A stretch of 64,000 nt of DNA, from NCBI GenBank assembly GCA_000092065.1, contig CP000584.1; one strand, given 5' to 3'. The notes below the pieces were generated by a model. The model saw only the letters and a list, made by a program, of their open reading frames with translations. It searched no databases and was not told where the DNA came from. This DNA is from Ostreococcus lucimarinus (taxonomy: Eukaryota). Below are positions 1 to 64,000 of the stretch, piece after piece. The first letter of the stretch is position 1; each line of letters opens with the position of its first letter. The translations under genes were made by a program, and so were the position numbers.

Positions 1-926
1 CTCAAGGCAAGACGGTGACGCCTGTCGTGTTCGGTGCCGAGGGCAACACCATGCATTCTGCGGTCGTTCGAGAGATGGATCGTAACGCCGCATGCGGGGT
101 GAAGGTTATCAAGTTCCCGAACACTAATCCGCGGGTGTACAAGACCATCCCCATCCACTTGCCCAGCGACATGCGAAAGGATCTCAACTATAGCGCGCGC
201 ACGAAAGCCGGCGTCGCGTTGGAGTGCTTGCCGACAAAAGAAGGTCTTTTAATCGGTATCATGCTCGTGAAACCCGAAGATGAGGAAACGTGCGTCAAAT
301 TGAGCAACAAAGAATCTTTGAAGACGTTCTTCGACGAACATTTTCCGATGTTCGTGCCTTGGATCAAGGACGAAGATATCGAAAGCATGGCCAACAGCAA
401 GTTCTTCGGCTTGCCGTCGTTCGGGTACGTGGATAAGTCCCTTAATATGGGTGGTCAGGGCGCGCTTCTCGGGGATGCTATCCACACCGTGAAGCCGTAC
501 TTTGGCTTGGGTGTGAATTCGGCTTGGGAAGACGTAAAAGTGCTCGTCGAGGCTCTCGACGACGCCAACGGCGACACTTCTGTGGCGTTACCACACTACT
601 CTAAGAAGCGTGCGGCGGACGCCAAGGCGCTCGTCGATCTCTCTCGCAGCTTCGATGGAGGTTTCATGACCTTTGTCCTTCCTCTCATCGTCGATTCCAT
701 TTTCAACAAAGTCGCGCCTTGGCTCTTCATGCCCAACACGATTCAAATGCTGCAAAGGGAAGAGTGGTCTTTCAGCGCGATCGCCAAGCGCAAATGGCTC
801 GACCGTTTTATGCAAGGCACGGTCATTATGTCTTTTATGAGCGCTGTCGGGTACGCCGCGTTGCAACTGACGAGACAATACGTCTGGCCATTCGTCGCTC
901 GAGCGCTTTTGCGAGGCGGCGCGTAA
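1..926 (+). CDS. FAD-dependent monooxygenase, kynurenine 3-monooxygenase-like (3' portion; 5' end lies outside window)
   Basis: Frame open from window edge to TAA 924-926. 'GDAIHTVKPYFGLGVNSAWED' matches the flavoprotein hydroxylase GDAAH..P..GQG.N..ED fingerprint. C-terminal hydrophobic anchor as in KMO. Confidence 0.55.
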   Translation, partial: QGKTVTPVVFGAEGNTMHSAVVREMDRNAACGVKVIKFPNTNPRVYKTIPIHLPSDMRKDLNYSARTKAGVALECLPTKEGLLIGIMLVKPEDEETCVKLSNKESLKTFFDEHFPMFVPWIKDEDIESMANSKFFGLPSFGYVDKSLNMGGQGALLGDAIHTVKPYFGLGVNSAWEDVKVLVEALDDANGDTSVALPHYSKKRAADAKALVDLSRSFDGGFMTFVLPLIVDSIFNKVAPWLFMPNTIQMLQREEWSFSAIAKRKWLDRFMQGTVIMSFMSAVGYAALQLTRQYVWPFVARALLRGGA

Positions 927-1035
927 TTAAAACAGATGTGTCTTCTTTAATAATGCAAGTAATAAGCTGCTCGCGTAGAACGCACACACGCCTAAATCGA
1001 AAGAATGTCGTAAGAACTGTCCTACGAAGTAGAAT

Positions 1036-1731
1036 CTAGTAAATCCACGCTCCCCCCCCTATCGAGTTCATTGGCAGCGCGTAAGCCGCGCTCGCGAAGT
1101 ACTTTTCGAGCTGCGGAAGTGCCTTAAAGTTGGCGTGGTACCGCTTGAGCTCCGGAAACGTCTCCAACGGCGACTTCATACCGCGCCTGTTCGCGATGAT
1201 TTCGTGTTGATCCAGCATCTCGAACAGGTGAAAGTCGGCGCTCGACGGCGCGTCGCGAATCAAAAATTCCATCCCGCGTTGCTTCAGCAACGTCTCGAAT
1301 TTCGCGTAGAACTTACCCACCGTCGCGTTCATGTGATCATCGCAGTTCTTTTCGAACGCCTCCTTCGTCGTCGTCTTGCCGTTGAACGGATACACCACGC
1401 CCATCAACGCGTTCCGCAAGTCGTAGATTTCCGCCAGCGCCTGCGCGTTCGCCCATCTATGGTCCTCGCTCGCGAACGCGTCCACGCCCGTGACTTGACC
1501 CAAGAACTCGAGCACCACGCTCGAGTGCGTCACGACTTGACCGTCGCACTCGACGTACGGCAGGTTGATCAGCGCGTTCCCGCTCGCGAGCTCCGGTTTC
1601 TTCCCCGCGAACCACGATCCCGCGTCGGCGTAGTTCACGTCGGCGTAATCCGCGCCGGCGTACTCGCAGAGCATGCGCGCGGGCGCGCCGAGGCCGCGAA
1701 TCGGCCAGTATCCGAGCTCAATCTTCGGCAT
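1036..1731 (-). CDS. glutathione S-transferase, Mu-class-like
   Basis: From first ATG the product 'MPKIELGYWPIRGLGAPARMLCEYAG...LINLPYVECDGQVVTHSSVVLEFL' aligns with the GST-mu N-terminal thioredoxin-like fold. The ORF-track N-terminal extension is Arg/Pro-rich, non-coding-like. Confidence 0.7.
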   Translation of the reverse strand: MPKIELGYWPIRGLGAPARMLCEYAGADYADVNYADAGSWFAGKKPELASGNALINLPYVECDGQVVTHSSVVLEFLGQVTGVDAFASEDHRWANAQALAEIYDLRNALMGVVYPFNGKTTTKEAFEKNCDDHMNATVGKFYAKFETLLKQRGMEFLIRDAPSSADFHLFEMLDQHEIIANRRGMKSPLETFPELKRYHANFKALPQLEKYFASAAYALPMNSIGGGAWIY

Positions 1732-1849
1732 CGCGCGCGCGGTGGCGTGCTTCGCGGGCGCGCGCGCGGCGTCGCGTTGTCGCGGTCGAGCGGGCGGCGG
1801 CGGCCTTCGGGACAACGCGACGCGCGACGGCGACGACGGCGCGCGAGAC

Positions 1850-2666
1850 ATGGCGAGCGTCGCGCCGCGCGCGCGATGCGGGACGATCAAGGTGCGCGAG
1901 TTCGCGCCTCGCGAGCTCGGACGGACGCGGCGTGGGCGCGCGCGGCGACGGCGCGCGACGACGTTTTGGATATCGGTTTAGATACGGCGCGAGTTCGAAC
2001 GAAGGATGCGCGCGCGTTTCGCGAACGGACGACTGACGAACGCGCCGAGCGCGCGCACAGACTATCGTGAACGCACCGACGAAGCGAGGCGCGCGAACGA
2101 CGACGCGCGCGAGTGGTAAGGGCGATGGGAAGGATCGGGTGTACATTGGCAAGGGACGTTACGTCGAAGACGACGCCAAGAAGTACGCTGGGCGCGATAA
2201 CTGGTTCACCGGCGGATGGCCGGGCGGAGAGAAGCAACTGAAGGAAGTTTTCATTCAAGAAGAAGCGGCTGCGGCCGCGCAGGCGGCGAAGGAGAGCGCG
2301 AAGAATGAGCTTCCAGAGTACGCCAAGGGCGACGATACTATTTACGTCGGCAAGGGTAAATACGTTAAAGGTGACGCGAAAAAGTTCGCAGGTCGCGATA
2401 ACTTGTTGACGGGCGGGTGGGCCGGTGGTGAGGTCGGACTGAAGGTTGGGGAGAAGCTGAAGATGAAGAAGGGTGATTTAGTCAAGGTGGCGGCGGGCGG
2501 CGGTTTCTTCGGCATGGGCGGTAAGCCCCAGCGCGTCGGCACCGTTCGCAAAGTGAACGTCAAGAAGAACGGCGATTGCACGATTGAAATCGCCGTGTTG
2601 CCGTTCGATCGCGTCGAAACCGTGGACAGTTCTCTGTGCACGCCGACCACACTGGAGGAAATGTAA
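1850..2666 (+). CDS. plastid-targeted protein with tandem ~45-aa repeats (two exons: 1850-1891, 2061-2666)
   Basis: ATG 1850 encodes 'MASVAPRARCGTIK', then donor GTGCGCGAG at 1892 and acceptor CACAG at 2060. Exon 2 continues in frame ('TIVNAPTKRGARTTTRASGKGD...'). Repeats 'YIGKGRYVEDDAKKYAGRDNWFTGGWPGGE' and 'YVGKGKYVKGDAKKFAGRDNLLTGGWAGGE' are followed by a KOW/SH3-like C-terminus. The ORF-track 'M' at 2067 is GTG with no in-frame ATG, which requires the upstream exon. Confidence 0.6.
1892..2060 (+). other. spliceosomal intron (GT-AG, 169 nt) with GTGCGCGAG 5'ss and GACGACTGACGAACG branch motif
   Basis: Joins the 1850 ATG exon in phase 0 to the 2061 exon. Shares motifs with the other introns in the window. 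Confidence 0.6.
2662..2666 (+). promoter_or_regulatory. TGTAA polyadenylation-type signal overlapping the TAA stop
   Basis: 'gaaaTGTAAacg'. TGTAA is the canonical green-algal poly(A) signal. Similar motifs at 24519-24523 and 38564-38568. Confidence 0.4.
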
Positions 2667-2760
2667 ACGCGTGAACGCTCGTTCTCGAATGACCGCGCCG
2701 CGACGACAGGAACCAGGGGTCTGACGCTCTCGTCCGAACTCGTCCTATCGCGAGTTTCGT

Positions 2761-2802
2761 TAATATTCAATACTTTAATATTCAATACTTTAATATTCAA
2801 TA
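2761..2802. repeat. AT-rich 15-nt tandem repeat (taatattcaatactt x ~2.8)
   Basis: Direct reading: 'taatattcaatactttaatattcaatactttaatattcaatac' lies in the GC-rich 3' intergenic region. Confidence 0.85.
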
Positions 2803-2888
2803 CACACCGATACCGACACCACCGCGAACGATCGTACGCGTCGCCGCCGCAGCCGCCGCCTGCGCCGGTCCTCAGACGCCGGCGGTTC

Positions 2889-3266
2889 ATGCCCGCCGCC
2901 GCGCCACCGGCATCCCCTTCGACGCCGTCGGCGACGATATCTACCGCGCCCACGCACCCCGCCAACTGCTTGTGCTGCATCGGCGGCCCCGACCTGTCGT
3001 TCGAGCGCGCCGTCTTTTCCATCCTCGCATTGAAGTTGGGCTTTGAGTACGACACCGCGGCGAAGTTTATTCGTCTCTGCCGCGCCTCGCCTCGAATGGT
3101 GCTGAGTAAAGGCAAGTTTAAGGTCGCATCGAAGGTGCGAGGGAAAGATATCGACGCGCTGAGCGCGGAGGAGGTGCAGAGGGTGCAGGATGCGGTGCTA
3201 GGCGAGTACGCGGGGACGCTGGCGTTGGAAGAGAAGCAAAGAATCGACGCCGGTACGCGACGTTGA
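2889..3266 (+). CDS. hypothetical protein (125 aa); possibly a 5' exon of the downstream adenylation-domain gene
   Basis: ATG-initiated ORF with non-Arg-biased composition ('...MVLSKGKFKVASKVRGKDIDALSAEEVQRVQDAVLGEYAGTLALEEKQRID'). Its TGA stop is only 8 bp upstream of the next ATG on the same strand. Confidence 0.35.
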   Translation: MPAAAPPASPSTPSATISTAPTHPANCLCCIGGPDLSFERAVFSILALKLGFEYDTAAKFIRLCRASPRMVLSKGKFKVASKVRGKDIDALSAEEVQRVQDAVLGEYAGTLALEEKQRIDAGTRR

Positions 3267-3273
3267 CGTCGCG

Positions 3274-5865
3274 ATGGTGAACGCAGATGGACTACACACG
3301 GTGTGTGATTACGCACGATGGAGAGCGTGCGATCCCACGACGCGATTTCGCGAGGCGGTGCGATATTATGAAACGTTGAACGGCGCGCCGACGACGTTGC
3401 GCTTTGGCGAACTTGTCGACGAGGCGACGCGTTTGAGCGATTTTTTCGCGCCGTACGCGAAGTCAGCGGTACGTGACTCTCCGCCTTGTTGCGTGATCAC
3501 GCTTGAAGACGGCGTGGAAGTGTTCACATGCCAGTTGGCGGCGATGTTTGCAGGTATGGCGGTGTCACCGATGAGTACGCGAGATCCTGCAAAACGATTG
3601 GCGAGCGTCTTTGCAGACGCGGATGTCCGCATCGTGATCGTTCGTGATGGGGACGAGGCATTGAAGGTGGGCGAACTCACGAATGCGAAAGTTTTTACCG
3701 TCGAAGCGTTATTCAGGGCCCAACAACGATCAGCCACTGCGACCATCGCAGTAAAAGCCGACGACGCCTCGCACGTGTTTTTCACGAGTGGATCTACGGG
3801 GCGACCGAAGGGCTGCGTGGCTTCACACGCCGCGCTGTTGTCATACTGCGAAGCGAAGAACATTGCACATGAAATTGACGGTACAAGTGTTGTGTACTGT
3901 GCGAGCAGTCACATGTTTGACCCGCACTTTACGGATTTTTGCAGCGCCATCGTCGCCGGCTGTACGTTGACTTCAGCGTCGCGTGAAGTCACGTTCGCGC
4001 GACTCGGTGATGCTTTGCGAGTATCGAGCGCAACGCATTGTTTGACGACGCCTATTTTGCTCAGTTCGGTACGAGAAATTCCGAGTTTGAAATATTTGCG
4101 GCTCGTCGCGCTCGGCGGAGAAACGATGTCTAAATCGCTCGCGCAAGCTTGGCTCGATGCCGGCGTTCGAGTGGCAAACACATACGGCGTCACGGAATGT
4201 GTCGCGTATCAGACGTTCTGTGAGATAAAACAAGCGTCAAACGATGACTTGCGCACGTTGGGGGATCCACTTCCGGGTAATACATTCATATTTGCCGCCG
4301 ATCCCGGCGACGATCCGACGTTGACGGCGAAAGCGGGCGAGCTTGCAGAACTATGGATCGGCGGGCGCCAGGTCGGGAACGGATATTTGAACCGTCCTGA
4401 GCTCACATCGGCGCGTTTTAAAAATAATTTGTACCGAACGGGCGACATAGTTAAAGTTTCCTCCGACGGCCAGCACATTCTCGTCGGACGTCGCGACGAT
4501 CAAGTGAAGATAAGCGGTCAGCGCGTCGAGCTTGGAGAAGTTGAAGACGCGATTCGCCGTACGTGCAGCGCGTTCACACGTGAAGTGAAGTGTGTTCTGG
4601 CAAGTACAACAAAACAGCTCATCGCTTATTGCACTGGATCTTTCACGGACGTTGACACCGTGGTCACGGCGGCCATGCGATATGCCGTCGCCCGAGAGAT
4701 TCCTCAGCACATGGTTCCATCCATGTTTGTGTTTTTGGACGAGTTGCCGATGACGTCGACAGGAAAAGTTTCGCGCGCGGATTTGTCGCGGCGCGAAGTC
4801 GATGTGCGCGAGCAGGGATGCGCAATCAAGTTTGGTGAGTTTGGTGCGGATTTGGCACGAATATGGTCAGATGAGCTTGGTGTCGATGTAACGCACGGTG
4901 ATGCGGATTTCACAGCGAATGGTGGCGACTCGCTACGAGCGCTTAGAGTAGTTCAGCGAGTAAAAGCGCTCATCATAAAAGAAGACGTCGACGCTGGTGG
5001 TGGTACGTTCGGCGAAGCACTCGGGGCGTTTGCGCCCATCGAACTGTTACAGCGCTCACGGCTAAATGACTACGCGCGCTTTATTCGCGGCAGCGTCGAA
5101 GACTGGCCTTCAAGATATGCCACGGATTCAGACGCCGATGAAGCCGAGGCAACGCTCAGTGATATCGATATCGGCTTGCACGTATTGATTCGCGCATCAG
5201 CGGCAGGTCACGTGAGTTTGGTAAAGCTGCTCGTCGATGCAGGCGTTAGCGTCGATCCAAACTCACGCTCAACGCCGCTCCACGTGGCGTGCGCCAATGC
5301 GCGCGTCGAATGCGTGCGAGCGCTCCTTGATTCCGGTGCCTCCGTGAACGCGCTCGGTACTAGCAGAAGAACGCCGTTGATATTTGCCGTTTCTTCGCCG
5401 ATGTGTACATCTGAGCTCGTGAAGATTCTGTTGGGACGTGGCGCCGCGATTGGCGCAGTCGACGAGGACAAGCAAACTGTTTTGCACGCCGCGGCGCGGG
5501 TGGGCGCGGCGTCTTCGGTCATCGGCACCTTACTCGACGCGCAGTCTACTTCATCCGCGAAAGGTAAAGCGTCAAAAAAAGCGTTGATGTTGCACGTCAA
5601 CGCTCTCGATGTCTGGGGACGTACCGCCTTGCACTGGGCCTCGGTAAACGGCCATCGCAACGCGTGCAAATCGCTCCTCGAGCGAGACGTAGACGCATCG
5701 ATCAAAGATGTCAACGGCGAAACCGCGCGCGACATAGCCGAACGCCGCGCGCTGTGTAGCGCCCAGGAGCGCCCCAGAGGCGGTCGGCCGAGCACGTGGG
5801 GCGACATCGCCAACTTACTCGGCGGAAGCGGAGCTACGAAACACCTCAAAGCGTCTCTGGCGTAA
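3274..5865 (+). CDS. NRPS-like single-module enzyme: adenylation domain - thiolation (PCP) domain - ankyrin repeats
   Basis: Adenylation motifs 'FFTSGSTGRPKGCVASHAAL', 'NTYGVTECV', 'YRTGDIVK', 'GRRDDQVKISGQRVELGEVE', 'PMTSTGKVSRADL'. Phosphopantetheine site 'ANGGDSLRALRV'. C-terminal ankyrin repeats ('TPLHVACANARVECVRALLDSGASVN', 'RTALHWASVNGHRNACKSLLERDVD'). Confidence 0.85.
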   Translation: MVNADGLHTVCDYARWRACDPTTRFREAVRYYETLNGAPTTLRFGELVDEATRLSDFFAPYAKSAVRDSPPCCVITLEDGVEVFTCQLAAMFAGMAVSPMSTRDPAKRLASVFADADVRIVIVRDGDEALKVGELTNAKVFTVEALFRAQQRSATATIAVKADDASHVFFTSGSTGRPKGCVASHAALLSYCEAKNIAHEIDGTSVVYCASSHMFDPHFTDFCSAIVAGCTLTSASREVTFARLGDALRVSSATHCLTTPILLSSVREIPSLKYLRLVALGGETMSKSLAQAWLDAGVRVANTYGVTECVAYQTFCEIKQASNDDLRTLGDPLPGNTFIFAADPGDDPTLTAKAGELAELWIGGRQVGNGYLNRPELTSARFKNNLYRTGDIVKVSSDGQHILVGRRDDQVKISGQRVELGEVEDAIRRTCSAFTREVKCVLASTTKQLIAYCTGSFTDVDTVVTAAMRYAVAREIPQHMVPSMFVFLDELPMTSTGKVSRADLSRREVDVREQGCAIKFGEFGADLARIWSDELGVDVTHGDADFTANGGDSLRALRVVQRVKALIIKEDVDAGGGTFGEALGAFAPIELLQRSRLNDYARFIRGSVEDWPSRYATDSDADEAEATLSDIDIGLHVLIRASAAGHVSLVKLLVDAGVSVDPNSRSTPLHVACANARVECVRALLDSGASVNALGTSRRTPLIFAVSSPMCTSELVKILLGRGAAIGAVDEDKQTVLHAAARVGAASSVIGTLLDAQSTSSAKGKASKKALMLHVNALDVWGRTALHWASVNGHRNACKSLLERDVDASIKDVNGETARDIAERRALCSAQERPRGGRPSTWGDIANLLGGSGATKHLKASLA

Positions 5866-5924
5866 ACGCGCCTCGCAGAGTTACATTGTACATTCTAGAT
5901 AATCCCTCACGCAACGAACGCGCG

Positions 5925-6383
5925 CTACCATAACATATCATCATCCGCATCGTCTTCACCGTCCTCGATCCCCTCGCTCGTCGTCATCGCTCCGATCGCC
6001 CTCGCCGCGTGTTCCGCCGTCTCCGCGTCCGCCCCGCTCGTCGCCGCGAAGTACGCCGCGTTCCTCTTCTTCACCTCCCGCTTCGCCGCCTCCCCCAGCG
6101 CCTCTCGCGGGGCGTCGTCACCACTTCGACGCATCGCTCGCTGTCTCGCGCGCACCGCCTGCTTGTTCATCCGCTTCACGTCCAGCGCGTGTTTATTATT
6201 CGTGCGCTTTTTCGCCTTTTTCGCACCCGCGCCGCCGCCGCCGCCGCCGTCGCCGCCGCCGCCGCGCCGCGCCGTCGCCGTTCCCGCCGCGCCGCTCCCG
6301 AGCGACTCCAACGCGCGCGCGAGTTGATCCTTGAGCAATCGCCGCGACATGTCGTCCCGCGTCGCGTCGCGATGTCGCGCCAT
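5925..6383 (-). CDS. hypothetical small basic/acidic protein
   Basis: ATG at 6381-6383. Lys-rich segments ('AKKAKKRTNNKHALDVKRMNKQAVRARQ') are unusual for spurious ORFs in GC-rich DNA. Acidic C-terminus '...EDDADDDMLW'. Confidence 0.4.
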   Translation of the reverse strand: MARHRDATRDDMSRRLLKDQLARALESLGSGAAGTATARRGGGGDGGGGGGAGAKKAKKRTNNKHALDVKRMNKQAVRARQRAMRRSGDDAPREALGEAAKREVKKRNAAYFAATSGADAETAEHAARAIGAMTTSEGIEDGEDDADDDMLW

Positions 6384-6400
6384 CGCGACGCGCGCGCGCG

Positions 6401-7189
6401 ATGTCGCGCGACGCCGACGCCGACGCGAGCGACGCCGACGCCGACGCGAGCGACGCCGACGACGCGCCGCGCGGCGAGGACCTGTACGCGATCCTCGGCC
6501 TGCGCAAGGAGGCGAATCCGTCGGCGAAGGACATCAAGCGCGCGTACCATCGCAAAGCGCTCGAACTTCATCCCGATAAAAACGTCGGCGACGCGAGCGC
6601 GGCGGGAAAGTTTCAGACGCTGCAGCGCGTGTACGGCGTGCTGAGCGACGAGACGAAGCGACGGACGTACGACGCGACGGGAAGGGTGGAGGACGCGGAG
6701 TTGGGAGGGGAGGCGTTTCAAAATCTGTACGAATATTACCGCGGGGCGTATAAGGAGGTGTCGACGGAGGATATCGAGGCGTTCGAGCGGGAGTATCGGG
6801 GAAGCGAGGCGGAAAAACGAGATGTGCTGGAGCGCTACGCGAAGTACGAGGGAGACATGACGCGGGTGTTCGCGTGGGTGATGTGTAGCGAGGAGGCGGA
6901 CGATTCGCATCGATTCGCCGACGTCGTGGACGAAGCCGTGAGGGATGGACGCGCGGAGTCGTACGCGGTGTACGAGGCGTGGGCGCGAGAGGTGAGGAAA
7001 CGAAAGGCGCCGAAAGATCCGCTGGGGGCGCGGAAGGTGAAAAAGGGGACTAAGAAGGGTGGCGGCGACGACGCGGATTTGTTTGCGCTCATTCAACGCA
7101 AGAACGCGATGCGAGCGGATCAGGCGGATGATATGTTCGCCGCGCTCGAGGCAAAGTACGCGCCGAAGAAAAGAACGAAGAAGAACTAG
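6401..7189 (+). CDS. DNAJC9: DnaJ homolog subfamily C member 9-like J-protein
   Basis: J domain 'DLYAILGLRKEANPSAKDIKRAYHRKALELHPDKN...YGVLSDETKRRTYD'. Downstream region collinear with DNAJC9 ('GDMTRVFAWVMCSEE', '...FAALEAKYAPKKRTKKN'). Confidence 0.85.
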   Translation: MSRDADADASDADADASDADDAPRGEDLYAILGLRKEANPSAKDIKRAYHRKALELHPDKNVGDASAAGKFQTLQRVYGVLSDETKRRTYDATGRVEDAELGGEAFQNLYEYYRGAYKEVSTEDIEAFEREYRGSEAEKRDVLERYAKYEGDMTRVFAWVMCSEEADDSHRFADVVDEAVRDGRAESYAVYEAWAREVRKRKAPKDPLGARKVKKGTKKGGGDDADLFALIQRKNAMRADQADDMFAALEAKYAPKKRTKKN

Positions 7190-7221
7190 CTATTGTCAAT
7201 AATCTCAAGATGTGTGGACGC

Positions 7222-8922
7222 TCACAAGAAGAATCCTTTGCGAATGGGCGCGTTGGGAGGCTTGGCCTCGACGACGTTTGCGCCGAGCGCGTGCTTGCAA
7301 ATTTTGCCTTTCGCGTCGCCACTGTACAGCGCCTTACCATCGGTTGTTACCACAATGGCGTTCACGTCAGCGTCGTGAATAGTCGTTTTGAACATGAGTT
7401 CGCCATCCGTGACGCGCCAAACGCTTAATTCGCCGTCGCCGCGAATGATCGAATACGGTTTCGGCGCTTGCGCCGCTTTGGAACTTCCGATGACGATGAA
7501 AGGATCGTTCTTAATCGTACATAATGAGTTGACATATCCTTCCTGACCACCAACTGATCGCACCCATTGTAACGATAATTTGCCGCTCTTTCCTCGCACG
7601 TCGTGGATGCGCACGCTGCCATCCGCACCGGCGCAATAGAGCGTTCGACCGTCTTTCGCGATCGTCATCTCTCGCACCGCGGAAGTCATCTTCGTGGTCG
7701 AGTGAGGCTGCATCGGTGTGACTTTCGACTTCAAGTCCCATATCGCGATGTATGCATCGAGCGAACCACTCACGATGGCGCTGTTAACTCTCACCAACGA
7801 CGTGACGCAGTCGCTGTGAAATTCCAAATGTTTCACTGTTCCAATTTCTCTCTCACCCGCAGCAGCGCTCTCGAAACATCGATCATACGCATCAACGTCA
7901 TCGATGTCGTCGAGTTTGCTCGTATGCTTGAACGTGAGGTCCTCGCCACTGCTTCTTTCTTCGTTTGTAGGCGAAGACGTTAAATCCCACACATAAACTC
8001 TTCCATCTCGCAACAAGGGCGACGCCAGATAAATGATCGACAAGTCGTCGTTCGCCGCCATCGAACGACACTGTGGCGCGGTGTTTGTGTATTTGGACAG
8101 CTTTTTTACGTTGACGTATTTAAAAACATCGGCGAAATCGCTGTGCGGCGCGCTCCACGTCGTCGTCTCTCCGTTGTCCAGCGACACCTTACTCCATCCA
8201 CCATTTTCGTACCCGACGAGCGCTTCGCCGCTGGCTTTCGATATTTGCAACATCCGCACGGGTGTGTTTGCGTTGTTAAACTCGTCTCCGGTGGCGTTCA
8301 CCGGCGTTGGATAAAAGCTCCGCATCGCGCCAGCGCCAACGTCGCCGCTTGCTCGAATCTGCTTCACCACGCCGTTCGTCATCCCGACGTACACGCTCGC
8401 CCCATCCGGCGCGATCGTCATCACGCGCACACCCTCGCGCACGAACTCCCCCTCGCCTTCGCGCGAAACTGCCTCTGGAACGACGACGCGCTCGAACGCC
8501 GCGCGCGTCGTCTTCATCTTTTCCGCCCGCGCCGGCGCCGACGTCGCGGTCCCGCCCAAACTCAAAGTCGTCGTCGAAGACGACGACGACGACGCTCCAT
8601 CGACCGCGACCGCGTCGAGATCCACCATTTGCGGCGGTGTCTCCCGCGTCCGCGGTCGGCGATGCTTCGCGTACCGCCCCGCGACTTTCCTCGCCCTTCG
8701 CTCGCGATCGCCCTCCCCATCGAGCGTTTCTTCATCGACCACCTCCACTTCGCGTATCCGCACCATCGCCCGCGCCGCCCCGCCCCGCCTCGCCTTCGCC
8801 GCGCCGCGACGTCTCGTCGACCTTCCTCGTCGCGCCTCGCGCTCGCGCGCGCGCGCGTCGATCTCGCGCGCGTCCGACTGGTCAGAGACGCGTCGCCCTC
8901 CCGAGCGTTTTTTTTTAATCAT
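7222..8922 (-). CDS. WD40-repeat protein
   Basis: First ATG ('MIKKKRSGG') at ~8920-8922. Multiple WD repeats ('GRVYVWDL', 'YIAIWDL', 'GSVRIHDV', 'KALYSGDAKGKI'). The longer ORF-track N-terminus is Arg-rich junk. Confidence 0.65.
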   Translation of the reverse strand: MIKKKRSGGRRVSDQSDAREIDARAREREARRGRSTRRRGAAKARRGGAARAMVRIREVEVVDEETLDGEGDRERRARKVAGRYAKHRRPRTRETPPQMVDLDAVAVDGASSSSSSTTTLSLGGTATSAPARAEKMKTTRAAFERVVVPEAVSREGEGEFVREGVRVMTIAPDGASVYVGMTNGVVKQIRASGDVGAGAMRSFYPTPVNATGDEFNNANTPVRMLQISKASGEALVGYENGGWSKVSLDNGETTTWSAPHSDFADVFKYVNVKKLSKYTNTAPQCRSMAANDDLSIIYLASPLLRDGRVYVWDLTSSPTNEERSSGEDLTFKHTSKLDDIDDVDAYDRCFESAAAGEREIGTVKHLEFHSDCVTSLVRVNSAIVSGSLDAYIAIWDLKSKVTPMQPHSTTKMTSAVREMTIAKDGRTLYCAGADGSVRIHDVRGKSGKLSLQWVRSVGGQEGYVNSLCTIKNDPFIVIGSSKAAQAPKPYSIIRGDGELSVWRVTDGELMFKTTIHDADVNAIVVTTDGKALYSGDAKGKICKHALGANVVEAKPPNAPIRKGFFL

Positions 8923-9081
8923 TCGACGACCGTTTGGCCGCGGGACGCGACGTCGCCGCCCGCGCGAGCCGCACGCGTCGACGCGCGCGTCGCGCACGCC
9001 GCGCGCGCGAACGCACGCGAAACGCGGACGCGCGCGCGATCGACGCGCTCGGACGCCCGTTCGGTGCGGCGCGCGCGCGCG

Positions 9082-12000
9082 ATGCGGCGCCGTTTCGACG
9101 ACGAAGCCGCGGGGTGCGCGCGAAGATGCGAACGCGCGCGCGGGCGAACGCGCGGCGCGCGGTGGTCGCGCGGCGCCGCGGTGGCGATGCTCGTCGTCGT
9201 CGCGCGCGTCGTCGTCGCGCAGCGCGTTGAACCGATGAAGGCGCCGACGGTGACGTGGTTGGAACCGCCCAAGGGGCACGTCGCGGGCGGGACGACGCTC
9301 GCGGTGTACGGCGGCGGTTTCCTAAACTCGGCGCGGTTGAAGGTGAGGTTCGCGAGGGGCGAGGAGACGACGGAAGCGTACGCGACGTATCACTCGTCGA
9401 CGATGATCACGGTTGTGACGCCCGCGCGCGTCGGCGCGGGATGGACGCAAGTCACGGTGGCGAACGACGGGGAGACGTGGAGCGGGACGCCGAACGTGTA
9501 CACAAAGGGATCTGGGACGTTTTTGGCGTACGTCTACGACGATTCGTTGGCTGGATTTTACGATGGCGTGCGACAAGGGGAGAATACGAACGCGTATCAC
9601 GAGTTGTGGAGCGCGAGTAACACGACGGGGCCGTACATCGGCGGTACCATCGTGCGCGTCTACGCGCGCAACTTGGATTTGGGCTCGAATACGTTGTCGT
9701 CAAGCGCTACGTACGTAGGCCCGACAGACGGCGCGGGGTCGCCGAATCCGAACTTTCCAGACCCTAATGCGGTGATGAATAGTCCGCCGGTGCATGGGAC
9801 GTTCTATCCGGGCTCGAAGTTGACGTGCAGGATGACGTGCAACATCGATGTAAATCAAGACTCCAGCATCGCTAGCGACGGGTCGGAAACCTTTGTCACG
9901 GCGCAACCAGCAATTTGGCATAGCTACACGTCGGTTGAGTGCGAAACACCACCGATGCCGGTGCCAGTGGGCGATCCGATTCCGTCGACGGCGTGCCACA
10001 TGCACATCTCCAACGATGGGATCAACTACGATTACGCCAACGTTACATTTACGTACGCGGATCCGTTGCCGACAGTGACTAGCATTAGCACGGCGCAGTC
10101 TTCGGTTTGGGGCGCTCGAGGCCCTTTTGATGGAAACACCGAAGTCATCGTCAAGGGAACGAACTTCCTTCCTAGCAAGTATCTCAAATGCAAATTTGGG
10201 GGTATACCGGAGAGCGGTAAAAATTTATGGGAAAGCGACGACGTGTCGCACGTCGTCGGCACGCCCGGCGGACGTGTTCGGTGGGTTTCGAGCACGGAAA
10301 TTCGTTGTATAACCCCGGAGTTCGGTCCTGCGTCACAACAACGTCAATATCCAGCTGGTTCGACGTTAGCGGCCTCCATCGGGTGTTGCGCCGTGCTAGA
10401 TGTCACCTTTGATGCCAACAACGGCATTTCGTCCACCGTCACCATAGTCGACGGCGGGCGAGGCTACGCCACCGCGCCGGTGCTGACAATAATCGGTGGT
10501 GGAGGAGGGGGTGCGACGGCGACAGCGACCATAGACTCGAGCGGAGTCGTCAACGCGGTGACGATCACGAACGCGGGGCACTCTTATAATCAGGGCTCTG
10601 GCGCCACCGCCACGGCGACGCTCGACGCCTCTGGTGGAACGTTGAGCGCGCTTACGCTCACGGCTGCGGGAAGCGGTTACACCGTGCCGCCTGACGTGAC
10701 GTTTTCGTGTAGCGGCGGGGGTGACTCGTGTCTGGGTACGCATATGCAGCACGCTCGTGCTGTGGCAACTCTAGGTCCCGCCGCCAATTGTTTCCCCGAG
10801 TATGGATGCTACGACAAAGTTGTCGTATCGCTGCGACTGACGTTCGTCGGTAATACGTACACTTCCGCGCCTGTGGTTACGATATCACCTCAAAAGCCGT
10901 ACGTCTTGGTGCAGGCGAATGAACTTTTCACATCGGCGAATGATCCCCCGTCGATTGGGGCGTACACCATGCAAGGGAAAGGGGAAACCGAGCTCGATCC
11001 GCAGCTCTCGCACGGCTCGTGGGTGGACGACGGAAGCGGAGGGCGAATTTACAACGTCACCGACGCGCCTTACGACGTTGTCGCGGTCTCGGGTGTACCA
11101 GGAGCGAATCCTGGGCGACGTCTGTACGCGGTCAATCAATATAGTCAGAATAGCCCGGAAGATCGCGGTGATCTTCTCGCACCGCTGGGCCAAGCGGGAA
11201 GCGATGGGTCGATTAAACCGGCGCACCAGGATCTCGTACAAGTGAGCAACAATTACAACAAGTTCGGCGTTCCTGTGATCGGTAACGCGGCTGCAACGCC
11301 CACGCACGTTGGATATCGCGACAACACCGCAGCGGTAAAGGGATATTGGATGTGGAGTCGCAGTACGGGCTCAGCGAGCGATTGCCAAGTTTCCAACAAT
11401 CCGCCGTTGAACTTTTATGATGGCACAACGCTTATGGGACATAACCTCGATAAAGGCACGGGGTGGGTCGTCGCTGGCTCCTCAAACGAGTACTTGGGCA
11501 TTCCTGGAAACTCCGACTTGGGTCATCCGTCGAAATCGTGCTTGTACTTTTTGTACGGCGACATTTACGTATCGCCGTCGGGGAGCGACGCAACCGGACA
11601 AGGCACCGCGGCAAGACCGTACGCCACGATTCAAAAGTGCATCGATTCGGCGTTGACAGACGTGCGTGATTATCACGTGAACGCCGTCGGTGAGTCAAAC
11701 CCGAGCGTGCCCGCGAGGATATCGACGCAAATCACTAAATTCAACGCTGGGCGCTCGCAAAAGCGCGATGGAGGCGGCGGCTACGCGTACACTGTGAATC
11801 GCGATCGTTGCATCCTGAAAGACGGCACGTACTTCGGCCCGGGCAATCGACAACTTCGTGCCAACGGTCGCGTCATCCAGCTATGGGCAGAAAACGAGGA
11901 GCGAGCCGTCATCGACTGCGAAGGCTTCCCCGTGGGCAAGCAAGTCTACGCCAAGCGCGAGCCGACGCGCGTGAGCGCGCCGGGTTCGATCGCCACCCAG

Positions 12001-12084
12001 GGCGTCGTGCTCAAGCGATGCGGATTCAAGATGCCTTACGCCGCGGCGGATAAATTATTTTACCCCGGTCGTCCGACGACGTGA
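9082..12084 (+). CDS. large secreted/cell-surface protein with IPT/TIG domains and beta-helix-like repeats
   Basis: ATG candidates at 9082 ('MRRRFDDE') and 9187 ('MLVVVARVVVAQRV', hydrophobic signal-like). TIG-type motifs 'PPKGHVAGGTTLAVYGGGF', 'GPYIGGTIVRVYARNL', 'GNTEVIVKGTNF'. Gly/Thr-rich repeats 'TIIGGGGGGATATATID'. The 5' 900 nt of the ORF-track ORF is non-coding-like. Confidence 0.6.
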   Translation: MRRRFDDEAAGCARRCERARGRTRGARWSRGAAVAMLVVVARVVVAQRVEPMKAPTVTWLEPPKGHVAGGTTLAVYGGGFLNSARLKVRFARGEETTEAYATYHSSTMITVVTPARVGAGWTQVTVANDGETWSGTPNVYTKGSGTFLAYVYDDSLAGFYDGVRQGENTNAYHELWSASNTTGPYIGGTIVRVYARNLDLGSNTLSSSATYVGPTDGAGSPNPNFPDPNAVMNSPPVHGTFYPGSKLTCRMTCNIDVNQDSSIASDGSETFVTAQPAIWHSYTSVECETPPMPVPVGDPIPSTACHMHISNDGINYDYANVTFTYADPLPTVTSISTAQSSVWGARGPFDGNTEVIVKGTNFLPSKYLKCKFGGIPESGKNLWESDDVSHVVGTPGGRVRWVSSTEIRCITPEFGPASQQRQYPAGSTLAASIGCCAVLDVTFDANNGISSTVTIVDGGRGYATAPVLTIIGGGGGGATATATIDSSGVVNAVTITNAGHSYNQGSGATATATLDASGGTLSALTLTAAGSGYTVPPDVTFSCSGGGDSCLGTHMQHARAVATLGPAANCFPEYGCYDKVVVSLRLTFVGNTYTSAPVVTISPQKPYVLVQANELFTSANDPPSIGAYTMQGKGETELDPQLSHGSWVDDGSGGRIYNVTDAPYDVVAVSGVPGANPGRRLYAVNQYSQNSPEDRGDLLAPLGQAGSDGSIKPAHQDLVQVSNNYNKFGVPVIGNAAATPTHVGYRDNTAAVKGYWMWSRSTGSASDCQVSNNPPLNFYDGTTLMGHNLDKGTGWVVAGSSNEYLGIPGNSDLGHPSKSCLYFLYGDIYVSPSGSDATGQGTAARPYATIQKCIDSALTDVRDYHVNAVGESNPSVPARISTQITKFNAGRSQKRDGGGGYAYTVNRDRCILKDGTYFGPGNRQLRANGRVIQLWAENEERAVIDCEGFPVGKQVYAKREPTRVSAPGSIATQGVVLKRCGFKMPYAAADKLFYPGRPTT

Positions 12085-12198
12085 TCAAACGCGCGCGCAA
12101 CGCGATAAAACAATCATTTGAATTTGATATTACACCCGCCGTGTCAGTCAGCCGCCGCGCGAGGCGCCCTCGCTCGGCGCCGTCCTCGACGACCGCCT

Positions 12199-12429
12199 TC
12201 AACTCCCCATCGGCCCTTTCCCCCCCTTGCTCTGCTCAAACACGCTCTTCGACAAGTCCTGCGCCGCCTGTTGCGCCCGTCGCGCCATCTCCGCCGCGTC
12301 CGTCGCCGCCGCCTCCTTCATCAGCGCGTCCGACTTCACCGCGAAGCGCTGAAACGTCCTCGAGTTCGCCAGCGCGTTCACCATGAGTTCGTTGAACACG
12401 TACGAGAACAATCTATTGACGAAACTCAT
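12199..12429 (-). CDS. hypothetical small protein (76 aa)
   Basis: ATG start 'MSFVNRLFSYVFNELMVNALANSRTFQRF...' with balanced composition. The overlapping + strand ORF is Arg-rich junk. Confidence 0.35.
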   Translation of the reverse strand: MSFVNRLFSYVFNELMVNALANSRTFQRFAVKSDALMKEAAATDAAEMARRAQQAAQDLSKSVFEQSKGGKGPMGS

Positions 12430-12619
12430 CGCGTCCGCGCGTCGCGCGCGTCGTCGAGCGTGCGCGTGCGCGAGTCACGCGTCGGCGCGCGCCGTCGAAT
12501 GACGTCGAAGGTTCGTCGGGTCGGGTCGATCGCACACTCGCGCGCGCGACGACGCGCACAGAAGGACGCGCGACGCGCGCGACGCACGGTAGTCGAGCGC
12601 ACTCGAGCGCGCGCGCGTC

Positions 12620-13228
12620 ATGATGCGCGGTGGACCGTTTAAACTCCAGAACGCCGACCCCGAGGCGGCGGCGACGGAGAAAATGAAGAAGGAAGCCATC
12701 GCGCGCGTGAAATCGTGGGTCGAGGCGCGCCTGCCGAGTGAACACCTGACGAATCGCGATGCGGTGGTGGACGTGAGCGAGGTGCAGTGCGGGGACCCGA
12801 ATTGCGCGCCGATCGACGCGGTGGTGAGGATCATTTACAGGGAGTCGTGCGGGACGATCTTCGGAATTCCGTGCGAAGTGCAAGACGTGGAGGAGGAAGA
12901 CATCGAATCGCAGATGCCGCCGCCGGGAGTGATCGAGGATTGGTATCTGGGGAAGCCGACGCCGTGGCCGCCGGAACCGGAACCGCAGGAGCCGGGACCG
13001 GTGCCGACGGACGCGTTGCGGTTCGCGGTGGGCGACCGCGTACGGTGCCGCATCGGACCGGGCGAAGATGGATGGGCCGCGGGGACGGTCGTCGCGCATT
13101 GGTATCGCGGAAGCACGTGGCCGACGGGACAGTACGCACCGTATCAAGTGCAGCTCGATCGTAAGGATATGGGCAGTGGTTTGATTTTCGCGCCGTACGA
13201 CAACGATCAGTGCGTGATGAAGGAATAA
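12620..13228 (+). CDS. hypothetical protein (202 aa)
   Basis: 'MMRGGPFKLQNADPEAAATEKMKKEAIARVKSWVEA...' has coding-like composition. Divergent from the small minus-strand ORF. Confidence 0.45.
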   Translation: MMRGGPFKLQNADPEAAATEKMKKEAIARVKSWVEARLPSEHLTNRDAVVDVSEVQCGDPNCAPIDAVVRIIYRESCGTIFGIPCEVQDVEEEDIESQMPPPGVIEDWYLGKPTPWPPEPEPQEPGPVPTDALRFAVGDRVRCRIGPGEDGWAAGTVVAHWYRGSTWPTGQYAPYQVQLDRKDMGSGLIFAPYDNDQCVMKE

Positions 13229-14022
13229 GCACATCGACGGCGCCGCCTTCTCGATCGGCCATCGCCGAGGGTCTCGCGAACGAATAGCACGAGTATCACA
13301 ATCGAACCCTCGATAACACCAGTCAGAAGAAGCGAACGACCGAACGTATTGCCCCGCTAGTTTTAATCACACATCCGACTTTAACCAAGCGACGCGTCTT
13401 GTCAAGTCGAGCGCGCGAGAAAGCGCCCGCCGCAATGCGCGCCTCGACCCACGTCGCATGCTCACCAGCCTACATTGCATCGTCGATGCGGGTCGTTCAC
13501 ATCGCATCGCGCGCGCGCGCGACCGCGACTGCGTCGACCGCGGCGTTGCCACGCGCGTGAAATCGTTCCGAGGCGTTGCGAGACGAATCGTTTCGTCTGG
13601 CGAGCGCTTTTACGCGACCGAACGTTCCTTCAAGCGACCGCAACCGAGCCGTTTTGTGCTCCATCCCACGTCGGCGATCGTGTATGATCGTAAACTCGCG
13701 AAGAACGCGCGACTGACGCCGTGCGAGAAACGTCTCGACGACGTCAATGCCGCCGCGAATCTACTCCTCGCGGTATCGTGGTACAACGCGTCGCGATCGT
13801 ATGCGGAGTGGCGAGCGAGTGAGGCGGGCAAGACAAACTGAGTGCGACGTCGAGCGAATTGAGTGCGACGTCCATCGTTTTAGCGCACGCGCTTCGCCAT
13901 CGCCGAATCCAGACGAACGAAGTAGGGCGCCGCGCTAGCGAAATGTTGTGCCGAGAATACCAACAGACACTGCACGACGCACGACGCACAACGCACAACG
14001 CACGACATAACGCGACGCACCG

Positions 14023-15318
14023 ATGCTCGCCCGACCAATCGTCGTCACGGCGTCGCGAACACAAGCTAATACGCACGCTCATTCGCTGCGTGCTCGCGTT
14101 GCATTCCCGCGAAACTCGCGCGTCGTCAAGTTGAGAAAGCCTCCCCGCGGCGCCGCGCACGTCTGCACGAGTCCGGCGCGGCCGAGAGTGATGGTTGTCC
14201 ATGCGGATCCAGACGACGTGCGAACGACAGAACCCGAGGCAGAGGTCGAAGACGCCACGGACACTTCCGTCGAAGACGCGACGAAAGAAGTCGAAGCTGA
14301 GGTCGTCGAACCTCACCGAGTGATGACACCCGAGGCCATCGAGACGAAGAAGGCAGACGTGGACTCGGACGACGAAGCGCTGGCGGAAATGACGCGCGTG
14401 TTGCAAACTTCTTTGAGTCCGCGCGCCGCGGCGCTCATCGCGAAGGGCTTTGTTGATCTAGGAGTGGAGTCACCGAGAGATTTGCGCCGCGCTGTGGCGA
14501 AACGATCGAGCGCGATGATTGGCATCGAAGCGCTCGCAACGATCTTCAACGGATTGATGTGTTTCAGTTTGTTCTCGCTCGCAGCCGCGGCTCAGTTCTC
14601 CGACTTCTTCATACCGAGCTTCTGGAATTACGTCGTGACGTTGTTAGGCATGGTTGGTGCCGCAATCTTCGCAGTCGAGGCGGGCGCGCATCTCTTCATC
14701 ACCGCCGTCTACGTGTACAGCACGATTCGATTCGAGACGACTGATTTGAGAAAGTTCGTGCAATCCATGCAACGGATCGGCGATAACGATCACATCATCG
14801 GTGTCGTACCGCAATCGTCAACCATCAAGCGCGCGTCCACGCTCGTTCACGTCGTGAACGTGTTGAATAACCTTCGCGACGCGTTGCATTCCGAAGCCGA
14901 AATCATCACGCCGACGCACAAGAGCACTTTGCACAACTTGGCGGCGTACTTCGAGTACTCCAACGCTCAAGCGAAGCAAGGTTTCAAACCAGAGGACTAT
15001 GGGCTTGACTCGAAACAGTGCATGGCAATTGCCTCTCTGTTTTCTGAATGGGACACTGACGGAAGCGGAACGCTGCGCAGCGAGGAGCTCTCAAAGCTCC
15101 TTCGCTCGCTCGGCGACGACACGATCAATGACATGGACGTCAACATGGCCATGCGCATCCTCGACAAGAACGAGACCGGTGAGATCGACTTCGGTGAATT
15201 CGTCAAGTGGTACAAGGACGGCGTCAAGCTTCCCGATACGATGACTGCGAGCAAATCGGGCGCCGACGACCTCGAAGACATCGACCCCAACACGCGCATC
15301 GACGAAATCACCGGCTGA
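14023..15318 (+). CDS. EF-hand calcium-binding membrane protein
   Basis: Hydrophobic segments ('LMCFSLFSLAAAAQFSDFFIPSFWNYVVTLLGMVGAAIFAV'). Two C-terminal EF-hand loops ('DTDGSGTLRSEEL', 'DKNETGEIDFGEF'). N-terminal Arg/Ala/Ser-rich presequence-like region. Confidence 0.6.
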   Translation: MLARPIVVTASRTQANTHAHSLRARVAFPRNSRVVKLRKPPRGAAHVCTSPARPRVMVVHADPDDVRTTEPEAEVEDATDTSVEDATKEVEAEVVEPHRVMTPEAIETKKADVDSDDEALAEMTRVLQTSLSPRAAALIAKGFVDLGVESPRDLRRAVAKRSSAMIGIEALATIFNGLMCFSLFSLAAAAQFSDFFIPSFWNYVVTLLGMVGAAIFAVEAGAHLFITAVYVYSTIRFETTDLRKFVQSMQRIGDNDHIIGVVPQSSTIKRASTLVHVVNVLNNLRDALHSEAEIITPTHKSTLHNLAAYFEYSNAQAKQGFKPEDYGLDSKQCMAIASLFSEWDTDGSGTLRSEELSKLLRSLGDDTINDMDVNMAMRILDKNETGEIDFGEFVKWYKDGVKLPDTMTASKSGADDLEDIDPNTRIDEITG

Positions 15319-15587
15319 TTTGGACGCGAGCCGGCGACTTCGATTTCACCTTCTCTACCCACCTTTATCACGTTTACCGACACAGCGACGATTTTCAATA
15401 CTCTACGACCAACGACCTTTCCATCCGCCAACTGTCGCCTCGGCGTCTTCACAGAGATGGCCTCACACGGACGCTCGCTTCACCTCGCGCGGTCGCGCCG
15501 ACGTCGCACGACTTGAGCGACGTCGAGTAGTGTGTACTCGCGGACGAGCGCGCGTCCGTCGCTCCGCCGCGGCCGCGCGCGCGCGCG

Positions 15588-18500
15588 ATGAACTTTATTC
15601 GCCGTTTCGCCAACTCGAGTAATCCGACGCTCGACGCGCGCGACGCGACGCCACCATCGACGTCCGCGCCCGATGCGGCGGGCGCCCGCGTCGAGCTTCG
15701 ATCCGCCGAGACGATCGACGTCCCGCGCGTGATGAATTCGATGTTTGACGAGGGCAGGGACGGGGATTTGGTGTTTTCGTGGCAGTTGATGTCGGGCACC
15801 GCGAATGCGGGCGAAAGCAGCAGACGCGAAGCGACGAACGCGTTCTTCGACGCGTTTTCGGAGACGTACGCGCGGTGGGAACCGGCAAGGGCTAGGGGTG
15901 CAGATGAAGGGGACGATTCAGACGTCGGGTGCGCGGTCGCGCATCCTCGCGCGGTGACGCTCGCGGCGGTGGAGGACGCCGCGGGTCTGGGGGAACGGTT
16001 GGAGCGTGCGCTCACGGGCACTGTCGACGTCGGTGGAATCGAGCAGAGGATGGCGAGCATTGGTGTAGAAACCTTTCGAGCTCTGGAGATTATGTCGAGG
16101 TCGGCGCACAACAGAGTGTTCATGGAGCAGTGCGGGGCGAGTCGCGCGTTGGCAAACGCGTGCAAAACGTGCGCGCAGCGAATGTTGACGTTCAGCGCGG
16201 GGGCGGCGTCGGCTTCAAAAGAAAATTCAATCGAGGCTGGAGCGCTGTTGGAAGCGTTGCAGCACGTCGTGGAGCACGCGGTGAATGTGATTGATTCTTT
16301 CTTGGGCGACGCTTGGGCACTTCGTTCGTTCAACGAAAACGGCGCTTTGTTGGCTTTAATTGAAGTATTACGTGCGGAAAAAGTGGTCGTTGGTCGTGTC
16401 CACGGTGACGTCCGTAAGATGGCAATTTCAATAGAGCGAATGGCCATGCGCGCGATCGGGCGCGTCATGCACGGCGATGCCGCCGTACAAAAGAGCATAG
16501 CAGGAGCAGGAGGCTTGGATATTTTTTTTGAAGGCGTGTACCCAATCGAGGCTGACGTCAGCGTCGATATCGCGGGGTTCGAGACGTCGCTCATGAATCT
16601 CGAAATATCGCACACGCTACTTGCTGGTAATAAGTCCAACGTTGAGCGCGCTCAAGGCATTGGTTTGTTTACGCGAGTGGCCCGTCTGATGCGCGCGGCG
16701 AATGATTTGAGCGAAACACTCGTCTCAGATGAGGCGAGCACGTCAACGACGGAAGGCGAAGTCGCTGGTGTTCCATGGAGCGCGCAGCTCTTAGACGACT
16801 CCCTACGTTGTCATGAAGTCATCATCACGGACGGATATCCTAGTGAGGTGATTAAGAGACTGTTGAAATTCGTCCATCAAGACACCAGCGCCGCTGGCGG
16901 TTGGGCAAGTAAAGGAGCGAGGGAAATGATCTTAAAATGTCTCTTCGATTCGATTATTGAAGCGTGCTCGAGTTCAAAAGAGTCATTCAAGAGCGATTCA
17001 GAGTGTGTGAGATTTAGAGCACACGTGTTACGCTTTTTTAGTGACGCCATCGATATAGATCCCGCGGTCTTGCGCGTGATGCGTCAAGCACGCGCGTGGG
17101 ACATGTTGTTAGACGCCGATACGTACGGCGCAATTCCTTCAGTGGATCACAAAAATGAATATGAATCGGTGTCAGAGAGCACGACGTCGATCTTACGGCG
17201 TCGTGTACAAATTCAAACCGCGGCGTTACTTCTCAAAGCTTGTCAAATTGCCGCCGAATTGTCTGATTGTGTGGACGAATGCAACGTTCTGATCGGCACC
17301 ATCACGACGAGAGCAATACAGCCGTCGGTTGCGATTCGGCTTTGTCGCGTTCTAGAGCTTCTGCTAATCGATTCGTCGCACAGTGTGTGTAAAGCGTTAT
17401 CCGAGGTGGAAGCTCCAGGTCGACTTGCGGGGGCGTTGAACGCGCAATTGAAATGCTGGGGGTGTGACCAGGTAGCGTTCATCGGTGAAGTAGGAGCGAC
17501 AGCGAACTCCGCTGCTTTTGGTTCTACACTAAGCGCACTGAGGGCGTGTCTGAATGGTCCGGACGTGCTCGCGGCGTCGGCACTCAACAACGATGGTGTT
17601 TCTGACTTGATTTTCAACGAGCTTTTGTGGACAAACACGACTCGCGATTTAGCCATATCGGCCGTCGTATCTTTGGTGGGGTTGCGTCTGCACGCTCCAT
17701 CACCTCACGCCAGCGGCGCGCATCGTGAAGCATGGTCAAGCGTGGCGCGCCGATTCATCCAGGCCCTTCCCCGTGCACGAGGTACCGATATCACGTTGTT
17801 ATCGGCGATGCTTTCTGGGTTGCGTCAAATGTTGAACAATCCAAACGGCTCCGGAGACAGTCTGCGAGAATGGATATCGTCTGAAGACGGCGCAGAGTTT
17901 GTACAAATCGTTGCGCTTTGCGATGGTGACGCTGGTGAAGAGGTTGGGTTGGATGTCATAGCGACGTTACAGGCAGTGATCTCTAACTCGCATTCGTCAG
18001 CCTCAACGTTTGAGCGCTCAGTTGGATACGACACATTGATTGACGCCATACAGTGCGCTCGCGGCGCGGGTCCAGTATCCAAACCTCTGTTCGACGCCCT
18101 CATGAGCTTTGTTATTGATGACGACTATGGCACAGGGGGCGAGTCCAGCGGCATCGCTTTGCGGAACGCTAAGGCGCTACAAATGCTGCTCACTCTGATA
18201 GGAAACCTCGGCGCGTCTGACGAGTTAAAGGATGAGCTTCTCAAGGCTTTTAAGCAGATGTTGTCAGCGTCTGTGACGTCAAAAGCCACCGCAGATGCGG
18301 CTGGTGTTTTAGACTTCTGTCTTCAATGGTACGTGGATGCGAATCGCCGGCAAGCAGTACTCGAAGTCATCGCGCTTTGCAGCTCGTTTTCAATGTCCAC
18401 CAAGCACGTGCGTCAAATATTCCGTCTGTTGCAGGGCGACTCCATTTCAGCGGACGATCAATTGCAGCTGCTCCGGGTCCTACAGCACTCCGCAAAGCGA

Positions 18501-21500
18501 GTTGGTCCTTCTACATTTTTCGATTTCACTGGACCTGGTTGCGGGATTCACGTTAATAAACAACTAACTCTTCCAGTACGAAACGGCTACACCGTCTCGA
18601 TGTGGTTCCGCATCGAGCGGTTTCCGGAGTACGGCGGTCCAGTGCCGCTGTTTTCTTTACTATCGGGCGCTGGTAACGGCATTTTAGGAGAGTTACATGC
18701 GAACAAGCTCACGCTTGGCATTCGAGGATCCACGGGCACAGTTGATACCGCGTCGATCGACATCACAGTACGAGAGAACGAGTGGACTTTCTTAACGATT
18801 GTGCACCTTCCGGTGCGAATGTCGCAACCCCTGGTTCGTGTCTTCCTCGATGCTGGCATGGTTGGTCAGGCGAAGTTGCGTTACCCGATCAAGTCCACGG
18901 AAGCGATATCGTATTGTCGCATTGCTTCCGTGACGTTCGACGTTAGCCTAGAGAACGCGCACGTCAAGGTGTCACCGTTTTTCGGCCAACTGGGTTCGAC
19001 GCATATATTCGATGATGCCCTTTCGCAACCGGCGATTGCGATGATTCATGCACTCGGTGCAGATTATGTCGGACGTTTTAAGTCAACAGAATCGCAAACG
19101 GAAAGAATCCTTCAGGCAATCAGCGTGAACGCTGTCGAGGCTCGCGATACTCGCGAGTATCTCGCCGATCATCGACTGATTAGTATAAGCGCAGTCACCG
19201 TCGCCGGTCGAAGCGCTCAGTCGGAGGTGTACGACGTGAACGAATATGATTTGATCGGAGGGGCGAAAGTTTGCGTCACAAACTCAGTCAAAGACGTCGT
19301 GCACTGCCTCGGTGGTGTTCAAGTCGTTCTTCCAATCTTTTCTGACATCCTGCACGCCGCCGAGACGTCGAAACGGCGACAAATTGTTTGCGAAGGGGTT
19401 CATCTGCTCGTTGCTTTACTCGATGGAAGCAGACTCAATCAAGTTACGTTAACGTTGTGTGATGGGTACGCCTTGATTGCAAATCTTCTGCGAGAGAATG
19501 CAACGACTTTACTCTGTCCAGATTTACTCCCAGCACTCGACAGGCTTCGTCGTGCGGGCGGGATCGAGCACGAATCGGCATCGGCACGCATCGTCGTTGA
19601 TTTGCATCTTTGGTCCCTCGCCGATGACGCCACTCAAAAAGCGCATGGCGAGTACTTGTTGAGTTTGGCGACCAAACACTCGGATGGATTACGATTTCAT
19701 TTGCCAACAAGTGATCTCATCGATGCCCTCGATTTCACTCCAGGTGCGAGTGGAACGTCTCGTCGTCGAGTTTTGTTGGACGTGTTGAAGCAGCTTGTTA
19801 TCGACGCCCCGAATCAGATGATTGAGGAAACTGCGGAAACTATCGTTCACGTCATCGAAGAATGTGCCGACGAAGACACCGTTGGTGATGTTCTGCGCTG
19901 GCTAGTTAACTGCATGCAACCGGGTGAGGAAGTTCAGCCCACGCTCTACCAGGCTTTCACCAAGCTCGGCGGACCACTGCTGGCGCTATCGCCTTTGAGC
20001 AGGAGCTCCAGGCGAGTCCGCTCTTTCGCTCTTCTGTGGCTTGCAAACTTGATGCCTCCGCTCGAGGCTTCGAGCAAGAGTTCTGGGGGTGCCTCTCATA
20101 TATCTGCTGCTTTCGGCGCGGCCGCTGGTGCGCTGACTGCCACTCTCGGCGGCAAGTTCACGGCGACAGCGAGTCAGGATTTTGAAGTCGGCTTTTTCAC
20201 TGCAGTCGCGAACGCCCTCGAAAAATTCCCCCTCGATATCGCTGAATCCCGCTCGGCGCTCTTTGAGCTTTTACTTGGTGGCCAGGCGCTACCAGCGGAA
20301 AAAGTAGCCGAAAGGTTGAACAGGGAAAAGAATTCATCCGTGCGAGCTGCGGCTGGCAGGCTCTTTGCCAAAGTCACAGGCCACGGAAACGACGCGCAAA
20401 CCAAAGATAAGGAGTGTATTAGCGTTGGTGTACCCGGTATAGTCAATGCAGGCGCCGCTGGGGTGTTGCTTCGACTGATGAATTCAAGCGATAATGCGGA
20501 AATGCGTTTAAGCGTGCTCGAGCTGCTTCTCCAACTCGTGGAAGGTGCAAGCGTGAACGCACAGGCTGTGCTGGAGCAGCGAGGCTGGCAGACTTGGATC
20601 CTCCCCATCCTCAAAGACCACAGTGACGAAACGCAAAACGACGAGAAATCGATGGCTCGACGATTAATAACGGCACTTCTCTCGCACGCGGTGCTCAAGA
20701 CTGACGAAGGTCACCAGCACGTGTCGAACATGCTTGGCGTCATCGACATTCTCATCAAACGCGGCGTCTTAGCCGATGAGTCAGACTTAGCGCAGGAACT
20801 CCTTTCGGATTTGCTTGAGTGCATTCTCCCGACGCGAGCGTCTTCGTCCGAGCAAGACGAGTGGTCTGAAGTGCAAAATGTTGAGTCACCGATATGTCGT
20901 CGCAACCTTTCGAGACTTTTGCACATATTCGACTCAATCATTTCCGACACGTCCGCGACAGCGGCCGCGCTTGGAGTACCGAGTGCCTCCGATGCAAAGT
21001 CCAGCGTTAAGAAGATCTCTTGGAGATTTTACGACAACTTATGGAACCTATTAGATGCGATCTCTCCTCCTGGTCATCCCGTGGACGCGCCCGAAGAGAC
21101 GGCGGATGCCGTAAAATCCACAAACATGGCTCAAAAGCTGCACAGGCGAGCGAAGAGTATGATTCGTGATTTACCATTTTCGAGCAATAGCGAGAGCGAG
21201 TTTGATAGCGTCGAAGCCGTTGAGGCTCTGCGCAAGACTTGTCAGCGAATGGGATTCAGGTTGACCTTACTTTACGTGCGAGCGAGCGCGCTCGAAGAGT
21301 TGCAGACAGCACTGAATACGTGCATTGGACTTCTACCATCATTTTTGGCCCCAGTCTTGGTCGACAAGGATGGAAAAGCGATGGATACCGCGCCGCTAGG
21401 GAACAGAGCGCACTTGTTTATCGCGGATTTGATGCGTTACGTCGAGTTTGCTAAAAAGAGTGAAGATCCTGATGCGTCAACACGGTCGCAGCTCGTCGTA

Positions 21501-24500
21501 AATCTCGTTCGACTCGCATCTGAGGTTGGTAGACTTCTGCTTTCAGATTGCGCGAGCGTCGAGGAGTGCGCGCATTTGGACGGCCGTGATTTGATTTCTG
21601 AACAAAAGGTGGCAGCCGCCGCAGCGATCGAGGCCAAAGAGTCTAGGAAAGTCAAAGAGCTGCGCTCAAAAGTGAGTGAAAACTTTCTTTCCGAACGTAC
21701 GCGGCACGAGCAAAGGCAAGCGCAAGCCGAGACGGCACTGTTAGAGACTCATAAGTCTAAATTGGGTCCGGTAAGCGAGCGCGAGCGCGCACGTCGCGCG
21801 ATGCAGCGTCTGACGTTTGAAGAACGTTGCGATGTGCTCGCTCGTCGGTGGTCCGCGATGTTGCGCGACTTACAAGGTGAGCGAGGCGCGTGGGCGGCTG
21901 AAAACTGTGATGCAAAGGCGCACTGGAAACTCGACAAGTCTGAGGACTCATCGATGAGACGATCTCGTTTGAAGCGCGATTATAAGTTTGTGCAGTACGA
22001 AGACAATCAAAAAGGTGGCGAATCAACATTACAAAGCGATGTACAAGATATCCAAGCGGTTCGCCTCGTCGGCATGGGTCAAAAATGGAAGATGAATTCG
22101 GATAGCGACTACGTTGATGTCGATGATGTCGCAGACGAACTCGCAGAAAAACTCGCTGTGGACAAGGAGAACGCGATGCACAATAGGAGTAAAGTCGTGT
22201 TCAGCACGCCGGCATCACTCGTGACGCTCACGAGAACTGTACTGGGTAAGCTCAATGTCAGTCGTGATGCCGTTGTATTTGCCGCCGATCGTACGCATGA
22301 GAGTGCGAAAGATCATCGAAAACGTTTCTGGCGATGGAGCTTGAGTGAAATTGTCGAGGTACATCACATGCGATATCGCCTTCAGCACAAGGCTTTCGAG
22401 ATGCATTGCGCGGATCACACCAGTGCCTTTTTTGCGTTCGATACCAAGAAAACGGCGCGATACGCAGCTACGCGCGTGGCATCATCGGCGGGGGCGACTT
22501 TGATGAACAGACGTGCGAAAACTGAAGCAGCCGAACGCGCGAAGGAGCTCTGGCGCAGACAAAAACTGAGCACTTTCGATTATCTTATGGCCTTGAACGT
22601 CTTCGCCGGGCGAACGTTGCACGACTTGAGTCAATATCCCGTTTTCCCTTGGGTGTTGAAAGAATACGAAGCTGAAACAATAGATCTGGCCGACCCTTCG
22701 GTGTATCGAGATCTGAGAAAACCCGTTGGCGCGCTCAACGAAGAGCGTCTCAAGAACTTCGTTGAGAGATACAAGTCGCTGTTGGACGACCCTGACACGC
22801 CGCCTTTCCATTACGGCAGTCATTACTCATCGTCCCCGATCGTACTTTTCTTCTTGTTACGCCTGGAACCTTACACGAAACTCGCTCGAGCATTACAGGG
22901 CGACAGATTTGATCGAGCAGATCGCTTATTCCATTCGGTCGCGGAAACGTTCAAAGCTTGCGTAGAATCATCCGCTGATGTCAAGGAACTTATTCCAGAA
23001 TTTTACTACTCGTCCGAGTTCTTGACGAATACAAATGGACTAAAACTTGGGGTGCGACAGGACGGATCGACTATTGATGATGTAGTTCTCCCGCCTTGGG
23101 CCAAGGGTTCGAGGCACGAATTCACTCGAGTGATGCGGGAATCGCTAGAATCGGACTACGTAAGCGAAAATCTGCACCACTGGGTTGATTTGATTTTCGG
23201 GCACGCACAGCGAGGGGCCGCCGCGGTCGAGCGATGCAACGTGTTTTATTATCTCACATACGAAGGCGCCGTGGATATCGACACATTAGAAGATGATGAT
23301 CAACGGAACGCGATCGAGACACAAATCATCAACTTCGGTCAGACTCCCGCGCAAATTTTCAGGCGCGCGCACCCAGTTCGTCTGCCGCCCCAAGCGACAG
23401 AACACGTGGTTTCAATCTCTCCCGAATCGCTCAAACTCGCGACAGTTGTCTCATCCGAGTCTAACGGCCTACCGATGCGGGCGCAAGCGGTGGTGCACGC
23501 CACCGCGTACGATTCGCGTATTGCCGTGGTCACCGCTGGACGAATGGTTTCCATTCAGCGCTTACAACGTCCTGGAACGACATTCGGGCTGGGTGGCGTC
23601 GATCACTCAACCGCGTACGCGCTCGAACCAGAGACGACATCCCGGCTCATGCTCGAAATTGACGTCGACGCCGATTCGCTTGCGCATTCGCAATCCGTCA
23701 ATGTCGCTCTGAAAGGCAAAGTCTTGCTGAGTGTTGGCCATTGGGACAGAAGCATGCGTATTTTCGACATTGAGGAGGGGCGCGAGATGCAGCGTATCAG
23801 TGCACATCGAGATGTGACGACGTGTCTCGCGTTGTGCGAACTCGGGAGCTCGAGGAGCTGGGACGAGGCTTCGCACCAAATGGACCAAGTCATCGTGGTT
23901 ACGGGAAGTCGCGACACCACGCTCGCGATCTGGGAGATGGTGCTCCCTCAAGGAGGCTGGGGCTTTAGTAAAGGCACCAAAGTCCTGAGCGCCGAACCAA
24001 AAATGATCTGTTTCGGTCATGACGAAGCCATCACGTGCGTTGCTGTGAATTCATCGCTCAACTTGGTAGCGAGTGGCAGCATTGATGGCACCCTCATCCT
24101 GCACGACAGCCGGGATGGGCACATCGTTCGTGCATTGGAAAGCACCCCACCTGGGTGCATCCCATCGTCCATCGAATTGCTTCCAAAATCATCTCTCGTC
24201 GTGTGCGCGTGCGGCGTCGCCGGCGCGCTGTCCGTGCATGATGTCAACGGTGCCACACTCGCCAAATCGCTCAGTCGGCACGAAGCCTTTGACGCATTTT
24301 GCGTCACCCGCGACGAGCGACATATTCTCATCGGCAATCGTCGCGGAGACATCACTGTCCGCGCCGTGCATGATTTATCGATTCGTGCGCAAATCAACGT
24401 CGCCAACGCGGGCGTCGTCTCCATTTCACCCGTCGCGCGCGACGAGTGCCTCGTCGTCGGTCTTGCCGACGGTCGTGTGTGCCTCTGGGCGCCCGCGGCG

Positions 24501-24512
24501 CGTAGCCTTTAA
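15588..24512 (+). CDS. BEACH-domain and WD40 protein (LYST/neurobeachin family), 2974 aa single exon
   Basis: BEACH signature 'STFDYLMALNVFAGRTLHDLSQYPVFPWVL...FHYGSHYSS...LIPEFYYSSEFL...HHWVDLIFGHAQRG'. Preceding PH-like region and C-terminal WD repeats. ATG at 15588, TAA at 24510-24512. Confidence 0.9.
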   Translation: MNFIRRFANSSNPTLDARDATPPSTSAPDAAGARVELRSAETIDVPRVMNSMFDEGRDGDLVFSWQLMSGTANAGESSRREATNAFFDAFSETYARWEPARARGADEGDDSDVGCAVAHPRAVTLAAVEDAAGLGERLERALTGTVDVGGIEQRMASIGVETFRALEIMSRSAHNRVFMEQCGASRALANACKTCAQRMLTFSAGAASASKENSIEAGALLEALQHVVEHAVNVIDSFLGDAWALRSFNENGALLALIEVLRAEKVVVGRVHGDVRKMAISIERMAMRAIGRVMHGDAAVQKSIAGAGGLDIFFEGVYPIEADVSVDIAGFETSLMNLEISHTLLAGNKSNVERAQGIGLFTRVARLMRAANDLSETLVSDEASTSTTEGEVAGVPWSAQLLDDSLRCHEVIITDGYPSEVIKRLLKFVHQDTSAAGGWASKGAREMILKCLFDSIIEACSSSKESFKSDSECVRFRAHVLRFFSDAIDIDPAVLRVMRQARAWDMLLDADTYGAIPSVDHKNEYESVSESTTSILRRRVQIQTAALLLKACQIAAELSDCVDECNVLIGTITTRAIQPSVAIRLCRVLELLLIDSSHSVCKALSEVEAPGRLAGALNAQLKCWGCDQVAFIGEVGATANSAAFGSTLSALRACLNGPDVLAASALNNDGVSDLIFNELLWTNTTRDLAISAVVSLVGLRLHAPSPHASGAHREAWSSVARRFIQALPRARGTDITLLSAMLSGLRQMLNNPNGSGDSLREWISSEDGAEFVQIVALCDGDAGEEVGLDVIATLQAVISNSHSSASTFERSVGYDTLIDAIQCARGAGPVSKPLFDALMSFVIDDDYGTGGESSGIALRNAKALQMLLTLIGNLGASDELKDELLKAFKQMLSASVTSKATADAAGVLDFCLQWYVDANRRQAVLEVIALCSSFSMSTKHVRQIFRLLQGDSISADDQLQLLRVLQHSAKRVGPSTFFDFTGPGCGIHVNKQLTLPVRNGYTVSMWFRIERFPEYGGPVPLFSLLSGAGNGILGELHANKLTLGIRGSTGTVDTASIDITVRENEWTFLTIVHLPVRMSQPLVRVFLDAGMVGQAKLRYPIKSTEAISYCRIASVTFDVSLENAHVKVSPFFGQLGSTHIFDDALSQPAIAMIHALGADYVGRFKSTESQTERILQAISVNAVEARDTREYLADHRLISISAVTVAGRSAQSEVYDVNEYDLIGGAKVCVTNSVKDVVHCLGGVQVVLPIFSDILHAAETSKRRQIVCEGVHLLVALLDGSRLNQVTLTLCDGYALIANLLRENATTLLCPDLLPALDRLRRAGGIEHESASARIVVDLHLWSLADDATQKAHGEYLLSLATKHSDGLRFHLPTSDLIDALDFTPGASGTSRRRVLLDVLKQLVIDAPNQMIEETAETIVHVIEECADEDTVGDVLRWLVNCMQPGEEVQPTLYQAFTKLGGPLLALSPLSRSSRRVRSFALLWLANLMPPLEASSKSSGGASHISAAFGAAAGALTATLGGKFTATASQDFEVGFFTAVANALEKFPLDIAESRSALFELLLGGQALPAEKVAERLNREKNSSVRAAAGRLFAKVTGHGNDAQTKDKECISVGVPGIVNAGAAGVLLRLMNSSDNAEMRLSVLELLLQLVEGASVNAQAVLEQRGWQTWILPILKDHSDETQNDEKSMARRLITALLSHAVLKTDEGHQHVSNMLGVIDILIKRGVLADESDLAQELLSDLLECILPTRASSSEQDEWSEVQNVESPICRRNLSRLLHIFDSIISDTSATAAALGVPSASDAKSSVKKISWRFYDNLWNLLDAISPPGHPVDAPEETADAVKSTNMAQKLHRRAKSMIRDLPFSSNSESEFDSVEAVEALRKTCQRMGFRLTLLYVRASALEELQTALNTCIGLLPSFLAPVLVDKDGKAMDTAPLGNRAHLFIADLMRYVEFAKKSEDPDASTRSQLVVNLVRLASEVGRLLLSDCASVEECAHLDGRDLISEQKVAAAAAIEAKESRKVKELRSKVSENFLSERTRHEQRQAQAETALLETHKSKLGPVSERERARRAMQRLTFEERCDVLARRWSAMLRDLQGERGAWAAENCDAKAHWKLDKSEDSSMRRSRLKRDYKFVQYEDNQKGGESTLQSDVQDIQAVRLVGMGQKWKMNSDSDYVDVDDVADELAEKLAVDKENAMHNRSKVVFSTPASLVTLTRTVLGKLNVSRDAVVFAADRTHESAKDHRKRFWRWSLSEIVEVHHMRYRLQHKAFEMHCADHTSAFFAFDTKKTARYAATRVASSAGATLMNRRAKTEAAERAKELWRRQKLSTFDYLMALNVFAGRTLHDLSQYPVFPWVLKEYEAETIDLADPSVYRDLRKPVGALNEERLKNFVERYKSLLDDPDTPPFHYGSHYSSSPIVLFFLLRLEPYTKLARALQGDRFDRADRLFHSVAETFKACVESSADVKELIPEFYYSSEFLTNTNGLKLGVRQDGSTIDDVVLPPWAKGSRHEFTRVMRESLESDYVSENLHHWVDLIFGHAQRGAAAVERCNVFYYLTYEGAVDIDTLEDDDQRNAIETQIINFGQTPAQIFRRAHPVRLPPQATEHVVSISPESLKLATVVSSESNGLPMRAQAVVHATAYDSRIAVVTAGRMVSIQRLQRPGTTFGLGGVDHSTAYALEPETTSRLMLEIDVDADSLAHSQSVNVALKGKVLLSVGHWDRSMRIFDIEEGREMQRISAHRDVTTCLALCELGSSRSWDEASHQMDQVIVVTGSRDTTLAIWEMVLPQGGWGFSKGTKVLSAEPKMICFGHDEAITCVAVNSSLNLVASGSIDGTLILHDSRDGHIVRALESTPPGCIPSSIELLPKSSLVVCACGVAGALSVHDVNGATLAKSLSRHEAFDAFCVTRDERHILIGNRRGDITVRAVHDLSIRAQINVANAGVVSISPVARDECLVVGLADGRVCLWAPAARSL

Positions 24513-24518
24513 CTGCAT

Positions 24519-24523
24519 TGTAA
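24519..24523 (+). promoter_or_regulatory. TGTAA polyadenylation-type signal
   Basis: 'gcatTGTAAaata' lies 7 nt after the BEACH gene stop. Confidence 0.4.
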
Positions 24524-24616
24524 AATAACTAGCTCAATCCGTTGATCCATCGTCGTCCTCGCGCGACATCGCATCTCGCGCCAGCCGCGCCAGTGACTGG
24601 CCAGTTGCGGCGCAAG

Positions 24617-25336
24617 ATGAACGCAATCCGAATCGCACGTCACTTGCGGCCGCATCGAACGCGCAGCATGACGAAGGCGAAGAAAACCAAGCCCGCGCAC
24701 AAGTCGAACAAGAAGAAGAAGGTCGCCCCCGCGAACCGCGCGACGACGCGCGCGGCGCTGCAGAAAACGCCGACGAGGGGAAAGACGGTGCCGGCGAAGT
24801 TGACGGAGAAAAATATGACGCCCAAGGCGCTGAGGACGCCAAAGACGCCGAAGATGACGTCTGCGGGCGTGGCGAAGAAGCCTCGGTCGAGCACAAAGTC
24901 GGACGGGCGGCGAACGACGCCGAAGAAACCTAAAAATACGACGTCGTATATCATGAATCAGCGCAAGTACGGTGCGCAACCGCCGACGCCAAGACCGTTG
25001 AGTGGGATGAAGAGCCCGAGATTGGAAACGCTGGCGACGGCAACGATGAAACCGCCAGCAAGTGGATTAGATATGTTCGGAAGCATGCTCGGGGCGTTGT
25101 CGCCGGCGGCGTTAGAGAGGGTCGAGGTCGAAGGTGAGGAGTCGACGTCGGAAGTTATCAAACTGTGTTCGATTATTACCGAGCAAGCGAAGACGATTCA
25201 GCGATTGGAGTCGGAGGTTAATCACCTGCGGGCGCAGTTACAGGCTCGAGCGGTCGCGCCAGTCCCAACGTTGCGTCGTGTACCGTCAACGACATCTGAG
25301 TTGGCGTCGCGCATTGCCGGTTTGTTCAAGCGATGA
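24617..25336 (+). CDS. hypothetical Lys-rich basic protein with TP/SP motifs and C-terminal coiled coil
   Basis: First ATG at 24617; the ORF-track start is TTG. 'AKKTKPAHKSNKKKKVAP...TPKALRTPKTPKMTS' then heptad-like 'IQRLESEVNHLRAQLQAR'. Confidence 0.45.
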   Translation: MNAIRIARHLRPHRTRSMTKAKKTKPAHKSNKKKKVAPANRATTRAALQKTPTRGKTVPAKLTEKNMTPKALRTPKTPKMTSAGVAKKPRSSTKSDGRRTTPKKPKNTTSYIMNQRKYGAQPPTPRPLSGMKSPRLETLATATMKPPASGLDMFGSMLGALSPAALERVEVEGEESTSEVIKLCSIITEQAKTIQRLESEVNHLRAQLQARAVAPVPTLRRVPSTTSELASRIAGLFKR

Positions 25337-25401
25337 ACGTCGCTAATGATTTGTAATCTTCACATTGTACTACGTGCCGCAAGTCGGTTTCTTATCGGTG
25401 C

Positions 25402-27909
25402 CTAAACCGTCATATACTTTCGTAGAATCGCGCGCGCTAAGCCGTTTGCGTTCGAAGAACGATAGATGAGGGATAAGTTGTACGCCGCTTCGCGACGCAA
25501 ATCGTCCGCCTCGGAGCTCACCGGCATCTCCAGACAACGCTCATAAATCGGACGAGCGAGGTGCGGAAAGCCGAGATGTTGCAGGCCTCGGGCCAAGTTG
25601 TACATCCCTTCTTGTGGGCTTGTCGTGTTCAACTCCGCGGTACGTTCGAGCAGAACGACAGCTCGAAGCGCCAGTGCGTGACGCTGCTGCTCGTTTGAAT
25701 TTCTCGTTGCCATGTGCAAAAGAGAAATCGCCGCACATAAATTCACCTCGTGATCGTTCGGCGCGATCGTGAGAGCCGTGAGGAAATCGTGCATTGCTAT
25801 AGACCACTTTTTGTTCCACGTGTGAACGTACCCAGATGCCATCAAAGGTAGCAGACGTTCGCGTGAGGCATCGTCGAGGCTACTCGCGACGAGACGCTTG
25901 GCGAGCTTTGATGTTCCAACGCTGAGCGCTCGAGGATAATCGATAGCCATGTGCATCAGCATGTTCCAAACCGTTACCGAATTCGGGAATACCTCAAGAA
26001 CACTACGACAGCTTGCCGCAGACTCTTGCAAATCGCCCATCATGTACGCCACGAGCGACTTTAGGTATCGTAGCGAAGCCGTCTGCTCTCGCGTCAGCAC
26101 GCTCCCCGCGGAGAATGAAAGCGCATGATTCACGATGGTTCCCGCTTCTTCGTGTCGACCGAGCCGAATAGCGACCTCGGCACCGCTTATAATATTAGCA
26201 AACACATCATCATCTGATATCCGAACGTTATCGTCCACGAAATCATCGCTCCCCTGTCCCGCGCGTTGGAGCTTGCGTTGCGATCTTTTTTCGCTCAAGT
26301 CTTCCAAGAGCTTCAACGCAGCTGGAATGATGACAGTCAGTTCGGCTTCGCTCAAGAGCTTTCTTTGTAAAGCAGTCACGCGCAATAAAATGCCATATTT
26401 CTGTACCTCGACGTCATCTAAATTTGACACAAGTGACCTCGCCCGCCTCAACGATTCTTCGTCGTCTTGAAAACGCGAAAGCGAATCGGCTAGAGATACG
26501 GCGATGAATACGTCGCTCGGGTGCTTGTCATGGAGCATGTCGTAAAATTCGACTACCGCGCGCAAGCCCCTCGATTGCTGAACGCATCGCTCTACGCGCT
26601 GCCACATATCGACATTGTCGTACTCGTCGAGCGCGATTAAGTGCATGAACACCTCTTCCGCCTTCGACGCCAACCCAACCTCCATCAGAGTTTTTCCGCA
26701 GTCAAAGTACAAGTCATCAAACTCAGTCACCTTGTGCCGCAAGAGCTCTTCAATGCGCTCCATGCCTTCTTCCGTTTGTCCTTCGTAAAGCAAACATTGA
26801 CCTTGTTTTACGGAAATGTCCAAAGGCAGCTGTCCAGAGTCGACGTGCTCTAAAATATTCGCGCGCGAACGCTCGACAATTTCTAGTACCTCGGAATACT
26901 TGCGGAACTCAATCTTCAACTCAATCAAAATGTTCACCACTGTGGCGTCGATGTGCTGTGGATACGCTTTCAGCATGTGCTCTAGAGCATGCTCAGCCTT
27001 ATCTCGCATATCAGCACTATAATACAACTTGGCGAGCAAGACCACGGCGTCACGCAAAATAGCGCCGTCGAGCGGCGGCAAATCGTCCTTCAGCACCCAC
27101 TCAAGTTGCTCAATCGCCTTTTTCGCATCTCCAAGCTCCGAATACAACGTTGCTTGATCCATTTTATTCTCGTAATTGTGCGGGTCAGACCTCGCCGCCT
27201 TTGCTAAGCAATGTATGGCGTAATCTTTGTTGTTCACGTTTACCGCCAGCGACGCCATGCGATACCACATCGACGGGTCCACCCCACGCTTCACCGCCGT
27301 CGCCAAAGAGTAACTATCCAACGCCTTTTCTAAATCGTTCGTTTCCTCGTACACCAGCGCCAATTGCTCGTACGGTTCGCTCGAATGCGGGATTTTCACA
27401 ATCGCCGCGTGCAACTTACTCACCGCCTCGGCGTATTCGCCCCGCGCGTACAATATGGTCGCATCACTCATTAAATCGTTTGCCTCCATCGCTTGCTTCG
27501 ACCGCGCCGACTTCTTCTGTCGCCCCTTTCGCCGCCGTTTCCTACTCTCGTTCACGCCGCCCATGCGCAAAAACGCCGCCATGGTCGGGTTTCGTCGCGC
27601 CGTCGCCTCGTCGTCGTCGTCGTCACGCGCCGTACCTCCACCGCGTCCTCCCGACCCATCGCTCGTGCCCGCCAGCGTCGACCGCTCGTACGCGACGACT
27701 TTCTCCGCCAGTCTTCCCTCGCGCAGGAGCTCGAGTCCATCGAACGCTCGACCGTCGCGTTCGTTGTCGGAATCGGTTTCTTCGTCTTCGTTCGATTCTG
27801 ATTCGGATGCGTCGTCGCCGGCGCGCGCGTGGGGCTTGCCGTGCACTCGCAGACGCCTCGCGCACGAGGGCTCGTCTACATCGTCGATCGCGCGCCCGGG
27901 GAGGGACAT
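25402..27909 (-). CDS. TPR-repeat subunit of transcription factor IIIC (GTF3C3/Tfc4-like)
   Basis: First ATG ('MSLPGRAIDD') at ~27909. 'ILYARGEYAEAVSKLHAAIVKIPHSSEPYEQLALVYEETNDLEKAL' matches the GTF3C3 TPR array. Acidic N-terminus and KRRRKGRQKK basic patch as in Tfc4. Confidence 0.7.
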   Translation of the reverse strand: MSLPGRAIDDVDEPSCARRLRVHGKPHARAGDDASESESNEDEETDSDNERDGRAFDGLELLREGRLAEKVVAYERSTLAGTSDGSGGRGGGTARDDDDDEATARRNPTMAAFLRMGGVNESRKRRRKGRQKKSARSKQAMEANDLMSDATILYARGEYAEAVSKLHAAIVKIPHSSEPYEQLALVYEETNDLEKALDSYSLATAVKRGVDPSMWYRMASLAVNVNNKDYAIHCLAKAARSDPHNYENKMDQATLYSELGDAKKAIEQLEWVLKDDLPPLDGAILRDAVVLLAKLYYSADMRDKAEHALEHMLKAYPQHIDATVVNILIELKIEFRKYSEVLEIVERSRANILEHVDSGQLPLDISVKQGQCLLYEGQTEEGMERIEELLRHKVTEFDDLYFDCGKTLMEVGLASKAEEVFMHLIALDEYDNVDMWQRVERCVQQSRGLRAVVEFYDMLHDKHPSDVFIAVSLADSLSRFQDDEESLRRARSLVSNLDDVEVQKYGILLRVTALQRKLLSEAELTVIIPAALKLLEDLSEKRSQRKLQRAGQGSDDFVDDNVRISDDDVFANIISGAEVAIRLGRHEEAGTIVNHALSFSAGSVLTREQTASLRYLKSLVAYMMGDLQESAASCRSVLEVFPNSVTVWNMLMHMAIDYPRALSVGTSKLAKRLVASSLDDASRERLLPLMASGYVHTWNKKWSIAMHDFLTALTIAPNDHEVNLCAAISLLHMATRNSNEQQRHALALRAVVLLERTAELNTTSPQEGMYNLARGLQHLGFPHLARPIYERCLEMPVSSEADDLRREAAYNLSLIYRSSNANGLARAILRKYMTV

Positions 27910-28090
27910 CGCGCGCGCGCGTCGCACGATGGCGTGCGACGGTTGTCTGTGCGCCAACTGAACTCGCTCGCGTCTCGCGCCTCGTTCGACTTGACTACTT
28001 TTGCTTTTTGTGTTACACGTGGTATTTCTAATGTGTGTGTTTGAATGTCGTTTGAATGTCGTTAATCGTGTTGTTCTGATCGTCGCGCGC

Positions 28091-31000
28091 TCATCGCGCG
28101 GCGTTCAGGTAAAGTCTGTATTGCTCGCGTCGGCGCTCTTCAATTTGTTCTTGACCGCGACGACGGTACTCTTTGAGATCGCGGCACCTGGGCACGGGGC
28201 AGTCGTCCTCCATGCATCCCTTAGAATGAATTTGCAACAGCGTCCACGTTTTACGGCAGAGCTGGCACCCGCCTGCTGATTTGACCGTGCAGCTCAAGGC
28301 GTGCTTGAGCAAGTGTTTGATTTTCGGGCAGTTGCTGTTTTCGCATCGTTCTTTGCGGCATTTGCACGCGTGGAGCAAGAGTTCCATGGTTCGCTCGATC
28401 TGCGCCGCGCGGTTCTCGCGCTCGGCTTGAGACAACGCCGTGCGATCTCCGGCGGTACGACCTTGTCGCATGAGGGGGTGCTGGTGACCAGTTCTGATGC
28501 GGCAGTTGTCGCAAATATCGAAATCGGGGCACGTCTCGCAGCGCCAACCCTTTCCGGGCTCGAGCTCGCGTGAACAAACGTTGCATGATGCGACGAATGC
28601 AGGCTCAGATGGATTGTTCAAGTGATACAGCACCATCATGGTCGTATGTTTGGCGCGACGAAGCGAGTCGAACTGGAAGTGATTGCCTTGGCACAAGGAC
28701 AGGAACGCTTGACGTGTGTCAAAGAATTCGCTCTCGAGCTTTTCCTCCTCGTCCTTCTGTTCCTTCGTCAGCGTGGGAATTTCCTCACACTTTTCGCACT
28801 CGAGCTTGCGGCCAGCGTAACGTTTTTCGTTCTCTGGCATCGCATCTTCAGTCTCCTTGCATTCTTCGCAAAGCACCAAGGGTGTGCCTTCCGTCGCGTA
28901 ATAGCGGTTGGCACCGGCGATGGTTCTGCGGCAGCACAAACATTGGTGCGCAAGATGGGCGAGCATGAAGTCGTTTCTCATGTTGCTGATCGTCGTCCCG
29001 AGCTTCTTCATTAGTTCTTTATTCAGTTCAGCGTCAGCGGCGATCGTGCCACTCTTTGCCTTGGCCGCCTTGCGCGCGCTGATCTTAACCGTGGACGACT
29101 TTGTCTTCGCCTCGATGTTCTTTGCCTCCTCGAGTTCCTTCATGATGGTCGGTATCCAATCTTCCGCAATGCCGGAGAAGTAATCACCATCGAAATACGG
29201 ATACTCAGTGGCGCATCGAATATCGTGATTTTGATTGCCGAGTCGGAATTCATCGTACACGTTCGAAGTTGAAATGACGATGCCATCCTTCTGCGCCGAG
29301 CGCAACATCTTGAGGTACCACTCACGAAGCTTGTCAGCCTTTGGCGTCTTTTGCACCTTGGGGTGACAGTACAGAATGTAATCGTCTCCTTGGAACGGCG
29401 GACACGCCCAAATAAAGCACGACGTGAAGCCGCGCTGTTTGACATAGTCCAGGTACGCAATCAGAATGTTGTGATAGACGTACGTGCGCAACGCGCAGTT
29501 TTCGCCCGTGGCCACGGTGACGTTGTCCGGTCGGAAGTACTTGACAGAGTCCAAATACGAGAGGTAAATTCTTCGCCGGTTCGGTTCAGGGCACTCGTCA
29601 TCATACTCTTGCACATAAATAGCCATCAAACACACATCGGTGGCCTCAAGCTTTTGGAACAGGAGGATGACGCGCGAACGGTAAGTAAAGTGCGCCGGAA
29701 TGCCCTGTTCTTTGAAGTGGGCGTAGTAGTGCGGCTTGGTGTCCATTTGTTTGAGTGTTTGAGACACAACACGAATGGTCAAGTTCTCAGCGGTCGGGAC
29801 GTTTTCTATGGGTACGCCCAACTGCTTCGCGCGCTCCACGCGTTCCGCCGAGAGCTTCGACGCGAGGCGTTCTTCCAAAAACGTCGACATCTTTGTCTTC
29901 GGTAACGAGCTCGCCGGCTGTTGTGAAGACGGACGTTCAGCAGTAACTTGACGTTCGTTCTTATCCAACTGCGATAAGATGCAGTTTGGACACGTGAATG
30001 GCGCTTCACCGCCTTCATTGCGTCTACCGTTGAAAAGAACGCAGAGTTGGTGATACCAATCCTCGCAGTAGTCGCATTGCACCCATGGCTCCTCGAGATC
30101 GTCGTCGTTCTTCTTCTTGATGAGCGTCGCTTTCGGAAACCGTTGACCCTCGACATCGACATACCCTTGGATGGCGTTGAAGCACGGGTTACACCACGCA
30201 TCTCTTCGAGTCTCGCCCCCGAGGCTAGGCATCTGGTGGAATACTTGTCCGCGCTTGATGCGACCGACGCAACTGTAGCAGTAAAGCGGCGGTGGTTCGA
30301 ACGTCAATCGTTCAACGCCGCATGCACGGCACGAACTTTCTGTCGCGTTGATCACCGCCCGCTCAGCTTCCTTCTGAAGCTGACGAGCGCTCGGTTGACC
30401 TTGACCTTGCACCTTTTCCTTGTCGGCGAGACGCAAGGCGGCGAGATGCGTACGGATTTCTTCCGGAGTGAAGCACTCCATTAACGACGTCCCTTCGCCA
30501 CCTGGCTTGCGATCCGTTTTCAAACCGCTCGTACCCTTCACCATGAGTTGACCACGATCGAGATCGTGATCGAGCTTCATTCTCTTGTTGCCGTGCGCCA
30601 TTTGCATTTGCGCCTGTTGACGCTGCTTGAGCATGGCGTTGCGCACGGGACCGCACACCGGACACCCAGCGTCCTTGCACGTCTGATGATGCTTCAACAA
30701 CTCACGCGACGCCAAACATCGAGGATAGTTGCACTGCGTCAGCGTACACTTCAACACGTGCTCCCACAACTGCTTCGCGACGTGACAGTGCGGCGTGTAG
30801 GGGCAGTGCCCGTGTCGCGCCTGACACTTGCTCGCGTGTCGAAGGAAGAGAAGCCATCGTTGCTGTTTCACGATGTACGCCTTTCGTAACTGCTCGTCAT
30901 TGATGTCTCGCCAATTAGCAACGACACCACCCCCACCACTACCCGGTTGCTGGCGCCCGCGCATCGCCGCCTGTTGCTGTTGGGCCATCTGTTGCTGTTG

Positions 31001-31677
31001 CGCGAGCTGCTTCGCCTGCGCCGCCTGCTGCGCCTTGGTGAGCTTTTTACCCTTCGGCGGCGCCTTAGCTCGTCCCTTGGGCGCCGCCGCCGTCGCTGCC
31101 TCAGGCATCATCGAACCCACACCCTGCGTCGGAATCATCGTCCCAGGTGGCACGCCGGCCATCATTTGCGAAGATCCTCCCGCGTATTGCGATCCTTGCG
31201 CCGCCGCCGCGCCGCGCAAAATCGGCGCCCCATTCGGTAACATACCGTTACCCCCCATCATCTGTCCCGCCGCGGGTTGCGCCATATTCCCCCCTAATCC
31301 CCCTGGGAACAACGCTCCCATCTGCTGACGCGAAGCCGCCGCAGCGCTCCCGCCTCCTCTTCCGCCCTGTTGCGCGCCTTGACGAGAAATCATGATGCGC
31401 GCGACGGCTTGAAGTCGCGCCTCCAACGTCGCCTTGTCGCAATACTCATCCTACGATCGCAAAAACACCCCCACAATCCAACCGTCAGTCCTCGAACGTC
31501 ATCACCCGCGCGCGCGCGCGCCTCAACCGCCTCGTTCGTCGCGCGCGCCGATCGAAACCGCGCACCTTGCTCCGCGCTCCGCGATACACCGCCTCCTCCA
31601 ATCGCAGCACAAAGTCCGGTAGCTTGTGTTTCCACTCGTTCGTCAATTCCGGTTTCCTTTGTTTAAACACTCGCAAT
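28091..31677 (-). CDS. CBP/p300-type histone acetyltransferase (main exon 28091-31450; upstream KIX exon 31566-31677; further 5' exons likely)
   Basis: HAT/KAT11 core ('KKNDDDLEEPWVQCDYCEDWYHQLC', 'YLSYLDSVKYF'). ZZ and TAZ2 zinc fingers ('LLHACKCRKERCENSNCPKIKHLLKHALSC'). Upstream exon encodes the KIX helix '...NEWKHKLPDFVLRLEEAVYRGARSK', which splices (GTGCGCGG...GGACTGACGG...CGTAG) onto 'DEYCDKATLEARLQAV'. Confidence 0.85.
31451..31565 (-). other. spliceosomal intron (GT-AG, 115 nt) within KIX-coding region of the CBP gene
   Basis: Donor GTGCGCGG after codon AAG (31566-31568). Branch motif GAGGACTGACGG. Acceptor CGATCGTAG in phase 0 before GATGAG at 31450. Confidence 0.6.
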
Positions 31678-32233
31678 CTGCGCACCGTTCGCGCGTCCAC
31701 GCCGTCGTCAGTCGTCCCTTCGCCTGAGCGCGCGTTCGCGCGCGTCTTCGCGACCTAAGCCTCGTCCGCGAGATCCGCGTTCGCGCCTCCCCCCCCCGCG
31801 TCGCCTCGCGCGCCGTTCGCCTTCGCGACGCACATGTGTTGAATCAGAATCTTCCTCTGCGGGATGTCGTCGTCCGATTGCCACGTGCGCCACGAGTGCT
31901 TCGCCCCCCCGCCGTCGCTCGCGCCGTTCGCGCCCGGCATTCGAACGCCCCGCGCCTTGTGCGGATTGACCTCGACCGACCGCGGTCGCGCGTGTGGGCA
32001 AACAGTCACGCGCGATCGTCGTCGCGCGTCCCGCGGGTCGCGATCGCGCGGCGCGCGCGCGTCGTCGCGCGTCCCGCGACCGCGCGTCGGCCCGTCGCGA
32101 TCGCGCGCGCGATGCGGCACGCGTTCGGCCGGCGCGCGCGCGCTCGCTCGAGGGCGTCGAGCGTCGCTCGCCGCTCTGACGCGGCGCGATCGCAGACGCG
32201 CGGGATTCGCGCGCGCGAATAGGGTCTAGGGCG

Positions 32234-33679
32234 ATGGCGCGCCGAACGCGACCGACCGAATGCGAATCGACGCGCGCACACGACGACGCGCGGCGCGCGC
32301 GCGACGCGCGACGACCGAGGGTCCGAGCGACGCTTTCGAGCGACGCGCGGCGCGCGCGCGACGCGCGACGGCGACGCGCGGCGATGGCGCGCGCGATGAC
32401 GACGCGGGGCGCGGTGGCGACGGGGCTCGACGGACGCCGCGGCGACGCGAAGACGCGCGCGCGTCGGCGCGGGGGGGGGCGAACGGCGACCGCGCGAGGC
32501 GGGACGGACGCGCGGACGCGCGAGGGGGCGGGAGGGACGCGGGCGCGAGGTTGGGAGGGGACGCGCGCGAGCGCGCGGGACGCGCGGACGGGCGAGGACG
32601 CGGCGCGACGGGCGAGGACGCGGGCGGTGATCGGGGCGCGCGAGCGGTGGGGCGATGGCGCGCGCGGGCGAGGGTGGGGCGCGCGCGTCGAGAGCGCGGC
32701 GTCGGACGCCGCGGTGGGCGAGGGCGAGCGAAAGCCGACGAAGGGGAAGGGGGTGTCGAATTTGTTGAAGCGAACCGTGAGCTCTCTCTTCATGGTCGCC
32801 GTGGGCGGGGTGGTGATCTTCGCCGGTGGGTGGCCATGGGCGCTGGCGATGGCGCTCTTCAACGGCGCGTCGTGCGTGGAATACTTTGGAATGGTGCGAG
32901 AGATGAATAAGGAGCTTCCGTATCCGCCGCCGGAGTGGTGCATTAATTTATGCGTCGCGGCGTGCGCTTCGTTACCAGTTCTCCTGCACGCCACGGGGGG
33001 TAAGATGACGTCCATCATCGTCGCCACGGTGATTTCGTTCACCGCGATCTGCGCCGCGCTCATCGTGAACGAAGAGTCCCACTTTAACGAGTTTACGTCG
33101 TCTCTGTTTGGCTTGATTTATTGCGGCTTCTTGCCGACGTTTTGGGTCAAGCTTCGCGGCATGAGCGGCGTCTCGCTAGCCACTCCGGACAGTTTGCTTC
33201 ATCACTGGCCCGCTTGGCTCGGTGGTCCGGGGATTTGGACCCTCGGCCTCGCGGCGACGATCACCATCGTGCTCTCCGTCGTGAGCGCGGACGTCGGGGC
33301 GTACGCGTTTGGCAAAAACTTTGGTAAAAACAAACTCACGGCGGTAAGCCCGAATAAGACGGTCGAAGGCGCGATCGGCGGGTTGTTGGCTTGCGCGGGG
33401 ACGTGCGCGGCTTTGTTTTCAGTCATGGGGTGGCCTGGAACCGCGTGGCAAGGCGCGTTTTTGGGCGTCACGGTGTTCTTCACCTCCGTCTTTGGCGATC
33501 TCCTCGAGAGCGTGATGAAGAGAAATGCGACGATGAAGGACAGTGGGAATCTGATTCCGGGTCACGGCGGCTTGCTCGATCGATTTGATTCGTACATTTT
33601 CACCGGGAGTGTGACGTACTTCTTTGTCATCGCCGTCCTCGGCGGTTTCCGAAGAGTCTTTTCGGTTGGATATTACTAA
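32234..33679 (+). CDS. phosphatidate cytidylyltransferase (CDP-diacylglycerol synthase)
   Basis: Signature 'GHGGLLDRFDS' plus multiple TM helices ('LFMVAVGGVVIFAGGWPWALAMALFNG'). ATG at 32234 opens a ~170-aa Arg/Ala/Gly low-complexity N-terminus, so the true start is uncertain. This region may instead hold 5' exons of the antisense CBP gene. Confidence 0.7.
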   Translation: MARRTRPTECESTRAHDDARRARDARRPRVRATLSSDARRARDARRRRAAMARAMTTRGAVATGLDGRRGDAKTRARRRGGGRTATARGGTDARTREGAGGTRARGWEGTRASARDARTGEDAARRARTRAVIGARERWGDGARGRGWGARVESAASDAAVGEGERKPTKGKGVSNLLKRTVSSLFMVAVGGVVIFAGGWPWALAMALFNGASCVEYFGMVREMNKELPYPPPEWCINLCVAACASLPVLLHATGGKMTSIIVATVISFTAICAALIVNEESHFNEFTSSLFGLIYCGFLPTFWVKLRGMSGVSLATPDSLLHHWPAWLGGPGIWTLGLAATITIVLSVVSADVGAYAFGKNFGKNKLTAVSPNKTVEGAIGGLLACAGTCAALFSVMGWPGTAWQGAFLGVTVFFTSVFGDLLESVMKRNATMKDSGNLIPGHGGLLDRFDSYIFTGSVTYFFVIAVLGGFRRVFSVGYY

Positions 33680-33811
33680 AGCGCGGCAAATACATCAAAT
33701 ACATCATCCATGGCGGCGTCCGTCGCGCCCGTCGCGAAGATGTCACACATCTAGACTCGTACTAATAACCCTATTGTAGTTGTAACATCCGACTAATAAC
33801 GAAAAGGACTT

Positions 33812-34564
33812 CTATCCCTTTCGCGGCGTCGCCTCGATGACAAACGTGGTGCCGAGATGGTGCGTCGATTTTTCCACAATTTCCAACCCCGCGTCTTCGA
33901 TTAGCTTCAAAATGTCCCTATTCCAGTAACATCCCCATCGTCGCGCGTGTGCATCGGCGAAATGATCCAGAATATTACTCAACCAGCCGTACTCGCTTCG
34001 TCCGTGCTCGAGCAACAACACCCGACCGCCGTCTCGCTTAACGACGCGCTTCATCTCTCGCAACGCCCCCACCGCGTCCTCGTAACTGCACAACCCAAAC
34101 GTATCCACCACGGTATCCACGCTTCCCGTCTTCACATTCATCCTTTGCGCGTCTCCTCGCGTCACGATCGCCTCTCGCACCGTCGTCCCGCCGTCGCGCG
34201 TCCGCAGCTTCGCGCGCGCCTCCTCCACCATCCCATCGCACGCGTCCATCGCCAGCAGCGTGCGCACTTTTTTCGGGTCATAATACGAAAAGTTCCTTCC
34301 CGTACCGCACGCCACCTCCAACACGTCGCCGCGGGCGCCGTACGCGAGCGACGCGCGCATGTTTTCGATGCCGGACCAGTATTCACTGGACCTCACGGCG
34401 TCGTCAAAGGTTTTCGCCTCGCGATCGTACGCCGCGTCGCGCGCGCGCGCGTCGACGCGCTCGCAATCGCACGCGCGTCCACCGAGCGCGGCACCGTAGC
34501 CGACGACGACGCCCGCGCACGCGACGCCGGTCGCGAACGCGGAGGCGACGAGGCGAGGAAACAT
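33812..34564 (-). CDS. class I SAM-dependent methyltransferase (Methyltransf_11-type)
   Basis: First ATG 'MFPRLVASAFATGV' (hydrophobic N-terminus). SAM-binding 'VLEVACGTGRNFSYY' and 'VDTVVDTFGLCSYED...GGRVLLLEHGRS'. The ORF-track start is TTG. Confidence 0.7.
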   Translation of the reverse strand: MFPRLVASAFATGVACAGVVVGYGAALGGRACDCERVDARARDAAYDREAKTFDDAVRSSEYWSGIENMRASLAYGARGDVLEVACGTGRNFSYYDPKKVRTLLAMDACDGMVEEARAKLRTRDGGTTVREAIVTRGDAQRMNVKTGSVDTVVDTFGLCSYEDAVGALREMKRVVKRDGGRVLLLEHGRSEYGWLSNILDHFADAHARRWGCYWNRDILKLIEDAGLEIVEKSTHHLGTTFVIEATPRKG

Positions 34565-35026
34565 CCGCGCGACGACGTGTGACGCCAGAGCGCCGCGCGG
34601 CGTCGACGCGACGACGCGCGACGACGCGCGACGACGCGCGACGACGCGCGACGCGCGATGTCGCGCAAGCGACCGCGCGCGACGCGCGATACGAGCGACG
34701 ACGACGCGCATCTCTCGACGGTGGTTCAAAAATCATCTTTGCAAACGGCGCGCGCGACGACGCGAAACGGCGCGAAGCGGGCGCGACGAGACGCGACGGG
34801 ACGAAAAGTGCGCGCGCGGGGGAAGTCGTCGACGGCGCCGTTGGCGCTGGCGGTGACGCACGATCGCGTGCGGACGCTGGAGGTGCGATGATTAGACGAT
34901 TGGGATGGGCGTTCGAGGCGACGGCGGCGCGCGGGTGCCCGGTTTGACGCGAGAGAACGCGCGCGCGCGAAGAGACTGACGAAGGCGCGCTGGCGTCGAG
35001 ATCGCGGACAGGAGCTAGTGGAGGAG

Positions 35027-38000
35027 ATGTGCGCGCGAAGCGGGCGACCGCAGCCGGTGTTGCGGAGGGTTGGGGACGAGGGCGCGTACGCGAACGCGCT
35101 GTTACGATCGACGTACGCGTTCGCGCCGGATTCTGCGCCAACGTTTTCGGGTAGAGGAGGCGAGCGTAGGGGTGGTGTGATGGATACCGTGCGCGCAGCG
35201 ATCGAGCATTCATTTCGCGCGTCGGCGAATCCGCGGAATGTGTTGTGTAAGGGGATGTGCCGACGCGTTGAGCGACGTGACGGCGGCGTTCGAGGCGCGC
35301 TTTTGAGCGGTTCGACAGAGGTGAGCGTGCGGTGCTCGACGAGCGCGTACGAGGCGTTCAAGTCACCGGTATGGGAAACATTTTGTGATAGAGTGGGAGA
35401 CGACATGTTTCTGCACATTTTATTGTACTGCAGCGTGTTTGTGAGAGTCGGTACGGACAGAGACACGCCGTTGTTGCAGATTTGTGGCTACCCGATGAAT
35501 GACTCCTCGCGCAAGCGGGCCATAACGACCGCGATGGCTACGAGTAAGACGCGAGCGGGAATTCGACGCGAACGGAGGGCGCGAAAGCGACGCCAAGATG
35601 AAGAGGCGGCAGAGAATTGCGCGTTGGAGACCGATTCCACCATGCTTGAGTCGAAGTGCATGTCCGAAAAGCCGCTCACCGCGAACCCATTCATTTCGCA
35701 CATCGACGTGAAGGAAGTCATTCGATTGAGCGACGTCTATCGTTGTTCACAAGATGTCTCAGTCGACGGGGATGGCGAGACTAGTGGACTGACGAGCGAG
35801 GAGGTGACTTTGTCGCCTGCCTCGACGGAATATCTGCAAACGTCGAGAAAGCGCTCGAAGTCGTACAGAAAGCCGAGTTGGCTTCGTAAGCGTGAAGCGC
35901 GGCTGAACTCAACGCATGCTCAGAGTTTGCGGACGCGAGAAGTGAAGCAAATGACCGCCGGCAACATCGTGAATCGACAAAAGAATGCGAGTTTGGGTAA
36001 CGAGGTGAAACTTGCTGACGAGGTCTTCGATCGAGGGGTGTTCATGTTTCGTTCAAGCTTCACGAAGAAACCAGGCTTGCCGGCGACGCATACTCTGCGA
36101 TCGATCGGCTTGGGCGTCCGCGCATCAAGGCGCCTTTACCTGACGATATTTAAGGCAAAAAAGCTTACGAAGGCTACATCGAAGCACAAGACAGATCGCG
36201 CTTTGCGGCAGGCAAAGAGTACGTATAGAATTCCGCAAAAGCACCGCGACACACTTTTACCGACGTTGCGGGCGATGTTGGACAAGGTTCGATGTTGCCC
36301 ATTCACGAACATCCTCAACAAGCACGCTCCCATGCCGCGTGAGCTAATGGTCTCCACGAAACGAGTCGGTGAATTGAGTCAAGCGTCGCTGTTATCTGCG
36401 TATACGGCACCACGAAGAGTAGCCGCCTTTGTTTGGGAAGTCATTGAGCGCCTCGTGCCCGTCGAACTCTTGGGGTCGGTCCAAACACGAAAAAGCCTGT
36501 ACGGTTGCATTCGCCGAATTGTGTCGTTGCGAAGATACGAGCGGTTTACTTTGCATGAAGTCATGCAAGGCATCCGAACGGCAGACTTCAAGTGTTTCAA
36601 GGCGAAAACGACCAATGCGAGTAACGCAGGACAGGTGGAGGCGAGTCAGCGGAGAATGGTCACCAAATGGATCAGCTGGCTCGTGCAAGAGATGGTCTTC
36701 CCAATCATACGATGTCATTTCTACGCCACGGATACGCAAACACACAAAAATAGGATATTCTTTTACCGGAAAGGGATTTGGTCTCGGCTCGTCACCGCCA
36801 CACTACAAAGCTTGGAAGAAACGTCGTTCAAGCGCCTCACGGCGAAGGAAGTGACAGCGATGATGGATAGATCGAATGCGTCCAACTTGGGGTTTTCGAA
36901 CATGCGATTTTTACCGAAAGGCTCGGGGTTACGACCTCTAGCGACGCTGAACAAACCGACGACCTTTGTCGTCAAGGGCGGCGGGAAGAATTCAATGCGG
37001 TGGTTGAAGAAATTCGATGCGATAAACAGACGGTTGAAAGACGTGCAGGATATTCTCCACCACGAGACAGTTCGAGATCCGAACGTCTTAGGCGCAGCCG
37101 TCGGAGATTATAAGGCGGCTCTTCTTCGTCTTGGACCGTGTCTACGCGCGATTCGTCGCCAAAAGTTACTTGGACGGCGTCCTCAGGCGTACATTCTCGC
37201 GACTGACATTAAAGGCGCTTTCGATAATCTTCCGCTCGAATCTCTCGAGCGCGTGGCCTTGGACCTAATCTCAAGCTCATCATATCAAACGCTTCATTAT
37301 GCCGTCGTGAAACAAAACGGTGAGGCAAAATATAAAAAGTTGGTGTCTTCCCTTCCGACCGCGGCGAAAGGCGAAAGAGTGCCGGGACCTCTCGTGACTG
37401 AAGCGCAGCGCGTTTCGAACACCGGCGGTGCGGCGATTCTTGGTAGAGAGAGCAGAAACTCGATCGTCATTGACGCAGGATTCGCTAAGGAAATTTCCGA
37501 TGAAAACATAGTGCCGTTATTGCGCGCACATCTACGAGAAAACATCATCTCTGCGCGCGGCAAGTTCTTGTTACAAACCGTCGGAATCCCGCAGGGTTCG
37601 ATTGTATCTCCGCTTTTGTGCAGCCTATTTTACGGCCACCTCGAACACGAGTATGGATTATTGAGCGGTTTCTGTGGCGAGCAATCAACCGTGTGTCGAT
37701 GGATGGACGACATGCTTCTCGTCACCACCGATCTTGATCGGGCCAAAGCGTTCGTCGACATGTGTAAGAAAGGTTTCGAGGCGCACGGCTGCACTCTAAA
37801 CACCACAAAAACGCTTTCAAACTTCGACCACGGAGAAGACGTACGACAAAGGACATTTGTGAACGCGGATGGGCGAAGTTACATCCCGTGGTGCGGTATA
37901 TTAATCGATTGCCTAACGCTAGAAATAATGGTGGACTACTCGAGGTACTCGGGAGAATTCGTTCGAGAGTCGATGAATCTACCGCTCGGGCGCAAGGCGT

Positions 38001-38497
38001 GGACGCGTCTACCCGAACGCATTTGTGGCTTTTTGAAGCCAAAATGTGCGGCTATATTTTTCGACGAGAGTATCAACAGCAAAGTCACCGTGCGCGTCAA
38101 CGTCTACCAGCTCTTCCTCATGGCGGCGATGAAAACACACAGCTACGTCGCTGCGACGAGCGCGATTCCGGGATGCGAGCAAATCTCATCGCTTGCACTT
38201 TATCGCGCGATCAAGCACGCCGTTCGTTTCGGACAAATATTGATACAGCGTCAGAGTAGCAGCGCGCGCGCGCACTGCAGTAGCGTCGGGAGACTGCCGG
38301 ACTCGCACGTTGAATTTCTCGCTATCCAAGCCTTCTTGAAAGTCCTTCAACAAAAGCAGACGCGATACAAGCGAGTAATTCAGCTATTGAACTCGCGACT
38401 CACCTCACAAGGCATGAAACGAACGTGCAGAAACGGTCTGCTCACACAAGCGATGGAACCATCGCGAAACACGATTTTCACACATATTAGATTTTAG
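35027..38497 (+). CDS. TERT: telomerase reverse transcriptase
   Basis: RT motifs 'FFYATDTQTHKNRIFFYRKGIWSRL' (motif T/1), 'RFLPKGSGLRPLATLNK', 'QGIPQGSIVSPLLCSLFYGHLE' (B'), 'WMDDMLLVTTD' (C). First ATG 35027; the ORF-track start is GTG 35018. Confidence 0.9.
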   Translation: MCARSGRPQPVLRRVGDEGAYANALLRSTYAFAPDSAPTFSGRGGERRGGVMDTVRAAIEHSFRASANPRNVLCKGMCRRVERRDGGVRGALLSGSTEVSVRCSTSAYEAFKSPVWETFCDRVGDDMFLHILLYCSVFVRVGTDRDTPLLQICGYPMNDSSRKRAITTAMATSKTRAGIRRERRARKRRQDEEAAENCALETDSTMLESKCMSEKPLTANPFISHIDVKEVIRLSDVYRCSQDVSVDGDGETSGLTSEEVTLSPASTEYLQTSRKRSKSYRKPSWLRKREARLNSTHAQSLRTREVKQMTAGNIVNRQKNASLGNEVKLADEVFDRGVFMFRSSFTKKPGLPATHTLRSIGLGVRASRRLYLTIFKAKKLTKATSKHKTDRALRQAKSTYRIPQKHRDTLLPTLRAMLDKVRCCPFTNILNKHAPMPRELMVSTKRVGELSQASLLSAYTAPRRVAAFVWEVIERLVPVELLGSVQTRKSLYGCIRRIVSLRRYERFTLHEVMQGIRTADFKCFKAKTTNASNAGQVEASQRRMVTKWISWLVQEMVFPIIRCHFYATDTQTHKNRIFFYRKGIWSRLVTATLQSLEETSFKRLTAKEVTAMMDRSNASNLGFSNMRFLPKGSGLRPLATLNKPTTFVVKGGGKNSMRWLKKFDAINRRLKDVQDILHHETVRDPNVLGAAVGDYKAALLRLGPCLRAIRRQKLLGRRPQAYILATDIKGAFDNLPLESLERVALDLISSSSYQTLHYAVVKQNGEAKYKKLVSSLPTAAKGERVPGPLVTEAQRVSNTGGAAILGRESRNSIVIDAGFAKEISDENIVPLLRAHLRENIISARGKFLLQTVGIPQGSIVSPLLCSLFYGHLEHEYGLLSGFCGEQSTVCRWMDDMLLVTTDLDRAKAFVDMCKKGFEAHGCTLNTTKTLSNFDHGEDVRQRTFVNADGRSYIPWCGILIDCLTLEIMVDYSRYSGEFVRESMNLPLGRKAWTRLPERICGFLKPKCAAIFFDESINSKVTVRVNVYQLFLMAAMKTHSYVAATSAIPGCEQISSLALYRAIKHAVRFGQILIQRQSSSARAHCSSVGRLPDSHVEFLAIQAFLKVLQQKQTRYKRVIQLLNSRLTSQGMKRTCRNGLLTQAMEPSRNTIFTHIRF

Positions 38498-38563
38498 GAA
38501 CTCTTTCATAGTCAAACAAACATCTCCTGTACTCATCCTTCTACTGTACTCAACAACAACAAA

Positions 38564-38568
38564 TGTAA
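38564..38568 (+). promoter_or_regulatory. TGTAA polyadenylation-type signal downstream of TERT
   Basis: 'caaaTGTAAacatcg' ~67 nt after the TERT stop, in the AT-rich convergent inter-gene spacer. Confidence 0.35.
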
Positions 38569-38664
38569 ACATCGTCGTAAATTTTGATTCGTGGTTCGTC
38601 GTAGTCGTCGTCGAATCGATCGACGGTAAAAAACATTGCGAAAGCGTGATTCGCGGTGAAGCGC

Positions 38665-39489
38665 CTAGTAGGCGCGTTGTTCGCCTTCGTGGGCGAATCG
38701 ACAAGACTCACCGCGGTCGCAGCGCCCCTTTTGCCAGTCGAAGCACACGCCACGCGGGCGATCACCACCGCGGTCGCCACCGTAGCCGCGATCACGATCG
38801 CCGCCCCAGCGATCGCCGCCGCGGTTGCCACCGTAGCCGCGATCGCCGCCGCCGCGGTACCCGCCGCCGCCGCCGCCGCCGTCTTCAGAGTGCGCGAAGC
38901 GGCACGAGTCGCCTCGATCGCATCGGTTTTCTCTCCAAGCGTAGCACACACCTCGCGGGCGGTCTTCGCGAGCGTACGGACGATCATCCCGTCGGTCGTA
39001 CCCGCCTCGGCGATCGCCGCCTCGGCGGTCGTCGTATCCGCCGCCGCCTCGCCCTCGCATCTCATCCGGGTTCTTTCTTCGCTCGTTCGCGATCTCGCAT
39101 CGAACTTCCCGTCCCATGATGTCCATTCCGGTCGCCTTTTCGACCGCATCGTCCGCCTCACCCTGAATCGCGTACTTCACGAACGCCAATCCTCGCTTGC
39201 GTCCCGTCTCGCGATCCTTCGGCATGTACACGTCGAGCACGTTTCCGTACGCCTGGAACTTATCCCGGATGTCGTCCTCGTGCGCGTCGAACGAGATGTT
39301 TCGCACGAGCACGGAGACTCCCGGCAAGTCGCGCGGGTTCGGCGGTTCGTCTCGGACCGGCGGCGGCGGTGCCCCGCGGTCGCCGTCCCCGTGATCGGCG
39401 GCGCCGCCCTCATCGGCGGCGGGTTCGTCGGCGACGCGACGAGGGTTATCCTCGTCGATCTCGCGCTGTTCGTTATCTTCGTCGGACAT
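38665..39489 (-). CDS. RNA-binding protein: RRM + two CCCH zinc fingers + RGG/RGD repeats
   Basis: First ATG 'MSDEDNEQ'. RRM 'VLVRNISFDAHEDDIRDKFQAYGNVLDVYMPKDRETGRKRGLAFVKY'. Two 'C-x7-C-x5-C-x3-H' fingers ('GVCYAWRENRCDRGDSCRFAH', 'GVCFDWQKGRCDRGESCRFAH'). Gly/Arg repeats between them. Confidence 0.75.
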   Translation of the reverse strand: MSDEDNEQREIDEDNPRRVADEPAADEGGAADHGDGDRGAPPPPVRDEPPNPRDLPGVSVLVRNISFDAHEDDIRDKFQAYGNVLDVYMPKDRETGRKRGLAFVKYAIQGEADDAVEKATGMDIMGREVRCEIANERRKNPDEMRGRGGGGYDDRRGGDRRGGYDRRDDRPYAREDRPRGVCYAWRENRCDRGDSCRFAHSEDGGGGGGGYRGGGDRGYGGNRGGDRWGGDRDRGYGGDRGGDRPRGVCFDWQKGRCDRGESCRFAHEGEQRAY

Positions 39490-39803
39490 CGTTCGGGCGT
39501 GCGCGGCGCGCGAGGTCGTGGGCGTCGGACGCGGGCGTCGACGTGTGCGGCGCGATCGGGGAATCGCGGCGGATTCGCGATTTTCGAGACGATTCAATTC
39601 TCCCGGATCGGATGAGTCGGGTCGGGTCGGGCGCTGCGGCGAGACTCGATCAATACGCAATACAACACTATCAGAGACTAAAAAAGAGAACCTACAGTAA
39701 ATAAATATGAATGAAGACGCCGTGAGTGGTGACGACGCGCGCGCTTGCAAAGGCGGAAGATTGCGAGAAGTAAGTCGCCGGCGCGCTGAAGGAGTCAACT
39801 CGG

Positions 39804-41300
39804 TCAGAGGTGCATGGCTGAAGAAAAGTGAGGCGCCCAGCGCGATTGCTTGGCGGCGAGCTTAAGGGTGCGGAAAACTTCCGCATTGGCGGCCCAGAAA
39901 CTGACGGAATGTAACCCTAGACCGTTGGCTTTGGCGTAAGGCTTGACGACGTCTTCGCGAAACGCGCGAAGCTTGTGTCGAGGTACGCGCGGGCACAGGT
40001 GGTGCTCGGTTTGAAACTGTAAACCACCGTGGAACCAGTCGAGCCAGCGCGGGCAGTCGATGTCCAACGTCCCAGCGAGTTGCATGTTCACCCACTCGTC
40101 GTTTTCAGGTCGCCCTTCGAAGACGTCGCGCGAAAAATGCGAGAGGCAAATTTGCACGTGGATGACGCCGGCGACGGCGTGCGAGAGGAAGAAGAACGGC
40201 ACTTTGTGACCCACGGGTAACTGAGCGATGAGCGTGGTGAGCCACGTGGCGAACACACCAAGTGTTAAAAACTCCATCGCTCGGCTCCGCACGCGCTTCG
40301 CCTTGATCAAGAAGATCAACGTCTGCAAGTATAAGTTGATGCGAGCGACGGCCATAATTGGATAGAACGTGTAGTGCTGGAATCGAACGAGCGTCCTGGC
40401 GAGACGGTCGTACGTCATGCGTCTGCGGTGATACAGAGAGTACACCGAGCCAAAATATTTGTTGGAGACCGCGAACACGGGCATGTGCTGGATGTCGGGG
40501 TCGCATTCCAACGAGTTGCACGCGCAGTGGTGGACGTTGTGCGTCGCCATCCACCACGCGATGCCGACGCCGTTGAAGAGGTTTCCAACGCACCACCCGA
40601 TCATGGCGTCTTTTTTGCGATCATAAGTGATCGATGTGTGCCCAGCATCGTGGCCGATGAACATACTTTGCTGCCAAAACAAACCGAGCAAGACGGCGCC
40701 GAACATGTGCGTCTTGAAACCGGCGCCCGACGACAACACGCACGCCAACACGCCGCCGAAAAGCACGACCAATCTCGCGATGATGAAGGCGTAATCCGTG
40801 AGATCGCTCTTCAACAACTTCTCACTACCCTCCATCGCGTCCCTCATCCGACGAAACGCCTTTAAATGCGTCGGCGGCGCCGCGCTCTCGTCCACCAAGC
40901 GCCCGATTCGAAGCGTCTCCAAGCGCGCCAGCGCGCGCCGCTCCCCCCCGTGATACGCCATGAACGCGTCCGTCGCGTCTCTCCCCGCGTACTGCTCCAG
41001 AATCGTGCTCCCCCCCGGATGTTTCTCGACCCAAGACGTCGCGTCGTACACCCCATCGCCCACGACGAGCCAACAATCGCTCCCGACGTCGTGCGAGCGC
41101 ACGTCGGCGCGCGCGTACGTCGCCTCGCCTCGCCGCGTCTCCCCCCCGACGCCCGTCCCGACGTCCCGCGCCGCGCTCGCGTCGCCGCGATTCGCCCGTC
41201 GCGCGCCCTCGCCCTCCCGCGCCGTCGCGCGCGTCGCGCTCGCGTCCCCGCGTCGTCGCGCGCGCGCGCGACGCGAGAGGTCCACGCCGTCCCGCGGCAT
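39804..41300 (-). CDS. front-end fatty-acid desaturase with N-terminal cytochrome b5 domain
   Basis: Cyt b5 haem motif 'HPGGSTILEQYAGRDATD'. Three histidine boxes 'HDAGH', 'HNVHH', 'QTEHH' (Q-type third box typical of delta-4/5/6/8 front-end desaturases). Multiple TM segments. Confidence 0.85.
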   Translation of the reverse strand: MPRDGVDLSRRARARRRGDASATRATAREGEGARRANRGDASAARDVGTGVGGETRRGEATYARADVRSHDVGSDCWLVVGDGVYDATSWVEKHPGGSTILEQYAGRDATDAFMAYHGGERRALARLETLRIGRLVDESAAPPTHLKAFRRMRDAMEGSEKLLKSDLTDYAFIIARLVVLFGGVLACVLSSGAGFKTHMFGAVLLGLFWQQSMFIGHDAGHTSITYDRKKDAMIGWCVGNLFNGVGIAWWMATHNVHHCACNSLECDPDIQHMPVFAVSNKYFGSVYSLYHRRRMTYDRLARTLVRFQHYTFYPIMAVARINLYLQTLIFLIKAKRVRSRAMEFLTLGVFATWLTTLIAQLPVGHKVPFFFLSHAVAGVIHVQICLSHFSRDVFEGRPENDEWVNMQLAGTLDIDCPRWLDWFHGGLQFQTEHHLCPRVPRHKLRAFREDVVKPYAKANGLGLHSVSFWAANAEVFRTLKLAAKQSRWAPHFSSAMHL

Positions 41301-41492
41301 GTGCCTCGTCGACCCGTCTCGCGTCGCCGCGTCGCGCGTTTCCGACGCGAGACGGTTCGACGCGTTTCCGTCGCGCGTTTGCGAAGAATCCCGCGCCGTC
41401 GCCGCGTCGCGCTTTGTCGCGGTGCGACGCGCTTCCGGTCAACGCGCGTCGTCCGACCGCATCGTCGACGTCGCCCCCCTGGGGCCTCGCGA

Positions 41493-41551
41493 CGAGATTT
41501 TTTCACCTTTTCTCGCCCCTGGGGCCCGCGAACAAAGGTGAAAAAATCTCG
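41493..41551. promoter_or_regulatory. perfect 18-bp AT-rich inverted repeat (cgagattttttcaccttt / aaaggtgaaaaaatctcg) with 23-bp GC-rich spacer, in the bidirectional desaturase promoter
   Basis: Direct reading: arms 41493-41510 and 41534-41551 are exact reverse complements. Spacer and left flank each carry 'cccctggggcc'. Sits between the divergent starts at 41300 (-) and 41772 (+). Confidence 0.8.
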
Positions 41552-41771
41552 AGGCGCGCGCGCGAGTCCCGACTCGTCGACGGCGCGTGTAAACACTACT
41601 TATACCCCCCTGGTTTCGTTTCTTTCATTTACTTCACCGCATCTCTTAAATACGACGCATTCGAGCTTTTCGACGGCCACCCAGGACACGAAACCCCGTA
41701 CTCATACGAACACCACACCGCACGCGCGTGGACGCGCGCGCGCCGCACAATCAATCGCGCGCGCGCCCACC

Positions 41772-43161
41772 ATGCGCGCCTGCACGCCTCGCGCGTCGAG
41801 CGCGAACGCTCCAGGCGCGCAAAACGACGAACGACGCGCGACGCGCGCGAAGACGCACCGACGACCCGCGGTGGCGTCGCCGACGATCCTCGTTCAGGGC
41901 GGCAAGGATCCGGAGACGACCACGAATGGGCTGTCGAAGAAACGACGCGCGGTGATCGAGGACATGACGTCGTTCGCGGCGGGAGAACTGAGCGGACTGC
42001 TGAAGGACCCGGACACGAATTGGCAACCGCAAGATTGGCTGCCGAATCCGGAGTCGCCGGATTTCTTGGATCAGGTGCGAGGGCGAGGGGGGGCGAGGGG
42101 ACGCGCGCGAGGGATGGTTTATCCGCGCGAGGGCGGTCGAGGGCGTTCGAACGAGACGCGACGCGGGACGCGCGAGGCGAGGTCGAGGCGCGCGCGAGAT
42201 GGGCGAGGGGGTGGGTGGAGGCGTGCGCGCGCGCGAAAACGCGGTGACTGACGAGCGCGCGAACGCGTCGCGATCGCGATAGGTGGCGGAGATTCGTAAA
42301 CGCGCGGCGAACATCCCCGACGATCTCTTCGTCGTGCTCGTCGGCGATATGATCACCGAAGAGGCGTTGCCGACGTACATGAACATGTTGAACACGCTCG
42401 AAGGAACGAAGGATAACTCTGGCGCGGATGCTCACCCGTGGGCGGTGTGGACGCGCAAGTGGACGGCGGAGGAAAACCGTCACGGCGACCTCATGAACAA
42501 GTACTTGTGGATGACGGGTAAGGTGAACATGAAGCCGGTCGAGACCACGATCCAGAAGCTCATCGGCAGCGGCATGAACCCTAAGACGGACAACAACCCG
42601 TACCTCGGTTTCGTGTACACGTCTTTCCAAGAGCGCGCGACGAAAATTTCCCACGGGAACACGGCGCGCTTGGCCAAGGAGGCGGGCGATCCGGAGTTCG
42701 CGAAGATGTGCGGCATCATCGCCGCCGACGAAGGCCGCCACGAGATCGCGTACCAGCGCATCATCGATGAAGTATTGGCGCGCGATCCCGACGGTGCCGT
42801 CCTCGCGTACGCGGACATGATGGAGAAGCAAATCACCATGCCCGCGCACATGATGTGCGACGGCCAGCACAAGGCGCGAACCGGCCGCGACCTCTTCGTC
42901 GATTTCGCCGCCGTCGCGGAGCGCACGGGCGTGTACACCGGCCACGATTACGCCGATATCATGGATCACCTCAACAAGCGTTGGGACATCGCCAACATCA
43001 CGGGTTTGGGCGGCGAGGCGGCCGCCGCGCAAGAGTACTTGATGAAGCAACCCGCTCGCATCCGCAAGCTCGTCGCTTTCGCCGAGAAGAGGGCGGCGAA
43101 GAAGCCTCCGGCCAAGGAAACCTTCTCCTGGATTTACGATCGTCCCGTCGACATCAACTAA
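41772..43161 (+). CDS. soluble acyl-ACP (stearoyl-ACP delta-9) desaturase, plastidial; two exons (41772-42074, 42283-43161)
   Basis: Exon 1 '...[19 protein letters not shown]' and exon 2 '[39 protein letters not shown]...[16 protein letters not shown]...[12 protein letters not shown]' are collinear with plant SAD/FAB2 (di-iron EENRHG / DEKRHE-type motifs). Intron GTGCGAGG...GGTGACTGACGAG...GATAG. Short transit-peptide-like N-terminus. Confidence 0.9.
42075..42282 (+). other. spliceosomal intron (GT-AG, 208 nt)
   Basis: Donor after CAG (Q) at 42072-42074; acceptor AG 42281-42282. Without splicing the frame runs into a Gly/Arg-rich read-through to TGA 42249. The ORF-track 'M' at 42283 is GTG, the first codon of exon 2. 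Confidence 0.85.
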
Positions 43162-43404
43162 ACAACCACCACCGTAGCGCGAGAAAGGCAATATAGCCTC
43201 CGCTTTTAGCTCTTGCCGTTGCGGCGTGTTGCTCGGTGCTCGACTATTCACGCTCAAATGTAAAAAGATTCAGATTCAATTCCCTACGCGATTCCCTGCG
43301 GCGCTTGATGGATGTGTATTATTATTGCACGCATCATTCCTCGAACCACGCGTCGAGCTCTACGCTAGAAACGACTCTGCGACTCGATCGCTCGTCGCGC
43401 ATCC

Positions 43405-44241
43405 TTAGTTTTCGCGCGTCGGCAAGACCGCCTCGATGGCCGTCCACACCTCGCTCATGTCCTTTGCCGCGTCGATTTTCGCGACGACGGGAGAGTAGTG
43501 CTCCAAAATGGGCTTCGTTTGCGAGTGGTACGCTTCGAGGCGCGTCACGAGCGCTTCTTTCGTGTCATCGCTGCGCTGCTCGAGCTGCTCGCCAGTCTCG
43601 TCGTCAAACATGCGCTTCGGCTTGGCTTGCTTACCCGGGCACGCCTTCAGGCTCTTCGGCGGGTTGAACGTGGCGTGATACGAGCGACCGCTCGCCTTGT
43701 GCACCCATCGGCCGCAGATGCGCTTCTCCAAAAGCGAGTCCGGGACCTCGAGCGAGACGACGACGTCCACCTTCTCGCCGCGCTTCGCCAGCATCTCATC
43801 CAGCTTCTTCGCCTGCTCGATCGTCCGCGGGAACCCATCCAAAATGAACCCACGCGCGCAATCCTTCGCCGCGATTCGATCGCGAATGATCGCCACGACG
43901 ATGTCGTCCGTCACCAATCCCCCCGAATCCATCGCCGCCTTCGCGCGTCTCCCGACATCCGTCCCCGCCGCCACCGCCGCGCGCAGCATGTCTCCCGTCG
44001 CGAGCTGCGGCACGCCGAGCTTCTCCGTGATCTTCGGCGCTTGCGTTCCTGCGTCGCGCGCGTCCGTCGCGTCCGTCAGTCACCGCGCGCGCGTCGTTCG
44101 CGTCGCGCGTCGATCGCCGTCGTCTCGCGTCGCCGACGCTCGCGTCTCTCGCGTCTCTCGCGCACCCTTGCCCGCGCCCGGCGGTCCGAAGATGACGATC
44201 ACCGATCGCGGCGCGCCGCGCTTGCTCTGCCCGCCGCCCAT
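43405..44241 (-). CDS. adenylate kinase; two exons (~44166-44241 and 43405-44048)
   Basis: Exon 1 '[26 protein letters not shown]' (P-loop), phase-1 donor GTGCGCGAGAG. Exon 2 '[32 protein letters not shown]...[10 protein letters not shown]...[19 protein letters not shown]' (NMP-binding and LID). Confidence 0.85.
44049..44165 (-). other. spliceosomal intron (GT-AG, ~117 nt) in adenylate kinase gene
   Basis: Donor GTGCGCGAGAGACG; branch GGTGACTGACGGACG; acceptor CGACGCAG. Splits the P-loop GKG|T codon. Confidence 0.8.
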
Positions 44242-44307
44242 CGCGCGGCGTCGCGTTCCGCGGCGTGCCGACGTCTGCCGACGTCACTCGTCGACGCTGA
44301 TTACGCG

Positions 44308-45387
44308 ATGCGGCGCGCGCTGCACGTCGCGCGCGTCGCCAAGGCGAAGAACCGCGACGCCGGACGGTCGATGCACTGGCGCGTGGGTAAGGGGAGCGAG
44401 TCCGCGAACGGCGCGGGCGAGGCGACGGCGCGCGGCGGGAAAGGAAGCTCGAAGACGACGCGGTCGCAGCGGACGAACAAGAGCTACAAGGTGTACGTCA
44501 GCGGACGACCGACGATCGACGACGTCGAACGGGCGTCGAGGGGGGAGAAGACGAAGTCCATGGGCGTGGTCGAGCGCGAGGCGCCGTACAGGCTGACGCG
44601 AGACGAGCGAGAGGCGTGGGAGCGAGCGAAACGGCGAGGAGGGCTGGAGACGCGAAGCGCGAGTCGAGACGGGCTCGCGAGACGACGGTTTCCGTTGGTG
44701 AACACGCATCGGGCGTACTGCGATGCGGTGGGGATGGTGTTCGTGTGCACGGAACAAGACGTGGGGGGGGGGGAGGATTGCGTGGTGGTGGACGTGTCGA
44801 CGCTGCGGGCGAGCGAGGACGGCGACGCGCGCGCGCGGTTGAGCGAGTTGGCGATCGCGTTGGGGGCGAGCGCGGAGGATTTGTGCGGCGACGAGGAACC
44901 GCTGATGGCGCAGATGCGATACGTGGCGGCCATGGAGGGGGGGTTCGAGCGCACGGCGCTGGTGGAAGTGTTGGAGGGAGACGCCGAAGCCGAGCCGGCG
45001 CCGAGCGAGAGCGAAATCGCGGCGGCGAGAGACGCCGTCTCGGCCGCGGCGGATCGCGTGCGCGAAATGAAAGATTCAGGGAAATCGAACGCGGATGATG
45101 ACGTGAAAGCTGGCGTGCGATGCCTCCTCGAGGCGAAGGCGAAGCTGGGAGCGATGGAGGCCGCCGCGGAGAAGACGTCGGCGGCCGCGAACGAGGCCGC
45201 GGAAGTGGATCTGGAGGCTGAATTAAAACGAATCGAAGAAGCGGCTCGGAGATCACTCGTCGAGTTACCCATTCACGGTTTGCCCGAACGATATATGCGG
45301 TTCAAGTGTCCTGATCGTCCAACGGCGAAGGCGCTCTCGAAAGCCATCGCAAAGGAGGATCTCGCGCCTTTGTTGCTCGAAGTCTAG
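44308..45387 (+). CDS. hypothetical protein with WHEP-TRS-like helix-turn-helix segment
   Basis: 'SESEIAAARDAVSAAADRVREMKDSGKSNADDDVKAGVRCLLEAKAKL' resembles WHEP-TRS. Basic N-terminal region 'YKVYVSGRPTIDDVERASRGEKTK...LTRDEREAWERAKRRG'. The 5' 800 nt of the ORF-track ORF is antisense junk. Confidence 0.4.
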   Translation: MRRALHVARVAKAKNRDAGRSMHWRVGKGSESANGAGEATARGGKGSSKTTRSQRTNKSYKVYVSGRPTIDDVERASRGEKTKSMGVVEREAPYRLTRDEREAWERAKRRGGLETRSASRDGLARRRFPLVNTHRAYCDAVGMVFVCTEQDVGGGEDCVVVDVSTLRASEDGDARARLSELAIALGASAEDLCGDEEPLMAQMRYVAAMEGGFERTALVEVLEGDAEAEPAPSESEIAAARDAVSAAADRVREMKDSGKSNADDDVKAGVRCLLEAKAKLGAMEAAAEKTSAAANEAAEVDLEAELKRIEEAARRSLVELPIHGLPERYMRFKCPDRPTAKALSKAIAKEDLAPLLLEV

Positions 45388-45450
45388 GCAGCATCACGGT
45401 TTAGTTGCGGTACGCGCTCTGCTTTGCTATGTACAATGTATTTATTTGCT

Positions 45451-48144
45451 TTACTGTATTCCTCGCGCGACTCGCTGAGGCGCGATGTCACCAGGACCGA
45501 CGCCCTTGGAGGCGTAGTACTCGCTGAAATCGAGGCGGAACAACAAGAATTGCGTGTCCACGTGCGTTTGGAGTGGCAAAAGGTTCAAGAAACCGTCCAA
45601 TGCACGCGCGTAGTCGTCGCGCAAATTTGCCAGTCGACTCTGCGCCACGGCGACCTCGTCCTTATCGATAAAATCGCTCGCATTCGACTCCTCGCCGACG
45701 TATGTCCCCCATTGCTTGTTCTTCTCGCGCTCGGCGATGCGCTCTCGCGTCGCCGCCTTCTTCGCGACGACGTCTGCCGCCATGTCGAAAAGATCAGCTG
45801 CGACTTCGCGGAACGACATCATCACCTCAAAAAGTGCGTAAAGGGTCTGCAGAACTAGCTGCGACTTTGACCCGAGCAAAGCCTTTTGAACGACGGCGTC
45901 GAGGAATACGTCGTGCGCCGCGATGATTTCATCCAAATCGGAATGCTTGGCAAACTTCTCCTCGAGCTCGACCCACGAGGTCTCCAGCACCTCGAACATG
46001 ACGTAGTACTGAAAGTTAGAAATAAAGCTGTGCATCTCCCCTCGCAATGAATGACAGCTGCGTAGCATGTCAGCCAACGCCGCGCCAGACGTGCCCCCGC
46101 CGGCGGTTTCGCTTGACAACAAATGCGCTACCGTCGGTTTCATCATCTGCCACGTCCCACAGAGCGAATGTTCCACTCGCTTCAGACGCCACAGAAAGTT
46201 GAACACGCGCAAATACTTGCTCATCGCGTGTTCGGTGAATATCGTCGTCAAAGGCTGATTTACGACGTACTCGAGCGTGAAGACATCCCATCCCACTTCT
46301 TCGTTCAAGTGCGCCATCAAACGCACGCGTAAGCGATCGAGAAAGTCTGGAGAATCCGACTGGGCGCTACTGCTGCGCACGGCTTGTTCGAGCATACCGC
46401 TGAGCTTGAAGACACTCAATGAATTCGCGGGCTGCTCCAAGCTCGGACCCATCAAGTCCATCAAGCACTCGTGCAAATCCCCCTGGCCGAGCAACAAATA
46501 GCGCTTGAGCGCTTGACAATGCTCTCCGAGCTTGAAGCGTTCGAAGAGTACGCGACGCACCGTTCCGTCCACACGCTTTGCTGTCTCGCTAATCAACGTC
46601 GTCAAACCATCTGGATTCTCAAAGTCTAGCCCTCCAGCCTTTTCCACCGCGTTCAAGACGTCCGCGCGTTCGGGCGTCCAGCTCGAGTCGTCGCAGCATC
46701 TGCGAAGAAAGTTTATGCTCTTGCCGAGGCGAAGTATAGTTTTCCCCTGTTCGCGCGTGATGAACGAGGGCAGCATGTCCTCATCGAACGCATACTTTCG
46801 GCGCCATAAATCTTTATCCGAAATCGAGTGATCAACGCTCACGAAGAACTCGCACAATGGGTCTTCGAGCTCGCCGCTCACCGTCCATCGATGCACCATG
46901 CCCAAATACGGCGTCGCGCTCGCGCTCAAAACTCTTCGTACCAACGCGGTGGATGACGGGTCGCCGTGTTGAGAGTAGTTGTACATGGCCGCCAAAGCAG
47001 CGCCTCCTCGCTTGCCGTGCGTCGCGTCGACCAAAACCGCTAGCGTCCGTAACATCTTGAGAGGATCGGCGAGCCACACGAAGAGTCGACGCAGGGTGAG
47101 GTAACTGTCGCCGCCCTTCGCCGCGCCGTCGCCTCGTTCGAGGTAAGCCACGATCGGAATCTGCGCTTGAGCTTCTAATACCGCGATCAACTTGTAGTAA
47201 CTCGCAAGCTCGCGCTGAATCGCCGCTCTGAACGCCTGCCGCGTGCTGCCGTCGCCGTCGTCGACGTCGACGCCCGCCGTCCTGCCGTCGCCGAGCGCCG
47301 CCGAAACCTTCTTAAATAACCACCCTACTTCGGTGAGGCACTTGATCAAATTTCGTCGCCCGGCCGAGACGTTCACGTTCGGTGCCAGCGCGAACGCTTG
47401 TTGGGCCGGAGAAAACTTGATGAACTCGCCGTCGATGCCTTGACACGCGTACAGCACGTCTCGCACCAATTCGCGTTCGTCGCACTCCCCGCTCGCCGCG
47501 CGTTCAATCTCCAAAGTCCTGTACGCATCCGCGCGCCGACCGACGGCGTGCAACCCGAGCGCCCCTTTCTCACCGCCCGCGAGCGCGCGCGCGGCCTCGC
47601 CATCATCCAACCGTCTCGTCGCCGCCGCCGTCGCCGCGCCCGCGCGTTCGTCTCGCGTCAACGCCTTCGCCGCCGCGTCCAAATCCAACCGCCGCATCCC
47701 TCGCGCGCTCGCGCCCACCCCCCCGCCCGCTCCCCACGCGCCCTCCGCGTCCTCCGAGATCGCCAACAGCGTCCTGAGCACTCCCGCGCGTCGCGTCGAC
47801 CCGCTCGCGTCGCGCCTTCGCGCGCGTTCGCACGCCTCCGCCGCGCGCGCCGCCGCGTCCTCCCCCCGCCTCTCTCGCACCCTTCGCACGATCGCCCGCG
47901 CCACCGCCTCGCCGTCGTCCATCGCGTCCCTCACGGCCGTTCCCTCGCCCAGCGTCGACGCGAGCACGCGCGTCGCGACCCGGCGTCCCGCGTCCGCGCG
48001 TCGCGTCGCCTCGCGATCGTCCGTCGGCATCGCGTGCGTCGGCGTCGCGTTCGTCGGCATCGCGTTCGCGAGCGTTCGCTCGACGAGCGCTCGAACGAGC
48101 GCGGCGACATCGCGCGCGTCGTCGCGCGCGCGCGCGTCGGCCAT
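45451..48144 (-). CDS. gamma-tubulin complex component (GCP2/GCP3-like, Spc97/Spc98 family)
   Basis: GRIP-type regions 'ELVRDVLYACQGIDGEFIKF', 'ASYYKLIAVLEAQAQ', 'YLLLGQGDLHECLMDLMG', 'QYYVMFEVLETSWVELEEKF'. 897 aa. Confidence 0.8.
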   Translation of the reverse strand: MADARARDDARDVAALVRALVERTLANAMPTNATPTHAMPTDDREATRRADAGRRVATRVLASTLGEGTAVRDAMDDGEAVARAIVRRVRERRGEDAAARAAEACERARRRDASGSTRRAGVLRTLLAISEDAEGAWGAGGGVGASARGMRRLDLDAAAKALTRDERAGAATAAATRRLDDGEAARALAGGEKGALGLHAVGRRADAYRTLEIERAASGECDERELVRDVLYACQGIDGEFIKFSPAQQAFALAPNVNVSAGRRNLIKCLTEVGWLFKKVSAALGDGRTAGVDVDDGDGSTRQAFRAAIQRELASYYKLIAVLEAQAQIPIVAYLERGDGAAKGGDSYLTLRRLFVWLADPLKMLRTLAVLVDATHGKRGGAALAAMYNYSQHGDPSSTALVRRVLSASATPYLGMVHRWTVSGELEDPLCEFFVSVDHSISDKDLWRRKYAFDEDMLPSFITREQGKTILRLGKSINFLRRCCDDSSWTPERADVLNAVEKAGGLDFENPDGLTTLISETAKRVDGTVRRVLFERFKLGEHCQALKRYLLLGQGDLHECLMDLMGPSLEQPANSLSVFKLSGMLEQAVRSSSAQSDSPDFLDRLRVRLMAHLNEEVGWDVFTLEYVVNQPLTTIFTEHAMSKYLRVFNFLWRLKRVEHSLCGTWQMMKPTVAHLLSSETAGGGTSGAALADMLRSCHSLRGEMHSFISNFQYYVMFEVLETSWVELEEKFAKHSDLDEIIAAHDVFLDAVVQKALLGSKSQLVLQTLYALFEVMMSFREVAADLFDMAADVVAKKAATRERIAEREKNKQWGTYVGEESNASDFIDKDEVAVAQSRLANLRDDYARALDGFLNLLPLQTHVDTQFLLFRLDFSEYYASKGVGPGDIAPQRVARGIQ

Positions 48145-48424
48145 CGTCGCGCGCGCGGTCGTCTGTCGCCGCGCGCGGGCGTCCGCGGCCGTTGACGTCG
48201 TGTTTGGTCCGTGTTTGGTCCGTGTGTGTACGAGACCGACCGTCGCGAACTCTCGTAGAGCGGCGTCCGCGAGCGGTAGTACATAGCGACGAACCGCGCG
48301 ATAAAAGCGTCCGACGACGGAGCGTTTTCGTCGCGGCGCGAGCGTTACGCGACGGACGCCGCGGCGGGCGACGGCGGGCGACGCGCGACGACGCGCGGCA
48401 GACGCCAGCGCGAGGGCGCGTGCG

Positions 48425-50392
48425 ATGGACGGTCGGCGTCTCGCGCCGGCGGACGCGCGCGAGGCGCGCGAGACGGCGGACGCGCGCGAGACGGCGTGGA
48501 AGGTGGACGTGCGCGCGCTCGAGCGAGAGGCGCGTCGACGGCGCGCGACGGACGCGCGCGGAGGCGCGGACGCGGACGACGCGGACGCGGGCGACGACGG
48601 TGGGAAGGCGGGACGCGCGACGCCGTTGGCGGTGGTGTGTCAGGACGTGCGGTACGAGGTGAGGGATCGTAAGACGGGCGCGACGACGCGGTTGCTGGAC
48701 GACGTCAGCGCGGTGTTTCCTCCGGGGGGGGCGTCGGCGCTCATGGGTCCGTCGGGGGCGGGGAAGACGACGCTGCTGGACGTCATGAGCGGGAGGAAGA
48801 CGCAGGGACGCTTGCGCGGGCGCGTCGTCGTCGGTGCCGAGCCGGCGACGAAGGCGGCGTTGAAGACGTGCGCGGCGTACGTCGAGCAGTTTGATTGCTT
48901 GCTCGCGTCGTTGACGGTGCGAGAAACGTTGATGTATCAAGCCGAGTTAAAGCGAGGCGCGGAAGGTTTCGACGCCAAGGCGCGCGAGGAGCAAGTGAAT
49001 CGATTGATCGAAGACTTGCAGTTGGAAAAGTGCGCCGACGTCGTCGTCGGCAGCGCTTTGTCGCGAGGGATTTCCGGCGGGCAAGCAAAGCGCACGAACA
49101 TCGGCATAAGTTTGGTCACTCGTCCTCGTATTTTGTTCTTGGACGAGCCCACGAGCGGATTGGATTCGAAAACTTCGTACGATTTGATGCGAGTCATTCG
49201 AAAATTTTGCGACACCGCCGGAGTCACGGTCATCGCCACCATTCACTCGCCGAGCTCGGAGGCGTTTCGTCAATTCGATCGTCTGTTGATGCTGAAGAAT
49301 GGCAAAGTCACCTACGCGGGTCCATTATTCGGCGAAGAGGGCGCAGAGACGTACTTTTATTCGCTCGGGTTTTACTTTGATCCGAACGATAACTTTGCGG
49401 ATTTCTTAATCGCCACCGCGGGCGACGATTCGACGGATTTTGCCAGAGAGTTTACGGCGAGTTTTCATCACAAGCGTAATCGCGACGAAGTGCGCAAGTA
49501 CGTGCGAGAAGTGGTGAATCGGCGGGAAGCAGGCGACACGCGATCTCTGCTGCTCGCAAACGCCCCAAAACCTGTCGGTTTTGCGAGCGCCGTGCGCACG
49601 CTGTTAAAGTACCGCACGTCTCGAAATTACCGCGACGCGCAATTCGTCGGCGCGCGCTGCGCCGGGCACCTCATATTCGCCGCCGTCATGGCGACCATGT
49701 ACGCGGGCCAAGGAAAGGTCATGTCACTCGACGCCCAAATCAACGTCTCTAACATGCTGTTTATGAACAACGTCCTCCCCGCGTTCGCTGCGAGTGGATA
49801 CTTGCCTTCAATCTTGATGGAACGCCCACTTCTGTACCGCGAGCTCGACGACGGATGTTACCCACTCTTGGCGTACATCGCGTACAAAATCATCGAAGAA
49901 GCACTCGTGGCGCTCATTGTCTCACTCGTTGCGACTGCGATCTTATACAACGCCGCAGGTCTGCGAGGCAACTTCTTCGTCGATTGGCTCGCGTACTTTG
50001 GCATGCAACAATGCGGCGGCGCCGTCGCCTACCTCTGCGCCGCCGTCGCCCGCGACGTCGACGCCGCCAACGCCATCTTACCCGTGTACAACGTCCTTCA
50101 GGTCCTTTTCGCCGGTGTTTTACTCAACATCAACGACGTCCCGCGCGCTTGGACCTGGTGGCCACCGACGTTATTCGTTCGATACGGCTGGAAGGCGCAA
50201 ATGCTCAACCACTTCGCTCGCGTCGAGCCTCCCGTCTTTCTCGCCGACGACGGCTCCCTCGTCGGCGTCACCTCGTATTACGACGTCACCGGCACGACGT
50301 CGTCTAATCTCGGTTTCGTGTACTTGCTCTGGGCGTGTTGGCTCGTCGTCGCCGCCGTCTGCACCGCGAGCGTGCGCCACCAAAATCGTTAG
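48425..50392 (+). CDS. ABC transporter, G-family (white/brown-type half transporter)
   Basis: NBD first: Walker A 'GPSGAGKTTLLDV', signature 'ISGGQAKRTNIGISL', Walker B 'ILFLDEPTSGLD'. Then ABC2-type membrane domain with 6 TM segments. Confidence 0.85.
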   Translation: MDGRRLAPADAREARETADARETAWKVDVRALEREARRRRATDARGGADADDADAGDDGGKAGRATPLAVVCQDVRYEVRDRKTGATTRLLDDVSAVFPPGGASALMGPSGAGKTTLLDVMSGRKTQGRLRGRVVVGAEPATKAALKTCAAYVEQFDCLLASLTVRETLMYQAELKRGAEGFDAKAREEQVNRLIEDLQLEKCADVVVGSALSRGISGGQAKRTNIGISLVTRPRILFLDEPTSGLDSKTSYDLMRVIRKFCDTAGVTVIATIHSPSSEAFRQFDRLLMLKNGKVTYAGPLFGEEGAETYFYSLGFYFDPNDNFADFLIATAGDDSTDFAREFTASFHHKRNRDEVRKYVREVVNRREAGDTRSLLLANAPKPVGFASAVRTLLKYRTSRNYRDAQFVGARCAGHLIFAAVMATMYAGQGKVMSLDAQINVSNMLFMNNVLPAFAASGYLPSILMERPLLYRELDDGCYPLLAYIAYKIIEEALVALIVSLVATAILYNAAGLRGNFFVDWLAYFGMQQCGGAVAYLCAAVARDVDAANAILPVYNVLQVLFAGVLLNINDVPRAWTWWPPTLFVRYGWKAQMLNHFARVEPPVFLADDGSLVGVTSYYDVTGTTSSNLGFVYLLWACWLVVAAVCTASVRHQNR

Positions 50393-50398
50393 CGCCAA

Positions 50399-52369
50399 AT
50401 GCAAAGCCAAGTTGTCCCCAGTCCTCACCTCGCGAACATGCGATCGCGCGCGTCGCCGTCGTCGCGCGTCGCCGCACCGCGCGCGTCGGCGAAGCGCCAC
50501 CGCGACGTTCGACGCACCGACGCGCGCGCGTCGCGCGCGTCGGCGCCGGCGCCGCGCGACGACGATGAAGACGTCGACGCGTCGACGTTCGATGCGTCGA
50601 CGTTCGACGCGTCGCGTCGCGCGCTGCTCGCGCTCGCCGCGTCGACGACGACGGTGATGGTCGGTGCGGACGTCGCGCGCGCGTCGCCCGTGCGGGCGTC
50701 GATGCGGATGGCGGATCGAGGGCCGGTGGCGCGCGCGGCGCCGCGACCGCCGTGCGGGCCGGGATACGCGACGCTGCGCGACGCGGGAACGTATCGAGGA
50801 TTGGCCACGGTCGATCGCGAGGGACGCGGTCTGCGAGGGTTGTTGCCACCGAACGTCGTCGAGGACGACGTGGAGGTGCGCCGGGCGAGGGAAGCGCTCG
50901 GGCAGTGCGACGGCGCGTTCGAGTCGTACAAGCAGTTGGTGGCGCTGCAGACGACGGACGAGCGGACTTTTTATAAATTGTTGCGATCGGACACCGAGCG
51001 GTTGCTGCCGCTGTTGTACACGCCCACGGTCGGCGAGGCGTGTCTGAGATTCGGGACGCTGATACAACGACCGATGGGGGTGTGGGTAAGCTCGGACGAC
51101 GCGGGGAACGTGCGGGAATTGATGCGCAATTGGCCGCGCGACGACGTGAAAATCGCCGTGATCACGGATGGGGAGAGAATTTTAGGGCTCGGAGATCAAG
51201 GAGCGAACGGGATGGGAATTAGCGCGGGAAAGAGCATGGTGTACGCCGCATGTGGAGTGCCGCCGAGTGCGCTGTTGCCGATTCAGATTGACACCGGTAC
51301 AAACAACAAGACGTTGCTCGACGATCCGTTGTACATCGGGCTCAAACGCGAGCGCGACCGCTCCCAGGCCTACGACGCGCTCTTGGATGAAGTCGTCGTT
51401 TCGATTCGCGAGCGATTCGGTCCGAACACGATCATACACTGGGAAGACTTCGCGCCGAGGAACGCGTTCAGGGTATTGAAAAAGTATTACTCCGCGCCCG
51501 ATGTCGTGACGTACAATGACGACATCCAAGGCACCGCAGCGGTTACGGTGAGCGGGATATTGGCGTCGGTGCGAGCGCTAGAGAGAGGTGGTGACGTCAC
51601 TCAGCAGCGCGTATTGTTCTTTGGCGCTGGACAGGCGAATATCGGCGCCGCTGAACTCTTCGTCCTCGCGTTGACGAAGCGCGGCGTCGCGGAAGCCGAC
51701 GCTAGGAAACGGGTGTGGCTGTTTGATTCAAAAGGCCTCGTCGTGCGCTCGCGCGCGTCGCAGCTGAGTGATGACAAATTGCCTTTTGCACAAGACGCGA
51801 GGGAGGAAACTGACCTCGCATCAGCGATCGAAAGCATCAAGCCGACGGTGTTGGTCGGCGCCGCCGCGGTGCCCGGGGCGTTTACTCAAAAAGTCGTCAA
51901 GTCGATGAGCAAACTCAACGACCAACCGATCATTTTCGCGCTCTCCAACCCGACGTCCAAGGCTGAGTGCACCGCCGAGCAGGCGTACGCGTGGAGCAAC
52001 GGCCGAGCGATATTCGCGAGCGGCACCCGATTTCCGCCGGTGCGATTCTCGGCTGAAAAGACGTTCGCCCCCGGATTCGCCAACAACGCCTTCATCTTCC
52101 CACCCATCGCCCTCGCCACCATCGTCAGCGGCGCGAAACAAGTCACTCCAGACATGTTTCTCACCGCCGCCGAAGCCTTGGCCGAATCCGTCGACGCCAA
52201 CCTCTTCGCCGTCGGCGCCGTCTACCCGCCCGTCGATCGCATCGCCTCCTCCGCCGTCGCCGTCGCCGCGCGCGTCGCTCGCGCCGTCGACCCATCCATC
52301 GATCTCGACACCTGGCGCGCCCGCGTCCAGGACTACATCGCATCCAACGATTTATTCGATAGCCTGTAA
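50399..52369 (+). CDS. NAD(P)-dependent malic enzyme
   Basis: 'LYTPTVGEAC', 'GLGDQGANGMGISAGKSMVYAACGGV', 'FNDDIQGTAAVTVSGILASV', 'VLFFGAGQANIGAAEL'. ~135-aa Arg/Ser/Ala-rich N-terminal extension (organellar presequence-like). Start uncertain: ATG 50399 lies only 7 bp after the ABCG stop. Confidence 0.85.
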   Translation: MQSQVVPSPHLANMRSRASPSSRVAAPRASAKRHRDVRRTDARASRASAPAPRDDDEDVDASTFDASTFDASRRALLALAASTTTVMVGADVARASPVRASMRMADRGPVARAAPRPPCGPGYATLRDAGTYRGLATVDREGRGLRGLLPPNVVEDDVEVRRAREALGQCDGAFESYKQLVALQTTDERTFYKLLRSDTERLLPLLYTPTVGEACLRFGTLIQRPMGVWVSSDDAGNVRELMRNWPRDDVKIAVITDGERILGLGDQGANGMGISAGKSMVYAACGVPPSALLPIQIDTGTNNKTLLDDPLYIGLKRERDRSQAYDALLDEVVVSIRERFGPNTIIHWEDFAPRNAFRVLKKYYSAPDVVTYNDDIQGTAAVTVSGILASVRALERGGDVTQQRVLFFGAGQANIGAAELFVLALTKRGVAEADARKRVWLFDSKGLVVRSRASQLSDDKLPFAQDAREETDLASAIESIKPTVLVGAAAVPGAFTQKVVKSMSKLNDQPIIFALSNPTSKAECTAEQAYAWSNGRAIFASGTRFPPVRFSAEKTFAPGFANNAFIFPPIALATIVSGAKQVTPDMFLTAAEALAESVDANLFAVGAVYPPVDRIASSAVAVAARVARAVDPSIDLDTWRARVQDYIASNDLFDSL

Positions 52370-52522
52370 TCGTGCTTTCGCGCTCGCGTTCTCCCCTCGC
52401 CCTTCGTCGACGCGCGTCCCGTCCCGCTCGCGGGTTATCCACTCACTCCGGTCGCCATCGACGTCGCGTCCAAGCCGCGTCGCGCCGCACTTCACCGCGC
52501 GTTCGCGACCGGCGCGGCGACG

Positions 52523-52545
52523 ATGCGCGCGGGACCGCGCGCGAC

Positions 52546-52584
<39 letters not shown>

Positions 52585-54169
52585 GCGGCGTCGGCGCGCG
52601 CGCGTCGACGCGACGCCGAGCCCGCGCGGCGACGTCGACGCGAGCTCGAGCGCGCGCGAGCGCGCGACGGCGCGCGACGACGGCGTCGTGCGCACGCGCG
52701 TCGTGCGCGAGCGAGGGAGCGAGACGCCGAGAGAGGCGCGCGCGAGCGCGAGCGCGGAGGGGAGGAGGACGACGAATCGCGAGGCGCCGCGCGGCGCGAC
52801 GGGCGGCGGCGCGCGAGCGCGACGACGACGCGCGACGACGACGAAGGAGACGCGCGATGGCGTCGTCGACGCGACGATGACGACAGAAGGCGCGCCAGGG
52901 AGCGAACGCGGCGCTGGAGGGAGGGATCGACAGACGAAGAAGGAACGCGCGAGGACGCGCTGGGCGGACGCGCGGTCGCGAGCGAGAGGGACGTCGATGG
53001 GTCAAGATGAACGTATGAGCGTCGAGGACGAGCGAAATCTCGGGCGGGCGATACAGGCGTTGTTGCGAATCGAGCGCGAGGCGGAGATTTTGCGAGATGA
53101 GGCGGCGGCGACGAGGATTCAAGCGACGGAGGCGCTGGGCGCGGTCGAGGCGTTGGCGCTGCGAGAGAAAGCGGCCAAGCAGTCCAAGCGTCTGTTCGAA
53201 GACACGCTCGCGTTGCGATTAGAGTACGACAGCCCGGCGGCGATGAGAGCTGCGGAGCGCGAGGGGAAGATGGCGCGGAAGAGGCTCGTGACGGCGAACA
53301 TGGCCTTTGCAGCGAGCATCGCGCGAAAGCTGTACGATAGAATTCCCGCCATGGAAAAGGCGGGGATGAGTAGGCAAGACATGGTTCACGAGGGCGCCAC
53401 CGGTCTCGTTCGCGCGAGTGAGCTATTCGATCCTTCAAAAGGATTCAGATTCACGACGTACGCTCACGCATGGGTTCGTCAGGCCATCGTACGCGGCGTG
53501 CACGCCAACGGCAGAACGATTCGCGTCCCTTCGCACGCTCACGTTCTCAAGAAGGCGGCTTACGAAAAGCAGCTCGAGATGCAAAGCGAACTCGGTCGCA
53601 GCGCGACGAAAGAAGAAATTGCCGACTCTTCGTCGCGCTTCACCGTGGAGATGCTGGAGAAGTTCAAGGATTTGAGCATGGATCCTCTCAGCCTGGACGC
53701 GAACGCCTCGCAGGAAACGGACGAACTCGATCTCGCAAGCCCCGACGACGCCGCCGAACTCGGTCCATCCGATGCCGTGGCGCGGGAGATTGAGAGGGAT
53801 TTCCTTCGAAACGAGATCAGAGCGAGTTTGGACCGACTACCCGCGCCGCAAGCGTACGTCCTCCGACGCCGTTTCGGTCTCATCGGCGACGGTCCGATGA
53901 CGCTCGCCGAAATCGGCGCCGCGCTCAACAAGACCGGTGAAGGTGTCCGCTACCTCGAGAAGAAAGCGCTCGAAAACCTCAAACGACAAGATGGTATCAC
54001 TGTCGATGGCGTCACCGTCTCGCTCGCACAGCATTTGGATACGTCCAACGACGCGAGGGCGTCGATGGCGACGGCGCCCGCGAAACCAAAACGCAGACGC
54101 GCCAAGACCAAGACCACGACGATCGCGCCGTCCGCGCTCGATCTCGTGCGCTCGATCGATTTAGCATAG
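52523..54169 (+). CDS. sigma-70-type RNA polymerase sigma factor (nuclear-encoded, plastid)
   Basis: Region 2 'MVHEGATGLVRASELFDPSKGFRFTTYAHAWVRQAIVRGV'. Region 3/4 'LTLAEIGAALNKTGEGVRYLEKKALENLKR'. Low-complexity Arg-rich N-terminus with (GV)5 from a (ggcgtc)5 microsatellite at ~52552-52582. Confidence 0.8.
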
Positions 54170-54314
54170 CATAGATGGTCTCGCTCGGAGCGCTTCGAGC
54201 TGAGACGCGCAACACATAGTCCATTTTTTTAACGCATTCTTCGCAGAGCCGCGCGCGCTCGCAAAACAACCGACGAGTGGATAACAACCTCCTCATTCCC
54301 ACACACGCGTTCCC

Positions 54315-54866
54315 ATGCGCGTCCTCGCCGTCGCGCCCGCGGTCGGGCCCGCGCGCGCGACGAAGGCGTCCGCGCCGACGCGCCGCGCCGCGCTCGCGAT
54401 GTTCCTCGCCCCCTCGCTCACCGTCGTCGCTCGAAACGACGCCGCGATGGCGAAGACTGATTACGAAACCGACGCCAAAGCCGTGCTCGACGCGCAGCGC
54501 AAGCTTCTGCGCGACGGCAAGGGCGACGCGTACGCGACGTACCGCAAAGCCGCGGACGAGTTTTTCGCGACGTACAAGTTTGATCACAAAGGACACACGA
54601 ATTCGTTTTCGCAGACGACGAACCTGGACGTCATCGTCGAGACGCAGCGCGAATATTTAGACGCGAAGGGATTGAAGTGGGATAAAACGCAAGTACCACC
54701 GTCGAGCAGTAACAAAGGAGCGATGCTCGATGCGTATCTGGCGAACGGAGAGCGATGCTTGGTGAAGGAGGCGTACCCGCCTTTTGGCGAGATTCGCAAA
54801 GACGAGTCGATGCTCGCTGAATGGAAGGCGATCGAGTGCACGCAAGGTTTGGTGAAGCCGAAGTAG
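54315..54866 (+). CDS. putative thylakoid-lumen protein with twin-arginine signal
   Basis: 'ATKASAPTRRAALAMFLAPSLTVVARNDAAMA|KTDYE' contains an RR motif, hydrophobic core and AxA cleavage site. Mature ~130-aa helical Lys-rich domain of unknown function. Confidence 0.5.
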   Translation: MRVLAVAPAVGPARATKASAPTRRAALAMFLAPSLTVVARNDAAMAKTDYETDAKAVLDAQRKLLRDGKGDAYATYRKAADEFFATYKFDHKGHTNSFSQTTNLDVIVETQREYLDAKGLKWDKTQVPPSSSNKGAMLDAYLANGERCLVKEAYPPFGEIRKDESMLAEWKAIECTQGLVKPK

Positions 54867-54919
54867 GAAAAAGACACATGTTTGTTATCGTACATAGTTT
54901 GTGTCGATCTATATCATCG

Positions 54920-55876
54920 TCACACGTGACGCTTGTCACCCTTGCTCGCCGCGGACTTTTTCGCGTTCTCCGCGTTGTACACCGGGAGGCGGATGTCGTA
55001 CGTGTCCGCCGCCACGCGAAGACCGATACCTGCGCTTACGCCCGCGATGATCCGCAAAGACGGCGGCGCACCGGCTTGACGCGCGATGATGTACGCCAAC
55101 GCCCCGGTGGCGGCGGTCGTGGCGTAGATATCGGCGTACGAGTGAAAGATTCTCGTTGGCCGTTGAACTAAAATATCGCGCACGATGCCCCCAAACGTAG
55201 CCGTCATAATTCCGCACAACACCTGCGCAATCATAGGTACGCCCGCGCGTATGCCATTTTGCGTGCCGATGACGCAAAAAGCCCCGACTCCCAACGCATC
55301 GCTCGCCTCGATCCAATAATCATCATCGGTAAATCCAAACTGTTTCTTCGCGCTCTCCCAGCCGCAAAACGTCGCCAACGCCGTGCCCGCCGCGATCCAC
55401 AAGTACTCCTGCTCCTCCATCCAAAACGCCCGCCGTCCTTGACCGAGCAAAATATCTCTCACCGTACCCCCGCCCACCGCGGTGATGGTGCCGACCGCGG
55501 TGCATCCGAACGCGTCCATCCCGCTCGCCGCCGCGAGCAGGCTCCCCGTCATCGCGAACGAGCTCGTGCCAAAGTAATCCGCCAACCGTAGCGCGCCTGG
55601 GACGGTGAAGTTCGGATAGCGAGGCATACCGTCTGGATGTACCGTAGGGGCGCCCACCTGCGCATCCGCGGCGAACGAGCGCGCGTGCGCGCGCGTCCGC
55701 GGTCGTGTGTTCGCGAGCGATGACTTCACGCGTCCCGACGCGTCGAAAGATTTGCACGCGCCCGTGTTGAGCGACGCGCGCGCCGTGGACACCGCCGACG
55801 CGGAAGCAGATGACGCGAACGATGCGCGAGCGAATCCCGCGGACGCGAGGTCAGCGAGACGCTTGCGAGTGGACAT
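54920..55876 (-). CDS. UPF0126 (YadS/glycine-transporter-like, TRIC-related) membrane protein
   Basis: Duplicated 'GTITAVGGGTVRDILLG' / 'CGIMTATFGGIVRDILV' motifs within two 3-TM repeats. Ser/Ala-rich ~70-aa presequence. Confidence 0.7.
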   Translation of the reverse strand: MSTRKRLADLASAGFARASFASSASASAVSTARASLNTGACKSFDASGRVKSSLANTRPRTRAHARSFAADAQVGAPTVHPDGMPRYPNFTVPGALRLADYFGTSSFAMTGSLLAAASGMDAFGCTAVGTITAVGGGTVRDILLGQGRRAFWMEEQEYLWIAAGTALATFCGWESAKKQFGFTDDDYWIEASDALGVGAFCVIGTQNGIRAGVPMIAQVLCGIMTATFGGIVRDILVQRPTRIFHSYADIYATTAATGALAYIIARQAGAPPSLRIIAGVSAGIGLRVAADTYDIRLPVYNAENAKKSAASKGDKRHV

Positions 55877-56069
55877 GACGAGCGGCGCTGTGCGGGCGGG
55901 ACGGGGCCAGCGCGAACGAACGACGCGAACGCGATCGGATTCGACAAGGCAAGATGCGCGCTATGGCGGTGATTAAATCAATTCTAGCGAAATAAATGTC
56001 AACGGTCGTGCGCACGCAGCGGCGAGAATCGAGCCTCGCGATTCAATAGGCGTGAAACGTTATTACGTT

Positions 56070-56636
56070 TCACGCCTCGTCCACGTTGACGCCGAGCAAG
56101 GTCACCTTGAAGAACACGTCCGCTCCCGCGAAGGGGTGATTGGCGTCCAAAACAACTTTCTCGGCGTCCATCGCGCGCACCACCGCGGGTTGCCCGTTGA
56201 CGAGAGTCACCGTCAATCCTTCGACCAAACCTCCCTTATCCGACCACTCGGCGCGCAAGCGCGCGATTTCCTCGTGATTCGCCGGCACGCTAAATAACAA
56301 GTTCGGATCGTAATCACCCCCGCTCGCGCTCACCACCGCACTATTTCCAACGTTCAGCTTCCGCACCGCCTCATCGAACGCCTTAAACAGCGGATTTCCC
56401 ATGACGTCGCTCGCGCCGACCTCAAACGTCACCGCCTCCGTCGCCGCCGCGTCTTGCAAAACCTCCCCTTCCCCAGTCTCCACGCCGAACTGAATCTTCA
56501 CGATGTCACCGGTCACGGGAAACCCTTCGCTCGCGTCCGCGCGCGCGTCTTCGTGCACGCTCATGCGCGTGGCGAAGCCCTTTTGACCTTTTCGCACGTC
56601 TTGGAGAATGGTGCCGATGAAATCGACGTCAGGCAT
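56070..56636 (-). CDS. FKBP-type peptidyl-prolyl cis-trans isomerase (SlyD/FkpB-like)
   Basis: From ATG 'MPDVDFIG'. 'VTGDIVKIQFGVETGEGEV...VVLDANHPFAGADVFFKVTLLGV' matches SlyD-type FKBP with IF-domain insert. Upstream part of the ORF-track ORF (GTG start) overlaps the GLTP gene on the other strand and is rejected. Confidence 0.7.
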   Translation of the reverse strand: MPDVDFIGTILQDVRKGQKGFATRMSVHEDARADASEGFPVTGDIVKIQFGVETGEGEVLQDAAATEAVTFEVGASDVMGNPLFKAFDEAVRKLNVGNSAVVSASGGDYDPNLLFSVPANHEEIARLRAEWSDKGGLVEGLTVTLVNGQPAVVRAMDAEKVVLDANHPFAGADVFFKVTLLGVNVDEA

Positions 56637-56775
56637 CTCAAACGTCTCGTCCTCCGCGCTCGCGCGACGCCGCGCCGCGCGCCCGCGCGCCGACGCCGCG
56701 CGCATCGAGCGCTTCCCCGTCGTCGTCGCGCGCGGCGCCCGGACGCGCGCGGCGCTCGACGTCGTCGTCGCGAAC

Positions 56776-57423
56776 ATGCCGAGCGTCGAGCAGTGCGGCC
56801 TCGCGCGGCAGAGCGCGCCTCGCGGCGGCATGCCGTCGCGCGTGGCGCGCGTCATCGACGCGCTCGACGCGCTCGACGCCGACGTCGAGTTCACGCGCCC
56901 CGGGGACGTGGACGCCGCGCGGTTTTGCGACGTCATGGATGCCATGCTCGAAGTCATCGCCGCGCTCGGCTTCGCGTTCGAGCTCGCGAAGGCGGACGTA
57001 TCGAAGAACGTGCGACGGATTCGAGACGTGGTTCGGGCGCGCGGCGAGGCGCGGGCGTCGCTGTTCGAGGCGATCGCGCGCGACCGCGAGGCGGGCGGAC
57101 GGGTCTGGGTGCCGGCGCTCTGGTTGCGGCGGTTCGGCGGCTTCGTCGTGGGTTTGCTCGGGGAACTCACGCGAGACGCGAGCTTGGATCTCCGGACGTG
57201 CGGGGCGAGGTCGTACGAGCGCGCGCTGAAGCCGTATCACGGGTTCGCGTTGCGAGGGGTTTTCGCGGCGGCGTTGGCGATGCCGCCGAGCAGAGCGCAG
57301 TTCTGCGCTGTGGCTGGGAGCGAGGAGGAGATGCGCGCGTGTGTGGCGAAGTTTGCGCCCGTCATGGACGCGCTCGACGGATTCTTAACGGCGGAAGGGT
57401 TGAACGACCCGACTCCGGTGTAA
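56776..57423 (+). CDS. glycolipid transfer protein (GLTP/ACD11 fold)
   Basis: 'SYERALKPYHGFALRGVFAAALAMPPSRAQF' aligns with GLTP 'AYEMALKKYHGWIVQKIFQAALYAAPYKSDF'. Upstream 'DVDAARFCDVMDAMLEVIAALGFAFELAKADVSKNV' matches the sugar-headgroup-binding helices. Confidence 0.75.
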   Translation: MPSVEQCGLARQSAPRGGMPSRVARVIDALDALDADVEFTRPGDVDAARFCDVMDAMLEVIAALGFAFELAKADVSKNVRRIRDVVRARGEARASLFEAIARDREAGGRVWVPALWLRRFGGFVVGLLGELTRDASLDLRTCGARSYERALKPYHGFALRGVFAAALAMPPSRAQFCAVAGSEEEMRACVAKFAPVMDALDGFLTAEGLNDPTPV

Positions 57424-57497
57424 AATATTTGCGCTCAAAGCGCGTTAGAGTAGAAGTGTATTTGAAGAGCGGAACGTTTGGTTCGATTGCAAGGATT

Positions 57498-58999
57498 TTA
57501 ATCATCCATAGTGTTGTACATGGAGAAGTCTGGCATCGATGCCGATGATACCAGACCCTTCTTCATTTTTCGCATAGATGGCGGCGCGCGCAAGCCCTTG
57601 TCAAGGCCAAGCTCAGCGATTTTATCGCGTTCTTCTTCGGCTTCGCGTGCGTCGTCGTCGTCCGACTGGCCCGCGGCTTCTCGAATCTTTGATAAATCCG
57701 GCACAGAGCTAACCTTGACGAACTTGCCCTTGACTCGCGGGCGGTTGTCAGCGCATGCTTTGCGCGATTGATACCGAATCACCTTGTTGAAGTTTCGATT
57801 CTTCCTCTTTTCCTTCCATCGTTTCAATCGCTCGAGACGCGTCTGCGGCTGCGGTAACCCGGCGTACGTATCCGATCCCGAAGGTGGGCCTTCTGGAATC
57901 GAGCGTAACGCGTCAGCCATCGCAGAATGTCCATTCGCATCCCCTGCGCCGCTCGATGCGACCGTCTGATTGTCCAAATCGCTCTCGGGTTCGCGTTTGA
58001 CAGCCACCGCGCTCAGCTTCCCCGCGAGAGATTCAAAACCCATATCGCTAGACTCAGGCGATGGCGAGCCGAACGCGCCGTACGATGGATTCAATTCTAA
58101 AAACCGCACCGCAGAATCGTCCAAAATTGGACCTAAAAAGCCGCTCGACGAGGCATACTCGCCGACCCGACGTAACGCCTCGATTTCGCTCTTCGACATC
58201 CCCACCGAGTCGCTATACTTGCTTCCCGATCGCTCCCCGTCGATTTCTCGATTCACCACCCCATCCTTCGCCGCATCTTCATCATCGAGCGGGTCCCTCA
58301 AGAAGCTCTCCGGATCGATCCCATCAGCGTCAAGCTCGCCCAAATTCTCGTCCCAAAACGCTCCGTCCAACGTTTCCACCGGAAACGACGACGACGGCAT
58401 CATGGGATTACTCAAATACTCATCGCATATCCCGATCACATCATCCGTCGTCACCTCAACGTCATCGCCGTCGCCGTACGCATCGCTCATCCGTCTCGAA
58501 TCCGCATCCTCCGCGCCGTGCGCGCCGACCCCTCGCCCGTTCGTCCCGAGCGCCGTGCGCTCGTGCTTACTCGCGATCGCGTTCGCCGCGTGCACGCGCG
58601 CATCGCACGCATCGCACAGGTACGCCTGCGTCACCGTCGTTCGCACCACCGTCAGTCGTCGCGCGCGTCTTCGCGCGCGCTTTCGTCGCCGCGCGTCGTC
58701 CGAACGTCCCCGTTCGTCGTCGTCGTCTTATCGTTATCCGAAGCGCCATCCTCTCCGACCGCGCCTCGCCGCCGCGCGTCGCGCGCGCGCGTCCCGCGCG
58801 TCGTCGACGCGTCGCGAGCGCGTCGTCTCCCGGTCACCGCGCGCGCCGTCGCGCGCACCTCGTCCTGCGCGCAGTACCAACTCGCCGCGCGCCGCGCGCC
58901 TTCGGGACACGATTCGCACGCGGCGCCCGTCGCGTCGCGCGTCGCGTCCTCGGCGCGCGCGCGATCGGACGCGCTCGCGCGCGCGTCGCTCGGCGCCAT
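57498..58999 (-). CDS. CONSTANS-like B-box / CCT-domain protein; two exons (58859-58999, 57498-58625)
   Basis: Exon 1 'MAPS...CESCPEGARRAASWYCAQDE' and exon 2 'AYLCDACDARVHAANAIASKHERTAL' together reconstitute one B-box (compare CO 'CTVYCRADSAYLCAGCDARIHAAN...HERV'). C-terminal CCT domain 'RLERLKRWKEKRKNRNFNKVIRYQSRKACADNRPRVKGKFVK'. Confidence 0.8.
58626..58858 (-). other. spliceosomal intron (GT-AG, 233 nt) splitting the B-box
   Basis: Donor GTGCGCGCGACG after GAC GAG; branch GACGACTGACGGTGG; acceptor GTGACGCAG before GCG TAC CTG TGC. Confidence 0.75.
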
Positions 59000-59329
59000 G
59001 CGTCGCGCGAGCGCCGTGCGCGCGCGTGTGCGCGGCGCGCGCGGCGCGCGCGCGCGTAACGACTCGAGACCCGGGAGTCGGGCATCGGCGCGCGGTCCGA
59101 CCGACCGCCGAGCCGAGTCATCAACTCAATCCATCGCGGCGAACCAGGATGCGCCGCCTGCACTCGTCGCCGCGCGCGCCGACGCCGACGAAGCGTAGCG
59201 AACGTCGTGAACGTCGTTAACGTCGCGCTCCGCGCCCCCGCGCGCCGTCGTCGCGGCCCCGGTTCGACGTCGCGACGCGCGACGCGCGCGAACAGTTGAC
59301 GGTTAAGAAAAAGTCGCGCTTTGGCGGCG

Positions 59330-62300
59330 ATGCGCGCCCGGTTCGCGCGCGGCGCGTCGATGTCGGCGCTTCTGCTCGCGCTGTGCGCTTTGGCGTCGCT
59401 CTTAGGCGTCGCTCGGGGCGGTGGTTCGCCGTCGCCGTCCCCCGTGCACTGTTCGGCGAGGTGGATCGACGTCAACAAAGGGGGCTGCCCAAGCTGCGGA
59501 CCAGGCACGTATAGTAAGCGATACCAAATCGATCGCGATCCCGCGTACGATGGACGACGGTGTCCTCATGTCAACGGGCATGTGTCTTATGGACATGATT
59601 GCGAGGCACCGCCATGTCCGCCGCCGCCGCCATCGCCGCCGCCGCCGTCGCCACCGCCGCCGCCGCCGGGACAGTTTGTTCCCGTGCAGGTATCCATCAA
59701 CGATCCCGTGCCGAGAGTGTCAGATGCGTACGACTTTCACATTCTCACCTCACATCCTTCGTGCGATTCACAAAACGATTGTTTTGAGAGTCACATCGAG
59801 ACGGACGTGAGCGAGCATCACGTCGGACTCAGGTGCGACGTCACCGTGCAAAAGAAGGACCAAGTTTGTGCGACATTCGGTCGTCACATGCCTTGCAGGC
59901 TGTGGAATGACTTTTATCCAACAACTTTAACCCTCACGGATGAGCATGGTGACATCGTCGAAGGCGATTACGTCATTGAGTATGAATGCTACTTTGAACT
60001 CGCAAACGGCGAGCTCGTACCTGAGCCGACCAAGGTGAAGAAGACGCTGCACGAGTTCAGCGTATCCAAAGGGTGCGATTTGAAAATGAATTTGAATCGA
60101 GATTCCAAAGCAGAGCTCGCGGCGTATCTCCTCAGTGGCGCCGATGAATTCAATATCGCTGACTGCTCGAGTTTGAAGAGTATTTACGCCGCGAAGGAGG
60201 CCGTGTTCCGTATTTTCGATTCAAACCCGACAGATGGCCGACTCGATCACGAAGAAATCCTCATCGGTGTTGAGGCACACAGCATGGATACACAGATAGT
60301 GAATCATTGGAAGGACATCGTCGACGCTGAGGGTGGCGATGGACTGTTCCTCACACTTTCGAACTTCATGTCGGCAGACATCGCGCCTCGCGGTTGTCAA
60401 TCCGGCGCCGGTGACGTCGTGACGTTCACGGAGGCGACGTATCCAACGAGTGATCCTGGACGTGAAACGGGATCCAGGCAATGCGGAGAGATGGCGGGAT
60501 CTATGAAGACCACGTGGTCGTTTCCTCGATCAATGCAACTCGGCGATTGGTCGTGCGTATACATCGACGGGCTTTTGTACAGTCAATTGCTCGCCCAAAC
60601 GAGCCGAAACGCCGTATCGATGCAGAACAGCGTGACAGATATTCGCCCTGTCATTGGCTCTTTTCATGATGCAGAGCAATCTCTCGCTGCGCATTTCACG
60701 TTCGCAGGCGTGTCAAACGCAAGGCTGATTTCTTCAGAATCGCCGCGGGCGGATGGCCAAGAAGTGGTTCCAACCCTCTCCATCGATGATACGTATACAG
60801 GTAGTCTGCGAGTCTTCACGGCTTCTCAACACGGTAAACACGGGGCGTGCCTGAACAGCTGCCAAGGTTGTACCTTCCATTCGTACAAGTACATTGGGGA
60901 ACCGTTCAAGAATGATTTTGCCGTGTCGATGCAAATATTCATTCCTACACAGCTTTCGAGCAATTCTGGCTTTCGGAAGAAGTCGGAACCTCTCATGAGC
61001 TTCACTTCAGATGCATCTGGTAGTATGCAGCACAGCATCAAGTTACGATTGGGCACGGCACTCTCGAAGTTTTCACTTCAATTTATACATGAAAAAGTAA
61101 ACAGCGTGACGGGTCATCGAGATGAGCTATCAGAGCCCATTCCTCTGGGTGCGTTTGGACGCTGGACGTCAATTGGATTTTCTTTCCACCCAAAAGATGG
61201 TCTCACGTTGTACAGGTTCAGCGTTGAGGGAGGTAGGGTAACACATGAAATCAAGGTGCCGAGCAATAACGATGAGTGGAAATCGAGACTGCGAGACACG
61301 TTGCATTTGATGCACCGTCGTGAATTTTTCAAAGAGAACCGAATAGAATACGACGATCTTCGCGTGTACACTGGCCGAGTAAAGAACAACACATTCATAG
61401 ACGCGTATAAGTGCGACGCGTTGGGTGCTCAGTGTGCACCTCGAGCACACGCAACGCCAAACTCACGTCGCGTCGTATGTGTCATGCTGGATGTCCACGA
61501 CAGTAGTGGAGGAGACGCCCGTGCGCCGTATTCCTGCACCGGTGCCCTGTACTACGACGGCGGCGCCATTGAAGTGCGCGCGAAAATGGATCTCACTGGA
61601 GTCGCATTCGAATTCCGCGACACGGCTTGGCACGAATCATCTTTTGAAATCTTGCGACGCACGCACGATCCAAGTGGCGATAACGCGTTTGATACAGTCG
61701 TACTCGTTGACGGTGGTTTGAACGGCTGTGCGTCGATGTTTTCGTCGATTACGTATCTCGACCGAGAGGCTGGTCAGCAGCCCAACTCTCGCTGGCAGTA
61801 CAAGATCAAAACAAAGACGGACGATGTCGATGTAAGCTTTTTGTCGCTCACTACTCATTTTAAAACGCCTTGGATTGGTCAAATTGTGGGCGAAGTGATG
61901 GCCGGTAAGTCGGTTGTTCCTGTTGGCGAAGTCCGCATTTGCGCAGACTTCGTGAAGCCCAACGGTACTTTTCTGATGTATCGCAGTCACAATCACTCTA
62001 ATCTGGCTTTGCACATGCCCGTCGTTCACACATCTAATCTCACTATCTCAGCAGAACAACAGGCGCATCGAGCTACGGACGGCTTACACTTGAAGCCTGA
62101 CTCGATTCGTGTCGCAAGAGGACAGTATTTGCGCGTCAACCTCGACTATTGGAGCGCAATACAAGAGGTCGAAGTGTGCACCGCAACCGGAGAGAACAAT
62201 TTCAGAACTTTCGTGCGGGAGTTCGATCCGGGATACTCTGTGAATCACGGTCACGAGTGCAAATTACGAGAAACTAACGCAACCCAAACTTTCAGCGCAT

Positions 62301-64000
62301 CGCGCGTGACTTGCTTCTTCTTCACCTGTCGGGGCTCAAAGCTTACGACATTGCATGGTCAGTTCGTAACCGCAGCCGTCGAAGAAGGCGACGACGTGAG
62401 AATGACGCAAATTCGTGTTGTTGGTCAGCGTGGCAGATGCACGTTCACGGCGATAAGTGATGACGATGGGCGCTATGCAATCGATGTACTCGATCGCTCC
62501 GGGAACGTCCCCGTCAAGGCGAATATGCTCATCGGCGCGTATAAGGAAGAAGTTTTTGGTGAAGAATTCGAAGTTCCCCTCCTGGATACGAGCGATTCAG
62601 ATGGCGATGATGATTCGCTAAACGTTCCGACGCGAGTGTTACTCGTACTTCGTCGAAAGAACAGTTCGCTTGCGGCGCGTCTCGGGCATGAAGTCCCGGA
62701 TTACAGCAGCTCCTACTACGACGGCGAAACGCATCAGTATCTGGATCAACATGGATATAGTCCACCGTATGGCAGCTCCTACTACGACGGCGAAACGCAT
62801 CAGTATCCGGATCAACATGGATACAGTCCACCGTTCGGCAACACGCCATATGTGCACACTATTTACGATAACGCCTACGATTCAGGCGTTCCTGCCGCCA
62901 AAGTAGAGTTCCAAAGTTTGACGAATTTACGTCTGGAAAACACAACTCTTATGAAGAAAGATGGAGTTGCTGATGGTTGGAATGCAGGGGGGTCCTCGAA
63001 TCAGTCAATGTTTAATGTCACGGGTCGTTTTACTGGAATGGACGCGGTTGAGGGTATCAGGGTCGAATGCTCCTGCGATGATGGCGAATATGTCGTTGGT
63101 TTGAGCTACGCAGAGCACATAGCTAACTTTTCCAAAGCAGCGACCGAATTTGCCATTCACTGTCGTGGTAAAGGCTATGAGCCAGCCATCATTTCAGGTG
63201 GTCGCTCTTACGCAAATTCAAATAACTATCGGATGGCCATGGAGACGAGACCATCGCATCACATGACGGATCTATACGATGTGTACCAGTCAACTGACAT
63301 CACATCTTCGCCACCCATCTCCACGGCGAATGATTTCTCATATGCAGCAGCGCAGAGGCGACTACTGGCTCCAACGAGTTCGTACCCTGCAAGAAGCCCG
63401 ACGTCAAACGAGTATCCAACGACGAGCCCGACGCCAAGCAGTCAATTATTGAACTCTTATCCTCAGTCGTATGATGCGCAAACGAATGAGTATCCTCAGT
63501 CGTATGATGCGACGACGTCTACTTATTTTCCACCCTACCACATCGATGACTATCTCGATCGAGGCTATCGTTCAAACATGTGTATGAAGAAGACATTCAC
63601 CATTAAACTTACACGCAGTGGGCGTGTTTTGTTTTATGAAACGCAAGGCCATTGGCTGTACGATCATCCGGTGCAGCATGAAAATTTTCACCATACTCAG
63701 ACGTGGCAAACTGGTGGACAGTCGCCGCCGTACGGCTACACGGAGCAAACGCCACCGTACGGCTACGCGGAGCAAACGCCGCCGTACTCTGCGCGCGACA
63801 AGTCTTCCCTGGGCGCACATGCCGACGTTTCGCACACGGGCCAAGCTTTGCATGAGTACCATGAACCTGCTCAACTCATAGTACCGGTCGCGTACGCAGA
63901 AAGAGCACACAGCCCCTTGTTTGTGCGAATGGTGGTAATTTCACAAAATGTGACGCTGAGCGACGCCGACATACGTTGGACAGTGCCGACTCCCTCACCG
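59330..64000 (+). CDS. very large secreted Cys/Tyr-rich surface protein with extensin-like Ser-Pro4 linker and tandem repeats (3' end beyond window)
   Basis: Frame opens after TGA 59297, ATG 59330. I found no stop to the window end (>1550 codons); it is absent from the ORF track only because it has no stop in-window. Signal peptide 'MRARFARGASMSALLLALCALASLLGVARG'. 'PPCPPPPPSPPPPSPPPPPPG'. Repeats 'SSYYDGETHQY[LP]DQHGYSPP[YF]G' x2, 'TPPYGYTEQ' x2, 'YPQSYDA' x2. Many Cys. Markedly lower GC and A/T-ending codons than neighbouring genes. Confidence 0.6.
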   Translation, partial: MRARFARGASMSALLLALCALASLLGVARGGGSPSPSPVHCSARWIDVNKGGCPSCGPGTYSKRYQIDRDPAYDGRRCPHVNGHVSYGHDCEAPPCPPPPPSPPPPSPPPPPPGQFVPVQVSINDPVPRVSDAYDFHILTSHPSCDSQNDCFESHIETDVSEHHVGLRCDVTVQKKDQVCATFGRHMPCRLWNDFYPTTLTLTDEHGDIVEGDYVIEYECYFELANGELVPEPTKVKKTLHEFSVSKGCDLKMNLNRDSKAELAAYLLSGADEFNIADCSSLKSIYAAKEAVFRIFDSNPTDGRLDHEEILIGVEAHSMDTQIVNHWKDIVDAEGGDGLFLTLSNFMSADIAPRGCQSGAGDVVTFTEATYPTSDPGRETGSRQCGEMAGSMKTTWSFPRSMQLGDWSCVYIDGLLYSQLLAQTSRNAVSMQNSVTDIRPVIGSFHDAEQSLAAHFTFAGVSNARLISSESPRADGQEVVPTLSIDDTYTGSLRVFTASQHGKHGACLNSCQGCTFHSYKYIGEPFKNDFAVSMQIFIPTQLSSNSGFRKKSEPLMSFTSDASGSMQHSIKLRLGTALSKFSLQFIHEKVNSVTGHRDELSEPIPLGAFGRWTSIGFSFHPKDGLTLYRFSVEGGRVTHEIKVPSNNDEWKSRLRDTLHLMHRREFFKENRIEYDDLRVYTGRVKNNTFIDAYKCDALGAQCAPRAHATPNSRRVVCVMLDVHDSSGGDARAPYSCTGALYYDGGAIEVRAKMDLTGVAFEFRDTAWHESSFEILRRTHDPSGDNAFDTVVLVDGGLNGCASMFSSITYLDREAGQQPNSRWQYKIKTKTDDVDVSFLSLTTHFKTPWIGQIVGEVMAGKSVVPVGEVRICADFVKPNGTFLMYRSHNHSNLALHMPVVHTSNLTISAEQQAHRATDGLHLKPDSIRVARGQYLRVNLDYWSAIQEVEVCTATGENNFRTFVREFDPGYSVNHGHECKLRETNATQTFSASRVTCFFFTCRGSKLTTLHGQFVTAAVEEGDDVRMTQIRVVGQRGRCTFTAISDDDGRYAIDVLDRSGNVPVKANMLIGAYKEEVFGEEFEVPLLDTSDSDGDDDSLNVPTRVLLVLRRKNSSLAARLGHEVPDYSSSYYDGETHQYLDQHGYSPPYGSSYYDGETHQYPDQHGYSPPFGNTPYVHTIYDNAYDSGVPAAKVEFQSLTNLRLENTTLMKKDGVADGWNAGGSSNQSMFNVTGRFTGMDAVEGIRVECSCDDGEYVVGLSYAEHIANFSKAATEFAIHCRGKGYEPAIISGGRSYANSNNYRMAMETRPSHHMTDLYDVYQSTDITSSPPISTANDFSYAAAQRRLLAPTSSYPARSPTSNEYPTTSPTPSSQLLNSYPQSYDAQTNEYPQSYDATTSTYFPPYHIDDYLDRGYRSNMCMKKTFTIKLTRSGRVLFYETQGHWLYDHPVQHENFHHTQTWQTGGQSPPYGYTEQTPPYGYAEQTPPYSARDKSSLGAHADVSHTGQALHEYHEPAQLIVPVAYAERAHSPLFVRMVVISQNVTLSDADIRWTVPTPSP
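62705..62830 (+). repeat. 63-nt tandem duplication inside the large ORF (encodes SSYYDGETHQY.DQHGYSPP.G twice)
   Basis: 'agcagctcctactacgacggcgaaacgcatcagtat[c/ct]ggatcaacatggata[t/c]agtccaccgt[a/t][t/c]ggc' repeated head-to-tail with 4 substitutions. Also a 27-nt duplication at ~63725-63780 and a 21-nt one at ~63460-63520. Confidence 0.8.

Follow-up and report, generated by a model that had tools for sequence, protein, structure and literature searches.

A 12-kb green-picoalgal gene for a probable membrane-anchored giant surface protein with lectin-like modules

Among the closest described systems are the Chlamydomonas adhesion proteins SAG1/SAD1, MAR1, and FUS1, surface proteins of the green lineage with either a very large size or a single membrane pass (PMC8777248; PMC4362204). 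These proteins are lineage-specific and fast-evolving, join globular binding modules with Ser-Pro-rich spacers, and are anchored in the membrane via their C-terminal part; the SAG1 precursor carries a C-terminal integral-membrane part (PMC4362204), while FUS1 combines Ig-like ectodomains with one transmembrane (TM) helix and a short tail. The same traits recur, partly as predictions, in the product of a gene that begins at position 59330 of a 64,000-nucleotide stretch of DNA (the window). This gene is probably native to the nuclear genome of a green picoalga, and its product a ~4009-residue, membrane-anchored, modular surface protein whose inferred role is that of a receptor for adhesion or recognition, or of a coat constituent. 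Neither the gene nor its family turned up in the literature searched.

The forward frame from 59330 to 64000 contains no stop across about 1557 codons, compared with 38–73 stops in each of the other five frames there; a stop-free run of this kind has a probability of ~1e-30. The frame opens with an ATG at 59330, the preceding in-frame stop lying at 59297, and continues past the window end; the window thus holds codons 1–1556 (59330..64000, +), the 5' part and first 39% of an intronless gene of ~12 kb (~12.03 kb, ~4009 codons). The original prediction of a single giant ORF, which an overlooked in-frame stop could have broken up, was borne out, and extension beyond 64000 showed the gene to be larger than the window reveals: near-identical metagenome contigs (98.8% nucleotide identity) carry the frame onward as one unbroken ORF. 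The remaining 61% is thus known from these contigs rather than from the record that holds the window. The ORF is continuous in three independent short-read contigs (L009, L010, and L011); in L010 it spans 2–11872, with window position 59488 at L010 position 1, and residue numbers of the L010 product (p10) plus 53 give full-protein numbers. The stop-free run, the continuous ORF in three contigs, and a dN/dS of 0.28 (see below) together argue that this is one real gene.

Long-read contig L004 also extends the gene, but its six-ORF structure (an in-frame stop plus frameshifts) reflects assembly errors, as L009, L010, and L011 show one ORF. Two short-read contigs give no extension: L001 terminates in a Nextera adapter, and the apparent stop of L005, with its 1615-aa protein P0014, is artefactual, since L005 turns into unrelated high-GC sequence directly past the proline-coding repeat (a chimeric join). 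A CCT gene lies upstream of the giant ORF, and looking it up yielded no contig that reaches farther. Cluster look-ups and a malic-enzyme search matched metagenome proteins, the closest relatives with a name being streptophytes. Self-BLAST found no internal domain repeats, and the 64-kb window holds no paralogue of the ORF.

The protein opens with MRARFARGASMSALLLALCALASLLGVARG (aa 1–30; 59330..59419, +), whose succession of charged, hydrophobic, and small residues, read by eye, is typical of a signal peptide. Full-length relatives also have hydrophobic N-termini, and the earlier proposal of a signal peptide fits this layout; we treat the segment as a predicted signal peptide. It is followed by a module (aa 39–96, CSARW...CPSCGPG...C; 59444..59617, +) that contains six Cys and CPSCGPG and is a candidate for likeness to the thrombospondin type 1 (TSP1) repeat (PF00090 / PF19028), whose layout has six Cys, W, and CSxxCGxG. 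The Pfam TSP1_spondin match of this module is below the cut-off of 41 bits (E 0.008, 16.8 bits), as is that of the equivalent module in the L002 relative (E 2.6e-4, 21.6 bits). Although 12 of the 36 Cys fall within the first 200 aa, Cys makes up only 2.3% of the window protein, for which "Cys-rich" was an overstatement. Beyond the first proline spacer (described below), an N-proximal region with Cys (aa 116–254; 59675..60091, +) is conserved in the family, where matches begin at query residue ~3–7, and its model has low confidence (pLDDT ~45–60).

An AlphaFold model of aa 116–1130 (pLDDT 72.6, pTM 0.73) suggests that much of the remaining window protein is folded into β-rich modules. First comes a predicted domain made of helices (aa 255–350; 60092..60379, +; helices at model residues 145–233), which contains an EF-hand-like loop, FDSNPTDGRLDHEE, at ~60212–60253. 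This loop exceeds the canonical 12-residue DxDxDG...E form by one residue; the family profile matches the EF-hands of hippocalcin and neurocalcin at E 4e-5, and the window part has no Pfam EF-hand match. A β-rich region by modeled secondary structure (aa 365–485; 60422..60784, +; pLDDT ~70–85) leads to a predicted ConA-like/LamG-like lectin jelly roll (aa 519–693, ending in ...DDLRVYTGRVKNNTFIDAY; 60884..61408, +), whose model is superimposable on known members of the ConA-like/Laminin G fold. Next come a β-sandwich (aa 713–875, SRRVVC...LYYDG.AI...FRDT.W.ESSFE; 61466..61954, +), which is the best-conserved segment in the window, and a second β-sandwich region (aa 898–1071; 62021..62542, +) with model strands at pLDDT 72–90 and a weak CarboxypepD_reg match (E 0.09). 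The model also gives a fold match to the galactose-binding domain-like β-sandwich (F-type lectin/CBM32/discoidin).

These window modules are recognizable by predicted fold only. The window protein has no Pfam family at E ≤ 0.01; its segments do not match Laminin_G even at E ≤ 10, giving only noise or sub-threshold matches; and a search of PDB by sequence yielded nothing beyond noise, in which proline runs matched UBR4. The family profile matches the tetanus neurotoxin Hc (TeNT Hc) weakly (E 6e-3). According to the model, the window protein has the ConA-like lectin fold in common with the clostridial neurotoxin Hc N-subdomain, GH43 AbnA domain 4, calreticulin, and pentraxin, and the galactose-binding-like fold in common with F-type lectins and CBM32, at identities of 6–21% that denote likeness of fold, not family membership. 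Downstream of the window, the sequence holds EF-hand and Big_13 hints. The ectodomain is a predicted string of β-rich modules that resemble lectins, comprising one ConA/LamG-like jelly roll as well as sandwiches of the galactose-binding-like type, along with EF-hand-like elements and Ig-like domains adjoining the membrane. Lectin-like folds are common scaffolds and are no proof of sugar binding.

The modeled part ends in an acidic linker that is predicted to be disordered (aa 1077–1126; 62558..62707, +; pLDDT 30–47). Similarity across the family stops at this linker, with representative matches ending at query residue ~1020. The Tyr-rich part follows: 33 of the 72 Tyr, which make up 4.6% of residues, lie in aa 1101–1500. 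Tandem repeats containing YYDGETHQY, PPYGY(T/A)EQ, and YPQSYDA had been predicted and do exist, but with periods of 66, 27, and 33 nt (not 63, 27, and 21 nt), in about two copies, and imperfectly. The 22-aa (66-nt) unit SSYYDGETHQY(L/P)DQHGYSPP(Y/F)G occurs in 2.0 copies at 62708..62839 (+; TRF at 62706–62834, 96% match) and is single-copy in L004 and in the sister lineage contig L014. An 11-aa (33-nt) unit, (S/E)YPQSYDA(Q/T)T(N/S), is present twice at 63455..63520 (+), three times in L009, and five times in L004. The 9-aa (27-nt) unit (S/T)PPYGY(T/A)EQ occurs in 2.4 copies at 63722..63802 (+; TRF at 63723–63787, 92% match); one copy in L010 reads PPYGD instead of PPYGY, and the entire block falls within a 53-aa deletion of L014. 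Between the first two repeat blocks, a lineage-specific region (aa 1192–1375; 62903..63454, +), globular-looking at first (VEFQSL...GGRSYANSN) and then a Ser/Pro/Thr/Tyr-rich low-complexity stretch, is conserved only among close relatives and matches nothing in Pfam or PDB.

Proline spacer 1, PPCPPPPPSPPPPSPPPPPPG (aa 94–114; 59609..59671, +), is encoded by a (CCG)n-type simple repeat and sits between the TSP1-like module and the region modeled by AlphaFold. Spacer 2 starts at the very end of the window (63977..64000, +) and runs on in L010, just beyond the window end, as ~55 residues of SPPP/SPPPP/SPPPPPP. With this run and another of ~29 residues, likewise shortly past the window, the three Ser-Pro(n) spacers total ~105 of 4009 residues (~2.6%). 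Five full-length family members, and most of the family, have no proline runs.

The sole hydrophobic segment, identified by hydropathy scan and sequence reading, lies at p10 residues 3903–3932; after it come KKR and ~30 residues of tail. The same layout of TM segment and tail, with a YG-x-x-[LV] end, is found in P0049, P0050, P0051, P0053, and P0054. Judged from sequence, the full gene encodes a ~4009-residue type I membrane protein with a predicted C-terminal TM helix, rather than the "secreted" protein originally proposed.

The gene belongs to an unannotated and uncharacterized family of giant proteins of 2.8–4.0 thousand residues. About 109 representative relatives, all metagenomic and free of Pfam domains, were collected, the full-length ones measuring 2846–3847 aa, and phmmer matches to relatives extend over ~950 residues at E 4e-157 to 1e-90. 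Members of the giant family (P0049–P0054, L002, L014, and others) are collinear over the core of the ectodomain and share one C-terminal TM helix as well as a tail that ends in YG[AS]x[LV]; the core reads ...VVHDPPGG...GRPGDVILGGG.ELVY...WLPRKPTSY. The L002 relative, collinear with the downstream part of the gene, carries four N-terminal F5/8 type C domains (Pfam E 1e-83) beside its TSP1-like module. Orthologues in the sister lineage (82% amino acid identity) and a more distant relative sit in eukaryote-like gene neighborhoods. Public gene calls fragment the family, into six ORFs in one long-read contig and by truncation at proline-coding repeats in short-read contigs; being both unannotated and fragmented, it is easily overlooked.

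The gene is under purifying selection: dN/dS against the 82%-identical sister lineage is 0.28 overall, 0.16 in the core, and below 0.4 everywhere. Among close strains, pN/pS reaches 1.06 in the first 800 aa versus 0.33 in the last 800, the elevated value resting on 12.5 synonymous and 45.5 non-synonymous differences. N-terminal modules are swapped among relatives, and the Tyr-rich repeats range from one to five copies among near-identical strains. The membrane-distal end, in its modules and its repeat copy number, may thus be fast-evolving, and the membrane-proximal core conserved.

A surface adhesion or recognition role would fit this architecture. If the Ser-Pro(n) stretches were hydroxylated and O-glycosylated, as in the hydroxyproline-rich glycoproteins of other green algae, they would serve as stiff polyproline-II spacers, lifting the distal TSP1-like and lectin-like modules far off the plasma membrane. 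There, these modules would contact other cells or particles by binding their glycans or proteins, and the protein would act as a cell-surface adhesion or recognition receptor, or as a coat component. The cell-surface or adhesive role first suggested therefore pointed in the right direction, toward an extracellular, modular protein with proline linkers, but not toward a freely secreted one. A bolder version of this proposal, which we consider doubtful, sees a hitherto unrecognized class of giant surface recognition receptors across the Mamiellophyceae: exchangeable distal modules (TSP1-like, discoidin, or other N-termini) and slippage-prone Tyr/Pro repeats would set the specificity of cell–cell contact (cryptic sex) or virus adsorption, and the invariant HDPPGG / GRPGD-GGG-E-Y core would adopt a new fold and have an activity of its own, such as autoprocessing or membrane-proximal signaling. 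If so, ~0.1% of a minimal genome would be devoted to one protein.

Among more specific roles, the protein could serve in gamete recognition or as an agglutinin, functionally analogous to the SAG1/SAD1, FUS1, and MAR1 class of giant or single-pass surface glycoproteins, which carry hydroxyproline-rich spacers and act in mating. Its giant size, proline spacers, predicted Ig-like membrane-proximal domains, and single TM helix with a short tail are traits common to the Chlamydomonas adhesion proteins (PMC8777248), and a fast distal end (pN/pS 1.06, swapped N-terminal modules, and repeat polymorphism) would suit such a role. However, the likeness drawn here is one of architecture; the gene lies outside any evident low-GC mating-type-like region; and the raised pN/pS between close strains could reflect mere relaxed constraint and small counts. 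We judge this role unlikely.

The same strain-level length polymorphism and fast-evolving distal end, together with an extensive ectodomain exposed on what is probably a naked cell, could instead indicate a surface molecule shaped by virus pressure, either a prasinovirus adsorption receptor or a glycocalyx shield or decoy. Virus resistance in Ostreococcus is reportedly tied to surface and glycosylation changes, yet published work places resistance loci on the small outlier chromosome, not on such a gene. With dN/dS below 0.4 throughout, the comparison with the sister lineage detects no sustained positive selection at this resolution, and a surface molecule shaped by viruses seems quite improbable.

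It is more improbable still that the product is a structural extracellular protein of a scale, wall, or adhesive plaque, cross-linked by Tyr/DOPA through its Tyr-Gly repeats and SPPPP blocks. SP(3–7) runs are present, Tyr is locally enriched, and the Y-x-Y motif in PPYGY resembles the isodityrosine sites of extensins. However, the proline runs form a small fraction of a protein with a predicted membrane anchor, five full-length relatives do without them, and family similarity stops ahead of the Tyr-rich repeats. Because these repeats, mostly in about two copies, vary between strains and the PPYGY block is lost in the sister lineage, there is no conserved cross-linking core, and the Tyr/DOPA role originally proposed is not upheld. 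Moreover, the host, if an Ostreococcus-like alga as the window's 59% GC and its gene content suggest, has neither scales nor a wall.

Base composition had raised the further possibility of horizontal or viral acquisition. The GC content of the giant ORF (0.525) and its GC3 (0.558) are the lowest of the ORFs measured in the window, which averages 59% GC, and the reported GC drop is real, but codons ending in G or C remain the majority rather than "mostly A/T-ending" ones. The dip is confined to the ORF: flanking GC is 0.60–0.66 upstream and returns to 0.57–0.74 past the stop (downstream values from contigs), which argues against a low-GC outlier chromosome region of the kind known from Mamiellales. 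Long genes in the window share this composition, as an early caveat to the foreign reading had envisaged (GC3 of 0.58 for BEACH, 0.60 for AMP-binding/ankyrin, and 0.61 for TERT, versus 0.66–0.84 for short genes), and among 14 genes of the window, GC3 declines as ORFs get longer (Spearman rho −0.64, p 0.014). Relative synonymous codon usage (RSCU) shows its highest correlations with two native genes, BEACH (r 0.85) and HAT (r 0.83), and the dinucleotide signature is closest to BEACH, HAT, TERT, and AMP-Ank. Searches with the protein and with the core profile found no tblastn-confirmed viral relative in IMG/VR contigs, and 185,579 prokaryotic species genomes contained no relative. In O. tauri, host genes are GC-rich and codon bias increases with expression (PMC3673656); the low GC3 here would come from weak codon bias, as in other long genes whose expression is probably weak. 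Given a dip that begins and ends with the gene, undoubtedly native long genes with nearly equal GC3 and the nearest codon usage, the lack of viral and prokaryotic relatives in the collections searched, and orthologues in eukaryote-like neighborhoods, it is extremely unlikely that the composition reflects a foreign origin (horizontal, for example from a prasinovirus or other giant virus) or an "outlier chromosome" location. The gene is probably native, with no sign of foreign or viral origin, and in this genome a GC dip that is sharp and spans a single gene marks native DNA, namely a long gene with weak bias, and not foreign DNA.

The genomes of such green picoalgae are among the smallest of free-living eukaryotes. 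It is at the cell surface that viruses attack these algae, that grazers meet them, and that their mating, so far unobserved, would take place. For these interactions, the conserved 12-kb gene, with its ~4000-residue surface protein and predicted lectin-like modules, offers a concrete candidate.

Set against known systems, the membrane-anchored modular surface protein proposed here departs from the Chlamydomonas adhesion proteins in its spacers and its core: they have a long PPSPX shaft, whereas it has three short SP(n) spacers, and its family core (HDPPGG...) and lectin-like array are without a described counterpart among them. The extensin-like linker that had been predicted is indeed present at aa 94–114, and SPPPP and SPPPPPP are identical to the extensin glycomodule, with PPYGY a local Y-x-Y like extensin cross-link sites. 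Extensins, however, are small to medium secreted wall proteins consisting mostly of repeats with interspersed Tyr motifs and no anchor, whereas such proline runs make up ~2.6% of this anchored, modular protein, and its Tyr motifs sit apart from the proline runs and are unconserved; it is no extensin. A broader parallel lies in the modular adhesion receptors of metazoans and apicomplexans (thrombospondin, neurexin/Caspr, and CCp/LCCL types), which string modules of the kinds proposed here (TSP1, discoidin or F5/8 type C, LamG, and EF-hand) on one polypeptide with a signal peptide and often a single TM anchor. Compared with these receptors, only the discoidin domains of the L002 relative exceed Pfam thresholds, and the domain order and conserved core are unique to this giant family.

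The reading frame that opens at 59330 on the + strand and runs off the end of the window at 64000 belongs to a real, native type I membrane protein of ~4009 residues with a modular, lectin-like ectodomain, a member of a family of giant surface proteins that has no annotation. Translation from the first ATG (59330; in-frame TGA at 59297) yields 1557 codons with zero stops, as originally predicted; the local base composition puts the chance of such a run at ~1e-30, and each of the five other frames carries 38-73 stops. The N-terminus has the proposed signal-peptide layout of charged, hydrophobic and small-residue parts. The 330 nt 5' of the start codon (59000-59290) are very GC-rich, with (CG)n-like and short 7-17-nt tandem repeats, and are overlapped on both strands by spurious-looking ORFs, e.g., 58834-59508 (-). 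Against the orthologue of a sister lineage (contig L014, 82% amino acid identity), dN/dS was 0.28 overall, 0.33-0.40 over residues 1-800 and 0.16 in a conserved core, so the frame is coding sequence under constraint. In a comparison of two close strains, pN/pS from small counts was 0.61 overall, and 1.06 in the first 800 residues versus 0.33 in the last 800. These sequence comparisons fit a distal end that is either relaxed or diversifying.

As anticipated, the gene extends beyond 64000. Near-identical public metagenome contigs stop or go astray exactly at a proline-coding repeat shortly past this point: L001 ends in a leftover Nextera adapter (CTGTCTCTTATACACATCT, 14629-14665), and L005 passes at the repeat (~7825-8076) through a chimeric join into unrelated high-GC DNA. 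The L005 stop, and with it the 1615-aa protein P0014, is a product of that join and a false gene end. The long-read contig L004 (97% identical) carries the gene on for 7 kb (gene region 10001-21425), broken into six ORFs by an in-frame stop at 11425 and frameshifts at ~14870, 16296, 17689 and 19893. Scanning metagenomes with the last of these pieces recovered three short-read contigs (L009, L010 and L011) with a single open frame from locus start to stop, which identifies the L004 frameshifts as assembly errors. The L010 frame (2-11872, 3956 codons) is 98.8% identical to window 59488-64000; adding the ~53 preceding residues gives ~4009 residues, encoded by ~12.03 kb of intronless DNA. Because gene calls are split, most database entries for the family are fragments: the 90% cluster of protein P0001 has 24 members, spanning 231-1615 aa among the 15 listed.

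The protein ends in ...LAIVVFAICALVMIIKKRIALPADESELREREAFDKVDIPRYGSSL, where one strongly hydrophobic segment is followed by a basic stop-transfer motif and a short tail, indicating type I topology. The full-length product is thus membrane-anchored at its C-terminus rather than secreted, as had been proposed. Past the window end, an EF-hand match (Pfam E 1e-3) follows proline spacers 2 and 3, and near the membrane lie two Ig-like repeats that match Big_13 weakly.

Only three relatives emerged from a word-index search; an exhaustive HMMER search retrieved 109 representatives at E <= 1e-3, including full-length proteins of 2846-3847 residues (31-37% identity over ~950 aligned residues). All 109 come from metagenomes, and the few with names are called "hypothetical protein". 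No Pfam domains were detected in the family members scanned. Five full-length members share one C-terminal transmembrane helix and a hydrophobic N-terminus, the latter missing where the database entry for P0050 starts and cut short in P0054, whose first residue is V. Tails end in YGATL, YGATV, YGAVV, YGSVV or similar (YGSSL in the window species); Y-G-[AS]-x-[LV] is kept at or near the end of the short cytoplasmic tails of the L010 ORF, P0049, P0050, P0051, P0053 and P0054, and may serve as a signal for sorting or docking. The 98-kb contig L002 encodes a more distant relative, collinear with the in-window part as well as with the downstream part; in it the same TSP1-like module and a proline spacer come after four F5/8 type C domains (Pfam E 1e-83). 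The L002 gene is broken twice, by a ~460-nt gap between ORFs a and b (12700-13300) and a 4-nt b/c overlap (18413-18416); the window species is uninterrupted at the point matching the latter. The two breaks may be sequencing frameshifts, an intron or a genuine split of the gene.

For aa 116-1130, AlphaFold2 gave a model with pLDDT 72.6 and pTM 0.73 from 25 aligned sequences; beyond aa ~1075 it is disordered and family-wide similarity stops. The family profile matches EF-hand proteins at the loop FDSNPTDGRLDHEE (E 4e-5) and TeNT Hc (E 6e-3), and the N-terminal six-Cys module is TSP1-repeat-like at a score below threshold. Outside the window, at aa ~2650-3350 (L010 7799-9901), the core carries the invariant or nearly invariant motifs VVHDPPGG, R..SS.D....GR.GD..LGGG.E..Y, C-L and W.PR.PT.Y. 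It had no match in Pfam or the PDB and no confident match to a fold, and could represent an undescribed domain that has an activity of its own.

Overall, the original observation was confirmed in part and its interpretation supported in part. The SPPPP-type linker is present (PPCPPPPPSPPPPSPPPPPPG, aa 94-114), and two further proline spacers (~55 and ~29 residues) lie shortly past the window end; since P0049-P0054 lack them, they are a lineage feature rather than a family feature. Tyr makes up 4.6% and is concentrated in aa 1101-1500; at 2.3% Cys overall the protein is not Cys-rich. Tandem repeats exist, but as short, imperfect arrays, and two of the three proposed periods were wrong: Tandem Repeats Finder placed a 66-nt unit (22 aa) at 62706-62834 (+; x2.0, 96% match) and a 27-nt unit at 63723-63787 (+; x2.4, 92% match), and YPQSYDA sits inside an 11-aa, 33-nt unit with two copies in the window. 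The 22-aa unit occurs twice in the window and once each in L004 and L014, strains carry 2, 3 or 5 copies of the 11-aa unit, and the PPYGY block falls within a 53-aa deletion of L014. Across the window, L004, L009, L010 and L014, copy numbers in 62706-63802 span 1-2, 2-5 and 0-2.4 for the three units, with differences among strains 97-99% identical. This Tyr/Pro-rich part is lineage-specific and unstable, and its strain-variable repeats are natural length markers for typing populations.

The window (mean GC 59.2%) contains long intronless eukaryotic genes. Telomerase reverse transcriptase (TERT; 35018-38497, +), a p300/CBP-type histone acetyltransferase (HAT; 28091-31426, -; TAZ, PHD, KAT11 and ZZ) and a sigma-70-type factor (52523-54169, +), a plastid hallmark in eukaryotes, are each single ORFs and mark a compact, intron-poor photosynthetic eukaryote. 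Also encoded are an AMP-binding/ankyrin protein (AMP-Ank), a CCT-domain gene and a malic enzyme whose nearest named relatives are streptophytes. The host is probably a green picoalga of Mamiellophyceae type, resembling Ostreococcus in GC and gene density. In 31000-34000, 41000-45000 and 47000-53000, GC peaks of 0.69-0.76 (1-kb) alternate with 0.55-0.60, and many ORFs overlap on both strands; such a picture is usual for coding DNA of high GC and makes mechanical ORF lists unreliable here.

The predicted low GC is real (0.525 in the window, GC3 0.558; 0.521 and 0.552 across the 12-kb L010 ORF, level throughout) but limited to the gene. A regional GC outlier is ruled out by the return to 0.57-0.74 immediately downstream. 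Horizontal or viral import could produce such a dip, but codon usage is closest to that of native BEACH (r 0.85) and HAT (r 0.83), and dinucleotide distances are lowest to BEACH, HAT, TERT and AMP-Ank (87-103), with a short ORF at 39804 nearly as close (105). Moreover, searches of IMG/VR viral contigs and of one genome per prokaryotic species returned no relatives. Longer window ORFs have lower GC3 (Spearman rho -0.64, p 0.014, n = 14). The neurobeachin-type BEACH gene (15588-24512, +; 2974 aa, intronless; Beach, PH_BEACH, WD40, LamG_3 and DUF4704), long and native with a GC3 of 0.58 close to that of the giant ORF, is the best internal control for this trend. The gene-bound dip, the length trend and native-like codon usage together indicate a long, weakly biased native gene. 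In O. tauri, host genes are GC-rich and higher expression accompanies stronger codon bias (PMC3673656).

Giant modular surface glycoproteins are nothing unusual as molecules; this one belongs to an undescribed family with an unexplained conserved core. By analogy with green-algal hydroxyproline-rich glycoproteins, the SP(n) runs would form glycosylated polyproline-II spacers, which could hold out the binding modules of the distal end and so serve adhesion or recognition. Mating, virus interaction and a general surface coat are candidate roles, among which sequence alone does not choose. The nearest functional analogues are the Chlamydomonas adhesion proteins SAG1/SAD1, MAR1 and FUS1 (PMC8777248; PMC4362204), a likeness in proposed function rather than a demonstrated homology.
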